DNA of 63,709 bases, filler included, from Rhabdomonas costata (lineage: Eukaryota): assembly GCA_019059605.1 (NCBI GenBank). It is 52 parts of 52 records of this genome, joined end to end, with 100 filler letters (N's around TTAATTAATTAA, not from the genome) between each part and the next. Parts side by side here need not be neighbours in the genome. Positions count along the whole stretch, not along the records: positions 49,083 to 50,209 come from JAHMHO010027266.1; positions 50,310 to 51,438 come from JAHMHO010027267.1; 50 more parts are not named here. One strand, given 5' to 3'. The translations under genes were made by a program, and so were the position numbers. The notes under the pieces were generated by a model that was given only the letters and a program-made list of their open reading frames with translations, was not told the origin of the DNA and did not search any database. Shown in pieces: positions 1-63,709 of the stretch (position 1 is its first letter; every line of letters begins with the position of its first letter).

Positions 1-95
1 GGTGGTTGGGGGTGCGTTTCCCTGCCTCACCTCAGAAGGAACACTTCCACTCCGACAGCGAAACGCACCCCCAACCCCAGTAAAAGAGCGCATAC

Positions 96-233
96 TTGAA
101 CGAAGGCATTCGGGCCAGGGTATAGAGAGCGGTTGATGAGCAGGCGCACCACAAGTGGGACATTGCGGTCGATGCCCCAAGCATTCGCCACCAAGGGATC
201 CAGCAGCTCCGACAGGGGCAAGGAAATCACCAC
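96..233 (-). CDS. Exon resembling the N-terminal region of PARP6/PARP8-type mono-ADP-ribosyltransferases
   Basis: tgcag|GTG acceptor and CAA|gtatgc donor. VVISLPLSELLDPLVANAWGIDRNVPLVVRLLINRSLYPGP resembles the PARP6/8 pattern LD..V..AW......PIVLRL (recalled, not searched). Confidence 0.4.
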
Positions 234-1128
234 CTGCAGACAGAGAGAGAGAGGAAGCTTTTAAGGCATGGGCAACCCAAGCGATCCAGCGGACACAAGG
301 CAAGCCAGCGTAGCAACCAGAAGCTCACGATCCACACACGGGTTTCCTTCTTCGAGTCCGAAACGATTGCTGGGGCATTCGAACCTGTCCTGGAATCCTG
401 GTGGCCTTTTTTCAAGCTTTTTCGATTGCGTCCTGACTGCATAACAGCAGGGGACTCGGACTGCGGAGCCGTTGCTCTCCAAGCGCACCCAGACACGCAA
501 CGCGCTCGCCCCTTGAGGCCCAGCTGGCTGGGGAGCAGGTCGAGGAAGATCCTCCAGGTGGAAGAATCTGAACCCACCGCGCTGGCGGTGTGAGAACCTC
601 GTACACTTTCCCCTCCCAATCGAATCGAAACGATGGCGCACAATCTCCACTCCACCCATTTGGTCCAAGCACAGGGAAAGGCTCACTTCCCTCCCCTGAC
701 TTCGCACCCATTCCACACGCACATTCACAAATGTTTTGTCTTGTTCTTCACTTCACCAAAAAAAAATGAAAAATGAAATCAATGAGACAGGGAAAATACC
801 AGGCTCTCATCAATCTCCACATGCTTTTCTTCTTCCACGCTCCCCTTGCATTGCGAGCTGAGGTAGGTTGTGAGCCGGCCAATGTCATCGTCCTGAGATG
901 CCAAACCAGAGCCAAAGCGTGACGTGTAAAGAAAAGCACATCAAAAAGGGCATGGCAACCAGAAATCGTTGCGCTACGGTGTGACAACTGGCGAATGACG
1001 GACAAAAAACCAACAAAAATAAGTGCTCATACGAGGGCGTCCATAAATTCATAGATCCTTAAACTCACGTTGCCCCCTCTTAAAGCGCATTCTTGAGACC
1101 CCCAACCCCAACCAACCACACCCACCAC

Positions 1129-1228
1129 NNNNNNNNNNNNNNNNNNNNNNNNNNNNNNNNNNNNNNNNNNNNTTAATTAATTAANNNNNNNNNNNNNNNN
1201 NNNNNNNNNNNNNNNNNNNNNNNNNNNN
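1129..1228. other. Artificial scaffold spacer (first of 51): 44 N + TTAATTAATTAA + 44 N
   Basis: An identical 100-nt block recurs about every 1227 nt through to 62483-62582. TTAATTAATTAA gives stops in all six frames. Contigs are 1117-1129 nt long. Confidence 0.99.
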
Positions 1229-1374
1229 GTGTGGGTGTGTCAGCACTGGTCAACGATTCCTACAAATAGGAACCCCATATTTTCAAATTTAATAAAAATA
1301 TTAATTTCAAAAAAATTCACTGCTACAATCCGAAAGGGTCCCGTTTCGTCCCGTTTCGAGCCAAGACACACAGG

Positions 1375-2281
1375 ACTTCCCTGGCCGATACCCGTCCCAC
1401 AAGCTCCCACTCCGTCTCTGGCATACCCTGCTAGGGCAGCCAGCCTGTCCAAAGCTGCAGCAGAGCTGCCGTACTCTGACAGCGGGAGAGTATGCCAGAC
1501 CGTGTTCTGCGCATCGTCTACGGCACTCAGGTCTGCGCCCATAGCCAGCGCCATCTCCACAAACCCAACGTGGACCCCTTTTTTTGGAAGGCAAGTCGGG
1601 TGGTGGTGACAGTGGGGAGAGCGTGGAAATACAGTGCACTTGGGGGGATGCCAGATGCCTAGACCATTTCGTGCATGTTCAGCAGTGCACCAAAACACCA
1701 TCCCCTTTCCTTTTACTTGCCTCCCAGCAGGCGGTTCAACGGCTTGATACCTTCAAACCTTCTGGAAGGAAAAGGATTTGTTTCAGGGAATCAAGCGCCC
1801 ATAGGGCAAGGGCACCCACCAAACGCACCCACACACTCTTACTGACTCACTCACTCACTCCGTCTGTGCACTTGAAAACGGTAAATTTTTCGAAGAGGTC
1901 TCGACTTCTCCCCGTAAGGTTGGCTAACCCCATGTGACCACACACAGTGCACACACATACACATACACACACCGTCCTCTGGCCCCGCCCCTCCTCGGCT
2001 CGGGCTGCGATTGGGAGGTACGAGGTGCATCGGGGTCCGGCCGGAGGAGTCCCTCGCGGCAAGCCAAGACCGCGCGACGTCCTCCGCAGAGGAAGCGCTC
2101 CCGCCTCCGCAACTGCCAGCGGACACAGAGGAGGCGATGGAGGAAGATGGAGGAGGGGTCCTCCATAGGCGGGCCAGGCTGCTCAGGCTGTGCCGCAAAA
2201 TAGCACACACCCAGCCATCGGAGGGGTCCGTGCAGATGGCATTGACAGCGCAGGAGCAAAGCACATGCAGAAACGTCTGCC
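1375..2281 (-). CDS. Ankyrin-repeat protein, partial (exons ~2281-2021 and ~1578-1375)
   Basis: AARDSSGRTPMHL ends at a GT donor. The downstream exon HVGFVEMALAMGADLSAVDDAQNTVWH continues the ankyrin consensus. Confidence 0.7.
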
Positions 2282-3085
2282 CTGTGAAAGGGGAACAAAA
2301 TTGACCACTTGGGGGGAAAGGGGGGCGTATATGCGTTGTTCAGCAACCCCAAACCCNNNNNNNNNNNNNNNNNNNNNNNNNNNNNNNNNNNNNNNNNNNN
2401 TTAATTAATTAANNNNNNNNNNNNNNNNNNNNNNNNNNNNNNNNNNNNNNNNNNNNCACGCTGTCCGCGCGGGGCAGCAGAGTGCGGATCTTCGAGACGG
2501 CCTGTGTGTGTGTGTGTGTGCGATCCCGGTCGAGTACCATCCATTAAGAAAGTGAATGTGAGTGAGGTGGGAACGATGGAGAGAAGGAGTTGAATATTAT
2601 GAGTAAGTCAGTATGAATATTCATCACCCAGAGAGGGTGCGAAGGTAATGATGTCGTTGTGGAAGCCTTTCTTTGAGGCCTTTTGTTGCGTTGTGGCCCT
2701 TTGTGTTGCCACCTGATTAAGTCTCGAAGCCTGGCGTTTTGCGACCAAACGCTCGACTGGGCAGAGAAGGTTGAAGAGGGAATTCTTCAAACCGAAACTT
2801 GTCATTCGGGCTAGATATATTTTATTTAAAAAAAACTGATGGAACGGGTGAAATTAACCGCCCATCTCAAGAAAGGGGCAGTGGTGAGCCCGAGCGGTCA
2901 GGTGAGCCGGCCTTGGCACGCAATGTAAGTCAATACAACAGAGGGCTCAACTGGAGGAAGAGAAATTTGCAGATTCGCCTCAGCGGTCCCAAAAGAAAAG
3001 GCACCGACGTCGCCCAATGCCGCCACGTCCGTTTCGATTCAATATGATCAAAATATGGTTGTTTTTCAGTATGGGAAAGAGGAAC

Positions 3086-3253
3086 CTCGTCGTATTTCGC
3101 GGCGTCGATTGCCTCGTAAGGCATCTGCGGGAATGCCCCGTACTCATGCCGAGGGAGGAAGGAAATTCCCTTGAGCTGGTACTGGAAGAAGTTCAGCGCG
3201 TAAGGGAGCATATCGCCCTCAGTCTTCGGGTCAAACGTCACCGTAGCAGAAAC
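3086..3253 (-). CDS. nrdJ: Exon of class II (adenosylcobalamin-dependent, monomeric RTPR-type) ribonucleotide reductase, C-terminal region
   Basis: 168-nt exon with tag| acceptor and |gt donor: VSATVTFDPKTEGDMLPYALNFFQYQLKGISFLPRHEYGAFPQMPYEAIDAAKYDE. VS.TVTF, LKGISFLP and PQMPYE.I are RTPR motifs. Confidence 0.88.
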
Positions 3254-5069
3254 CTATCAACGCGAACGCGGAAACAGCTTGATCTGTCTTTTTGCAGAGA
3301 ACGTGCGTGTGCTCATGGATCTGCTTCTGTGCGGGAGTTGGAACTAGTTGTCACCCCCCCCCCAGAGTTTATGGTCGCCGATGCTTGTTGCTGGCAAGCC
3401 CGCACCCACAGCCCGAGAATAGAATAGTATCGGGTTTCTGCTGCGCTTTTTTTGCTCTGTGATCTCAGCTTTTCAAATGTCTCTGCCCCAAAAGACCTCT
3501 CTCACTACATAGGAGCGATTTTGAAAGAGGCGAACAAGTGGAGAGTGCGGCATAAATGGCCACTCCGCACTCCAATTTTTTTTTNNNNNNNNNNNNNNNN
3601 NNNNNNNNNNNNNNNNNNNNNNNNNNNNTTAATTAATTAANNNNNNNNNNNNNNNNNNNNNNNNNNNNNNNNNNNNNNNNNNNNGGTTGTTGGGTACTGC
3701 TCAAGATGCTGTCCCGCTCATCAGCCATGATCACCAGAACAAAACCTATATTTGGCTGAAGGTGACGAACAGCAACATAGGCTGAAGATGTGGAATCCAC
3801 ATAGCCTCTCGGATTTCGAGGAGGTCAGGCAACTTCGCGTGGCTAAAAAAAATTAACCAGAGTTAACGAGAGTAGGATGAAAATTTCGATTCGACATGCG
3901 AACATGTGAGAACTGCTTCCAGTTGGCTACCTTTGTGTTACCTCACCAGCTTACATGTTGCACAGGGTTCAGGGTTTTTGGTCCCCAATAATTTTACTTC
4001 CCTACGACTTCCCGTGTAGCTCTGGTTGTTGGTCTGGTTGTGCTCTATGCGATAAGTCAACCTTAATACAGGCTGTGCTGCACTGGGAACTTCATCACCC
4101 CACCCCATCCCACACTTTCATTCTCTGCATTTCCCCGTTTTTTTTTTGCTCCTTTTGGGTTACCCGCGAAAACTTTCGCTTTGCGTGTTTGCCTTTTCTC
4201 AGAGGCGTCTTTGATCAGACTCACTCAGGCGTACCTCTCGCGACCCTCAGCAGGACTTGTGCCTGCTTGCTACTCACTGCCCACATCCTTCTCTGCATTG
4301 CACATGGACGGGTCTGGTCGTTTTTCAGGGAGTACAACAAGGGGCAAGGTGATAGTATTGTGATCACACGTTTTTTAGGGGAGCCTTCTCTTCGGCTGTG
4401 CTCTGTTGTGGTGGGCAAGTTTTCTTCATTGGGTTCCTTCTCTGCGATTGGCAGCTGGCGCTTCCATGTGAACCGAGAGGCGACAGGGTTCAAGGCGTGG
4501 TCTTTTTCTTTGCTTTTTTGGATCGTGGTTCCGTTTTCCTCCCGCTTTTTTATATGCACTTGGTGACCCCAAGTGAGCCTTGCGGCGATTCTGTTTCCAT
4601 GGTCGATGGGGGGAAGCTGAATTGGGTTGATTCAATATTTGAAATAAAGGGATCGCTTCTCTTCCAAGGGTGACGAAGGGGCGCACCGCAACGCCGGGTA
4701 GCATCCCTTTGCAAAAGAAGTTTTCACTTTCATATTCTCAGGCTACCCTTACCACCCTACAGTCTGAGGTCCCCGGGACCATTATCCAAATTTACTCGGC
4801 ATATCCCCAACANNNNNNNNNNNNNNNNNNNNNNNNNNNNNNNNNNNNNNNNNNNNTTAATTAATTAANNNNNNNNNNNNNNNNNNNNNNNNNNNNNNNN
4901 NNNNNNNNNNNNTGTGGGTGTTAAGCGGTGGACGAGGACAACGCGCACATCTTTAGCCTGCGAAAAGACAGGTAATCTTGAAACGATGCATCCACGCACT
5001 ACCTTCATCCTTTTCAACTCAAGCTCAAAAAACACCACAAATAAAGGGGAGTCGCGGAGGGGCGCAGAC

Positions 5070-5758
5070 CACGCCGTGGCATGGGAAGACGTCCAGGGTG
5101 TCGTCGATAGGGCACAGGGCCTTTAGGGTGCAAACCAGGTTGCTGACCACAGCGGCCAGGAACCCAATGAAGATGCTGCTCTGTACGGTGACGTACCCAC
5201 ACGCAGGGGTGATCGCCACCAGCCCCACGACGGCCCCAGCACATGCACCCTATTTGAGGGAGGCAAGCGGTGCAAAACGCAGAGGTGACAAGCACCTTCT
5301 CGCGCAGGTTTCGAGCGTTCCGCGTTTCCAGTATGCAGTACCTGGGCACGCCGTGATGCTGCGCCCAGATCTGACCCAAAATTCAGGGAACAAAAATACC
5401 GAATGGGTGCGTAGGATCACCAATGAAGGTACTTTCAAAAAGTGGGTAAAAAGAAGTAAAAATCCGGTAACTTCATTTTTGGGCCCTGCAAATTTCCATA
5501 AAAACCGGATTTTCTTTTGGAATTCACACTGCACACTGCACAGTGTACGGCATACGCGGGCTCCAATTCCGTTCAATGGTGAAACTTGTTCTATGGACGG
5601 CGAAAATCCTGTAGTCATTAAACTACCCCCACCCCTGCCCCTGCGAAAGACTCGCAGACCGTGGCCGAGGGCTTGCGGCCCTGCGCACAGTCGAAGATCA
5701 TCCACGACACCATCGCCATCGCTGCTGCGGTGTTCGTATTCAGAAAGGCGCACACCGC
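5070..5758 (-). CDS. amt: Ammonium transporter (Amt family), two exons: 5758-5660 and 5249-5070
   Basis: Spliced product AVCAFLNTNTAAAMAMVSWMIFDCAQGRKPSAT|GACAGAVVGLVAITPACGYV...IDDTLDVFPCHGV. Both exons are AG/GT bounded and phase 0. Confidence 0.95.
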
Positions 5759-7368
5759 CTGTGGGTTCGCCGCCAGCGCGGACCCTACCAAACGAAAGGA
5801 CGGGGAAACCGATTGCCCAAAAGGGAGGTGAGAGGAAAAGGAGCTTCCCCCATAACGCAGCAGTTCCCCTAAGGACTGCTGTCAAGGAGGTTCGATCCGG
5901 TGCTCTCCACACTCACCGGCCGACGCGCACCGACCGACGACACTCACCGCCGACGCATATCATACCAAAAACACTGCAAAAACCTGAATCTCAAAAACCC
6001 TGTTCAAACCAAAGGCTGAAAAAACAAAAACACCAAACACNNNNNNNNNNNNNNNNNNNNNNNNNNNNNNNNNNNNNNNNNNNNTTAATTAATTAANNNN
6101 NNNNNNNNNNNNNNNNNNNNNNNNNNNNNNNNNNNNNNNNGTGTTTTTTTTCGAAGCTGAAACTGCGGCGAAAGTCCGAAGCTGAAACTGCGGCGACTGA
6201 AAGAGCTTTGACGGTGACGGAACTGGTTAGCGCTCTGTGGCATCTGCATCATGCAGTTTGCATTGACAGTCTTCACATTTTCTGCCCCTGCTAAAGAAAT
6301 CCCGCGAATGAATACTGAAAGCACGGTCTTTTTGAATACCCGCACTTTCAGCTCTCTCCCACCCTGTGGAGCTATCGCCCTTCTCTGCCACGGAAACGCC
6401 CCTGCCCACGCTGGTTACCATCCACACCCCGCGGGACTTCAACGTCTGAGGACTCTATGGCCATGACGAAGTTGTCAAAATGGGGTTTCACAGGGCCGAA
6501 AGTTGCCCAAAGTCCTTGCTCCAGCAAGTCTCTACGTCTATTCTCACCACTTGCTTTCAGTGCTTGCCCTTACTATTATTCTTCTCATTTCTGTAACTCG
6601 GCCTCGCCGCTGTGGTTCTGTAATGTGTTTGCTTTGTGCGCCATTTTTCTTGCCGCTCAATACATCGTCGGTGCTGTTCATTGATGATAAGCATATAATT
6701 TTCTGTCCTATTTGAAATCATGCTCACGGAAATCGGGTGTTGTGCAAATTCCATCCTTTTTTGTGGTACCGGGCAGGGGCTTTCCCCACCGGTAATCCTG
6801 CACTTTCCGACTCAATAGTTCTGGCTTTCCTATACTACTGAGTATAAAGTCCGAACCCCCGTTGACACGAATCAGCCCGCTGTGAACCCCTCATACCAGT
6901 TATGTTGTTATGTATGCTTGTGGGCTCTGGCTTGTTCTTGACGACAGCTTCTGTGTAGTTTCTGTCGAACTTTCATGTTGGTATTGCGGGGGGGGGGGTG
7001 CAGCTTTCTGACCCACCCCAAACCAGAACGATTTATTCCCATATCGCTGACACATTTCATCATTCATCACTGATTCATCGAAGCCCAGCAACGAGAATTA
7101 CAACTGTCCGATGGCTGGCTTTTGGTAAACGTGAGCATTTGTGATATTTTATTGCGATTCATGTCATTCCGAGAAGGAGATTTTATTTGCTCTGCTGTGA
7201 AGGGAGAGTGTCGAACGAGTTGTCGTGGCAGGAAACCCAAACGTGGTGTGGTTTCCTGCCACAACACANNNNNNNNNNNNNNNNNNNNNNNNNNNNNNNN
7301 NNNNNNNNNNNNTTAATTAATTAANNNNNNNNNNNNNNNNNNNNNNNNNNNNNNNNNNNNNNNNNNNN

Positions 7369-7730
7369 TGTGGTGTGTCTCTGTTCTGTCTCAGTCTCAA
7401 TGGCTTCTGTCTCTGTTGGTGTTAGCCATGCTCACTGTTTCTTTAACCATGCTCTTTGTGTGTTGGGGTGTTAGCGTTTCTGTAGTGGTTGTGTCTGTCA
7501 TCGTGTGCTTTGTGAGTGTAGTGTGTTACGTTGTTACGGTGTGTTTGTGTAGTGCTGGGTTAGTGCTTGTGTGTGTGGATGGATGTCTCTTTGTGTCTCT
7601 AGCGCTGTGTTAGTTTTTGTCTCTCCTACCAGGTGTCTTTGTTCTCAAGTGCTGGGTTGATGTGCTTCTGGTGTGTGTCGATGTGTGTGTTAAGTGTGTC
7701 TTTAGTGCTTGTGTCTTCCTACCAGGTGCC
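7369..7730 (+). repeat. GT-rich low-complexity tract
   Basis: Degenerate (GT)n/TGT sequence with a duplicated CCTACCAGGTG motif. Confidence 0.7.
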
Positions 7731-8132
7731 TTCGTGTTCTTCGTGCAATACAAAAGCCCCGGCAATGAGGAACTGGTCACAAAGGTGTTTAAGTCAGGCC
7801 CAAGAGACCCTCCAGGATGCAAGGAAACAATATGACGCGCGACGGACCGCACCGACAAGGGCGGAAACAGAACGAAGCCCAGCAACCGCCGAACCTTATT
7901 AGTAGTGCGATGCTGGCACGGGATATCATGCAAGTTCCAACCGTGTCCCTTTGTGCACCCGAGGGAGGAGCACCTAGAACGGACCCGCGTGGAGACGGAC
8001 TCAGTGCCCAGAAGTAAAAGCGGACCATGGGAAGCCAAAGTACTCGCACCAGGGCAATGAGTCAATGTGACAACCTCGTACCTGAGGCTCAGCTGACCAG
8101 GGTAGGAATGCCCGCAACGCAACGATAGAGCC

Positions 8133-8492
8133 ATGTGCTGGCACGGCGACGCCTGTAGATACGGGTGCTGCCCGTGTACCCATCATCCGAAAGAAAAGCC
8201 TCAAGGGGCGTTCCCGCGAGAAAAGGGCCCAGCCCCCCAGGGAAGGAGTGTGGAGTCGCAGAGACCTGCGCCGCAATGGAGCAATGCAGGTGGCCGCTGG
8301 AAAGGAGCAGCTGCGCAACAAAGGCCCGGGACCCGTGGGGCAGAAGGGAGGTTACCAGATGTGGAACGTTCGGCGGTGAGGTGCTGGCACGGCGACGCCT
8401 GTAGATACGGATGCTGCCTGTTCACCCATCCCGGAACCCGTGGGGCTGAAGTTAGGTTACCAGATGTGGAACGTTCCACATCTGGTAACCCC
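8133..8492 (+). repeat. Dispersed repeat family A, copy with an internal ~246-nt tandem unit
   Basis: TGCTGGCACGGCGACGCCTGTAGATACGG occurs at 8136 and 8382. The block is shared with 37010-37472, 24200-24450 and, more divergently, 10575-10690 (-). Confidence 0.9.
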
Positions 8493-8964
8493 CCCCNNNN
8501 NNNNNNNNNNNNNNNNNNNNNNNNNNNNNNNNNNNNNNNNTTAATTAATTAANNNNNNNNNNNNNNNNNNNNNNNNNNNNNNNNNNNNNNNNNNNNGGTT
8601 GTTGGGGGCCCGTGCATTCTTAGCTCCAAGAGCTTGTAATTTCTCAGGGGTGGATAAAATCCTGTGACAGAGTTGAATGAGATGATATAAGGGTCGGTTC
8701 ACCAATCTTTGTTGTTGATGAAACCGAAACCGAAAATTTGGCTGCGATTGCAGACTGGTTGACCAGGGCGAAATTCTAAACAAATAAAAAATCTCACAAA
8801 AACAATGTCAAATGAGTTGTGTTCGTAATGGCCCACAATTGCAATCTCGCTCTGGCGCACGTGATTAACTTCTCGGAATCGAAACTCTCCCAATTCTCAC
8901 CTTAACATGCAGCGCGCCTGATCCTATACGAATGACTGGCTAAAAGACATTAACACCAACTGCC

Positions 8965-9647
8965 TTTCTTAGCGTAAGAGCGCGAGTAGCCAGGCGGAGA
9001 CCGTTGACTACTCGTCCTTCCTGCAGCAGAAGCAGCTCCGGGAGCACCAGCAAGTGGTGCAGCAGGCCATGCTGCAAACTGCTGCGAGACTGGTATGCAC
9101 TGTGTGCACCTCCCTGCCGCAACCGCCCGCTCCGGCACCACCACTAACTGGCTTCCATTGTGGGTTGGTTTTCCGTTAAGTCTGCCAAGGGATGCCTTGG
9201 AATGTGCCTAATCCAGTTCTGTTGGAGCTATCCTCACAAAGCCATTTGATTTCTGAGCGTGTTTACGCTGAACGCCCCCCCCCCAAAAAAAATAGACCAA
9301 AACGAGAAATGTGCTTGATTCTCTGCCGTTTGAGTTGGAGAAAGCCATTTGACCTCTGAGGGTGTAGAGAACAAAGAAAGTTCTCAGATTTGCCTAGCTG
9401 CGAGTGTTTGTTTGGGTCTCGTTGGATCGGTAGTGTGGTGTTTCCTTCTTTGTGTGATGTATTCCTGAGCTAGCCGTACTCTGCCTTTTATGCATCCTGG
9501 AGCTCAGTGATCACACTGTCCGTTTGCCAGGGTAACGTGGACTACATCGTGCAGTGCATCCAGGTTTTGAAGCAGCAGCTCAAGCAGTACGCTGAGATTC
9601 AGGAGAAGCGCGCCCTCTCTGTGCAGGAGGAGCACAGCCTAAAACAG
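8965..9647 (+). CDS. Two probable exons of a Q/E-rich coiled-coil protein (~8965-9092 and 9531-9647)
   Basis: ..SSFLQQKQLREHQQVVQQAMLQTAARL|gtatg and cag|GGNVDYIVQCIQVLKQQLKQYAEIQEKRALSVQEEHSLKQ|gtg-like coding segments. Confidence 0.45.
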
Positions 9648-10574
9648 GTGTCTTGTCGCTTCCCGAAGCACTCCGTCATTATTTGCATGATTTACTGTGA
9701 ATTGAGGCGTTCTCACTCGGGGGCNNNNNNNNNNNNNNNNNNNNNNNNNNNNNNNNNNNNNNNNNNNNTTAATTAATTAANNNNNNNNNNNNNNNNNNNN
9801 NNNNNNNNNNNNNNNNNNNNNNNNAAGGAATAAGTTCTCCAAGGAGACGTCCAAACTCCACGTTAAGTCACTCACACACGGCCAGATGTGTTCCAAAAAA
9901 GCTCCGTGTCAGATCAGGTTTTGTTTAGGTTTCTCTGAGCATAAAACGTCAGCCACCTCCAAGGGTACACGTGACGCGCGTGTGCAAACATGCCTCGCAA
10001 GAAAAACGCGAGGGTTTTTTCGCTCGCTGTATAAGTACATGATTTCGCACATCGTTCCGGACAGAAAATTAAAATGGCAACCTGAACAGGTGGTGCACAG
10101 TACGGTTTCAGCTAAGCAGTACTGCACTCAAAAAAGCAAAGATAGGAGGGAGAAGACGTTGTCCCGGTGACGCACACAGACACAAGGCACCTTCCAATCC
10201 ATGGCTTCTCCGAGGGCTAGGAACTCGCTCTCGTTGCCTGCGGCATCAGAGGAATCAGTGAGATGTGTCTGTGCAAGTTATCGCAGAGCTAACTGTAGTG
10301 GGGCTCTCCTGCGCTTCCCAAGAAAAACTCAAACCAGCACTGGCCGTCAAACTCTGAGGTAGAACCTAACGAGGAATCAGCCAGGGGCTTCGGTTTCGTG
10401 GCCTTCCACTGCGCACGGGCGGCGGCAGCAGTGAAAAGCTTCCAAAACGTTCCCAAAAGCCTTCTAAGTGTGCTTGCGTTTGTGTGTTGGGCCCTGGCTG
10501 TTTGCCTGACTGAGTTGGTTTTGGATGGGCGCACGCACTGTTCCCACATGGGTGCTCGCCAGAAGTAGGGTGCC

Positions 10575-10690
10575 GTCTCACCGCCGAACATTCCAAATGC
10601 GAAGCCTCCCTTCTGACCCCGCGGGTCCCGGGCCTTTGGACACCGACCTTTCGCAACTGACGAGCCCTCTTTGGGGCTTTTTCTCCGCCA
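10575..10690 (-). repeat. Divergent copy of repeat family A
   Basis: The reverse complement contains CAAAGGCCCGGGACCCGCGGGGTCAGAAGGGAGG...GGAATGTTCGGCGGTGAG. Confidence 0.8.
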
Positions 10691-12280
10691 TGCCAACACT
10701 TTGGCAAACACCTCAAACCCTCTCTTTAAGAAATTCGACGATGCAAGAGCCTGAGGACTCGGAGACATGTGATGAAACCACGTCCTGCGGCTAACAACGG
10801 GACTCCGTGCTAGGGACCTCTTTTTCTCTTCATACCTTGGAAGGGATGCTGCTACAGATGAAAAAGCAAGGTGGGTGGATAAAGAGAAAAAGAGAACCGA
10901 AGATGTAGTCCAAGTAGGGCATCAGCTCCCTCCACTGCGCCGTGTACAAACCNNNNNNNNNNNNNNNNNNNNNNNNNNNNNNNNNNNNNNNNNNNNTTAA
11001 TTAATTAANNNNNNNNNNNNNNNNNNNNNNNNNNNNNNNNNNNNNNNNNNNNTGTGGTTGGTAAAAGGATCAGATGAATAGGCACATATTCATGCCGGAA
11101 ATGCGTAATGTCAGATTGTATAGAGTCGACTTTGCGGGAATCTGCCCAGGTCTCATGGATAATTCGGTGCTAACAGGGAGCAGGAGAGAGAAGTAATCTC
11201 GTTTTTTTGGTTTATCAATGTTGAGTGAGGGCCAAAGCATTTCAGGGGCATGATTTCTGACGCGTGACTTTGTTCCCTGTCCCGGATTTGAATGCGTCAA
11301 CTGAATTTCCAGATTCGCCGTCGTTGACGCTACCGAAGCTCCACGACCACGACCGAGTTGCCAAGTCAACCGGGCCAACAACTTAAACAATAGAGAGATT
11401 CAACGGAAAATGCCCCATTTGTTTAAGATGGCCCTTGTTGCTTCATTTTCCGCTCTGACCCGGGCCACCTCTCAACTGACCTTCTGTGCGCATTTTGTGG
11501 TCGAGTTTCGCGACGATCCTAGTTGGGGATTCAATGTCATGCCGGAAGTGGTCGATTTGGAAGTATCTGCTGTGTTCTGTTTTGCTTTTCTGCCCCGCTT
11601 AGTGATCCGAATTCTCTGCTACTCCGTCTTTCCCCACCCCTAAAACAACACGCCTTGACAAGGTTTGCCCCCGCCGAAACTTCCATAAAAATAAACCTTT
11701 GCAGAGCACATATAAGAGATTGATTCTAAAAGAAAACGGGGATGATTAATTTCTCGTGTTTTGATTATTTTGATTTGTCCCAGTTGTTTCGCCCATTGAC
11801 GCTAGACATGAAGTATCATTCCAAAGCTGCTGGGCGAAAAAAACAACACGAGAGTAACCAAAAGACAAGATCAGATTGAATGCGAGTTCAAGCATCCTCA
11901 ACGGCATATCTAAATTAGCGAAAAATGTATATTGGAGGTCTATTTGGAACTTTGTGTTTATAAAACAGAAATTTTAACAAGCATAACTGTTATCACGCGT
12001 TGCTCCGGTTGCCACTGGTCGCAAAATATGACGGATGAGTCTGTGGAGTTTTTGGTTTTTACGGATTTAAGTAATGACGCCAAAACGCCGGCCATGTCCA
12101 ATGTTAAGTGCCGAATTTCCGGTCCTAGTAAATGTTCCAGTCCCTTTATCGATGATCGAAAGCGACATTACATGGACACCNNNNNNNNNNNNNNNNNNNN
12201 NNNNNNNNNNNNNNNNNNNNNNNNTTAATTAATTAANNNNNNNNNNNNNNNNNNNNNNNNNNNNNNNNNNNNNNNNNNNN

Positions 12281-13405
12281 CAGGAAACGAGTACTTTTAA
12301 CTTGCCCGCACAAACCGGGTGCCCGCGGTTCACAGTGCGCTGTACTGTCGCCAGGCCGGGCGAAACGAAACGTTACAGCGGCGGTTGCATACCGGCTGCC
12401 GTGCTTTTCGGCGTGGCTCGTGGACTCACCAAACGCCGAGCGGGAGGAGCCTTCCCGTTTCCAACCACTCCCTCACCCACATGTGCGCGGGTAGCCAAGG
12501 AGAGAGTGCTGGAAGCTTCAATGAAGACTGCCTTGTTGGCGCTCGTGAATCCGACCCCGCCCTCTTCAATTTGGCAACGCCACATCACCATGTCACAACG
12601 TTGCGTGTCAGTGAAAGGGGAAGAGGAAACAGGCCACAAAAGGGGACGGGACAAACAAACGTCCAAATCTAGAATGCAGGCGGCCCCCGTCGAAATTAAA
12701 CACCCACAAAAGCAGACGGTTGCAGAGTCTCCGCCTCCCCCCCCCCCGCCACGGTGCGGTCCTGTCGTTCCCTCCTTTTTCTCTGTTGCGTCTGTGCAAC
12801 AGCATCTTGAAGACGACCGCTGTTTCAGCAGGTCATTTTAGAAGGTGCCAGGTTAAGTTTGCGAGTTCCCCACTGACTTTGACGTTGGGTCGCCGAGGGG
12901 GAGTGACCCGCGGCCCAAGATCCTAGGCAGGAAGCTAGGCGGGCAGGGGGGGGGGCGATATTTCCTATAAAATTATACCCCTCCCCCGTTTATATTTACC
13001 TCTGTGTGAGTGCTGCGTTTGTTTGCTTTTTGGCCCTCTTCTTTTTCTTGGGAAATGATTATGAAGTTTTCTGAAGCAGATGATTCACAGTCATAGTTAC
13101 TATGACTTTTGGTCAGTGGCGAGAACCTTTTTGTTCTTGTTGGTTGCGTTCCCTTAAGAAACCTTTTCTTCCTCCTTCACCTTGGTGCGGGGGGTTCGGG
13201 AGAGTGCTTATAGACAGTTTGTAAGTACAAACAAATAACAGGGTTCGAAACTCGTTACGCCTCCAGTGCCTTGCACGGCAGGAAACGAGTACTTTTAACT
13301 TGCCCGCACAAACCGGGTGCCCGCGGTTCACAGCAGTGGGCTGTACTGCCGCCAGGCCGGGCGAAACGAAACGTTACAGCGGCGGTTGCATACCGGCTGC
13401 CGTGC
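12281..13405 (+). repeat. Near-identical ~125-nt direct repeat at both contig ends (12281-12405 and 13279-13405), period ~998 nt
   Basis: CAGGAAACGAGTACTTTTAACTTGCCCGC...ATACCGGCTGCCGTGC is present twice with a few differences. Confidence 0.95.
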
Positions 13406-14250
13406 NNNNNNNNNNNNNNNNNNNNNNNNNNNNNNNNNNNNNNNNNNNNTTAATTAATTAANNNNNNNNNNNNNNNNNNNNNNNNNNNNNNNNNNNNNNN
13501 NNNNNGTGTGTGGGGGGTCTACCAGGTGGGCCTATCTAGCCTCTTCAGCGGAACGTCACCATGGTCGGGGGCCTCTTCGGAAATTTTTTTTAGGGGGGAT
13601 AGGACCTCTTACTTCGGCCCTAAACCTCGCCCTATTCGCTGGGTGTCACTCCCGACAGGACAGGGCAGGAGACCTAACGTTGACCTCAGAACTCGAGCTA
13701 GAGAGACGGGTTGGGGCTCATATTTGGTGTGGTCTAAGATGAGTTGTTTGCGGACTCCTTCTGCCTATGCCGAGATATGGCTCCTTCAAGGTCCGTTTTT
13801 GTTTGCCCTTTTAAGGGCATTTTCGAGGAAAATTTTCACGGGCCTGGGGTTCACTTTTCGGACTTTTGGGGGCCTACATACTGAGCCTAAGCTTTCGGCC
13901 GTGCCGGCTTAGCAGACCTAAGGGAAGAGCCCAGGAGTGGGCCGGAATGCTTCGGTTTAGAGCCACTGGAGACCATTTAAGGGCCATTTTGGGGCATTTT
14001 GGGGCCCTCCCTGCCTTTACCCAGGCTTTGCAAGGGCCGTTTCTGGTCCTTTGCAGGCCTGCATACTGATAAGAGAAAGAACTGTCGGCTGGCACACCGT
14101 CCGCCAACCTGCACGGCGGTGTGCCAGCAACAATTTTTTTGATTCGGATGGGGTGCGCGTTTTTTTTGCTTCTCCGTGGTGCGCATTCCGCCGCTAGCCG
14201 GCGGGAGAACGAAACCGCGCATTTTTTTAAAAATTGTTTTCAACCCTCAG

Positions 14251-14485
14251 GAGGTAACACCGGCCGCGCTGAAAGTGATGCTGGCGTCTCCGTGGCTTCG
14301 GAAGGAAGGTTGGCTTGTGTCGGACGTCATAGGCCACTCTGTCCGCCCTTATGGGGTGGCGATGCTGATCTCCCCGCGGCTGCCGCTCGAGAGCCTGACC
14401 TTTGTGCGGCTACCCACGAAGATGGCTCGAATGGGGCTTGTGGCAAGCTTCCGCGACGCTGCCTCCTCCCGGCAAATTATTCTTG
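14251..14485 (+). CDS. Exon of an EEP-superfamily (TDP2-like) endonuclease/phosphodiesterase
   Basis: cag|EVTPAALKVMLASPWLRKEGWLVSDVIGHSVRPYGVAMLISPRLP...LPTKMARMGLVA. The (Q)EVT, PYGV and LPT.M.R motifs match. Confidence 0.65.
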
Positions 14486-15387
14486 GGATGCCGATGCTGC
14501 GGAATTGAAATCTTGATCTTAAGGCATAGGTTTACGGCAAGCATACCAACTGCTTTTCAACTAATGTTACAATCGCGGTTGCTAAGAATAATTTGCCGGG
14601 AGGAGGCAGCGTCGCGGAAGCTTACCACAACACNNNNNNNNNNNNNNNNNNNNNNNNNNNNNNNNNNNNNNNNNNNNTTAATTAATTAANNNNNNNNNNN
14701 NNNNNNNNNNNNNNNNNNNNNNNNNNNNNNNNNTGTGGTGTTTAAAATTTAAAAGGGAGCGGCTTGGCCACTTGGACATTCGCACCCACCCTCGTCGGAG
14801 GGCTTGAGCCAGCAATATGGAGGGAACCCCCCCCATAAAGTTGGATCACTTGCACACAAAAATTCAAGTCCGGATGCCGTTCAGGCGCCGTTCTTAGGGC
14901 ACGAAAGCACGAAAGAAAATGAAGAAACGATATCGCAGTGATCGCGCGCCATTGGTCGCAATCGGTCAACATTGGCCATCGTTTTCGTCGTACCCCCTCC
15001 TCCGGATGAAGAATTAAAAGGGTCTCCCATTTCCTGCATGCTCTTTTTGTCACAATGATCTCGTTTTCTTTGCCTCCGGCACCGTCCTTTAATACCCATA
15101 GCTCTTCAGAATTTCGGGATGCAAAGCTCCACCTTTCTGGCTCTTCAGGCTAATCCCTTCTCATCTACCCATTATGCACTCCAGATGAACTGTCCAGGGG
15201 CATTGTAAGTCCCGGCTGGACAGAATTAGAATCATCCCCCTCGGCTGCGCCCTGAGAACAGAGAAGCCAAGGTTGAACATCAGCATGCATAATGGACCGG
15301 ACGTTTGGCGGGTCACGGCTATGAAAAAAAAAACGCGAAATGAAAATCATCAAACAAGGACACCGAGTGAGCATGTCAGCCAAATAC

Positions 15388-15502
15388 CACAACTCCGAGG
15401 CTTGCAGCTGGTGTGGCACTGCTCTCCGTCGTGGGTGGAGAAGTTGGCGTCTCGGATTACCTTTCCGCAGATGCCACACAGGAAGCACTCCGGGTGCCAT
15501 TT
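15388..15502 (-). CDS. LIM-domain exon
   Basis: cag|KWHPECFLCGICGKVIRDANFSTHDGEQCHTSC matches the LIM pattern WH..CF.C..C. Confidence 0.8.
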
Positions 15503-16555
15503 CTGTGAAGCCAACCGCAAAGCAACAAAATTGAATGGGGGACGGTTTTCCTCACTCCATAGAGCTGGAAAGAAATGCAAGTTGGCACGGAACGATGGTC
15601 TGTTGGCAGGCCTGGGGTCTTTTGTATGTACAGCATGCCTCCCAAAATGCTGCGTGGCCGGTCCTTGGGGTCAGGAGATGGCGAGGCCAACGCAATGCAA
15701 AAAGTGCGAAAAGTGCAAAAAAAAAAAAAGTGCATTTGATACCATATTTTTTGGAAGGGTCGAAAACACAAAATATCTATGCAAATATAATCTTGCATCC
15801 AGCACTATTTCGCAGATACCCCACCCACTCTTTAAACCCCACACACCAAACACACCAACACNNNNNNNNNNNNNNNNNNNNNNNNNNNNNNNNNNNNNNN
15901 NNNNNTTAATTAATTAANNNNNNNNNNNNNNNNNNNNNNNNNNNNNNNNNNNNNNNNNNNNGTTGGTGTGGAGCTCAGTGTCGTTTGTCTCGTGTGTGTT
16001 GCTTCCCTTGGGGGAGAAAGTTGGAGGTTGGTGTGGTTCCTCGCGGCCTTCGCTCCCTGTGGACTTTTTGTGGGTTCAGGAAGAGGCTGGGCGGAGGCAG
16101 CTGCTTTCACAGTGGGCTGAGTGGTTGGAGGAGTGGGTCAGCACCTTCCGGACATACTTTTGGGGAACCCTGGCCGACAACAACCCGTCCAAGCAAATTG
16201 GGGTGGACATTCGTGTATACCGGTGTGCGCGTGTTCCGATCGCCGCCCTTCCCTTAGCCGCCACAGCATCTTGCACCCAACTTTGTTCGTTCATGCATCT
16301 GCACTAACTGGGGGTTCGAACTTCATTTTTCCGCAACCTCACCCCACCTTCAAAATGGTGGACCTATGGATAGCAATGCTGAAGGCCGAGCAGTTTGGAG
16401 TTTGAAGTGCACTTGGTGAGGTTCGAGTCTCCCTCCCAAAATGTAGCAAAGCAGTGCGTTTTTTTCCAGAAATGTCAGGGGATGCATACGGCATGACTCC
16501 CCACACACAAATCCCTCTGTAAACTGACACTTATTCTATACTTTTGCTGGTTCAG

Positions 16556-16651
16556 GCAAAACGACACCTCGGTCATCGTCTTCCGGGGGTCCTTTTCCGA
16601 TTCTGATTATGACAACGACCTTTTGATGTACACAGACTTTATTATCTACCG
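16556..16651 (+). CDS. Exon of a class 3 lipase-like hydrolase
   Basis: AG/GT-bounded QNDTSVIVFRGSFSDSDYDNDL matches the Lipase_3 motif V.FRG(T/S)....D...DL. Confidence 0.55.
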
Positions 16652-17606
16652 GTTTGTCATCTCGCATAGTTTTTGTGAAATCCGGTTTGCAACGCAAGGG
16701 TTGAAATTCTTCCCGTGTAACTTGAAAGTTTGCTTTCTCTCTCTATCTTTCTCACCAATAGCTCTGTGTTGGGGGACTCGGTCTTTTAAAGGTTTCCCCC
16801 CTTTTGCTCGATGCAACAACAGCTCGTAATTTTTGTTCTCTTGGGTGCTTTTGGTATTTATTGCAATATATGCACGTGCTGTCAGTGTTGGTGCCTCTGC
16901 GGGTGTTTTTGTGCCCGTCTCTCGTGACACCCTTCTCCTTGCATGCTTTCACTCACTCTAAGATGGAGAGAAGCGATTATCAACTCCTATCAGTCCTACT
17001 TCAAGCAGCAGGTCACAGGTTCGATGAGCTCCAGGGGCAGTGGCGCCACAGAGTGGTCCGCGAGTGTTATTCGCACATCACACACAAAANNNNNNNNNNN
17101 NNNNNNNNNNNNNNNNNNNNNNNNNNNNNNNNNTTAATTAATTAANNNNNNNNNNNNNNNNNNNNNNNNNNNNNNNNNNNNNNNNNNNNTTCCTATCTTA
17201 TTTTCGGGGCTGTGCTGTGTCACAGATATGCGAGAAGGTGGATGCATGCAAGGTGTGAAACTTTCTCCATTTTTCTGGAACTGGGTGGTTTGTTCTCTAG
17301 CGTTTTGTGGGTTTACATTCCCCAGCTTTTTCCAAACGGGGTAAGGACATCCCCCAGCTTTTTCCAAACGAGGTTTGCTGCCGCTGTGGAAGTACTTAAC
17401 AAGGTACTCATTACATTGGCCTATGTCAGTGCATCTGTGCGTCTGTGTTGATGTTATTTTGGTCATACGGAATTTAGAATTTTTGAAATGGCAAATGCCT
17501 TCGGAATGTCTCCGCCCCTTAACTTGTTCCAAGTAAAAAAGTGTCACCACCATCTCGTTCCCTTTTTATGATATCTGGGAGCGGGTAAATCCTGTTTTCG
17601 CCACAG

Positions 17607-18193
17607 AAAGCTGGGAAAAAGGTTTTCCCACCGGAGGATCAGATCTTCTCTGCACTCAACCACACCCCTTTCAAGGACATTCGAGCCGTAATTCTGGGCC
17701 AAGGTCTGTTCACTCCAAAGGAGGAAAAGAGGCACACATATTGGTTTCTATCCGCCACCCCCTATCCCCCTGTGAGCAGAAAGAAACTGTTGGAACCCAA
17801 AGGCTGTCTTTTCTCAGATCAGAATCAGAGGTCACTTTCAGGCAGGAACGCTCTTCGCGCATGCTTGCTTGACCCCAACATGACTGCTCTGTGTGTGTAT
17901 ATCTGCAGTTGACACGTCCTTTGTCTTAGATCCGTATCACGACGACCATCAAGCACACGGGCTGTGCTTCTCCGTCAACCGCGGGATTCCGGTGCCCCCG
18001 AGCTTGAAAAACATGTACGCTGAGCTCGAGCAGGACATCCCGGGCTTCAAGACTCCCACCCACGGTATCGTTTTCAGTTCAGGGTGGTTTATAAGGGGTG
18101 CCATTACTCCAAAACGCACACATGTTGTGGTGCCTTTTCTCTCAACCCAGGGAATCTCGAGGCCTGGGCTAAGCAGGGTGTCCTTCTACTCAA
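17607..18193 (+). CDS. ung: Family-1 uracil-DNA glycosylase, exons 17607-17703, 17930-18064 and 18151-~18193
   Basis: Spliced product [31 protein letters not shown]...QAHGLCFSV...[11 protein letters not shown]...[15 protein letters not shown]. The catalytic GQDPYH motif is split by a GT-AG intron. Confidence 0.97.
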
Positions 18194-18417
18194 AGCCGCC
18201 CCACAGCAGAAACACCACACCAGAGCGGTTGGTACTGATCAGCCTGCAAGCCCCCCCATAAAAACAACAACAATGAACACATCCATTGGTGCCATTATTA
18301 AGCTACAATTCACACACNNNNNNNNNNNNNNNNNNNNNNNNNNNNNNNNNNNNNNNNNNNNTTAATTAATTAANNNNNNNNNNNNNNNNNNNNNNNNNNN
18401 NNNNNNNNNNNNNNNNN

Positions 18418-18700
18418 TCCCCCCTGGGCTCCCACCTTTCGATGGGGCATGGGCCCATCGGGCCTCACACCCTTGTCAGCCCATGGTACCTTGTCCCGCT
18501 GTCTTGTCACGTAGGGTTGGTTTACCCCATGTGACCCCCGATCCGCAGTGTACGCGGGGCCTTGGGACTGGCGCGTTTAGAGATCTCTTTGTGGGCACCC
18601 AACCTTCCGCGCTCGTACACTTCTCTTTGGGCGCTATTGCCCTTCCTCCCACTCCGGGCTTAGGCCGCTTTCTTCGCCACACACACGCAAACACACACAG
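18418..18700 (+). repeat. Dispersed repeat family B ending in a (CA)n tract
   Basis: TCGATGGGGCA..CCCATCGGGCCTCAC and GCGGGGCCTTGGGA..CTGGCGCGTTT are shared with 42650-42847. GGTTGG.T.ACCCCATGTGACC is shared with 1915-1940. Confidence 0.75.
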
Positions 18701-18757
18701 GGGCCCAGTGCACTGCAAAAAGGTCCTACAAAACAGCGAGAGGGCTCCGGGTCAAAC

Positions 18758-19462
18758 CTGCTCGACTTCTACAACGATCTGCGATTGCTCAGCCAGAAGA
18801 CCGTCCGACGCAAACTTCGGGTACATCGCCATCACAAGCCGATGAAAGCTCTGCCGCTGCTGCTCCACGGCCTGCTTGCCCTTCTCCCACGACTCCTCCA
18901 GCGAGTTCAGCATGTGCCGTGAGGACAGCACCAGCACAGCGATCCCTAGCGCAGTGATGCCCACCGCCGTGAACAGCACAATCAGCAGGTTTACGATGAG
19001 AGGACGCATCACTTCACTGCGACTGATCTTCAGCACCAGGCCGACATTCAGCTACACACAAAAACGCAAGGAAGAAGAACACTTTCATTCCAAGAGGAGG
19101 AGGAAAGCAAGAATACGTCAGGCGGAAGGAAAGCGAAACCTCATGGGAAAATGTATACGCGGAGTAAGTAGCGTCCCCGTTGTAGTCCGTGTCAAGCTCG
19201 ATCCCGGTTTCCCCGCGAAGAGCCTTCGGCATTGCCGAAGCGGTGTCACCGCCGTACACGCACTGAGTGGAGTTTCCCGCACTGCAGTTCTTCGAAATCT
19301 CGGGAAGGTCGGACAGGAACTGCACTGAAGAGGAGGAGTACGCTCGCCCCAACATCAGCTCCAGGCTGGAATCATCGTTACTGTTCTGAGCATCCACATA
19401 GTCCTTGGTTTGCTGGAGACTCCGCTGCACAATCGCATCATCATCTGACTTGTAGATCAATC
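18758..19462 (-). CDS. Receptor-type nucleotide cyclase fragment: Cache-like sensor, TM helix and coiled coil (exons 19462-19140 and 19051-18758)
   Basis: M..ALRGETG...DYNGDATYSAY..|LNVGLVLKISRSEVMRP (Cache-like), then a hydrophobic helix, then RLVMAMYPKFASDGLL (pre-cyclase helix). GT-AG intron between exons. Confidence 0.6.
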
Positions 19463-20871
19463 CTGAAAATAGGAAAGAATTTTGACATCTGCTCATAAGA
19501 AAGTTCATCAAAACTGAAACGCTCAATTTTACAAAAAAAACCNNNNNNNNNNNNNNNNNNNNNNNNNNNNNNNNNNNNNNNNNNNNTTAATTAATTAANN
19601 NNNNNNNNNNNNNNNNNNNNNNNNNNNNNNNNNNNNNNNNNNAAGGAAGGAAGCTATCTCCCCACTTGATCGGCGTCACCCTCACCCCCTGAGAACGTGA
19701 ATGAGACCACTGGGACAGCACTGAAGCGAGCGCGAGCAGCGAAGCAAAACTTTGGGCAGCGTTCTGAACAAAAACAGCCAAACCTTTGCGCTGAACACAC
19801 AAGACTGCCTCGGTGAAAACACCTCAACTGAACGTTAGAAGAAGGAAAGAACGCGAAAGTCGAATCCAGAAAATTCTAAAGCAAAGCGAAACACCAGCAC
19901 AACAGGGGAGCGGAGGATCCAACCCACGGCACCTCGCCTGCTCGGATGCACGGGTGTGATTCTACTCCGAGGTCTCACGAAAACAGGTCCGACCCCAGAT
20001 GCGTGCCTTTTTTTGTCAGCACTCGTCTGACTGAAGAGGTAAAACCACCAACTTCCAAGGGCAAAGGATGATCAGGATGGCGAAAGAACGAAAGAACAAC
20101 AAGCTGGGACCCTGGCTTTCTCTCTCAATGCAAAATGCAAAAATAAAAGAGAGAGTAGCACTGCGATGCAGACCAATCGTCGAGCCATGACTTGGGCTAA
20201 ATCCCTTCATCGTACTCTTTCTTTCGAGACTTTTTAATAAACAAAAGGAACCGGAGGAAAAGGGAAACACGCCAGGCAGAGAAACAAGCCCGCCGTGCAA
20301 AAATAAACGAGAAAAGCAAGGCCGCTGGACTTGAAAAAAAAACTAAGCACACAACATCCACGATCATTCGGATGCAGAACCCATCCCATACGGGCTCCAA
20401 AACACAACGCCGCAGTCAAGCGCGTCCGTTTGCCAACATCCCGCTTCCAGTCCTCCTCACTCTCCCCATAGTGCACATATCGGTGGCGGTAATGGTACGG
20501 TGGTTCGAAGCCCGTGCCCCCTGCTTTGCTCTCTCTCTCTCCTCACCCGTATCAGCATACGCCCCCACAAGGACTGCTGTTGTCCCGTCCACATGGTCCA
20601 CATGGGCACCATTCACTCCTCTCTCTCAACCTTCCATCAATTCCAAGCGATACGCTAACAGTGGGAGAAGGCTGCTCACTCCCCACCGGAGGAGAGCGAG
20701 TGGCCAGCGATCCCCCCTCGCCTTCCTCGGGGCCCTCGCTGCTGGTGTCCTCTCCGTCCTCCCCCACNNNNNNNNNNNNNNNNNNNNNNNNNNNNNNNNN
20801 NNNNNNNNNNNTTAATTAATTAANNNNNNNNNNNNNNNNNNNNNNNNNNNNNNNNNNNNNNNNNNNNGGTG

Positions 20872-21032
20872 GTGGTTAAGATCAGATAATCAGAATCCGG
20901 AGGGCGTGCTATCACAAACTAAAAAAGATGATTGGCAGTAGTCGACGAGAACACGGCGCGACAGACTGCCAATCATCTTTTTTAGTTTGTGATAGCACGC
21001 CCTCCGGATTCTGATTATCTGATCTTAACCAC
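20872..21032. repeat. Perfect ~68-bp inverted repeat at the contig start (probable amplification fold-back)
   Basis: 20872-20939 is the reverse complement of 20965-21032. Confidence 0.9.
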
Positions 21033-24000
21033 GTACCCTCCCACCTACTATAGCACCTCCTTAAGCATCAACTTTCCAGTTTGAGGGCATCACCCCTTCC
21101 CGCCACAAGCCTTGTGCTGATTTTGCTTTTCTTTCCGCACTGATGCGACAAAAAAAAGCAAGCCGAAATGTTCAGGTTTCGTAAATATAAAATAAATGAT
21201 TACTGCAGCCAGCTCCCCTGTGAAACAACCCCGTCAGCTCATAAAATTACAAGCCCCCTAACTTGAGAAAGACCCTTTCATAACAAGGCGATCTATATGA
21301 GAAAAAAAGGTGTGCACACCTGTGGCAAAGTGTAACTCGAGCACAAGAAAGGTTCTGTGGAGGAACGGGGCGCGGGTTGCCAGGCCACCAGCACCCCTTC
21401 CTCTGAAGTGCCGCGGCGGAGCACCAGCCCAGGGCTACAGGGCAACCAGCCTTCCACCTTTCAGTGGGTGACGTGTATTTTGAGTGCACGGCGCACTGAC
21501 TGATGCGGAGGTGAGGGCCAATTGTCTTCTGCGCTAGTGACCTGAGCACAGTCGGCTTTGGTGCAAGGCACATCCGCTGCTCAGTGGCCACAAAACGGTC
21601 AACCCCGCATCCCCAAAGTCCTCTGACTGGATTACGACAACTCTAACGTCTTCACTTGGAAATGCTGTGTGAACCAATATCGGGAAAAAAACTTCCGCCC
21701 AACACATCGTCTCCACTTTCACAGCCACCGCCAACAACCATACCCGAAACCGGGGACTTCTCTCGAAGAAGCTTAGCAACGGTATAAAAGGAAAAGATAG
21801 CAACTGACTAGCCCCCCCACAAGAAAGTCCGAGGTAAAACATGAAAGTAAGGCAGAAAGACAAACCGCTGTAAGGACCACTAAGCAACCCCGCTCACTTG
21901 ATCACAAACATTACAATATAACTCTCCTCTGATTCCACTCTCACCATGGGCACACCTGCGCCTTCACGGCCTCTGTGACCAGCACGGGCGCTCCNNNNNN
22001 NNNNNNNNNNNNNNNNNNNNNNNNNNNNNNNNNNNNNNTTAATTAATTAANNNNNNNNNNNNNNNNNNNNNNNNNNNNNNNNNNNNNNNNNNNNCCGGCC
22101 AGAAGGTCCACGGGGGAGAGCAGGTGCGGGCCAGTGGGGTCGTCGTGGTTCCCGTGCAGGGTGAACACTGGCAGGGCGACGTTCAGGTTGGGGTCCTCGA
22201 AGTTGGCGCACCCAAACTTCGACGCAAGAGACTTCGTCTGCGATTAGGAAAGGGGGAAACGAGGCTTCCCGCCAGACGGTAAACGTTGCTGATTCTGATA
22301 GAGATTTCTTCATCGCGCTCACCTTTGCTCAATGGAAACCGGGTGTGGGTTTCAAGTGCACAGAATGGGAATCGACTGAGTTCTCCTTCCCTCCTTTCAA
22401 GGGGAGGACTTGGTCTAAATGTCCAGGACCTCAATGACGCCGCTTGCCCGCTCCCTCTGATATGGCAGTGATGCGACTTGGGGAGGCTCCCGTGTGGTCC
22501 GTCAGTTCCCCAGTCACTACTACGTACTCAGCAGATGATGCCTCTCCCTTTTTCTTACTCCCTTTTATTCTCTTACTCCCATTTACCACTCACCCTTTTT
22601 CGGTTCACGACATCCTTTCTATGCCCTGCAGCTTAAGAACATCTCACTGACAAACACCAATCACGGAAAGAGCTCCTCACTGGCTCTCGCAACAAACGGA
22701 AAAACAAGCATTGCACCACGCCCGACATCTGTCTCCGGGGCGAATGCGTTTCACAGTGGGCTGTGCTGCGGTGTGATGCTGTAGTTTGTGCAGGAAGACC
22801 CGGTCGCCGTGGACAACAAAGCGGATGTCCCGGTCCCCCATGCAGTATTCCCGCAGCAGCTCCATCGTCTTGTGCAGGGTAAACTGCGAGGGCTTGTTCT
22901 CGTGGAAGACTAGGTAGGTAGACGGTAGGCGGCAGGGAGTGAGGGAACAGGGGATCATTGCAACGATGGAGAGGGGACCGCGGCTACCTTTTTCCGGAAA
23001 CTTTTTTCTTAGGAGTTGCGCCCCGAAACTCAATGAAACGTATGTGACCCAACATACTTGCCACCCTCTTCAACAGGATGATGATATGATTTCGGGATTC
23101 TCCATTTTCGGTCGCACCCGTGTCCACGGAAGGTCTGGCTTTGTGTTGCTAAGCCCCGCAGGCGCGAGTTTTCTGCTCGGTGAGCATAAAAAAGTCGAAA
23201 AAAAACAACAACAATTCCTTCNNNNNNNNNNNNNNNNNNNNNNNNNNNNNNNNNNNNNNNNNNNNTTAATTAATTAANNNNNNNNNNNNNNNNNNNNNNN
23301 NNNNNNNNNNNNNNNNNNNNNGTGGGGTTGGAGTCTAGTCTCTTTGTAGTTGAGGTGGTGGTGGGGCTTCTTAAAAGGTTAGCTGTGTACACGTTTATTT
23401 TTTTTTCGACCTATTCTACAATTATGTGGATCTGTAAGAGCAGTGTGCATTGCAAAAGATTCATTCTGAGGTGGTTGACACCCGTGCCCTGAAATAGAAA
23501 TATCGACCAGCAATCCGAATTCTGATAATATACAAAACCAGAGATGGTTGATGTTTCCTCCCACCAAAATGCAGTTGTCTCAAAGAACTGATCCTATGCA
23601 AACGGGTGCAACGTTTGTTCCTTCTTTAAATATGGCTGTGGGGTCGGTTTGGTCTCCTCCGCTTCTCTGATTTAGGGGAAGAGGAGCTGAAGTGGGGTTC
23701 TGCCCCCACCTCGGCCCCGGTGGCGGGTCCCGGCAGCAAAAGATCGCGGTCCAAGTCCGCGGCCGCGGCGTCCTCCACGGCACACCTCTCCGCCCGTGAG
23801 GGCAGCGAGTGCAGCAGTGTGGCCTCCTCCGTGGGACAGGTTTTGGTCCCTGGCAGCCACAAAGTGGTGAAACGAGGGGTATGTATGTGAGAGCCGACAC
23901 TGATGCTCGCTTGGTACGTTGTAGTTCGTGAGCGCCCGTTTCAGCACTTGTCCGGCGGTGAACCATTGCCTGCGCGTGCCTCTTGGTGAACAGTCAATTT

Positions 24001-24199
24001 TTTTATTCTTAGGATTTTCGAGAAGAGGTCAGAGCTTTGCGTGCGCTGGAGGTTACCTCTCAACCACAGCTTGCACTCAAATGTTATAGCACCAGGGGAC
24101 TAGGGACACGTATGAAGATGGGCCATAGGTAAGGAGCCAAGATCGGCACCATCATCTGGATGACCATTGGAAACAGACGCACACACACGTAGACACATA

Positions 24200-24450
24200 G
24201 CCGCTGGAAAAGAGCAGCTGCGCGACAATGGCCCGGGACCCGCGGGGCTGCAGGGAGGTTACCAGATGTGGATGTGGTTCGGCGGTGAGCCGGTTTCGGT
24301 CCCCCACGGCACCGTTCGCTCCAACGGCACCTCTCGCGAGCACCCGTGGCCAACAGCGCGTGCGCCAGTCAGTCCCCAGTGGTCACCACCAACCAAGCAA
24401 CCAGTCACCCAGGCAACAGCCAGCGCGCAATGCGCCCAACACACACACAC
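24200..24450 (+). repeat. Repeat family A copy (3' part) flanked by CA-rich tracts
   Basis: Colinear with 37232-37472 through to the terminal CCCAACACACACA. Confidence 0.9.
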
Positions 24451-25816
24451 NNNNNNNNNNNNNNNNNNNNNNNNNNNNNNNNNNNNNNNNNNNNTTAATT
24501 AATTAANNNNNNNNNNNNNNNNNNNNNNNNNNNNNNNNNNNNNNNNNNNNGGTGTGGTGTGTGAAAGTGAGAGAATATTCGGATCCTTGACGATTATACG
24601 CTCTCAATGAATTAGTTAATTGAGTTGGAATTAAGTTGAATGGCCTTGTGGTTTTTTGTAATTAGTTTTGCATCTTTGTGCGGAACTCAGAACACTGTGT
24701 TCCCCGAACCCTTGTTCGAGACGTGGGTGAGGGGCAGCATTATTTTTGTCCAGCAAAAATTTCCCGTCCTCTCCTGTTGACAGCAGATGCAAAGAAGAAC
24801 TAAAATTCCGGCACTCCTAACTAGCATGCAACTCCCACGCACCCACCACTCAACCCACAAATATGCACCCAGGTGCCAGGCATAACAGGGAAAGGGAAGG
24901 AATCAGCACATTTAATGAACCACAGAAGAGTAAATCCAGAGCGGTAGCATGGAAATGGTCCCTCGGACCTCGCACGCATCTCGCCTGCATGGCCCCCTAA
25001 GCCGGGAGCCTAAATGAACTCACCCAGAGGCACGTGCATTGCCCCCTAACCCCCCTACCCACTTACGTATATGCATCCTCTGGTGCCCAGGCGATATCCT
25101 GGCATGTCTTAAGGGCCGTGTATCGCCAAAAACATTTTTGAAGGTCCAGAATGTCTGAGAAGTGGTGGAAGGTGGGCGTTGCACTAGTTCCCGAGGGTTG
25201 TGGTCTCGCAGGGAGTGGTGGTGCAGATTCGTGAGGAGAACCAAAATTCCAAAGCGATATGATCTGATTATGGCACGAGAATCCCAGACACGGTCCCAGA
25301 AAAAACGCTCTGCACTGCTATCCATGCAGTCCACAAAGCATGCAACTTCCCTGTGAATATTGCCTTCTCGCAGTCCCTATTATGCCACTAAAATGCCCTG
25401 TAAAACCCCATCCTCCACACTGAAAAATGGCAAATCTCAGAATGGCGATGGGAAGGAGGGGCCCTACCCGCACTCCGCAGGTGGAGACGTGGGGAGGCCA
25501 TGGGCGTCCCCCGCCGCCTCCTCCGCCCGAGGCCTGTACTTGGCTGAGCCTGGGCCTCTCTTCGCCGTGGAGGGCCGCGAGGGGGTCTCCCAGCACCCAA
25601 TGGACCCCTCCAGATTACCCGGCTCCCAAAGATCATCCCCAAACTCTGCGGGACCCATATGCCACAATATCCACCACNNNNNNNNNNNNNNNNNNNNNNN
25701 NNNNNNNNNNNNNNNNNNNNNTTAATTAATTAANNNNNNNNNNNNNNNNNNNNNNNNNNNNNNNNNNNNNNNNNNNNATGCGGGCCTTGGTGGGTTGGGG
25801 GGGGGGGCAAAGCAAC

Positions 25817-26887
25817 CTTCGAGTGGAAATAGCCACTGTCGTCGCAACCGCAGTGGCTGCAAGAAAGGCAACCAGCCTCTCCTCGGAAGTGGTCTTCACA
25901 GTGGCATTTCGGTTGTGGTAGTTCACCTGCCAGGAATTGCAGACAGGGACAGGTGCAATGATCAGCCTCAGAGGAGCTCAGGGGAAAAATGAAAAATGCG
26001 ACAAGATGCTGGTTGCATATGAGAGGCAACGTCATTTCAAGGCTGAGACCAACCTCATCGAAAACCTACCTCCAATTCCTTGCCCACCCGGAACCGAAGG
26101 AGACGGAAGAATTGACCCAGAGCGAGGTTTCAAGACAACAGGTTAGCACATACTCAACCACCCGGAAAAATCGCCCCTCATCGGCAACTCCGGTTTCTTT
26201 CACTCTCACTCGCACTCTTTGTGGGCGTGTCTGGAGCGCCGTGGCGACACGGGAGCTACCATTGCGTTGAACATTTGGTTCACCGTGGCAACCACCACAA
26301 GGGCCTTGGCGGAGTGGTACACTGTTAGGGCAACCCCGAGAAGAACCATGTTGCACGGAACCTGTGGGAAAGCAATAGCATAACCCAAGCAGAACGCTCC
26401 CAAATGGATTCCTCCGAACAAAACGAAAGGCGGGCAAAAAAAAGATCAATGAAGGCAGCCGTTACTGTTGAGCGAGTCGATGGAGTCGGTAAAAATTTCT
26501 CGGGGCGCTGGCGCAAACCCTTCCACGGCGTGTGAGGGAGATATATACGGGAATCGCGGGCGATCCTTCCTTCGAGTGCTGTAGCCTCAGCTATGAACCA
26601 ATGATACCCTTGTGTGTGTGGCGCAAAACTCGTCCTCGTAGATCTTCGGCGGCCACCAGCCACGAGGACAAGATGCTTTGACTTCTACAGTACCGTACAC
26701 ATTTGTACACAAGGGCGGACACCACATCCCATCGCATCCCATCACATTCACAATAAACCTGGGCGGCCATCCTCCACGGAAAAAACACCAGCTCCCCGGT
26801 GTCGGGATGAAACGCAGAGTCACAGAGCCGCTTCGCATGCCAGAGCTCATCGTCTGACGCATCTAGGCGCCCTGCGTTGGTCAGCAC
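25817..26887 (-). CDS. SFXN: Sideroflexin (mitochondrial tricarboxylate/serine carrier), exons 26887-26759, 26361-26260 and 25926-25817
   Basis: [33 protein letters not shown]...[29 protein letters not shown] and NQ.FNA.VNY.NRN motifs are present with GT-AG introns. Confidence 0.95.
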
Positions 26888-28238
26888 CTGCACCCCACCA
26901 CCCCNNNNNNNNNNNNNNNNNNNNNNNNNNNNNNNNNNNNNNNNNNNNTTAATTAATTAANNNNNNNNNNNNNNNNNNNNNNNNNNNNNNNNNNNNNNNN
27001 NNNNTGTTGTTGTGTTCAGCGCTCTACAGCGCTTGCATTTCCAACTCTCACCTGCTACGCACGTTTTCTCTTGTCAAATGTCAAATTCTTAGATGGTCTT
27101 ATGTGTATTTTCGGCAGTTTTACAGCGTCAACGCTTATGCTCACAACTTGAGAATAATTGTTAAACTCAGAGTCAGATTCAGAGTTAGTTTTTTCATATT
27201 TCATGTGCATTTTTTAAACGCATGCTCTTATGATTCTGTTCTGCTGCCGTTTTCACCTTCAGCGCTTCTGCTCCCAAATGGAAAATCATCTAAGCGCTCT
27301 CACAGTATCTGCAGCAGCTCAGATCTGTGGTGTTCAGCAAGTGCAATAGTTGTTTTCTACAGATTCTACAAATATTCCACACGGAGAGGCCTGTCATTCT
27401 GTTCACTCAATAAAAACGTATAACATAATGCCAGTATCAATTGCTGCCACTGCACTACTGTATTAATAATAAAGCAATAGGAGAGGTGCAACGTGGTACG
27501 CTGCAAAACCAAAAGTTACAAAACAATGCTATTAATTGTTGATACATTCTGCTTAAATTCCTTTCACAAAATGTTGTCTCCGACTTCACCACAACAAAAC
27601 TGAAACTTAAAAAACACAAAAGTTATATCCAAAGGTGTTGTGCAACAAACAAACAGTACAATGATTAGCGAAAAGATGGGAAGGTGAAACAAGAATATTT
27701 GTTTCATTTTGGAAGCGTAAAGTGAAGCACTGCAGATAATGACACTGAGCTGGATACACAAAGTAACATCATTTTTAACATGAGAAAAGCAAATGGGACA
27801 AAAATTGAAATGAAATAGCAGGAGAGCAAGTGGGAGACACACAACGATATGGGATGCTGGAACAGAGCTAAAGAGACTGGTAAGCATAGGTCGGAAGGAT
27901 GATATGGGAGGGTGAGAGTGTGGAAGTGCGTGTCAGTGGCGCTTCGGAGATGTGGTTCAAATATAGTGCGGACATAAAACGTGTGCGGAGCAATAGGAGT
28001 GGAAGCACAAACGTACAACAGTGCCTTCATCAATGTACTCTGGGGATGGGGATGGTCTGGAAGTGAGGTCGGACTTACAGCTCCAGATCTGCCAAAACAA
28101 CAGTGTTGGTAAGTTGCCGCCACACCCCACCNNNNNNNNNNNNNNNNNNNNNNNNNNNNNNNNNNNNNNNNNNNNTTAATTAATTAANNNNNNNNNNNNN
28201 NNNNNNNNNNNNNNNNNNNNNNNNNNNNNNNGGGTGGG

Positions 28239-28295
28239 GTGAACGTGATGGATGGCGCCTCGTCCAATCTCTTAGTGGTTATCAACGACATTCTG
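28239..28295 (+). CDS. HisKA second-helix exon fragment, inverted relative to the rest of the kinase
   Basis: VNVMDGASSNLLVVINDIL|gtctcc matches the S..LL.LINDILD motif. Confidence 0.75.
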
Positions 28296-28376
28296 GTCTC
28301 CCACCTCCACCCCCATCTCTTCACTTTCATTTTTGAGCGGTCTCCGAATAGAAATGAAAGAGAGAGAGAGACAAAC

Positions 28377-29358
28377 CTGTGGAATGGAGCAGCTCAATCA
28401 TCCCAATGATCCCGTTCAGCGGAGTCCGGATCTGCACGGCATGCACACAAATCGGCCCAGCAACCGTCTTTTGCAGTTAAATTTCATACTTGAGATCCTG
28501 CGGAGATTGCTGAAAGATGTACGGAATGGGCCACTATTCTTTTCTTCTCTCGTTTGATTCAAAGCAAGAAGGGCAAAAACACTGCGGAACAGTGCTGTTG
28601 CAGTAGGGTTCACTGTCAACAACTAATTCCCGTATTAAAGCTTTGTCTTGTGCTGCCGCATGAATTGCGCCATCATCGTACACGTTCACCCGACCCCTAT
28701 GCTTGCAATGTTGTTCTGGTTCGGACGCGAGCGAAAGCCCTATCAGAGTGGAAACCTTGTCAGCATATTTAGCGACTGAAGGGGGGTCCAAAAACTTGCC
28801 CCCACACCCGCCCCCACTACAAAACCTCATGAGACATCCAGGCCATAACATCTGACCGTTGCTTCAGCGCCTCCTCCGCGGTTCGGTGAGCAAGGGCGAG
28901 GTCCTGCAGGTCCACAGGCACACGTGTAACACACCTAGAGGATCTGCCGCTCAATTGCTCAATGTAATTTCGTCCGATTCTCTCATTTAGTTAGGGAAGA
29001 AAGCAAAACGAGAAAAAAACACTCCAACCAACCACTCGTGCAGGGTAGTGCTGTACTTGCGCCAAAATGGAGCTCCTCGTTTCCGCCATGCTCGCTCGGA
29101 GACTGTCATCACGTGAACATGATGAGAGTCACATTAAGCAAAGCTCAACTCTCACAAGGAGACCCAACGAGCCGCACACCCACATACCGCGTTCATCCGA
29201 ATAAGGTCATTGAAGAGAAAGGTGTACGGCTCGGTCAGTGTCGCCCGCACAAGGGTTTTGTAGATGAGGTAGAAGGACATCACCTTCAGGCTGTGACCCA
29301 AAATGACCTGCCAGGACACCAGGCTCTCGTACAGCGTCAGCACGAACTCCACCACAAA
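28377..29358 (-). CDS. Sensor histidine kinase with MASE3-like membrane domain and HisKA H-box, exons 29358-29188, 28903-28826 and 28431-28377
   Basis: Spliced product EFVLTLYESLVSWQVILGHSLKVMSFYLIYKTLVRATLTEPYTFLFNDLIRMNA|DLALAHRTAEEALKQRSDVMAWMSHE|IRTPLNGIIGMIELLHST. All junctions are GT-AG and in phase. Confidence 0.88.
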
Positions 29359-30070
29359 NNNNNNNNNNNNNNNNNNNNNNNNNNNNNNNNNNNNNNNNNN
29401 NNTTAATTAATTAANNNNNNNNNNNNNNNNNNNNNNNNNNNNNNNNNNNNNNNNNNNNTGGTGGTGGTAAAGGCTGGCTTTGGCGGGGTGGTGGATTGCT
29501 GTCCTGTCTGCTTTCTCGTTGTTGTATCTGTACAGTGTAAATATATTGAAGTGGAATTGTGGCTTCATGTGGACCTCTGCCAAGCCACGTGTGTGTCCAC
29601 ACGGGGCCCCCTCTGGCCGTCACCTTTTGCTTGCGCTCGGAGAATGGGTTCACCTGGGGGCGATGACCAGCAAAAATCCGCTTCTGCTGAGCATTATGAT
29701 GAAATTCGGTGTCCCGTAGGGCTGCAAACCGTAGAACTGGCGCTGTTATTTATTTAGTGTGGGCTGTGGCTTGCAAATTTCCCGCGCTGCGCAGGTTCTT
29801 CTGATACGAAATAAGATAAAATATCGTGCCCATTTTTGAGCGAGATGGTTTTATTTGTTGATAAAAGCGGTGACCTTAAGAGTCTGGAAAGGGGGTAGAA
29901 AGAACCATCGCGGGTTGACATCCCTTTTGTGCGAGCATGCCCTTTGATGATATTGATGATGTTTTTAAGGCGGAGGAAACCGTTCATCACGCCAGAACCA
30001 ATATGGCTCTGAAACAGCTTTGTTTTTTTCGGTTGTTTTACTCGCTTGTGGGATGTTTCGGCGCGTGGAG

Positions 30071-30263
30071 ATTAACCCAGCCGAGGTGCTGGAGTTATGG
30101 AAGAAGATCTATCGCCGCGACAGCTACAGCGGAGAGGATGATCCCGAGTGGACGCCCCCGAGCTACAAGCTGCGCATGATTGGGGAGATGCTCAGCGACC
30201 AGCAGAAGGAGAAGCTCCTCATTCCGTTTGAGACTTGGATGACTCTTCCGGCCGACAGGCGGG
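30071..30263 (+). CDS. Probable exon, unknown protein
   Basis: Coding-like composition INPAEVLELWKKIYRRDSYSGEDDPEWTPPSYKLRMIGEMLSDQQKEKLLIPFETW ending at a GTGAG donor. Confidence 0.45.
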
Positions 30264-31405
30264 GTGAGCCTTTACTTCTCGTCAGTTGATCAGTTAGTCA
30301 ATTGACAGTCCTCGTAAGGGAGGCAGTTCCAGTGTCTTGGTTATGCGCTTTTTCTGAGTTATTTTTATCGCTGCGCCTGGCACTATGCTTTCTACACAGC
30401 AGTTACTTTTGAGAGAGAATTCTGGTGTTCAACCTGAATTCATCTCTTTTACGCCCGCTCCAGCAGCGCCGCGCTCCACCCTTAAACGAAACTGTTACAA
30501 TCATCCCCCAAAGCCAGCAATAATAATATGGTTCCTAACCCAGCGGAGGGTTAACTGGTCTTGAACACCCCAACCNNNNNNNNNNNNNNNNNNNNNNNNN
30601 NNNNNNNNNNNNNNNNNNNTTAATTAATTAANNNNNNNNNNNNNNNNNNNNNNNNNNNNNNNNNNNNNNNNNNNNGTTTTTTGGGTTGCTTTCGGTGGTT
30701 TCTCACATGCCTTGTTTTGGCCCGCACAGAAGGATCGAGGCGCAGGAGCAGATCATCCAGAAGCAGGCTGAGATCCAGTCCAAGCTGACGGAGCAGCTTC
30801 TTCACCTGCAGAAAGTGCGACACCACCTCTGGGCGTTTTCTTTCTACGGGGAGATCCCCCGGTCATGATTTTTCCAATGAGGCTCGTAGCTGTCGAATTC
30901 ACTTCGTATTTGTTGTTCAAGCAGCTGATGCTGTTGCTTGTTGTATGATCAGCTCCCGCTGAGATGCGAACCAAAACAAGGGGAACATCCTGTGTGAAGA
31001 CAAAGCAGGCTTGGTTTGTGTCCGTCCTTGACTAGTCCGAAGATAAGTATAAGAAATACGAAAGTATGTGACAAACTGTGTGTTTGGCTAACGATGCCGA
31101 AAGCGCGGAGCGTTTCCGAATATGTTGCTGTGCGGTTCAATTGCGTGTTCCCACAACTCATTGACGTTTCTCTGCCCGCGGCGACAACCAAATGACAGCT
31201 ATTTGACCTTAAAATTCACGGCTATCCCGCGGAAAGTGGTACGAAAGACCCCAGAACAACATGATCGGCTCTTCTTCGGGTGTAAACAGACCTTTTGTGT
31301 TCATGGAGGCCGGGTTTTGCAGATTTAACCTTTTCGGAGAGGTCTGTTTTTGATCCGATTCTCCGTTTTTATCCCCTGGGTCCGTTAGCCAAAAAAAATG
31401 CAAGT

Positions 31406-31539
31406 CTAGTAACACCCCGAAGCTGAGAATTTAGTATGTGACAGTCTTTTTAGCCTATATTGGGTGGTCCTGGCATAAACGGCATCATGTGGTGTGCCGT
31501 GGTTAAAAACTCTCAGTTTACGGTGTAACCTGCTATATA
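31406..31539 (-). mobile_element. Short non-autonomous element family C (second copy at 32507-32662, +)
   Basis: Both copies begin TATATAGCAGGYTACACCGTAAA and end TTCGGGGTGTWACTAG, with divergent middles. Confidence 0.6.
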
Positions 31540-32718
31540 AGGCACACGAAAGAAATACAAACCATCGTGCGGTGAGGGCATTGTATCGGTATTCGTTATG
31601 CTTTCCTTCGCATTTTTCGGAAGGGGAAGGGACCCCATCATGCGGTCCACGCCGATCCGCCCCATTTTTCATCCTCTGGACTCCCCCCATACCCTTTCCA
31701 CAACCCCCCAACTCGCTCTTTTCTATCTTCTCTCTCTTTCTCTCTCTTGCCTTCCCCATAGGCTGTACTCGAAGACAACACCAACCAACCACACCCACCA
31801 CANNNNNNNNNNNNNNNNNNNNNNNNNNNNNNNNNNNNNNNNNNNNTTAATTAATTAANNNNNNNNNNNNNNNNNNNNNNNNNNNNNNNNNNNNNNNNNN
31901 NNTGGGTGGCGGGCCTTATCCCAGAGCTTGGCGAGGACTCGAAATGGTTTCGGCATGGCTTGGGTGTGCTCCACGATCCGCCGCGTGGCCTTGAAAAGGA
32001 TCCCAACCAAAATGGCTCAGGAAAAAGCTCGCTCGGTTCCCTAAAGAGATCGCACTTTGTTCAAACGCGGACGCTCATTCATTTTTTGTGGGCTTCCAGA
32101 CACACAGAAGAGCTGACTTTGGCCAAAGGGGTTCCCAGCGGATTTGAAAAAGCGGGATGAGAGTAAGCTGCTCGCGGGCGGATTGGGGCGAAGGTTGTGA
32201 GCGAAGTGCGGAAGTTGCCTGCCGAACAACCCCCACCCCCGAAAGTAGCCCGCCCGCCACAGAAAACCAGGAGTTGCCTAAGGCCGTTTGCATGTGTAAA
32301 ATATCAATGTGCCAAAATCTGCTCTACAGGTGTCTGTGGCAGCAGCAGCATGGTTTCATTTTCGGCACGCGAAGACACCATAAGGAATGACTGCGAAAGT
32401 GGTTACCACGCATTCCAAACCTTGACATCATTCTCACCCCTTTCACCCCTTGTTGGTTTCAAACACCATCCGTCCCTAACTTTCCTTTTTTCTTATTATC
32501 TTTTTATATATAGCAGGCTACACCGTAAATCGAGGGTTTACAACCTTGAATACACACCAACAGACAGCAGAAGCTACCCAAGCCCAGCGGCATAAAAACA
32601 CGACGAAAAGACTTCAGTTCGAAACGTTACGGACAACGTTCTCGCTTTCGGGGTGTAACTAGGCTTACTTTTTACGTCTATTTGAATGGTTTTCGTGTTC
32701 GTGGATCGGGGGAGCAAC

Positions 32719-32946
32719 CTTTCGCAGGTTTGCCGCGAGCAATTCCGTAGGGAAATTGCTGGGGTCGCTGCCAAACGGGTTGCACAGCATCCCGTGCAGC
32801 ACCAGCAGCCCGTCCAGCACGATGACAAGCACGGCGACCTCGAAGTAGGCCCAGAACGCCACCCTCACCGTAGGTGTCGCGGCCAGCTGGCCTGCCCACC
32901 ACGAGGATGCCGCGAAGAGGAAGACGTGCACCAGGAAAGACAGCAG
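32719..32946 (-). CDS. Bestrophin-family channel exon
   Basis: 228-nt AG/GT exon with TM segments followed by GMLCNPFGSDPSNFP, matching the bestrophin NPFG.D..DF motif. Confidence 0.7.
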
Positions 32947-35900
32947 CTGTGTAACATGAAAAGGGAAGCGAGAACGGTTAGCTATACCGAACCTACAAAG
33001 AAAAGGAGCGAGGTATTTCGTCGAAACACNNNNNNNNNNNNNNNNNNNNNNNNNNNNNNNNNNNNNNNNNNNNTTAATTAATTAANNNNNNNNNNNNNNN
33101 NNNNNNNNNNNNNNNNNNNNNNNNNNNNNGTGGGTGTTTTATTTCTGAGCACGAATCAGCAAGAAGTTTCGAAACACTCGGTTCAGGGAGAGTCTGAAAA
33201 GTGCAGGTGCTGGTTTGACATCTGGCCATTATCAGAACAGCGATGAATGACAGTACATCATCACCTCGACATAAATTTTCTTTCTCCTTTTTCACTCTTT
33301 CTCTGCGCCCGTCACAGAACATAACGATACAATGGCACCTGTGCAGGAATATCCTGGCCTAGCCGCACAGAGGATGCGGTGGGGTCCCCTGCCTCCATCT
33401 CTTTGGTCAAAGCAACCCCGGCGCGGGCGGTTACATTTTGGGACAAAGAGCGATCGAAGAATGCTGGAGGGGAGGAAACGGGCGAGGGGATCGTCCCGCG
33501 GCAGCGGGGTTGCCATCTGATCGTTTCGGAACCTTTGGTAGGAAAGATCCTTCACGCCATGCAAACTCGAAAAAGAGGGCGGCGCAATACTCCCGACGAG
33601 TGAAGCCGCCTGAATCGATCGATGGATGGATCGAAGGGGGAAAACACCACGGTACCGGAAGGTGGGCACTGATCAAGTACACCCTAAGCTCCACTCTGGG
33701 GATTGCACCCGGCTTTGGTACGAAGTACGTGCTGTGTACATCGCAGAATGTTCCCCGCTTGACCGGCCGTTATGCACCCACCAGCGCTGATGCCTTGACG
33801 CGAGCAGTGGAAAAGAAAAACCTTGGGGTTCAGCAGATCCAGGGGAGAGAAACACTCCCAGAAGATATCTTCATGGTGGGACACATAAACACACACCAAA
33901 CACACCGGCCAACAGACCACAAACACACCTGCCCTTCCACCTATCCGCGGATAGCCACAAGCAACCGATGCGCGTATAGCGCATTGCATCACATTATATG
34001 TACAAAGTGCTGGGGAAAAGCCACAGCTGCGAAAAGCTGTGGAGGCTTCCGTGATGTACTGAGTGCACAAATTTGCACAATCCACACAAAAACATAACGC
34101 AGCAGGTTGAACAATGCAATGAACATCGGGTGGACCACCTCAACAGCACACCACACATCGCAACACAGGCAAACTGTTACGCTGCTGCCTTTAACCCAGG
34201 GCGATGGATGCGATTCCCTGTGGGGCACGACATGAGAAGCTCAAAGCCCCCAAACCNNNNNNNNNNNNNNNNNNNNNNNNNNNNNNNNNNNNNNNNNNNN
34301 TTAATTAATTAANNNNNNNNNNNNNNNNNNNNNNNNNNNNNNNNNNNNNNNNNNNNTTAGCCTTGTCTTTTTTCTTTGCTTCGTTGTGTTGATATTGGGA
34401 AGAACCTCATGGGCACCCATTTCTTTGGGTGTTCGAGCGGATTGTCCCGTTCCTTGTAAATGCTGCTTTGTTGGTTTTGTAGCCACCCACTTCTTTGTCT
34501 TTACCATGCTCCGTGATGAAAATGAATGATGAAAAATACTTTGAACTTCTGCTCTGTTGCTGTGCAGTCTGCAGAGGCAGTTGTACACATTACCTGAATG
34601 GTTTTCGGGTGGATGGTGGACGATATACATTCAACACACAACGTACATAACACAATGAAAGACTTGAACGAGAGGGATCGTCAGAGGGTGATGCTTGTAC
34701 CCAGTGCGATTCCTGCAGAGGCTTTGTAGTCTGATGGATGGGATGGCACCTGCCCCTGGAGCGCAAAATTTCTGTAAATATGAGAACATTCATGTAGCGC
34801 AAGCACCGTTTATTTGTGCATGTAACCCCGTCGCTCTGATATGGATATAGCTCACGGTGTTGACAAAGCGTTCAGTGGACAACTAAGAGGTTCGGACGGC
34901 AAGCAGAAGCTGTTTCACACTGTAAGGGTTTTTCTTGGGAGTAGCCGGGGGTAGCCGAATCCGTTTCGATTAGCGCAAGCGGTGGAAGCGCCCACACGAA
35001 TTTGCGAAGTATGCCTTTCGGCCCGAACCAGTTCTGCTCGGTACACAAGGACTGAGCTCAACAAGGCAGAAGGCGCGGTGCAGCACTTTGCAATCTGCGC
35101 CAGTGCAGCTCCCATCAGATCTTTCAGTTGCTCTGCTCAGAGTTCACCCTTTTCAACCTCACGTACACTGTCCGCTGTCTAAGTGAACGCACCCTCCCAG
35201 TTTGCATTGAATAATTTATTCTGGAAGACTGAAACAGGCAAGCACTGAGACTCGCGGTTTTTCGATTGTTCTCTGCCCTGTGTGAATACCTTGCGGCATC
35301 AAGCCCTATTGGCCCAAAGTTGTGGTCGAAGCTTTGATCGAAGGAAAGACGTTCCATTTACTTTTGGGCTCACACATGTCCCGCTGGCCTTTCTTCCTTC
35401 TCTTGTTTCCAAGTGGTAACGTCTGCATCCTTACTTTTGCTTGGCGTTTTTTTTTTGGATACCCCCTCCCCTCCCCCCCCACANNNNNNNNNNNNNNNNN
35501 NNNNNNNNNNNNNNNNNNNNNNNNNNNTTAATTAATTAANNNNNNNNNNNNNNNNNNNNNNNNNNNNNNNNNNNNNNNNNNNNTGTGGGGTTTGTGTGGG
35601 ATTTTTTTGGTGGCACCGGGTTCTGTTGCAAGCAACGACCTTTGTTGTCACCGAAAGGGGAAAGCACGGCAGCGGCATTTCGACCCATAAGGACATCCAA
35701 TGGAGAAAGTGTGGGTGAAAGCGGTCCAGGTACTTGTCTCAAAGCCCTCCACCCCCGTTTCATCCACAAGCCACCGCTACAACGATCCATACAGACACAG
35801 CGCAACAACAAACAAAACTCTATGATGCCTCGAACTCAACGTCAGAAAAGAAGAGAAAGCGTAGTGAGCGGCAACGGGAAGAAGGGACTACACCCCTTCC

Positions 35901-37009
35901 ATGCCAACAACCTCCAGGTCATCGGCACTACGGCAAGACGATGGGTCGAAGAAGATCTTGCGCACTTCTCCAGTCACAGAGACGTACAACGCGTCCCCGA
36001 AGAGGGCGTCATCCATCCAAATGCCTTAATGAAGAGTCCATGCGCCGATGAAACATTCAGCCGTTAACTCCATCGCGTACCGAATCTGGAAAGTTTTCCT
36101 TTTGGATGCTTTTGGTTGGAAGAAAAGCGTAGCAAGGAGCGACCCCCCCCATTCTCGCGCCAACTGGGCGTTCGGACGGCGGCGGAGGCGGACTTAGCAT
36201 TGCTGGGACTGTGCTTGCCGGGAAAACGCACACAGCCTCTTTCGAGCCAAAAAGCCACGGAAACCTGGGTGGTGAGCACCCTGCACTCCTGCTCCAACAG
36301 AAGCCCTCACCACAAAAAACAGTACGCCACACAACAACAACCTGTGCATTTATCACCCGACGGGTACGTGAACGTCGCAGCGCCGTGACGGTTGTTCTCG
36401 TGCCATTGCCCTGGGAGAACGCGGAAGTTGCATTTTCGTTTGGCACCCAACCAACCAGAAATCACGGGATCCAAGAAGAATAATGCCGCATTCTGGAGAC
36501 GGAAAACGTCCAACAATATGCGACCAAGGTGCCCACACCGTCATAGCAGGAGCCGTCAACATCAGTGAAGCATCCGCGGCCGTGGCGAAGCCCGCGGAAG
36601 AAGCTTCCTTCGTACCTGAGAAATCCCCACCACCAAGCGGGGCCACTTCGAGAAGGCAGCAGAGCAGTACAGATCAAACCGTCAAGAAGGAAGGCAGGGC
36701 CCCCAACCACNNNNNNNNNNNNNNNNNNNNNNNNNNNNNNNNNNNNNNNNNNNNTTAATTAATTAANNNNNNNNNNNNNNNNNNNNNNNNNNNNNNNNNN
36801 NNNNNNNNNNTGCACGGGGAGGCGACCGACGGGGGCCGCCATCACACACATGGCGCCTTGGCGCGGTGTGCTGTGGCGTGTCCTTGTGCTGTTTGTTCTG
36901 CACACCTGTTGGTTTTTGGCGCGTTCACGGTGCTGCTGTTCGTGCTGGACGACACGAAGGGCATTGGGGGGAGGGTGTGCGCCGTGCCCATCCACACACA
37001 CACACAGCG

Positions 37010-37472
37010 CGCGACAAAGGCCCGGGACCCGTGGGGCAGAAGGAGGTTACCAGATGTAGAGTCTTCGGCGGTGATGTGCTGGCACGGCAACGCCTGTAGG
37101 TAGATACGCTGCTGCCCGTTCACCCATCCAAAAGAAAAGCTCAAGGGTCTTTTCCACGAGAAAAAGCCCAGCCCCCCAAGCAAGGAGTGTGGAGTCGCAG
37201 AGACCTGAGCCGCAATGGAGCAATGCAGTTGGCCGCTGGGAAGAGCAGCTGCGCGACAAAGGCCCAGGACCCGTGGGGCAGAAGAGAGGTTACCAGATGT
37301 GAAACGTTCGGCGGTGAGCCGGTTCCGGTTCCCGCGGAACCATTCGCTCCAACGGCACCTCTCGCGAGAACGCGTGGCCAACAGCGCGTGTGCCAGTAAG
37401 TCCACAGTGGTCACCAACAACCAAGCAACCAGGCAATCAGGCAACGGCCAGCGCGCAACGCTCCCAACACAC
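37010..37472 (+). repeat. Repeat family A, longest copy, between (CA)n tracts
   Basis: Matches 8133-8380 and 24200-24450. Contains a duplicated ACAAAGGCCC.GGACCCGTGGGGCAGAAG..GAGGTTACCAGATGT. Confidence 0.9.
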
Positions 37473-37751
37473 ACATTATCACCCCTTGCAGGAATGGATG
37501 TACGAGATTGGCCGTGAGGCCACCCAGGTCACCGTGGTGTCGCCAGTTGAGCAATACAAAAAGCTGAACCCCCCTTCTCCAAAAAATAAAAATACACCCC
37601 CTTCCTACTGTCCTGACAGCAGCGCCCGTTTTCGCCACAGTTACAAAGTTGGTCGTTTTCAAAATGAAAACGGACGAACACCTCCAAGAACACAGACGCC
37701 CATCCAATTTCGGGAGACTCAATTCTCCCCTCCCTCCAACCCCCCTTTCAC

Positions 37752-37911
37752 ACTTCTCGGCCAAGACGGCGTTGCGGTTGTGGGCTCTCTGCATGTTCTC
37801 ATCCACCAGGCTGACGGGCATGTAGAAGTCCAGGTGGAAGGCTAGGATGATCCTCGAGAGAAGCACAATGAAGATCACAAACGCCGCGTTCTCGAAGTCC
37901 GTCATCTGCAC
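37752..37911 (-). CDS. GCLC: Glutamate-cysteine ligase catalytic subunit exon
   Basis: cag|VQMTDFENAAFVIFIVLLSRIILAFHLDFYMPVSLVDENMQRAHNRNAVLAEK matches eukaryotic GCLC Q.TDFENAA...VDENM..A..R.AV. Confidence 0.93.
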
Positions 37912-38039
37912 CTGTGGTGCCGCATGAGCACACAAAACCNNNNNNNNNNNNNNNNNNNNNNNNNNNNNNNNNNNNNNNNNNNNTTAATTAATTAANNNNN
38001 NNNNNNNNNNNNNNNNNNNNNNNNNNNNNNNNNNNNNNN

Positions 38040-38975
38040 TGGGTGGGCGCCTCCGCTCTTCCGGCTATCTCAGCCCGAAGAGCGGAGGCGCCCTCCCACC
38101 AGTCAGACCCGAGATGAAGCCTCAACATTCTCAGGTTGGGGCCCTTGCATACTTGCACCAAGGTGCGCCTCGTGGCTGGGCAAGAGCTAATATCCTGGAG
38201 AGATAGGTCCGTGAGTGTCGAGCACAAAGGAAGGACGCGCTCCAACGTTCTCAAAGCGATTCCATCAACGTCGCAAAGCCTCAGGCTCAGCCTCTTCAGT
38301 GTGGGGATGTTATTCAAGAAGCCAAGTGCGTCCCCGGGCAGGATGTCTCTCCCAGGGTGCAAAGCTAGGGATGTCAGGGATGAGAACCGGCCGCAAGAGC
38401 GCAGCAGGTGGTCCAGAGCTCGCTTGGTCTCTTCCTTCTCCGTTGGCATGCAATATGTAACGAGGCTCAAAGAAACCAGCCTCACCCCCACCGATTCCAA
38501 GGAAACCGCATTTTCCATCGATAAGCACCGGACTTTCACGCTCAGAGAGCGCATGCACAGTGATCTGCATACCCCGAAGCAGTCCTGACCTGAAAGATGG
38601 TCAACATCAATGCTTGCAGAACAAAGTGAAGGAAACTGTTCCAGGGGACCAACCAGCCTTGTCCACGAGTCCTTCCCAGCCCTGTCCTGAAAGGAAAAGG
38701 TCAGCAGAGGAAGCGAGGGATGTTCCAGCAAAAAATGAAGAAAACCATCCTCACCGCTCCTCCGCCCAAAAAACGACTGAACGATGACGCTGATGCCGTG
38801 GAACTGAAGTCCTGACCGAAGTAGAGAGAGCAGGTCGTCCACGTGGTCGTAAAAGTACTTTACGAAGAGGTACCGGTGGTGATGAAGGGAGTGCCACAAC
38901 CGACAAACCAGGCAAACGGTCCTGTGGCTTCGAACGAACCCGAACACGGCTTCAAGGCAGTCCACCGGAAGAAGT
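38040..38975 (-). CDS. F-box/LRR-like protein, long uninterrupted ORF (partial)
   Basis: About 310 open codons. N-terminal DCLEAVFGF...VCLVCRLW is F-box-like, followed by LxxLxL repeats (SSLTSLALH, PTLKRLSLR, TLTDLSL). Confidence 0.65.
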
Positions 38976-40971
38976 GAGAGGGATGCACCCTTCTGTTCGA
39001 AAAAGAGTTTGCGTGGAAACGAAGAGCACCGGCATATCGAGGCAGTTTAAGGTATTTCAAAAGCGCAAGTTTCTTGCCCAAATCAAGAAGTGTATCAAAA
39101 AAGTTGGCAAGGGCAAACCAATGGTGCTGAAACTACTTCAGTTTCAGCACCATTGGTTTGCCCAAANNNNNNNNNNNNNNNNNNNNNNNNNNNNNNNNNN
39201 NNNNNNNNNNTTAATTAATTAANNNNNNNNNNNNNNNNNNNNNNNNNNNNNNNNNNNNNNNNNNNNTTGTGTGTGTATCATGATGCTTTGCGAAAAGAAA
39301 CAGGCCGTTTTAGTTGCGAAGTCAAGAAAGAACAGAATGGATTTGGAACTGGAAGAGCCACCGCACTTGAATTTGTGTTCACCGAAGCTTTTCCATGAAA
39401 TGTGGGCATGTGGGCCGTTGGTTTTGTTTCGGGCTGTTTGTTTGTTTGTTTCGTTTCAGCGAGCAACTGGCTTCCCTACTGGTTCATGGGTGTTTCCGGT
39501 CAAGAGCAGCGGAGAGGAGCATTGTCGCAGGCCTTTTTCAGGTACGCTGGTGTTTTCTGCGTCGAGAGCATTTTTGACCTGTTTTGTCTATTTCTGTTGC
39601 GTTTGCTGGCGTTGGATTCAACAGAGAGAAAGCCCAATCAGGCATCGTTTGGGAGAACTGCCGAGAGTCAATGCCTGGCTTCGGTTGCTTCGTCTTCGCG
39701 TCGTGTGGGTGTGACATGTCAACCTCTGCCTGAGGTCTCTGTGATAATTCTGTTTCAGTTCACTATTTTTGGGTTTGGGGGTTTTGGGTTTTTTTGGGAT
39801 GGCTTTTGCTTTTGTATTGCATCGATATCCTAGCTGTGCTTTTTTGATGCAACAGATTGATCGGAGGACCACCGCCGAGCCTGTTTTTCATTCGCTCGTG
39901 ACTTCCCCATTCAGCCCGCGCATGCTTGCCACCGAGTGCGTGCGCTTTGCCGACGCGGCTGGAATCAACAGCTCCCCCGCGGTGTGTGGGCTGGGTGTTG
40001 AAAAGTGTGTGTGGGGGGGGGAGATAAACCTTTCTCAGAATCCATCTTAAGTTTCGCGACTGCTCGAGACTCGGATCATCTTGGCTTGGCCTTGTTCTCC
40101 TTCTCAACCACAGCACACCTGTGCAACTGTGCTGCCTTTCTCCTCCCTTTGTATAATAACACGCTGCGCCGGCCCTTCCACGCCGCCACCCTTTCGTTTG
40201 GGTCAGAGCCAAGAACGGGGTCGAGTATCATCTGCAAGCGGCGACGATGACAGCGTCGAGATAGCTGCGCTTTCGCGCGAGAGTGGCATTTGGCCGCCTC
40301 CCCAAGGGTGCATGCCGCTCTCCCTCCTTCATCCAAGTGTCTTGGTAGCTGCTTCCTTCTGAGAAGTATAACCATTCCTAGAATGGAGACCCCNNNNNNN
40401 NNNNNNNNNNNNNNNNNNNNNNNNNNNNNNNNNNNNNTTAATTAATTAANNNNNNNNNNNNNNNNNNNNNNNNNNNNNNNNNNNNNNNNNNNNTCCGGCT
40501 GAGCCACCAGATGGAGGAGGTTGCGGAGATGAACCTGGACGTTGTGAATCAGAAGCCGAGCCGCTTCAAGGAGATCGCGGACATCCAGGCGTTCTTTGGG
40601 ACGATGGTGAGCAAGCTGACGGTATGCCAGGCCACGTTCATCTTTTCCTCGATATGTGCTACATGGTGTGCGACCTTTTTGTGATTCTGATGACCCGTGA
40701 GTGGACATTAGTGGCGTCTTTCGTAGCTTCTCTCTATGGTTATCCTTTCTCGCTCGTCTAGTATATTGTTAAGTTCCCAGTTGTGCGGTACATCGCTGGT
40801 GTATGTGAGTTGTTTCAAGCAGTGGTGCTGCCCAGTTCTCGACTAGCATTATATGAGGCAGCGGCGTGGCATTATTTCCTAAGGCCCTACTGCCCAGGGT
40901 TCTCGTTAGTGGTTCCTTTGACCCCAACTGGAGTTACCACTGGAGCTTTGCTGTCGTCCTCCCGGCTGCAG

Positions 40972-41412
40972 GAGTTCCGAGCATACCTCCCGGAGGCCGT
41001 GCTGGGCTCCGCGGAGGGTCCCAACGAGGAGGTCGTAGGGGACCCTGAGGAGGCAGAGAAGCACGGCGAGCCCGAAAACGCCGGCAACAGCTTGCGCCGC
41101 GTCGCCCCAGCACCGCTCTCCGCCCGCCACTCCCAGTGCTCCCAGGAGGATCGTCCTGCTCCCGGAACATGCCGAAGCTCAGAGACCCTTGAGGGCGAGA
41201 CTCTCAAGCATCTCCGCACAGGGTCGCCACGGAGGAGCTCGCGGGGCTCTGTGATGCCCAAGTACCACGCTAATGTGAACCGGCAGGTCGGCGTGCTGAA
41301 CCACCGCATGGTCTCTGTGTTGCAGATGGACATTGGGGGGTTCCACCAGCTCCTCGACGATGAGACCGCGCTGATCTCCACGCACTCCTCTGTGATTCAA
41401 GCCACCAGCCAT
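40972..41412 (+). CDS. Exon leading into a class III adenylate/guanylate cyclase domain
   Basis: EFRAYLPEAVL...RMVSVLQMDIGGFHQLL matches the cyclase beta1 motif V(S/T)VL..DI.GF. Ends at a |gtacgc donor. Confidence 0.65.
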
Positions 41413-41948
41413 GTACGCTTGTGCGTTTCTCTTCTACCCGCGCGTATGCGCTGGCAAAGCCGTGCGACAGCTGCATGGGAATTATCACCACGTTTTTCAG
41501 AACTTCGTTTAAGAGGTTAGTTCGTTTTGCGTGGATTGGTTATGTTGGCTGGATTCCATCCTTGTTCACGTGTTTTGACCGGTGAGAGGGATCCAGCCAA
41601 CATAACCAATCCACACAACCNNNNNNNNNNNNNNNNNNNNNNNNNNNNNNNNNNNNNNNNNNNNTTAATTAATTAANNNNNNNNNNNNNNNNNNNNNNNN
41701 NNNNNNNNNNNNNNNNNNNNGGTGGGTTGTGGAGTTTTCTTCGATCTGCCCTAGCAGTGACAACCGTGTGAAGGATGTCCTTCACTGTGAGAGGGAAAGT
41801 TGACGTCGCAACGGGTGGTTGTGTACTACAAGTGCATGAAGAAGATGATATGGCTACGTGAATCATGGCAGTGGTTTTCATGCCAAAGCGGTGACGCAAT
41901 GTTGCCCCACCAACGGGATCCATGGAGGTAATTCGCATTTGCACCGGA

Positions 41949-42125
41949 CCTTGGAGTGGACTCTGGCCTGGCGGTCCTGCTGAGCTTTTTCTCGAGAGCT
42001 CACTGTCTTCAGCTTCACGATCTCCTTGTGGTGATCGCGAGAGAGCTTCTCCAAGGTATCCTCCAGCTGCTGCACACGGGCCAGTCGCTGCTCCTGACGC
42101 GAGTGTATTGTATGCAGCAGATTCT
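41949..42125 (-). CDS. Probable coiled-coil exon, unknown protein
   Basis: NLLHTIHSRQEQRLARVQQLEDTLEKLSRDHHKEIVKLK...HSK|gtccgg. Confidence 0.45.
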
Positions 42126-42649
42126 AGACGGTGCAGTGAACCTGCTTGGTATGCACCTCTTTAAGAGGTAGGGGCAGAAGCACATAGAACAAGCCGAAAG
42201 AAAAAGCAGTAAAAACAACAACAACAAGGAAGCAGCAAACACCTCCAGGCAAAATCCAGAATTTTCAACACCCAACTTTACTTTTCAGCTTCCAAAGTCC
42301 GAAAATGCCTGATTTAGAGTGTTACTTTTCAGTTGTGCCTTTTTGAGGTGACGGGGATAAAAAAGAGACGGGTGCCTTTTGAGAGTGTGACGGGACGGCT
42401 GGGTAAGCACTCCGGGTAAGCGTGCCCGATTGTCGTCCTCTGTGTGTGCGTGTGTGTGTGGGGGGGGTAGTAACAGTAACCCAGGAAGCAGAAAGTGTTG
42501 TCCTTTAACTTGACTGTTGGAAATGATTTGATTTGAGGCATTGTACTGCTTAACCCACCAATTGGAGGTAGTGCGACGGCAGAAGCTGCCGCCGCAAGGG
42601 ATAAAGCTTGGCCAGGACAAATATTTCTGAGGAATACTCACGTTTCTCT

Positions 42650-42847
42650 TCTCCCCAGGGCTCCCCACCCTCGATGGGGCAAGGACCCATCGGGCCTCAC
42701 CCCCTTTTCGCCTGGCTGTCTCACGTTATTCTCCCCTGCTTCACAGGGTTGGAGTCCCCCTCGGGACCTACGACCGAAGGTGAAGGCGGGGCCTTGGGAA
42801 CCCCGACTGGCGCGTTTGGAGCACCCTTCTCGAACTCTTCTCACACC
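42650..42847 (+). repeat. Repeat family B copy
   Basis: Shares blocks with 18418-18580. Confidence 0.75.
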
Positions 42848-43390
42848 NNNNNNNNNNNNNNNNNNNNNNNNNNNNNNNNNNNNNNNNNNNNTTAATTAAT
42901 TAANNNNNNNNNNNNNNNNNNNNNNNNNNNNNNNNNNNNNNNNNNNNGTCAAGGATTGCTCCTCTGGGATGCGCCCTATTACTCTGGTTAGGAGCAAACT
43001 GGACTGGATACTGCAATAACCCTTCCAAGCTCCGCAGCTTCAGCAGGGTTTCCCCCTGTTTTCAATGATTTGAGTGTGAACCGTGAGTCCTCGGCTTCCG
43101 CCTTGAACCTCTTTCAGTAAAGGGAAAGCAGCAACTGTGGTTGGCCAGCTTCTTAAACTAAAGTCCGAGCTCGGGGCCCTAACGAACGGCCGCATGAGCA
43201 TCCGTCATGTCTGTCTTACTTTTCAGGATGCGACGCTTCTTACCAAAAGCGACATCGATGTGGCTGCGGTTTCCCGTCGTTTTGAAATAAAAACCAAAAC
43301 ACCAAATTATACCAGATGAAATTTTGCAGTCTCGTGCATCTCTTCTCATACCTCGTGCTATGCCCATGGTCTTTCCTACGTGTGGCGCAC

Positions 43391-43560
43391 AGCTCCATGC
43401 ATTGCGCGGAGCACCCCTGCGGAATTTCTCCGTGGGCACGGTGCTTCTTGAGGTGGCCACCGGGGGGGATGGCCACCAGCTGCGCGCGTTGCTGGAGGGT
43501 CAGGGGTACACCCCGGCAGGCGCCGCGGGCCGCGATGCCGTGTTTGCGCGGAACGACGAG
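43391..43560 (+). CDS. Exon resembling the C-terminal part of an FkbM-family methyltransferase
   Basis: (GAQ)LHALRGAPLRNFSVGTVLLEV...LRALLEGQGY......RDAVFAR resembles the FkbM pattern L..L.G...V..I.E...L...GY. Confidence 0.5.
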
Positions 43561-45459
43561 TGCGCCCCCCCACACACACACATCCTGCCCTGACCCTTTG
43601 CATCTGTCAACGTTCAGTTACGAACTCGAAATGTTGGTCTTCATCTTTCCTTGCACGTGTTGGCTCGCAGTAGTTCTGCCGATTTGTTGCTTTTTGTGTG
43701 GCGTTTTCTGTGGTGCGGGCGGCCATCCCTGTGCACTAGGTTTGGGATGTTTCGCTCGCCCCTGAGAACCACCTCGAGGATGCCCGGGACCTGCAGCCTG
43801 GCAGAAAAGTTCCGGCGTCGGAGGGTTGTATTGGCCTGGAACCGCCTCCTGGGGCTCAGTCGAAGCCGCGCGGCGGGTGGGGGCCGGTTCTCGTCCAACC
43901 TGGGGAACTATACTAGCATCGCCACTTGAGAGTGAGAAAGAGAGATGAGAGCAAGGGATGATGCCTCCCCCTTTGCTCGATCTGCGAGCCTGCTGTAAGG
44001 CGCTGACTCGTTCCATCCTCCCCTTAATACGCCGAGCGTGCCAGCTGTGCGGCAGGGTGGGGGGTGCATTTTTTNNNNNNNNNNNNNNNNNNNNNNNNNN
44101 NNNNNNNNNNNNNNNNNNTTAATTAATTAANNNNNNNNNNNNNNNNNNNNNNNNNNNNNNNNNNNNNNNNNNNNAACCCGTGCAGAACATGTAGTGACTG
44201 ACTGATTGACTGACTGATTGACTGACCTTAGGCTTCGGGTTATGCGCGTGGTTTCCTTTTTCAATGCGCCCGATGAGAAAACGAAATCGATGTCTGTATG
44301 TCGGTATGCTTTGTTTCGCGGATAAGGCCCTGAAAAGTTTTGTTTTCGCGCTTTGTTCTCTCGATTGGTGCTGTTTAGCGGAAAGAAAAGCAAAAAGTCA
44401 GCGCAAGGTGGAGCTGCCGTGGACGTCAAATTGAAATCTCGGAGGGAGGGAGACAGGGCCGAGCAGAGAAGCTCAGCAATCCTGCTCATCTGTTCATTGT
44501 TGTCCTTGTTATCTTAAATGCAATCTTTGCCCCGAGTGGACTTCACAAGCCGTGTGTTCGGCTGCGTAAAGCGTGGTGCACTAGCCCTGGGGAGCTGGGA
44601 AGAAGACCTGTGTTGTAGTATAGGATCAGGCCCGCCAGGTGATGAAAGTTTTGGGGCTGAAAGCCCACCAGGCAGGTTTCGGCTTCAAAGCAGAAGTCCT
44701 ATGCAAAGCCGTACCACGTACCACGAAGCCTGGGTAACCTAATTTGTATCAAATCAAAGTCAAGCACACTGCTTCACCAACGAAGGCGGCTTCTCAGCCA
44801 CTTACAACCGACCAAGTTTCGGAAGCGAGTGTGATTGTTTTCGAGTTCCTCACACTCAATCGCGCGCGAAGACACGAAAACAAAGGGGGACTTCTTCAGC
44901 GAAACAAACCTGCACAGCCCTTCCTTGGTGTTGGAAATTTACTTTAGAAAAACGTCGGCCCTTATTCCTGCACCTGCGCAACGATGGTCCCGCTTAATTG
45001 CACAGCGACTAGCACAACCCTGGCACAAAGAAACTGTGGCATTGTTCGTCCAGGACTGTGCTCGCATCTCAATCCTGAGGCAGGTCCCTGTCGTCCGACG
45101 GAAATCGGTCGAAAGGAAGTCTCGAACGTATCAATCCCCAACCAACCAAACCATACACGCACACACACTTAAGAATGACTGCCCTTTTAAATTCAGAGAA
45201 ACCCCACACAACATAAACCCCCAACAGGCTAATGGCAAAAAAGCAACCTGCACAGGTGATGAAGACAAACGCACGCACGACGGCACACACACGCACCCCC
45301 CNNNNNNNNNNNNNNNNNNNNNNNNNNNNNNNNNNNNNNNNNNNNTTAATTAATTAANNNNNNNNNNNNNNNNNNNNNNNNNNNNNNNNNNNNNNNNNNN
45401 NGTGGGTGTGTCCTGTATGCTTCTTCAAAGGGTGGAGGCGTTCAAGGCTTTCAGGTCTT

Positions 45460-46520
45460 TCCTCTGGTGGATTGGGACGATCCAAGTGAGAGCTCAGTTG
45501 GACTCAGGAGCGTCGGACTCCTTTATAAGTGAAGAGGTGGTGCATCGTTTGAGGCTACAGCTATACCAGCTTCAGAAGAAGCTCACAGTGAGAGTGGCCA
45601 ATGGGGAAGGCCTCCCTGTGAGTCATTTTGTGAAGATCGTTGGAAGGTTTGGTGCAATGCCGGTAAAGCTATACTTGAGAGTTATAAAGAAGGCCATCCT
45701 GGTGGTACTGTGATACCCGTTATTGACTCGGCTACAACCCCAGACTGATTGGAAACGCCGTTTTGTTAAAGTGTGGAGAAGCAGACGGATATATGATATT
45801 CAGGCGTTACCAGCTGTAGATTCCTTCCGCATCACTTGTACCACTACGGGCATGTTGGAGGCGGAGAGAGACAACTTACAGGCTAGCGACAGGACCCCCG
45901 ATCAGCCACAGTTTCCTTTGGTGAGCGCGCCACACCTGGCAAGCTCATCAGGGGAGGGTAGAGCACACAAAGCTGATAGTTTTTAGCCAATGGTTGATAA
46001 ATCGGCCGTGGTATCATTGGAGACCGAAATCGGGCCAGGAGGCGGAAGAAGTCACGCCAACCAAGCAAGTTCAGCGTGCTATTGCCAGAGCGTCGGAACC
46101 AAAGTTGAAGGTAAAGCAGAAGTTACGGAACTCTCCCAGGAAAGATGTGTAGAAACTGATAAAGGAAGTGGACCACAGCATCTGCGGCCCCCTGTGTGAA
46201 GTTTGACACACCACGCCCGAGATTGAGAAGCGAAATCATGAGTTTGCCGGAATTGTCCCAGCTTCAGTTCCCGGAGGGCTTCCCCTCCAGAAGAACAGAT
46301 CATCGGATAGATTTGAAACCGGACAGCAAGGTCCCGGAGCAAAGACTATATTGTATCTCTTATGTCACCAACTAAAGAGCTTGTATGAGCTCGGTTTCAT
46401 AGAGCCAGCAACCTCTTCTTACGGAGCTGGAGTGCTGTTCGTGCCAAAAGCGAACGGTAAATTGAGACTGTTTGTGGACTACAGACCTCTAAATGCAATG
46501 ACTGTCACGGATTCGTACAC
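45460..46520 (+). mobile_element. Decayed Ty3/Gypsy LTR-retrotransposon pol (aspartic protease and start of RT)
   Basis: AQLDSGASDSFIS...VRVANG; VVL*YPLL...QPQTDW has a stop in place of the conserved G; HRIDLKP; LGFIEPATSSYGAGVLFVPKANGKLRLFVDYRPLNAMTVTDSY. Frameshifts lie between blocks. Confidence 0.93.
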
Positions 46521-47921
46521 CACCCACCNNNNNNNNNNNNNNNNNNNNNNNNNNNNNNNNNNNNNNNNNNNNTTAATTAATTAANNNNNNNNNNNNNNNN
46601 NNNNNNNNNNNNNNNNNNNNNNNNNNNNGGTTTTTGTTTTTCTAACTCCGGCTATTCCAGAAAGAGAACAGGCTCCTCAGTTTGGACGGACAGTTTTTTG
46701 GCCGACCATTTTCTGCCAGTTTCCGAAAATTCAACTGAAGTCATTGTGTCAAAGATGGACCATGTTCGAAATTAGCGCTGTCACATCTTCCATTGGGTGG
46801 GCCCTTTATTCCCTCGTCCTCTCAACTCATTCTTCGCAGGCTCACACCTCGTGTATCTCCGAAAAGGACAAGTACGAAAAGAAGTGCCAGCGACCGGTGT
46901 CTGCGTGTTTATGTACAGTATGTATCTCCGCGAGGGTTTCAAGGCGGTTTGGCCGTCTGCTGAGCATGCTATGCTCGTGACCGCATCATCGCAAAAAACC
47001 TCAAAACGATATCCTGGGTCGATGGCTGCGCCAAAAGTGATTTCTCTCCTTGACTGTAATCATTGGATACCTTATTTATCACTTCCGGCCCTTCTTCTTT
47101 TTTTGGCAGGCTCGGTCTCCACTGAGTGATGGGCCTAAACTTCCGGTACGAACGCGTTCCGCCCTTTCCCACCCACACATCATCAGCGTCTTCCTGAATT
47201 CAATAGGGCGCAATCTCAATTGAGGTCTTATCTCCGTGACCTCACCAGCGAGCATACTGCGAAGCACCCTTAGTGCATTTTACAGGTGTCTTATGAATAT
47301 TGTGTTATATGTGTGCCTTCTGTACATTGTTTGCTTTACTTTAAAACTGACAGCAAAGAAATGTGTAACCCAAAGTGACCTCTTCGGACTTCATACCAGA
47401 ATAAAGAAAAAATCGAAAAATAACTGAAAATGGGACATCTGTTCACCCCTTTGCTTCGGTGCGTGGTTGTTTCATATGATTCCTGATTGGATGCCTTACT
47501 TTCTCACTTTTGATGTAAAGCGGGCCATCTTGTGTGTGGATGCACAGGAACGTAATTTCCGGAAATGGAGTCCACCCCGCGCTCACCACAAAAAATACCT
47601 CCGGTCAGGAGAAGGCAGTGCGCTTCTACTCTTGTGCTAAGATAAGTGTTCTATCAGGGTGACAGGGGGTTCGACAGCAACACGCGCATCCTCTTTTTCT
47701 GTGGTGGTTGCTCTTTTGTCTCACCGGTCTCGCGCGCATGGATCCCCCCCCCAACNNNNNNNNNNNNNNNNNNNNNNNNNNNNNNNNNNNNNNNNNNNNT
47801 TAATTAATTAANNNNNNNNNNNNNNNNNNNNNNNNNNNNNNNNNNNNNNNNNNNNGGGTTTTTGTGATCAGTGAGTCAGTGAGTGCAACTTTGGGAGGGC
47901 GGGGGGCATTCCCTGTAAAAG

Positions 47922-48650
47922 GGGAACAACCGGAGCACGCTGCTGGTGGACTTCCAGCACCTTCACGCCCACGACGACCTCCTGGCCGCGGCAGTGGCGG
48001 ACCGGTACTACCGGTTCTCGCCTTTCCTGAAAGTCGCGGCCTCCTCGGTGTACGCCCGGTTCGCCCTGCAGCAGACTGCTGAGGCCGCGGAGCGCCGGTT
48101 CGCCGCACAATGCCTCCCCAGCAGTGAATGAAGGGGTAGGGGAATGGAAAGGGTAAGGGTAAGGGGATACCGATGTTTTAAAAGCGTGAAATAACGAAGT
48201 GGGGGGTTCAGAAATACTTAGGTAATCACAAGCCACGTTTCGTTTATCTTGTGCCTGACCCGCGGCAGTCTTGTGTCGGCATGTGGGAGACGCGTTATAC
48301 CCTACTGTTCAAGCACCCTTTCGTCTGTGTACAGGGGTACACGCCATCCTTTGTGACGACCGAAACTTTTTGGTCATATCTTTGACCAAATTGCCTAATT
48401 CGATGCATACGTGATTTTTCTTAAGTGCCCTGTAATGTTTGCGGCTGCCACTGTCGCTTGCACTCTAAGCCCTCTCTGTCCCAAAAATTCAAAAAGTTGA
48501 TTTGGAACCGAGTAATGCTGATGCACAACTAACAGGGAGATATCTGTGGCCTTTTACAACCTTCCCGAGATAGTGAAGGTCCGGCAGCTGACCACTCAAG
48601 TCGTGGGCAAACTGCGCGCAATATGTGGGACGGTGACCCGGACAAACCAG
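47922..48650 (+). CDS. MCM6: MCM helicase subunit (MCM6-like) N-terminal exons ~47922-48110 and 48536-48650
   Basis: NRSTLLVDFQHLHAHDDLLAAAVADRYYRFSPFL and VAFYNLPEIVKVRQLTTQVVGKLRAICGTVTRTNQ|gt. Confidence 0.85.
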
Positions 48651-49095
48651 GTGCGTGGCGCATTGGACCGGTTGGAGGATGGGGCAGAATTCCTCTCTGC
48701 ATTCCGCAGACAAAGGAATGCACTCATTCCTGACCACAGTCGTCTTTATCTCGTGTGATCACCTATGAACTCTCAGCGTTCGAAAGGCGAAAGGCATTAT
48801 TTTTTTTTATCTTTTTAGTTTTTCTTGTGGTCATGCAAACTTACAAATGCCTTTTTTTGTGCTCTGTGAATGCAGAGGGCGGGGGAACTCAAGAGCTTCT
48901 GCATATAAAACCTTTGACGATTGTGTCACCTGTATCTAGGACATTAGTCTCGATGACGGGGTTGATGGGGCTAATGGCGGGGNNNNNNNNNNNNNNNNNN
49001 NNNNNNNNNNNNNNNNNNNNNNNNNNTTAATTAATTAANNNNNNNNNNNNNNNNNNNNNNNNNNNNNNNNNNNNNNNNNNNNTGTTTTTTGGTGG

Positions 49096-49428
49096 TTAGA
49101 GAAGCGGTAGAGCGCGCTCGAACTTTCGTCTGCAGGCCATCCCGTTGACGGCGCTGAGGCGATGGTGGGTCACGTTGTGCGCCTGCAGCATCAGCTCTGT
49201 GCGAAACCTCCGCAGGCACCGGCTGTCAAGGTTTACCCACACCGCGGGCGGGAGCGACGCCTGGAGGTCCATAAAGCACGGCGCGGGGGCCCTCACACAC
49301 AGCCGAACTGCTGCGCTGGGCTGCCCCAGCACATGGGGCCAGCCGCAGAGCAGGGCTATGAGAAGAAGCCTCCACCGGGGACATTTAGCAGCCCACGCCA
49401 GGGCGCCTTGGTATGTGTCCTCAATTAC
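49096..49428 (-). CDS. Glycosyltransferase family 25-like exon with a preceding hydrophobic anchor
   Basis: AVWVNLDSRCLRRFRTELMLQAHNVTHHRLSAVNG resembles GT25 INL.R..DRR......RF.AVDG. Confidence 0.5.
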   Translation of the reverse strand, partial: VIEDTYQGALAWAAKCPRWRLLLIALLCGWPHVLGQPSAAVRLCVRAPAPCFMDLQASLPPAVWVNLDSRCLRRFRTELMLQAHNVTHHRLSAVNGMACRRKFERALPLL

Positions 49429-50485
49429 TTTCACATCGTTTGGAACGGGCGGCTTCGATAAGGGCAACGAAGAAGGGAAGGAAAAAGCATCCGTAACAGT
49501 AGGTCAGCAAGCGACTCGGGCTCCCATGGAAAACGGGAAGAAGCTGACTGCTGAGTAAAAAAACAAGACTCTGTCCCCAAAATCCCGAAGAAGACACAGC
49601 AGTGCGCGGTGAAGTTCGGTAAGGCAACACACACAGTGAGTGGTGGTATGTTTGGTGTGAGTTGTATTACACGGGGGAGTTTTGAGTCTGTCAGTCACTC
49701 GTGGGGAAAATCATTTTTGGCAGAGCAACACTCCAAACACCCAACAACATCTGCTCATAACCAGCGCAATGGTATTAAACAGATGCGTTTACATAAACTC
49801 CTACTAATCTTTCCCCGGCTTCACTGCGCCAAAAAACCCTTTATCGGAAACCAAGAATAAGAAAGCACGTGAGGGCAGAACCACCCCCCGAAAATCTGAA
49901 TAAGGGCATCCTTGCGCAATTGCGCAGAGTTGTGAAACGTCGTCAAACCCATGTGGACTGAATGTGATTTCAAGACCAGAGGCCAGCCCATGCACCAGCG
50001 ATTGTTCACCATCCGCGCGAGCAATGAGGGCTTCACTTATGGGAGAGGAACGCTCCTGTGGCGTTGCCTTCGAACAGTAGAAACCGGGAGTGCAAGGGAA
50101 ACCCGGTGAATACCGCAGCGCCCCGCTCCAGGTGCACCACGCGGTTCATCGCGGCCATGTCGCAGACCTTCGCCCCGGGCCGCACGGCGCGCAGGGCATC
50201 CACCACCACNNNNNNNNNNNNNNNNNNNNNNNNNNNNNNNNNNNNNNNNNNNNTTAATTAATTAANNNNNNNNNNNNNNNNNNNNNNNNNNNNNNNNNNN
50301 NNNNNNNNNATGGTATTACATGTGATGATGCTGATGTTGATACGGATGTATGGCTATGACGATACGATGAATACCGCTACGAATGGCTAATGTGATGTTA
50401 ATGCTAAGAGTGTAATGGCTAAGGGAAGATGCCGAGATATAAAGGGAGAATAGGGCTAATGATGTACTGATACCACATTCCTAGC

Positions 50486-51160
50486 GTCACGGAGCCCACG
50501 AGAAGAAGAGATGTCGCTGCGCTCATTCACACACGCTCCGTCGCTCTGCTCCTATATGCTGAATTCACTACTCCGTGATTTTTGGGCCATCTCTCCGTGT
50601 GATCCCACTCCCATTCGCTACGCTCATGGTCGTGGGGCCACGGCGCTACACTCCTCGTTCCTCCGACATGTTGAACTCCCTACTCCGGTCATGTCACCTC
50701 CACGCTCCGGTTTCACTCCGTAAAGACTGATACCCCATGACCAGGAGCGCAGCTAGCGTAGAGATGATGACATGGGGTTACATGGGGTTAAGACACAGGA
50801 GCGCAGCGGGGAGATACGACCGGAAATAACAACATCCAGGAGGAACGAGGAGCGCAGCGAGTGACGATCTTGTAAATTGGGGGGCCCCATGGCATCAGCG
50901 TAGAGGAGATCAAGGGCTAGAATGCACGAAGCGTAGCGGAGTAGGAAGGTGGAGCGACGGCGTAGCCCCATCGAAATCAGGGACCCCATGATCGAAGCGC
51001 AGGGGCGCAGCGACAAAGCGATAACCTAAACAAGGGGCTCCACGACCATGAGCGTAGCGAATGGACGTAGTGAACGGAGGGATGGGCATCCGAAGCGTAG
51101 CGAGCATCTGCGAGCGGAGCGACATCTTAGCTTCTTCTTGTCGGGCCCCTCTCGTGCCCC
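50486..51160. repeat. Long imperfect nested inverted repeat rich in GCGNAGC motifs
   Basis: 50611-50635 is the exact reverse complement of 51040-51064. 50501-50524 pairs with 51112-51138, and 50644-50672 pairs with 50830-50859. Confidence 0.85.
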
Positions 51161-51538
51161 TCCCCAGTCATCACGCACTAATATTATCACGTTATCACGT
51201 TACGCGCGCGCTCACAGAATACAGTGGTAGTAGCGACGATGTCCTAGTGGAGTGAGGGCATGCGAGCGCAGTAGTGACATCGGGCTATCTTGAGGCATTT
51301 CCCAGGACTAGCCGTTGGAGGGCAGCTGGTGGTCTCAGGAGCAGTGGTGGTGCTATCGGAGCCCCTCAACCCCTACTTCCTCTCAACCTCTCTAAATCCC
51401 TTCCATGGGTTCGGTCGCGCAATTGCCACAGGTCTTAGNNNNNNNNNNNNNNNNNNNNNNNNNNNNNNNNNNNNNNNNNNNNTTAATTAATTAANNNNNN
51501 NNNNNNNNNNNNNNNNNNNNNNNNNNNNNNNNNNNNNN

Positions 51539-52469
51539 ACCCACGATCAGCATGTGCCGCCGCATCTCAGGCGAAAGGGCTTGTGCATGGGCGACGATCT
51601 TTCGCAGCAGAGCGAGCGAGCCGGTGTGCTTCACGTTGTGCAGGTCGTCCAGCAGCACCACCACTGGGGGCCGGGCGTGGGCCTCCGCCCAGAGCAGCTC
51701 GCACAGGATGTCCTCGACGTGGTCGTCAAAGTTCATTCCTTCATAGCTGCTGGTCTCTCCAGTGAACTTTGTTCTGAAAGAATGACACCAAAGGAAATAA
51801 CACCGAAGGATCAGATATTCGAGGCCATCTCACAGTCGGGTTTCTGCGAGATGAATTACAATACAGAAGACTTGTTATATGGCCCATCCAGTTCAAATGT
51901 GACCTTTTAACAGACATACCACAACAACCTTATTTCCTAGGAAATATCGCACTTATCACATCCAAAAAAAACTCTCATACTTAAGGTGGCGTGGTCAATG
52001 ACCATAAACGGTTCATGAGCAAGAATTCGTTAGAGAGATGCTCGAAGCAGGAAGACTTGACAGCGAAGAGAGCAGGTCATGACGAGCGAAGTGCTCACCG
52101 ATAGTTCCATTTTTCTCCAGTGAAGAACGACGATCAGAAAGTAGGAATAGATGAGAGAGACACAAACAACCCCACCAAACAATGGCGGAGCAGGAATCTC
52201 CGTTTCAGATAAGACCCGAAAAGACTTGTGTGGTGGAAAGGCCTACGTTGGCTCTGACTTCACAACCCTCGTGTGCAGGAAGGGCCATACCCCAGCACCG
52301 TGTTCAGGACAGGAAGGACGGACTCGATGCGGGGGAATGTGGGCTTCAGCCGTTGCACAAGAAACTTCGCCAGCGACCCCTCCCTTTCGGAGTACTCCTG
52401 CACCAGGGAGCGGAACACGGGCCGCCACATCTGGTAGGCCACCTGGCCATCCAGCTGCTCCGTGCAGCC
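51539..52469 (-). CDS. STAND/AAA_16 NTPase region (ADCY10-like soluble cyclase type), exons 52469-52291 and 51773-51539
   Basis: VAYQMWRPVFRSLV...VLPVLNTVL, then PVVVLLDDLHNVKHTGSLALL (Walker B hhhhDDLH..SL.LL). Confidence 0.7.
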
Positions 52470-52772
52470 CTACAAAATGATAGGAAAAACCAAAGCAGAA
52501 GAGATTTCATACTCTCTCCGGAGAACTCCCTAAAGGAAAAATTCTGTTTCAATCTCTCCTTGTGTGTGAGTGTTTATCGAGCGGGAATGTTTCGGGAGTG
52601 AGAGGGTTCGATGAAATTTAGCCACTTACCCATTCACGTCACTTCTTCATCATAAACAACACCCCNNNNNNNNNNNNNNNNNNNNNNNNNNNNNNNNNNN
52701 NNNNNNNNNTTAATTAATTAANNNNNNNNNNNNNNNNNNNNNNNNNNNNNNNNNNNNNNNNNNNNTGTGTTG

Positions 52773-53355
52773 GGTCGCGGTTTTAAAAAAATGCAAGTTT
52801 TCCATGGAAGGCTATTGTAGGCCAAAAAATCGACTTTTTGGGTCATATCTCGGAGTAGGCGAATCCGTTTTTCTTCGTTGTTTTTGCGTTGATTGGGGCA
52901 TATTTAGGCCAATTTAGGGATGCTACACCCCCGGGGTGTGGTATTTCGGTATTCGGCACTTTTTCGAAAAATCGCGTTTTTGGGGGTCATTTTGGGCTCT
53001 AGGGCCCTTTGTATGGGAAAACGTCTATTTTCTCCAGGAGCCATGTTTTGGGAACCCGCTTGTGTACGTAGCACTGTCATGTGCACCAAATCATTATTTC
53101 GGGTTATGAATCGTCCAGCAGAGATGCAGAAAAACCGCATTTGCAGTCTCAGACCATGCGGGGGTACTCTCGGGGTGATGGTTATGGTCGCGGTTTTAAA
53201 AAAATGCAATTTTTGGGTCATATCTCGGAGTAGGCGAATCCGTTTTTCTTCGTTGTTTTTGCGTTGATTGGGGCATATTTAGGCCAATTTAGGGATGCTA
53301 CACCCCCTGGGTGTGGTATTTTGGTATTCGGCACTTTTTCGAAAAATCGCGTTTT
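52773..53355 (+). repeat. Direct repeat: ~145-nt block at 52836-52980 and 53211-53355, plus a 24-nt leader at 52773 and 53186
   Basis: TTTTGGGTCATATCTCGGAGTAGGCGAATCCG...TTTTTCGAAAAATCGCGTTTT is present twice, nearly identical. Confidence 0.92.
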
Positions 53356-53855
53356 TCCGCTTCTCAGGTTGCTTTGTATGGGCGTGCCGTAAATTTGTCG
53401 CGCTGGATGTCTTGAGCCGCGAAGCGGGTCAAGATCCAAGCAAAACCTGGCAGTTTACACACAACAGGATTCATCTTGCTCGCTATTTAGTATGATTATT
53501 CGCTATGTATCACACACCATCTTTGTTTACCTCCTTTTCTACAGTCAACAAAAAGAAGTTCAGCGTTCTACGACGATTCAACCAGAAAGCGACTTTGCCC
53601 TTACCAGTTTTTGGTCACTGACACGGAGGTCTCCTTTTCTAAAATGCAAAATTCACCCCAGACGATGCCAAACATGCAACTCTACAGTGGTAAAGAAAGA
53701 AGCCATTTCCATTTTTCCTAACTCTTTGCCAACGGAATAGATCTTCTGGATGTCTTGGGCCGCAAGCGGAGCGCGGCGGCCCAAGATCCTAGAACCCACT
53801 CTATTTAGTGCGCGTTAAACTGCGCACCGCCACGTGGCGACGCCCTGACTTCTTG

Positions 53856-53885
53856 TAACCCTAACCCTAACCCTAACCCTAACCC
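53856..53885 (-). repeat. Telomere-type (TTAGGG)5 repeat
   Basis: (TAACCC)x5 on the + strand at the contig end. Confidence 0.85.
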
Positions 53886-56800
53886 CAACCCCCNNNNNNN
53901 NNNNNNNNNNNNNNNNNNNNNNNNNNNNNNNNNNNNNTTAATTAATTAANNNNNNNNNNNNNNNNNNNNNNNNNNNNNNNNNNNNNNNNNNNNTGTTGGA
54001 ATGCGGGCAAGGGGGCTAGTGAAGAGCAGAAAGTGGGGGCGGGGGATAGGGAGTCCTCAGGCACGAAGGGCACAGAATCAGTAAGATCTCGGGTGCTTGA
54101 AAGATGCTTGTCCGTGAGAGGACGGGTTCTCCTTTGCCATGACTCTTTTGAAATTTGCGCGCCTCCGTCGCACACCGCCCCGCCCTCCCATCTGCCTCCC
54201 TGAAAACCTCGATGGACCACTTCCTTTGTGTTCAAATGCAAACTGCTCTGAATTACCAAAATCCAACCACCCCCCGCCCAAGCCCGAGATGCCATCACTG
54301 ACACGCGCACATCCCCCCGCGGTACACGTGCAAGCCGTTGTTCTGTTCGTACAGCCTTTTTTTCAGCATTGCCTTTCCTTTCTTTCCCGAACCAAAGTCC
54401 AAAAACTCTGACCCCAAAAGGGATGCCTGTCTGGAACCTTGGGCTGACCGTGGTTTTTGTAACCCTGCTGGTGGCCAGAGTGGATGCCAACCTTCGAGGT
54501 CCATCGCTCCCCACCACCACCACCACCACCACCTTGAGGTGGTTTCGCTTTCCTTCTCTTCCACTCGTAGAAGAAACAAAGCAAGACAAAATTTGTAAAG
54601 GCGGCATAAGTAGAGTGCAATAATAATAATAATAAAAACTGAGGGCACAACGGGAACCTGAAGTCAAGCAATCCTTCCTCTTTTACTTCCCAAAACCGAC
54701 CTCAACCCATACCGAAAAAAGGCCTCCTCACTGTAGGCCACTGTCACGTCACCACCACTCACCTCTCAGCCTGCAATGCAGAAGACGGTGGTGTGCAGTG
54801 CCGTTGGTACTGGCGGTCTACAAAGTCCCAATGGGATAACGGAGAAGACCGCGATAGTGGGCCCCCCACTCTCTGAATGGAGTAGGTAGCGCTCCTGCAT
54901 TCACGTCACTGTTCTGTGAATTCCGGCTCCGCTGCAAAAGTGAGTGTTTCTGGGTCCCGGTCAGCAGCATGAGACAACAAATAGATATCGAACACGCACA
55001 CTTCCGGATCTGCAGGAATGCAAGCGATTTGTGATGTCCTCTTTCTTCCTGACAGTTGCAACCATCGCAACCTGCAAAGAACAGGAGGTGAATATACAGT
55101 TGCCCACTCCCCCCCACAACNNNNNNNNNNNNNNNNNNNNNNNNNNNNNNNNNNNNNNNNNNNNTTAATTAATTAANNNNNNNNNNNNNNNNNNNNNNNN
55201 NNNNNNNNNNNNNNNNNNNNCAGAGCGACTGGAAATGGATTGAGGCACGGGAAATTTACAAGAGAACAATATCAAGAGCCGTCAATTGTTGAGTAAATCG
55301 AAAACAAATGAACCTTCGTATTCTGTCGGAAAAAATGGAATTTTCAGGGCAAATGTATATATCTAAAACAGTGGGGTATACGAACGAGCTCTGGTGGTGC
55401 TAACATGGACGCTAATGGTTTGCGCTCTTCCTTTTTGATGAACTTTTTTATGGGGCGCAAAACTACTCACAAGCGCCCCTCTTCAAAACAAAAAGGTAAT
55501 GATGCCTGAAAAGGAGTTCAATCACGGCCCCGGGAGCCCCGGTGGGTTGGCGGTCCCTGGCGGATTGCTCCCTCCCGTGCTGCCTGGTACTGGTCACCGT
55601 CGCCATGTGGGCCCTCTCCCGTCGCGTCATCAACCGCCTTACCCACGCCCTCCACGGCAACACCCGCGGTGTACACCACCACGCGCGGCGGGCACGCCAA
55701 TCCAAGGCGGCCACCCTCTCGCTGCCCACTCCCGGGACCCGGGGGTCCACCCCCCAGCCCTCCACCGCGCAACAGAGTGCCATCCTCGCTGGACGCCCCT
55801 CATCTCGGCGACGCTTCAGGCGGCTGGCTTCTCCCTCGCTGCTTCCTGCTTCCCAACGGAAGCCTTGGTGCACCTCACCCAGCGCCGGCTCTCCGCTTCT
55901 CCTTCTTCTGCTGTGCTGAGGGCGGTTGCGGCCACGCATGAAGTCTGCGACGATTGGCTGTGCCAGTCACCCACGCGCTGGGGCCCGGCCCCCGGCCGCT
56001 TCTGGCATAAGGCCGCCACTTATGCTTGGGGCGACCGATCGGCCGATAGCCGGGCGCACATCTGCGCCCCCTGATTGCGCTGCCTGCCCATGCGTCTGTG
56101 CTTTGTGCCGTTTTGGGAATTGAACACCTTCGGAGATGTTTTATTGTGTGGTCTGTGAATTTTGGAGTTCGACCTTATTCGCTGCGCTTGTCTCCTTATA
56201 TGTTTTTGGTGTTACTTCTGCTCTAGCCCCAGGGTTCCAATAAAGCATAAGTTTGAGCAATGCTGCAGTATAAGTACTTGCTGCGCCCCTCCCACAAGCA
56301 AACGAGATCCCCACAACTGGAGCTATATATCTATCAGGCACGTATGTNNNNNNNNNNNNNNNNNNNNNNNNNNNNNNNNNNNNNNNNNNNNTTAATTAAT
56401 TAANNNNNNNNNNNNNNNNNNNNNNNNNNNNNNNNNNNNNNNNNNNNCTGGAGCTGGGTGGCAACCCGTGGGCCTGCCGGCTGACCCTTCCTCCATGGGT
56501 GAAGACCCCCTGCAACGGTGTGCTTTTTTGTGGCCTGTTTTTTTTTTTCGCTTTTCTCTTTTGAATGCCGTTTTCCTCCATCCCTTTAATTAAGTTTGAG
56601 AATAATCCTTTTATGGTGTTCATCGGTGTTTGTATTCAACTGTTTTCGGCTTTTGCTGAGGTTATTGATCTCGCTAAGTGTTTTCAGACCTTTTTTATGG
56701 TGGAGGGGGTCTGGACACAGCCGCTTGCGAAGGGTCGTTCCGCAATGGGACGTGCTCTGCGAGCTGCGGCACGGGGTTCTACATTGCCACGTTTATCATC

Positions 56801-57875
56801 ACCAACCCCAGCACGGCCTATGCCTGTGGCTATGCCAACGGGACCACAATTCGGTCTTCGTGTTACCCCTTCTCCTGCGAATCGCCTCAAGGTTCTCGGC
56901 TGCTTCGCTGTTTGTGAAAAACAGGACGGTAACTACCTTCGGAGGCTTTTTCCTTTTAGGAGCGGTCCAGTTTTCTCCACCGCTGAGTTCAACGTGTGAG
57001 CAGGTGCAGTCGTTTGACAAGTATTAGAATTTGTGACAAGTGGTGTATTGGCCTCCACCTCCGAGCCTGGGCCGGAAGATATGAACACATATTGTTTGCT
57101 CCTGATTTCTCTGTCATGGGCCGGATGTGATGATATTTGGCACCTCGACGAAGCAGGTTTTCGAAGGGGCACATTCTTGCACATTCTCAGCCGACGAACA
57201 CGTGCAAGATGTTCCGTGTACCGCATACTTTCCAGTCTGTTTTTTAAAAGGTACGATCCCGAATGAGTGAGCATGCCTTTTGCAACCATTGCTCGATTGC
57301 TCGGTTGCGGTTTGACAAGTTGCATGCAATTCTGTTTCCTCAAAAAACAAGAAACGTGTATTCGAATTTTCCATTGATGCGGTAGATCGAAAGTTTTAAT
57401 ACCTGAGTGCGCATACGCCCCATGCCCCATTAGTTTTCAAACCCCTGAAGACAAAGCACAGTGTTCACGTCGGTGTACACCGGCAACCCATAGGCTCGGA
57501 CTCGTCGGCGACGACCATTGTGGTTTCTGTGACGGTTGGTATGGCGATCATCGCCATACCAACCGTCACCAAAANNNNNNNNNNNNNNNNNNNNNNNNNN
57601 NNNNNNNNNNNNNNNNNNTTAATTAATTAANNNNNNNNNNNNNNNNNNNNNNNNNNNNNNNNNNNNNNNNNNNNTGTTGTGTGTTCCTACCCTATTATCG
57701 AAAGTCGACGTCCAATGCAATTTCGTTTTTCCCCAACCTTGGGTTTCGGGATCATCACACTGGCTGGGGCACTGTCACACGAGATTTCGATAATAGGGTA
57801 GGAACACACAACTGCTCCTGCCCTGAAAAAGAGATCGTGGTATGCTCTGTGCGGTCTCTTGGCGCGTCAATGTAG

Positions 57876-58431
57876 GTTGCCAACAAGCTGCCTTGGAAGG
57901 CTGCCCTGCGGCGTGCCCGCTTCGTGTTATGTCCCCGGGGCTTTGGCCGCACCAGCTTCCGGCTCTACGAGGCGCTGCAGTCGGGGGCAATTCCTGTGGT
58001 CGTGTACGACGACGTATGCTACATGCATATGCACAGTCCCAGTTTGACTTACGCTGACTTTTTACTGTTGTGCGGCTTTAAGTTTGGTGCATAAAAAGTG
58101 TGAACCATCATGGTGGTGATCTAAAGGCAGGTGCAGGGTGCAGAGGATGGGGAAGCAGCGTGTAGAGGGCTGCTTTTGAGAAGGGCGGGGAAACCCTTCG
58201 AAGACGGTCTATACCCTTTGCTGAAACGGAGTGTATCAAACGGCAACTCAAAGTGCGGAGGCCTCCAAAAACCCAAACCGCACCACAGCAACAACTCATG
58301 TTTACAGAGAGACCAACCACCATCGCCTTAGCATCCCACCTGGGCTGGCGTTTGTTGGCATTGGCCCGGCATCCCAGATTTGCCATATTTATCATTCAGG
58401 TTCCTTGGCTGCCCTACGCCGGCACTCTGAG
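57876..58431 (+). CDS. Exostosin-family (GT47) glycosyltransferase, exons 57876-58013 and 58400-58431
   Basis: ALRRARFVLCPRGFGRTSFRLYEALQSGAIPVVVYDD|VPWLPY with a GT-AG intron. Confidence 0.88.
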
Positions 58432-59299
58432 GTGGCTCCCCCTGCCCCCCGCTCTTTCCGTTCAGTGTTTGCGCTTTGAACAGGCATACTGTAACGTAAA
58501 AAAAAAAAAAGTGAGCTGGAAAAGCCTTGGTACTGCAATAATTTTGGTTTTGGGTTGCAAGGGCTTATGCGTTTGGGGCCACATGGGGGCCACATGATAC
58601 ACTTGATCTATGGGGAGGCCACAGGATAAACGTGCGCCGGTCTTTTTTATACATAATTTAGGGCCATGAAATACGAATTTATGAGGATTCCGCACAGAGG
58701 CGGTAGCAGTGCTGCTTAAAAAGCCCTTGATATCTTGTAACCAGGGACCTTCCTCGGCCCTCGCCCCCCTCCGGACAGGTGGTCCGAGATCGCGGTGGTG
58801 GNNNNNNNNNNNNNNNNNNNNNNNNNNNNNNNNNNNNNNNNNNNNTTAATTAATTAANNNNNNNNNNNNNNNNNNNNNNNNNNNNNNNNNNNNNNNNNNN
58901 NACCGTGCTCTCTCGAAAACCTTCAGTGTTCATTCGATTTTTGCAGTTCCTATAGGCCTGCAAAGTGGAACCAAGGTGTCTTTCCCAACTGTATTTTCCG
59001 CGTCTCCCAGCTTACCCCATACGTTTTTACCGCACATCCCACCACATCCCGCTCATGCATTGGTGGAACAAAACCCGCTGTGAGCCTTGGCGGCGCCACA
59101 ATCACAGGGGTTAGAGGGTGACGCACGCTTTTTCCAGAAGGCTCGGGGTTAGGGCACCCTTCCCCTTCACGCCGGGGAAACGCCACACTCGGACTATTGC
59201 AGGCCTTTTTCTGGTGATTCGAATTCTACATTAAAATTTTTATAATATTCTGAAACGGAACACTAAGCAGTGTGTCGATATTCTGTTCTCTCTGGGCAG

Positions 59300-59859
59300 T
59301 GGACCAGGCCTGCCGGCACCTCATGGAGCTCTCGGCGCAGGAAAGGATTGCCACAGCTGATGAGGAGGGTGAACTGCAAGAGGCACAAGACCACCTCAAC
59401 GCCCTCGTGAGGGCCACCTTGCCCACAGCGACGCCAAAGGTACGGCTCCCTCCCCTCACCCCCTCCTTCTTGAAGTTGTCTTGTCCGGGAAATGCCGCCC
59501 TCTTCTTTTGAAAATCTCAAGCCCTCTGTACTCTCCACAAACAATGCTTTTCGCCCGATTATTCCGGTGCAGTTTCGGTTTTGTGTAGTAATATTGCACT
59601 GTACCTGCCCCTGCCCCTGCCCCTGCACTGCGCCAGGTCTGCCAGGACTTAATACGCTTCCATGAGGAGTTCCTGAGGCGCAGCGCCGCCGAGCCCGCCA
59701 CCGCGAGCTCCCGCCCGGGGGAACAGGGCCTGCTGCCCACAGGCTACGCCGTGACCTTCCGCACGCTGCACCATGCGGCTGCCGCAGTGGCGTGGTGCGC
59801 GGACACGAACCTGACCTCCGCAATTCGTAGCTGCTACGGGACAATGAATACGGACGGGG
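59300..59859 (+). CDS. Two probable exons (~59300-59439 and ~59637-59859) of an unidentified protein, possibly an AAA lid region
   Basis: Coding-like segments ending at GTACG donors; VCQDLIRFHEEFL...VTFRTLHHAAAAVAW. Confidence 0.35.
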
Positions 59860-60249
59860 TACGTCCTCATCCCGTAACGCCTTCCCGCCTCCCACTCACC
59901 ACCTCTCTTGTGCTCCTATTGGCCATCTCCGTTTGGCTCCTTCACATTTCATTTTCTGAATGTGAAGCTCAGTGTTTCTTCGCTTCCAGATTTACCTGTT
60001 CAAACCAACACCAAACACACCCCAACACNNNNNNNNNNNNNNNNNNNNNNNNNNNNNNNNNNNNNNNNNNNNTTAATTAATTAANNNNNNNNNNNNNNNN
60101 NNNNNNNNNNNNNNNNNNNNNNNNNNNNGTTGGTGGGTCTGTGTGTAACGTTTGCCGGGAGTTGGCAAACCAGGCTCGGGCGAAGGTCGATGTGGACGCG
60201 GCCGCTGCTTGGTTTCTGCCCTTGTCGCGGTCATATGGTTCGCAGCATC

Positions 60250-60760
60250 CTACCGGCGAGCTTGGGGGGGGTACCTAGAACCGTCCCTGCGAAAATCTGA
60301 AAGTACATGTGTGGCGTGATGTAATGGATATGCAAAACCTCGCGCGTTAGATTGCATAAAGAGGGCCATGACAAGCACGGTGAGGAGGTAGGAGTGAAGG
60401 GTGGCGTCCAGCTGCACTTGGGGCAAGGCCAAGAAGCGCACCAGGACACGCAAATCCACCTAAACACCAGCCCCCCGCTCCCTCGTCCGAGCGGTAAAGC
60501 AAGCCAGCAACGCAATAGCGAAAAGGGGGTGCAAGGACAGATTTGTTACTGTCGCCCAGCAACCATCCAATGCAGAGACCATGAGAGATACAGAGAACCC
60601 CCCTCTCTCTTTTTCCAACCGTTCCCAGCAGCGGGAGGCCCTCCAGTAGAAAGGGCAAGTGGAAGTGCACCGGGCGACGGGAGAGACCCGAGGGAATACC
60701 TCCGCCAGGATATCCGCAGGCACATCATTGGGGAAGTCCTCAACTTGGCAAAGCCCGTGC
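60250..60760 (-). pseudogene. Possible disrupted F-box/LRR-like sequence
   Basis: NDVPADILAEVFPRV...C..W is F-box-like. Leucine-rich segments follow in other frames with stops. Confidence 0.3.
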
Positions 60761-63709
60761 CCCGCGAGGGCGGCCGCGAGAAAGGGAACGCATGCCTGAG
60801 TCACAGGAAGACTCGCTCACAGAAACGCAGCGATGCTGCAAATGGAAAAGGAAAGGGAAAACCAATACGAACAGGCACCTCCACGACCAGCTGGTGCTGC
60901 GCACCCGCCGGGGGTGATGGATCCTGGTTGGTGCAGCTACACAGCGCCAGCCAGCACGTCATCCCGCAGCTCCACACAGAGTCTTCAGCTTCCCCCGAAG
61001 TCAGCATCGCGGAGAGAACCTGTGCGCAGGTTAGGTTTCATGGGCATCGCGTTTGTGAGCGTGGGATATCGTCATCGAAGAATCGGCAGAAAAACGAGAC
61101 AACGGTACCCACACGTGGGTGGCAAAAACAGACAAAACAGAAATGCGACCGAGGGCTTCGACACTACGTTGACGACAGGGATCACTCGAAACAGTGAGTG
61201 TGAGCTAAAGGCTCCCCACTTCCGCCGTGAGAAACTACCAGCCAACCCCCCACAANNNNNNNNNNNNNNNNNNNNNNNNNNNNNNNNNNNNNNNNNNNNT
61301 TAATTAATTAANNNNNNNNNNNNNNNNNNNNNNNNNNNNNNNNNNNNNNNNNNNNTTGCAGTTATTAAGATAGGTGTGATTGGAATATGCACACATTGCG
61401 GTGTGTGTGATGGGGAAGCCTCCAACGTGATTATTGCAACCGAAGAAGAAAACGTCGATAATTTTAATGGGTGCTGCACCTCGCGGGTGCTAGACTCAGC
61501 GTTGCACGAGTGTGGAAGTTCATTGTTTTGGACTTAGCAAATCCAAGCAGTTACGAATTATAGGGGACGTATCAATCAGAATCGGCGGTAGGTTCTGGTT
61601 CATTTTAAGCCCTGAGGTTTTCGCGTAAATTTTAAAATCAAAATAATTTGTTCGTACCATACACACTCACCTTTGTTCGCTTCATTCTTATGTCCCCATA
61701 GATATTGTGGCTGTGATGATTCGTATTTATTTCGCTGTGTTGCTGTGGTGTTCCTCACAGGACATTAGGCTCACCGATGCCTTCGCGCCCCTGTGACCAC
61801 CACATGGACGTAGGTGCTGCTATTTGGCTGGAAGGATCGCCTCAGGCAGCCCATCTGAACCGGCCCAAGTCTCCGCCAAAGCGCCAGCGTACCCCCGACG
61901 AGAAGTGGACCCCAGTGCATTGCCTCAGCGGTGTGCATGGCCTTCTTTCCAACCTACCGGTTACGTGTTGTGCACCTCCCCCGCATCAGGTACCTTCATT
62001 GCACTTCACAGTGCTGGGCTGAACCTGCGGTAGTTGCTGAGTGCTTTTCCTGTCCGTTCCAAGACCCTTTGCCAGAGGGGTTGATTCTGCCATCGGTTAA
62101 TATTCTAAGCCCTTGCCAGCAACATCTGAATGGGTCTGAATGGGTCGATTCATTGCCCTCTTTCCCCGTAGTTAGCTATCTACCCTATTACACTCATTAG
62201 CTGTCCGAGAGGTGCTTCAGTTAGGGTTGGGGTACCTTTCAGGTCCTGCGTCTCCGCAGCAGAAGCGTGCTCGACCTTGCCCACCCATTCTGGACCCGCG
62301 ATGTACCCCCCAGAGAGACTCTGTTGCTTGTTCCCATGCCATTTCCTTGGACAGCCTGCACCGCATTATCGGAATAATGTCTACAGTCAGGATTTGTCGG
62401 GCAAGGGTGACGGTGAAGGCAGCAAAGTAGAGCCCGATAGGGTGGCACATGATCGATACGTGAATATTTTTCAAACCAAAACNNNNNNNNNNNNNNNNNN
62501 NNNNNNNNNNNNNNNNNNNNNNNNNNTTAATTAATTAANNNNNNNNNNNNNNNNNNNNNNNNNNNNNNNNNNNNNNNNNNNNGTTTTGAAGGAAGGGACT
62601 ACAGTTTTACTGTTGCAGCAAATAAAAATAGAGTCTGCTCGGAACGCTGTATGGTAAAGGTGTGGTTTGGCTCCGCTTTGCTTTGGTTGGGGTGCTGTTG
62701 GGTTGCCGTTGGCTTTGTACAGGTTGGCTGGTGTCGGTGTGTTTTTTGGTGCACGTGAACCGGACGTGTTATCGTCTACTGAACCACTATAAATGGTTTG
62801 GAGTTGGGACCGCCTTGCATGTGTTGTGTGTGCTTTGCATTTCAGCGCGCTTATGATGACGGGAATGAAGAATCTCTGAATGGTGTGCGGTCAGGGGGGA
62901 CGCACCCGCAACCCATTATTTGGAAGCCCGGCTAAAACCACCAGGCAACATCAAATTCCAGAACTCAAAATTGTTTTTCCCTCTTAATGATGCAGAGGTC
63001 GTCCTTCGTAGGCGCAGGAGCGGAAACGGCAAAAGTTTCGCCTAAATTTATAAACTCTTTTTTTCCACACCCGCCGTTATCCCGGCGTTCGAACCTCAGG
63101 CTCCAAATGCCAAAAGGCTGGCTTTCAGAGCTGCCCTTCCCTATCCCGCCTTTCCGCGGAATTGCTTCGCGCCATCATGCTGGTCTTTTCTCCGAAGTGC
63201 TTGTGGTTCGCCGTCACGGCGACGTTCAAGAATACGAACGCTTATGGGGTAGAGCCTCCTTGAGTCTCCTGCTTCACCAAAGACACCTAAAAGCCGAACG
63301 TCTCCCACAGTACCTTGGTGGGGCACCCCGCCAGAAAGCCCGAAGGAGCATCTTGTGGGCGCCATTGATTCCAAATCTTTGTTCTTGCGCTTTTCTGCCG
63401 GTATTTTTCCGGACGCCTCGCCTATTAGGGGTGGTCTAAACTTTTCTGCTTTGAAAAATGAACAGCGCAAAAAAAACGCCAAGACATTTTGCTTGCTTTC
63501 TTCAGCACTGTTTTTTTGTAATTTTTCCTGGCGCGCGGCAGAAAGCAAGGACCATGAAATAACCCAGGCGCTTCGAGGAGTGCGGTTAAACGGCTGGTGT
63601 TCGACTTGGTACCCACCGCATTACCCCATTGCTGTCACGGCTCAGCATACGTAGGAGGAACGTTTTGTAGTAGAAAATAAAAGAGACAGCTTGGTGAGCC
63701 AGACAAGAT

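Follow-up and report, generated by a model that had tools for sequence, protein, structure and literature searches.

Whether a membrane sensor histidine kinase of a recognizably prokaryotic kind can be a gene of a eukaryote, split by introns, rather than bacterial DNA caught in an assembly, is the question raised by a single contig of Rhabdomonas costata, found at 28232-29358 of the DNA analysed here. The window, that is, the whole stretch of 63,709 nt, consists of 52 unrelated contigs of 1117-1129 nt each, which seem to be ordered by length and are connected through N linkers around TTAATTAATTAA; whatever is read across such a linker carries no genomic context. The kinase reported in the first-pass annotation was present in this setting, but the stretches that neighbour it are unrelated contigs, and only 28232-29358 is context for it. 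The features of this contig are the following.

28232-28241, plus strand: primer-like tag of 10 nt composed only of G and T, recognized by the composition of the contig start
28242-28295, plus strand: exon D' (HisKA helix 2, NVMDGASSNLLVVINDIL), its 5' part cut by the contig end and followed by GT at 28296
28296-28376, no strand: spacer of 81 nt between exon C (minus) and exon D' (plus), with a GT donor read from either side
28377-28431, minus strand: exon C, 18 codons and 1 base, acceptor GTGCAG/ATC, donor ACAG/GTTTGT, phase-1 end
28432-28825, minus strand: intron 2, 394 nt, GT...AG, phase 0, GC 0.49
28826-28903, minus strand: exon B, 26 codons, acceptor CTGCAG/GAC, donor GAG/GTTTTG
28904-29187, minus strand: intron 1, 284 nt, GT...AG, phase 0, GC 0.50
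29188-29358, minus strand: exon A, phase-0 end, donor GCG/GTATGT, cut by the contig end
29349-29358, within exon A (residues FVV): 10 nt composed only of C and A on the plus strand, recognized by the composition of the contig end

The three in-phase GT-AG exons that had been proposed for this locus were all recovered on the minus strand, each where it had been placed. Exon A encodes the end of the penultimate membrane helix, the whole of the last membrane helix with its TEPYTFLF motif and the start of a linker helix; exon B continues the linker helix and carries the first half of the H-box, ending in AWMSHE; and exon C encodes IRTPLNGIIGMIELLHST(G), which supplies the rest of the H-box and completes DHp helix 1. 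Intron 2 is located directly after the His-Glu codons (SHE/IRTPLNG), and the H-box, previously described as intact and interrupted at precisely this point, does read MSHE, intron 2, IRTPLNG, presenting the conserved His and the E-[ILV]-R-T-P pattern. A composition count revealed a GC3 of 0.76 in the exons versus a GC of 0.49-0.50 in the introns. No kinase similarity was detected in introns 1 and 2 by tblastn with seven relatives, and the introns had no match in the remainder of the 63,709-nt stretch. Moreover, exons A-C and D' are free of stops and frameshifts, and all their conserved motifs are retained. Exons and introns alike are real, with a signal far beyond chance. The coding sequence on the minus strand of the contig is limited to 101 codons, and the HATPase_c domain, the receiver and MASE3 positions 1-183 lie off the contig.

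A 109-codon open frame was also observed on the minus strand at 28534-28863, covering most of intron 2 in a region with a GC of 0.49. It includes the string GRVNVYDDGA, which resembles GGVNVMDGA at the start of the inverted exon, and tblastn revealed no kinase similarity in this frame beyond that string. In the two contigs that follow in the window, open coding stretches halt before a GT, one at 30060-30267 (plus strand, PADRR/GTGAGC) and the other at 30722-30817 (plus strand, HLQK/GTGCGA), which suggests that GT-AG introns are usual in this genome.

Domain searches located both halves of the proposed architecture. The Pfam MASE3 family (PF17159) recognized exon A alone with 37.3 bits (cut-off 31, E 2.8e-9), over profile positions 184-226 of 226, that is, the last 43, the contig ending at position 184. 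The membrane motif had been read as the C-terminus of MASE3, and the lack of a MASE3 HMM match had been named among the results that would overturn this reading; exon A by itself passed the Pfam cut-off, and the assignment therefore stood. The Pfam HisKA family (PF00512) matched profile positions 12-31 in the unspliced read-through frame that contains exon C, scoring 22.3 bits, below the cut-off of 26.9. Exon B, alone or within the long frame that holds it, and the plus-strand frame holding D' were assigned to no Pfam family. A HisKA profile of our own was then applied: it was built from 133 fetched kinases, leaving out the nearest relative (P0001, described below), and was run on the 2402 frames of the whole stretch. 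Exon C ranked first (positions 16-36, E 1.1e-6), D' third (positions 43-61, with an E of its own of only 0.22) and exon B fourth (positions 3-16). The spliced A+B+C peptide scored 43.9 bits against this profile, and the addition of D' contributed 11 bits, raising the score to 54.9. In the kinase alignment A2, the H-box column was occupied by His in 52 of the 57 rows, and the gene of the window keeps this His. 

Elsewhere in the window, a HisKA-like stretch on the minus strand at 56549-56635 (IQTPMNTIKG, E 0.019 with our own profile), beginning at the same profile position at which exon C starts, has no AG acceptor upstream and was taken as a chance match. No HATPase_c or receiver pieces were found elsewhere in the whole stretch by tblastn with the seven relatives, and Rfam gave 0 matches over its 63,709 nt.

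The splice model was confronted with relatives of exon A. An HMMER search with exon A over 1.84 billion representatives retrieved 222 proteins at E ≤0.001. The best match was P0001, a transcript-derived protein of 672 residues whose source name is eukprot:RCo017388 (69% identity, E 3.6e-17), and the second was P0002, of 79 residues (50% identity). The matches below P0002 were MASE3 proteins with at most 57% identity, and the six of them that were scanned (P0003-P0008) were prokaryote-type. The RCo0 prefix, with 26 occurrences in the available text of PMC8219788, designates Rhabdomonas costata proteins. Tblastn of P0001 against the whole stretch returned exon A with an E of 7e-20, while P0001 residues 222-248 returned exon B with an E of 1e-4. 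When exons A, B and C were joined by their coordinates in a script, the resulting 101-residue peptide aligned with P0001 (residues 168-265) at 60% identity across 98 residues without any gap (E 6.7e-36); the removal of the two introns (284 and 394 nt) thus restored a conserved frame that is gapless relative to P0001. The same peptide aligned with the bacterial-type MASE3-HisKA kinases P0013, P0008, P0068 and P0026 at 44-46% identity with a single gap of 7 residues.

P0001 also indicated what the remainder of such a protein may look like. It matched MASE3 with 123.3 bits over profile positions 58-226, with an insertion, HisKA with 32 bits and HATPase_c with 73 bits in Pfam, and the receiver family with only 15.2 bits, under the cut-off of 30.2. 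The gene of the window resembles it in the MASE3 end, the identical linker length, the HisKA domain and the gapless alignment, whereas it differs in holding, within the window, 101 codons only, P0001 having 672 residues that include HATPase_c and a weak receiver. The two also differ in the H-box, which reads SHEIRTP in the window and SNEIRAP in P0001, where residue 246, an Asn, occupies the phospho-acceptor column that is filled by His in 52 of the 57 aligned kinases. The presence of Asn in one and His in the other implies that these are different genes of one family, and P0001 may, judging from its sequence, be a pseudo-kinase paralogue. P0002 carries the motifs of the lineage, and its similarity ends exactly at the intron-1 site: it continues with V, which GTN encodes, and reaches a stop after 10 codons. 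Such an ending fits translation running into an intron that another genome would have at this position.

These findings, namely the Pfam MASE3 match, the intact H-box, the GT-AG introns and the gapless alignment with P0001, agree with the earlier proposal of a eukaryotic kinase with introns and the end of a MASE3 sensor. The gene probably encodes a membrane-embedded sensor histidine kinase of MASE3-HisKA type, intron-bearing and eukaryotic, and there is good reason to regard the locus as part of a eukaryotic nuclear gene, to which a protein of the euglenid Rhabdomonas costata is the nearest relative. It adds a eukaryotic member to a known prokaryotic kind, the MASE3 sensor kinases, with a close relative in the euglenid protein set.

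The gene model proposed at first stood for exons A-C but had missed the next HisKA exon, which lies inverted on the same contig. Tblastn with P0001 residues 275-293 led to the plus strand at 28239-28295 (translation VNVMDGASSNLLVVINDIL), which includes exon D', and a two-helix HisKA hairpin with helix 2 colinear is consequently not what the contig presents, the helix-2 piece being on the opposite strand. The spacer between exon C and D' contains a 12-nt inverted repeat (28321-28332 and 28352-28363) and is where a chimera or inversion would most likely have been joined. In addition, a stretch of 27-30 nt at the left end of the contig (28232-28258) has a similar counterpart inside intron 2, on the minus strand at 28696-28667; this local alignment scored 32, and 300 shuffles averaged 18.2 and never exceeded 29.

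The ends of the contigs bear on how this inversion arose. A start of at least 8 bases composed only of G and T was found in 30 of the 52 contigs (0 of 52 for the control of opposite composition), and an end of at least 8 bases composed only of C and A in 32 of them (control, 2 of 52). The length of these runs was most often exactly 10, and the kinase contig has 10 at one end and 10 at the other. Degenerate G/T primers are a property of whole-genome amplification kits, and the tags look like remnants of such primers. If they are primer remnants, the outermost 10 nt at either end of the contig are not to be trusted as genomic. The exon A of the original model is present, but its first 10 nt (29349-29358, encoding FVV) are probably primer-derived. 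In another contig of the window, the end at 53870-53893 consists of ACCCTAACCCTAA followed by a run of C and A only, with two CCCTAA telomere-type units beside the primer-like tag.

Inverted chimeras are a known product of whole-genome amplification, and the inverted position of D' probably reflects a contig that is a chimeric amplification product rather than a native arrangement. This reading is favoured over a rearrangement in the genome because of the primer-like tags at the contig ends and the four intact coding pieces. The principal alternative is that the inversion of HisKA helix 2 is real and that the locus is a rearranged non-functional copy, a pseudogene from which no kinase can be made, since an inversion, if real, would leave the gene broken. 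Several observations are in line with a pseudogene: D' lies on the plus strand with a GT donor of its own, the 12-nt inverted repeat stands between it and exon C, and the recurrence of the 27-30-nt left-end stretch in intron 2 hints at a local duplication. Moreover, a word-index homologue search in both length classes revealed no carrier of exon A's own sequence among 5.8 billion proteins, so that the gene's own product was not found there, and P0001 has lost the phospho-acceptor His, which shows a family tolerant of decay or of a change of function. On the other hand, the freedom of exons A-C and D' from stops and frameshifts, the conservation of all motifs, the GC3 of 0.76 and the amplification-primer-like tags at the contig ends all argue against decay, and a pseudogene is considered unlikely, though it deserves to be kept in mind. 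That the inverted exon is native, in a gene still expressed through scrambled or trans-spliced exons, is highly improbable, as only the intactness of D', its GT donor and its fit to the next profile positions agree with it, whereas nothing in the results indicates scrambled exons or exons used in antisense and only conventional GT/AG introns are reported for the six Rhabdomonas costata genes studied in the available text of PMC8219788.

The chimeric-amplification reading leaves the eukaryotic assignment of exons A-C to be weighed against bacterial contamination, according to which the contig would carry a bacterial MASE3 kinase gene and its introns would be artefacts of chimeric assembly. Such a view draws on the bacterial share of 80-95% in the MASE3-bearing ESM Atlas clusters, on the named relatives of the P0001 kinase core, which are all bacterial, and on the single continuous frame of the prokaryote-collection relatives that were examined (L001 and L003). 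Nevertheless, the frame is interrupted twice at exact GT...AG boundaries, both in phase 0, and the removal of these interruptions gives the gapless alignment, just as the first-pass annotation had argued when it took the introns to speak against bacterial contamination. The intervening 284 and 394 nt are of lower GC and have no kinase similarity, and the best identity to a prokaryote was 57% over 49 residues versus 69% to the EukProt protein P0001. In addition, the two motifs of the lineage, KVM[SA]FY and T[ER]P[YF]T..FN, were scanned for in 241 million metagenome records and in 185,579 species genomes, which yielded only 2 loci and 1 locus, respectively, with 47% identity. A gene split by spliceosomal introns belongs to a eukaryote, and contamination has therefore very little probability.

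The metagenome locus L001 is one continuous frame of prokaryote type with MASE3 and PAS. The species-genome locus L003, from a MAG labelled Actinomycetota, encodes in a continuous frame a MASE3-PAS-GAF-HisKA_3 protein of 1084 residues; it was considered as a closer relative and set aside, its 47% identity being no nearer than that of other matches. Among known systems, the gene is most readily compared with the bacterial and archaeal MASE3-HisKA-HATPase_c kinases (P0008, P0005, P0006 and P0068), with which it has in common the order of MASE3, direct helical linker and HisKA, as well as the motifs GH.LK..SFYL.Y, PY..LF and SHE.RTP.N, at the 44-46% identity of the spliced peptide given above. 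Unlike them, it has spliceosomal introns, and its KVM[SA]FY and T[ER]P[YF]T..FN motifs are nearly absent from the prokaryote collections.

An origin by transfer from bacteria or other prokaryotes is plausible, given the bacterial predominance in the MASE3 clusters and the exclusively bacterial named relatives of the P0001 core. A tree of 151 rows and 54 columns, computed with a quick method, paired the window sequence with P0001 (SH-aLRT 92), within an otherwise poorly resolved group of 11 rows that includes P0002; 2 of the 148 inner branches were well supported. The phylogeny that had been suggested as a check thus supported the pairing with P0001 but, with 54 columns, resolved neither the direction of a prokaryotic transfer nor its donor.

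The way in which the MASE3 end is joined to the H-box suggests how such a kinase would work. Among the 150 relatives listed, 9 have the H-box at most 60 residues from the MASE3 end, at distances of 21, 28 (five times), 35, 42 and 44, and 8 of these 9 distances were counted as multiples of 7. The linker measures 35 residues both in the gene of the window and in P0001, one heptad more than the 28 residues of the commonest bacterial class. An AlphaFold2 model based on a 57-row alignment (mean pLDDT 80.8, pTM 0.59), which represents P0001, with Asn in the place of His, and not the window protein, places the last membrane helix at 180-206; the chain then turns briefly at the TEPYT motif and forms an unbroken helix at 214-263 that runs through H-box position 246, and a second helix at 269-299. 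From this model we infer that a rigid helix, which would keep its register, may connect the MASE3 bundle with the DHp helix. Whatever signal the multi-helix membrane domain senses would travel down a single helix, predicted to span five heptads, one above the commonest bacterial relatives, to reach the DHp dimerisation helix, and would set the autophosphorylation of the His. In hybrid kinases, ATP-dependent autophosphorylation of His is followed by transfer to the receiver, then to an HPt protein and finally to a response regulator. By analogy with P0001, HATPase_c and a receiver-like domain would lie downstream in the window protein and would feed a His-Asp phosphorelay. The stepping of linker lengths by heptads offers a simple, testable rule for the coupling of membrane sensors to kinases.

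Eukaryotic kinases with bacterial-type sensors of a related name have been reported in other lineages. Kabbara et al. (PMC6324907) described MASE1 histidine kinases from early land plants and from viral inserts of Ectocarpus, which resemble the present gene as eukaryotic histidine kinases with a bacterial-type membrane-embedded MASE sensor of uncharacterised ligand, and differ from it in the sensor family, here MASE3, and in the lineage. In the available text of that survey no MASE3 kinase is named, all 3 places with "MASE" referring to MASE1, and 0 kinases are given for the two kinetoplastids, Leishmania infantum and Trypanosoma brucei, that alone represent Euglenozoa in it. Among euglenids, an expression study of Euglena gracilis listed "possible prokaryotic sensor histidine kinases" among its regulated transcripts, which were not analysed in the available part of that article (PMC6776534); these are similar to the present gene as bacterial-looking sensor kinases of a euglenid, a comparison by description only. 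In the accessible text of the E. gracilis genome paper, the term histidine kinase appears only within the name of the HAMP domain (PMC6366073). In its main text, as far as available, PMC8219788, an article on the heterotrophic euglenid Rhabdomonas costata, never refers to histidine kinases or to two-component systems; it describes conventional introns with GT/AG boundaries in the six genes studied and treats prokaryote-branching proteins of this species as possible contamination or transfers.

The literature searched, outside subscription journals and supplements, contained no description of eukaryotic MASE3 kinases; its mentions of MASE3 were few, none on the domain itself and never alongside "eukaryot". 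The early description of a little-described signalling system, which many well-described eukaryotic orthologues would have contradicted, is in agreement with this result, as that literature offered no account of any eukaryotic MASE3 kinase.

When kinases of bacterial appearance turn up in a protist transcriptome, contamination is the usual suspicion, and an intron-bearing genomic copy settles this question for the present family. The MASE3 sensor is thereby extended into eukaryotes, and the locus suggests two-component signalling in a lineage of Euglenozoa not sampled in the available text of the PMC6324907 survey. Tentatively, and with somewhat less than even confidence, the euglenid-related lineage may possess a small family of intron-bearing membrane MASE3 sensor kinases, taken from bacteria long ago, with a canonical member in the window, a His-less paralogue (RCo017388), a lineage-specific extra heptad and an intron site in common with P0002. 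If true, no two-component membrane sensor family would have been described for Euglenozoa before this one.

What the first reader, a model, noticed from the sequence alone, without database searches (positions are those of the whole stretch)
50310..51438. Alien contig: ~670-nt nested fold-back with strand-polarised GCGNAGC mini-hairpin motifs, a candidate organelle or plasmid origin region
Seen: no exons or polypyrimidine acceptors. About ten GCG(C/T/G)AG(C) motifs lie on + to the right of ~50730, and their complements (CGCT.CGC) lie to the left. The arms pair at several registers (exact 25 bp at 50611-50635/51040-51064; diverged pairs at 50501-50524/51112-51138 and 50644-50672/50830-50859). 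The arms are diverged, unlike the near-perfect amplification fold-backs elsewhere, so the structure looks evolved. Known: GC-GNA-GC forms very stable ssDNA mini-hairpins. Inference: a control or replication region of a mitochondrial mini-chromosome or extrachromosomal element. If the host is a euglenozoan, such mtDNA architecture is poorly known.
Basis: partly seen in the sequence, partly recalled or inferred. Interest (0 to 1): 0.7.

Follow-up and report, generated by a model that had tools for sequence, protein, structure and literature searches.

The report
Diverged fold-back repeat on orphan euglenid contig
A short, gene-less stretch of DNA from a euglenid genome draft really does fold back on itself and is studded with one short repeated word, but nothing available here shows that it is a mitochondrial or plasmid replication origin, so it is best read for now as an unusual non-coding repeat of unknown location.

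Summary
The window is 52 concatenated ~1.13-kb contigs, and the finding is one whole contig (50310-51438). It holds 11 GCGNAGC sites (0.76 expected), 9 on + right of 50730 and 2 on - to the left. Region 50488-51160 folds into a nested ~670-nt hairpin (z about -10 as DNA) with diverged arms, unlike the perfect-armed amplification snap-backs at the ends of nine other contigs. The repeated word is longer than the mini-hairpin heptamer: RAGCGYAGCG, often preceded by CCCAYG.

The host is a euglenid: an exon in the window is 98% identical to a Rhabdomonas costata protein. The contig's dinucleotide signature lies outside the range of the other 51 contigs, so "alien" is fair.

No positive evidence supports an organelle or plasmid origin. 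There is no gene or gene fragment under three genetic codes, no RNA family, no terminal overlap and no relative in any collection. GC is 54%, against 25% reported for Euglena gracilis mtDNA. Coverage and copy number could not be tested.

Best reading (0.35): an old inverted duplication of a short-motif array, a decayed fold-back-type repeat in nuclear DNA. Rivals: mitochondrial non-coding repeat region (0.22), foreign DNA (0.18), rDNA circle or other episome (0.08), chimera (0.05). Interest is modest.

The parts
50310..51438 (.). The whole orphan contig (1129 nt, 54.3% GC), bounded by assembly linkers. It has no G/T-only amplification tail at either end.
   Evidence: 10 of 52 contigs lack tails at both ends, and this is one of them. 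Its dinucleotide signature is outside the range of the other 51 contigs.
50310..50487 (+). Left flank. It is C-poor (12-17% C), rich in ATG/GATG words, has no ORF, and carries one stray CGCTACG word at 50375.
   Evidence: TpA o/e is 1.30 and ApT is 1.69.
50488..50735 (-). Left arm of the fold-back. It is pyrimidine-rich on + (purines 0.34-0.45) and carries the motif in complement: exact 10-mers at 50515 and 50616, and a one-mismatch copy at 50644.
50699..50809 (.). Turn region between the innermost arm pairs. It holds a local hairpin (CCCCATG at 50733 against CATGGGG at 50771 and 50781) and the 10-nt tandem ACATGGGGTT x2.1 at 50770-50790. GC is about 0.54, so it is not A+T-rich.
   Evidence: (I10, I11).
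50765..51160 (+). Right arm. It is purine-rich (0.60-0.71) and carries 9 GCGNAGC sites on +: 50747, 50801, 50852, 50931, 50960, 51005, 51052, 51095 and 51114.
50860..51035 (+). A 176-nt stretch of the right arm with no counterpart in the left arm (4 nt on the left, 50640-50643). It holds three further motif copies, so it is read as a later gain of units or a loss on the left.
   Evidence: Spacing of the colinear pairs I1 and I2; motif positions.
50611..50639 (.). Best-kept arm block, left copy. It pairs with 51036-51064 (29 nt, 97%, 25 exact) and contains the composite unit CCCACGACCATGAGCGTAGCG in complement.
51036..51064 (.). Best-kept arm block, right copy.
50644..50673 (.). Inner arm block. 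It pairs with 50830-50859 (30 nt, 83%).
50491..50524 (.). Outer arm block. It pairs with 51112-51149 (38 aligned columns, 82%). No target-site duplication is seen outside it.
   Evidence: flanks read.
50734..51002 (+). Span holding the three + strand copies of the composite repeat CCCAYG-N4-8-AGCGYAG (50734-50752, 50886-50903, 50985-51002). A fourth copy lies on - at 50618-50636, and a one-mismatch copy sits around 51040-51056.
   Evidence: 4 of 4 window matches lie in this contig, against 0.06 expected..
51161..51438 (+). Right flank. It holds a short imperfect palindrome around AATATT (51167-51198), the tandem TTATCACG x2.4 (51184-51202), degenerate motif copies (GAGCGCAGTAGTGAC from 51264, GTAGCGAC at 51230), and no ORF with any match.
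   Evidence: (I6).

Best explanation
The contig is natural non-coding DNA recovered with a euglenid (Rhabdomonas costata or a very close relative).

Its core, 50488-51160, is an old inverted duplication of an array of a short composite repeat (CCCAYG, 4-8 bases, then RAGCGYAGCG). After the duplication the two arms drifted apart to about 81-83% identity in the alignable blocks. One arm gained, or the other lost, about 176 nt of further units. The strand polarity of the GCGNAGC word follows from this inverted duplication and is not a separate signal.

I read it as a decayed fold-back-type repeat: an inverted mini-array like the arms of foldback transposons, or like the MITE-like hairpin elements proposed for euglenids. 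It most likely sits in nuclear DNA and has no demonstrated function. As duplex DNA it could extrude a cruciform, and if transcribed it would give a long hairpin RNA.

Shown: the structure, the repeat content, the lack of coding, and the host taxon. Inferred: the origin by inverted duplication, the nuclear location and the absence of an origin function.
For: - The fold-back is real and colinear in three or four nested blocks, with fold z-scores of -7.65 to -10.8.
- The arms are built from the same short words in opposite orientation.
- Arm divergence has transitions about equal to transversions (22:20) and many indels. That is what neutral decay of a duplication gives, not compensated base-pair change.
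- The best-kept block is the composite repeat unit itself.
- GC of 54.3% is close to the 51.6% reported for the R. costata genome draft (PMC8219788 Table 1, passage).
- The 51 other contigs look like non-coding nuclear DNA of the same host: 1 of the 75 longest ORFs scanned had a secure Pfam match. The prior for any contig is therefore nuclear.
- No mitochondrial gene or fragment, RNA family, tRNA or terminal overlap was found.
- Hairpin-ended, MITE-like elements are a discussed feature of euglenid nuclear genomes (PMC12501133, Discussion passage).
Against: - The dinucleotide signature is outside the range of all 51 other contigs in all three parts of the contig. TpA is 1.05 against 0.54 +/- 0.11 (max 0.76). 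ApT is 1.34 against 0.80 (max 1.11). ApA/TpT is 0.71 against 1.29 (min 1.02). This holds after masking the motif.
- The contig is rank 1 of 52 in 3-mer distance.
- Two other repeat-bearing contigs whose values one search lists keep the nuclear-like TpA depletion: 52766-53893 at 0.70 and 12281-13405 at 0.63.
- No target-site duplication is visible at either candidate outer boundary (read).
- No second copy occurs among the other 51 contigs, although 58 kb is a tiny sample of the genome.
- There are no tandem subrepeats of the kind typical of classical foldback arms.
- Location, copy number and transcription are all untested.
Confidence: 0.35

Rival explanations
1. Non-coding repeat region of the host's mitochondrial genome. 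Euglenid mtDNA is described as a pool of short, recombination-prone linear molecules carrying repeats. The fold-back and its one-strand array of mini-hairpin-capable words would act in replication priming, recombination or end maintenance.
For: - The contig's composition is foreign to the 51 nuclear-looking contigs.
- It is wholly non-coding and repeat-built.
- It has no amplification tail at either end, as expected when many overlapping amplicons cover a high-copy template. However, 9 other contigs share this.
- E. gracilis mtDNA is described as short linear molecules with terminal repeats and gene fragments (PMC4700960 and PMC4806707, passages).
- The mitochondrial gene contigs of R. costata are short (644-764 nt in the rows seen) despite k-mer coverage of 46-56, and had to be extended by hand, which fits breaks at repeats (PMC8219788, section 8 read in full, Table S7 rows).
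- GCGNAGC mini-hairpins occur at primase-dependent ssDNA origins (PMC13037366, passages).
Against: - No mitochondrial gene or fragment: 0 of 23 frames under TGA=W, TAG=Y reach a Pfam cut-off.
- The 296-aa open frame under that code has no relative among 1.84 billion representatives.
- GC is 54% against 25% G+C stated for E. gracilis mtDNA. The value for R. costata is unknown to me.
- The turn region is not A+T-rich.
- N=A, the most stable mini-hairpin, is used in 0 of 11 sites.
- Conservation extends outside the hairpin positions. This points to a sequence word rather than selection for hairpin stability.
Confidence: 0.22
2. Foreign DNA. The contig is a non-coding piece of another organism present in the non-axenic culture or the sequencing run (another eukaryote, less likely a bacterium or virus), unrelated to the euglenid.
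For: - The dinucleotide and 3-mer signature is unlike every other contig in the window.
- The species' published genomic sample is stated to contain bacterial DNA, and bacterial contaminants were removed from its transcriptome (PMC8219788, passages).
Against: - A 1.1-kb bacterial or viral stretch with no ORF above 90 aa in six frames would be unusual.
- There is no match in plasmids or phages by blastn.
- No exact 21-23-mer match was found in prokaryote genome contigs, viral contigs or metagenome contigs. Exact-word scans only find near-identical DNA.
- None of the other 51 contigs looks bacterial.
Confidence: 0.18
3. Spacer of a host episome, for instance the intergenic spacer of the extrachromosomal circular rDNA that euglenids carry. 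The motif array would be a set of protein-binding sites (promoter, terminator or fork-barrier repeats, or an origin).
For: - Euglenid rDNA is extrachromosomal and circular (PMC9082867, abstract passage).
- From general knowledge, not from a call: rDNA spacers in many eukaryotes hold oriented arrays of short protein-binding repeats.
- A GC near 54% and the lack of TpA depletion would not be odd for rDNA. This is my inference and was not tested.
Against: - There is no rRNA match anywhere in the contig, even at E up to 10.
- The spacer would have to exceed 1.1 kb.
- A high-copy circle would be expected to assemble into a longer contig.
- No sequence of a euglenid spacer was available for comparison.
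Confidence: 0.08
4. Amplification or assembly chimera. Two diverged genomic copies of a repeat were joined head to head by template switching during whole-genome amplification or by the assembler.
For: Nine of the other 51 contigs carry inverted self-matches at their ends. The three inspected are snap-backs next to G/T-only primer tails, so this data set is prone to inversion chimeras.
Against: - The three snap-backs inspected by eye have near-perfect arms and sit at contig ends beside the tails.
- This one is internal, has three to four colinear blocks at 82-97% identity, a 176-nt one-sided stretch and its own turn region.
- A chimera would need two diverged but colinear copies joined exactly at a symmetric point.
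Confidence: 0.05

Closest known systems
Foldback-type transposable elements and MITE-like hairpin elements, including those proposed as the source of euglenid nonconventional introns
   Same: A non-coding element of a few hundred bases whose two halves are inverted copies built from short repeated words. It is able to fold into one long hairpin. Inverted-repeat, MITE-like elements are discussed for Euglena (PMC12501133, Discussion passage).
   Different: - There is no target-site duplication and no second copy in the 58 kb available.
- The subrepeats are irregularly spaced rather than tandem.
- The arms are only about 81-83% alike.
- There are no flanking exons, so the intron signature N3-CDG...CH'G-N5-6|R could not be applied.
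- The description of classical Drosophila-type foldback arms is recalled, not taken from a call.
Repeat-bearing short linear mitochondrial DNA molecules of Euglena gracilis
   Same: The same host group. That DNA is described as recombination-prone short linear molecules with terminal repeats and non-functional gene fragments (PMC4700960 and PMC4806707, passages).
   Different: - That DNA is stated to be 25% G+C, while this contig is 54%.
- No gene fragment is present here.
- I saw no sequence or motif of the E. gracilis repeats, so no direct comparison was made.
Mini-hairpin DNA d(GCGNAGC) at single-strand replication origins (phage G4 group, ssiA of RSF1010)
   Same: The heptamer GCGNAGC occurs 11 times. 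All four N give mini-hairpins with Tm 70-76 C (PMC13037366, passages).
   Different: - Those origins hold one or a few hairpins inside a defined ssDNA origin next to known genes.
- Here N is never A.
- The conserved word is wider (RAGCGYAGCG) and two AGCGTAG copies lack the closing C.
- In the long fold the sites are paired with the opposite arm instead.
- The folding model used gives isolated heptamers 0 kcal/mol, so it cannot judge them.
Whole-genome-amplification snap-back palindromes in the same window
   Same: Both are inverted repeats in contigs of the same data set.
   Different: The three inspected have near-perfect arms, lie at contig ends and adjoin G/T-only primer tails. This one is internal, diverged and multi-block.

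Membership tests
Foldback / MITE-like transposable element | Two terminal arms that are inverted copies of each other | tested here: met
   There are three colinear inverted blocks (29 nt at 97%, 30 nt at 83%, 38 columns at 82%) and a global arm identity of 81%.
Foldback / MITE-like transposable element | Target-site duplication flanking the arms | tested here: not met
   No shared short direct repeat lies outside either candidate boundary (about 50488/51160, or 50495/51144). This was read and could have been erased by age.
Foldback / MITE-like transposable element | Multiple dispersed copies in the genome | not testable with these tools
   0 of 51 other contigs share it, but no genome is held for this window.
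Foldback / MITE-like transposable element | Arms made of tandem subrepeats (classical foldback elements; feature recalled) | tested here: not met
   Tandem Repeats Finder finds only three micro-duplications of 8-11 nt. The motif copies are irregularly spaced.
Euglenid mitochondrial DNA | Carries a mitochondrial gene or a gene fragment | tested here: not met
   0 of 23 frames under TGA=W, TAG=Y reach a Pfam cut-off. Nothing was found under codes 11 and 4. There is no rRNA or tRNA.
Euglenid mitochondrial DNA | Base composition like known euglenid mtDNA | tested here: not met
   The contig is 54.3% GC, against 25% G+C stated for E. gracilis (PMC4700960). The value for R. costata is not known to me.
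Euglenid mitochondrial DNA | Read depth well above nuclear contigs | not testable with these tools
Published values are k-mer coverage 46-56 for mitochondrial contigs and a 10-20x genome estimate.
Circular plasmid or minicircle | Contig ends overlap, or a replication gene is present | tested here: not met
   There is no direct self-match between the ends at E <= 1e-3, no ORF with any family match and no hit in 72,556 plasmids.
Mini-hairpin ssDNA origin signal | GCGNAGC or GCGNNAGC heptamer/octamer present on one strand | tested here: met
   There are 11 sites, 9 of them on + in the right arm.
Mini-hairpin ssDNA origin signal | Lies in a replicon that passes through a single-stranded stage, at a mapped priming site | not testable with these tools
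   The replicon is unknown and there are no neighbouring genes.
Amplification snap-back artefact | Near-perfect arms at a contig end beside a primer tail | tested here: not met
   The fold-back is internal and diverged, and the contig has no tail.
Known RNA family (Rfam 15) | Covariance-model match at the gathering score | tested here: not met
   The only match is SNORD74 at 19.2 bits against a gathering score of 41, E 0.25, at 50311-50376. The whole window has no match at gathering.

The most novel reading that the evidence does not exclude
The contig is part of the non-coding constant or end region of a GC-neutral mitochondrial mini-chromosome of a rhabdomonad euglenid. When the purine-rich arm is exposed as single-stranded DNA during replication, it presents about nine GCGNAGC mini-hairpins that exclude single-strand binding protein and mark priming sites, as proposed for phage G4-type origins. 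The long imperfect fold-back serves as the recombination or resolution site that keeps the pool of short linear molecules going. That would be the first sequence-level view of a replication or maintenance element in euglenid mtDNA.
Probability: 0.1. Interest if true: 0.7.

Novelty: new member of a known kind. Interest (0 to 1): 0.3.

Why it matters
How euglenid mitochondrial genomes replicate and keep their many short linear molecules is unknown. Only a handful of gene-bearing pieces are described for this species. If this contig proved to be mitochondrial, or from the rDNA circle, its oriented motif array and fold-back would be a concrete candidate cis-element to test.

If it is nuclear, it is one more hairpin-forming repeat in a lineage where such elements are suspected to seed nonconventional introns. 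That would be useful for repeat annotation but not surprising.

The practical result here is a warning. The striking strand polarity of the motif follows from an inverted duplication. The mini-hairpin reading rests on a heptamer that is only part of a longer conserved word.

Tried and rejected
RNA genes
- Rfam on the contig at E up to 10 gave only SNORD74 at 19.2 bits against a gathering score of 41.
- The whole window has no match at gathering and no tRNA or tmRNA.

Coding
- ORFs were read under code 11, code 4 and code 4 with TAG=Y.
- Pfam on 10 and then on all 23 frames of at least 20 codons gave nothing above any cut-off; the best was FdhE_central at 16.7 bits against 27.
- The 296-aa frame that opens under TGA=W, TAG=Y had 0 hits among 1.84 billion representatives. 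It also had 0 among shorter proteins of the 5.8-billion collection. With TAA as the only stop, such a frame is unremarkable.

DNA relatives
- blastn against plasmids and phages gave no match.
- Exact 21-23-mers from the best-kept arm and the right flank gave 0 matches in metagenome contigs, prokaryote genome contigs and viral contigs.

Motif-array patterns
- They gave 42 viral loci and at least 121 metagenome loci.
- The four loci I read are perfect tandem repeats with periods of 18, 27, 27 and 51 nt.
- blastn of the contig against all 162 stored loci found nothing longer than 26 nt. I treat them as unrelated.

Other copies and earlier notes
- No other copy lies in the window.
- Earlier notes of this scan held nothing by place, sequence or words.

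Ideas considered by eye and dropped
- A CRESS-virus-like nonanucleotide (TGGTATTAC at the contig start, TAATATTAT near 51181; consensus recalled from memory). Dropped because there is no Rep ORF and no stem-loop around them.
- A covalently closed hairpin telomere. Dropped because the arms next to the turn would then be perfect.
- A kinetoplastid-type minicircle. Dropped because no conserved-block match was seen by eye.
- A CCCCATG enrichment in the window as a whole: 11 against 10.3 expected, so not significant, although 5 of the 11 are in the contig.

RNA-level selection
- The - strand folds 16.6 kcal/mol better as RNA.
- Arm differences are not transition-biased (22:20), so I draw nothing from this.

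Could not be done
- Whole-genome search, sequencing runs and read depth and cluster-member look-up.
Full report
WHAT THE WINDOW IS. The 63,709 bases are not one locus. They are 52 contigs of 1117-1129 nt joined by N runs around TTAATTAATTAA. Forty-two of the 52 contigs carry a roughly 10-nt G/T-only stretch at the 5' end, its A/C-only complement at the 3' end, or both: both in 21, one in 21, none in 10. I read these as remnants of degenerate amplification primers. The finding, 50310-51438, is one whole contig of 1129 nt, so its neighbours in the window say nothing about its genomic context.

HOST. Of the 75 longest ORFs of the window scanned against Pfam, one has a match above the curated cut-off. 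It is a glutamate-cysteine ligase exon at 37753-37938 on the minus strand (PF03074, E 3.4e-20), followed by a GT intron start. A second match, zf-C3HC4_4 at 19.7 bits, is below its cut-off of 30. The 62-aa exon translation is 98% identical to one EukProt protein, RCo034750, and the next hits are 76% or lower. The full-length protein has no other relative above 51% identity. The prefix RCo is the one used for Rhabdomonas costata transcript-derived proteins in PMC8219788 (26 occurrences; passages). For this species the paper reports:
- a whole-genome-amplified, very fragmented draft (N50 1194, 51.6% GC);
- bacterial DNA in one of the two genomic samples;
- mitochondrial gene contigs of high k-mer coverage (46-56 in the two rows I saw);
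- a mitochondrial code with UGA=Trp and UAG=Tyr.
These come from passages, section 8 read in full, and Table S7 rows.

THE OBSERVATION. It is confirmed.
- GCGNAGC occurs 54 times in the window (26.7 expected) and 11 of these are in this contig. In 1000 dinucleotide-preserving shuffles of the contig alone the mean was 0.76 and the largest count 4.
- All 9 sites right of 50730 are on + and both sites left of it are on -.
They form a colinear nest: 50491-50524/51112-51149, 50587-50639/51036-51085 with a 25-nt exact core, 50644-50673/50830-50859, and 50684-50698/50810-50824.
- Region 50480-51160 folds far better than shuffles. As DNA it gives -155.1 kcal/mol (z -9.7) on + and -153.1 (z -9.6) on -. 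As RNA it gives -304 (z -7.65) on + and -320.6 (z -10.8) on -. None of 20 shuffles did as well in any of the four runs. The hairpin persists when the whole contig is folded.

NOT AN AMPLIFICATION ARTEFACT OF THE USUAL KIND. Ten of 52 contigs give an inverted self-match at E <= 1e-3. In the nine others every match lies at a contig end. The three I read (20868-21050, 14420-14633, 41500-41620) are near-perfect snap-backs next to the primer tails. Here the structure is internal. The arms are 81% identical over 226 aligned positions, with 192 gap columns. One arm holds 176 nt (50860-51035) where the other has 4.

WHAT THE REPEATED WORD REALLY IS. The heptamer is part of a longer word.
- RAGCGYAGCG has 8 exact matches in the window, 7 of them in this contig. 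With one mismatch allowed, 12 of 29 are here: 3 on - in the left arm and 9 on + in the right.
- AGCGYAG occurs 12 times against 0.36 expected.
- Two AGCGTAG copies (50755, 50897) read GCGTAGA and so cannot close a mini-hairpin.
- N is C in 5, T in 5, G in 1 and A in 0 of the 11 sites. A is the most stable choice (Tm order A 76 C > G 73 > C 71 > T 70; PMC13037366, passage).
- Several copies are preceded by CCCAYG. The composite CCCAYG-N4-8-AGCGYAG has 4 matches in the window, all in this contig (0.06 expected), and the best-kept arm block is exactly this unit.
- The copies are irregularly spaced, and Tandem Repeats Finder sees only three 8-11-nt micro-duplications.

I conclude three things from this. 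The arms are arrays of a roughly 20-nt composite repeat. The polarity switch follows from the inverted duplication of that array. The pattern of conservation fits a sequence word, meaning shared ancestry or a protein-binding site, better than selection for mini-hairpin stability. The folding model cannot weigh mini-hairpins at all, because it gives isolated heptamers 0 kcal/mol. In the long fold the sites are paired elsewhere, several with the opposite arm.

IS THE CONTIG "ALIEN"? In composition, yes. It is rank 1 of 52 in 3-mer distance from the window mean. Three dinucleotides fall outside the range of all 51 other contigs:
- TpA 1.05 (others 0.54 +/- 0.11, max 0.76);
- ApT 1.34 (others 0.80, max 1.11);
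- ApA/TpT 0.71 (others 1.29, min 1.02).
The deviation is seen separately in the left flank, the fold-back and the right flank, and it survives masking of the motif. Two other repeat-bearing contigs whose values were listed keep the nuclear-like TpA depletion (0.70 and 0.63). This is the strongest point for a non-nuclear or foreign source. It is not decisive, because the whole contig is built of short biased words, and about 9% change per arm since the duplication is too little to have erased an element's own signature.

IS IT ORGANELLAR, A PLASMID OR AN ORIGIN? I found no positive evidence.
- No ORF exceeds 90 aa under code 11.
- Under the reported mitochondrial code only TAA stops translation, so long frames open by chance. 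None of the 23 frames of at least 20 codons reaches a Pfam cut-off.
- The 296-aa frame has no relative among 1.84 billion representatives or among shorter proteins of the 5.8-billion collection.
- There is no rRNA, tRNA or other Rfam family.
- The contig ends do not overlap.
- The turn region is not A+T-rich.
- GC is 54%, whereas E. gracilis mtDNA is stated to be 25% G+C (PMC4700960, passage). I do not know the value for R. costata.
- Nothing similar exists in 72,556 plasmids or 50,697 phage records.
- Exact 21-23-mers find nothing in the metagenome, prokaryote-genome or viral collections.
- Motif-array patterns found many loci. Those I read were perfect tandem repeats sharing only the GC-rich word.
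- Depth of coverage, other copies in the assembly and transcription, the tests that would decide, were out of reach.

READING. I commit to the following, at modest confidence. The core is an old inverted duplication of a composite-repeat array that has since decayed, with one-sided gain or loss of units. The contig is most likely a fold-back-type non-coding repeat in nuclear DNA (0.35). Hairpin-ended, MITE-like elements are discussed as a feature of euglenid genomes (PMC12501133, passage). The rivals are:
- a non-coding repeat region of the mitochondrial genome (0.22), which fits the composition outlier and the published picture of short, repeat-bearing linear molecules but not the GC content or the lack of gene fragments;
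- foreign DNA (0.18);
- the spacer of the extrachromosomal rDNA circle or another episome (0.08; PMC9082867, passage);
- a chimera of two diverged copies (0.05).
The remaining weight is for something not listed.

PAPERS. What I saw of each:
- PMC8219788: passages, sections 7 and 8 in full, and two rows of Table S7.
- PMC4700960, PMC8130358, PMC4806707, PMC9082867, PMC13037366 and PMC12501133: passages found by term search.
- The other titles: search listings only.
- The properties of classical foldback transposons, rDNA spacer repeat arrays and the CRESS nonanucleotide are recalled from general knowledge, not from a call.

VERDICT. Interest is modest until depth and copy-number data place the contig.

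Noticed in passing
window 12281-13405: This contig begins and ends with the same roughly 125-nt sequence (12281-12404 against 13279-13405, 96% over 127 columns). That could mean a roughly 1-kb circle or a tandem unit of about 998 nt. It also lacks amplification tails at both ends.
   Followed up: no
window 52766-53893: It holds a 158-nt direct repeat at 96.8% (52824-52981 and 53199-53356, 375 nt apart) plus a 24-nt exact pair (52773-52796 and 53186-53209), which looks like a satellite of about 375-410 nt period.
   Followed up: no
ends of contigs 1-1128, 6141-7268, 7369-8496, 13506-14633, 20868-21994, 38040-39166, 40494-41620, 56448-57574, 57675-58801: These are inverted self-matches at contig ends. 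The three read (20868-21050, 14420-14633, 41500-41620) are near-perfect snap-back palindromes beside G/T-only primer tails. They are amplification artefacts that inflate apparent inverted repeats in this data set.
   Followed up: partly
window-wide: contig ends: 42 of 52 contigs start with about 10 G/T-only bases, end with about 10 A/C-only bases, or both. These are untrimmed degenerate-primer remnants that should be masked before any composition or repeat analysis.
   Followed up: yes
window 37753-37938 (-): This is a glutamate-cysteine ligase exon (PF03074, E 3.4e-20) with a GT intron start. It is 98% identical to a Rhabdomonas costata transcript-derived protein and is what identifies the host. 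The intron region holds a 72-nt direct repeat at 89% (37005-37074 and 37246-37317).
   Followed up: partly
window 38042-39046 (-): A 335-aa open frame fills most of a contig. By eye it has a leucine-rich periodic pattern, but it has no Pfam match at E <= 0.001. It is possibly a lineage-specific exon.
   Followed up: no
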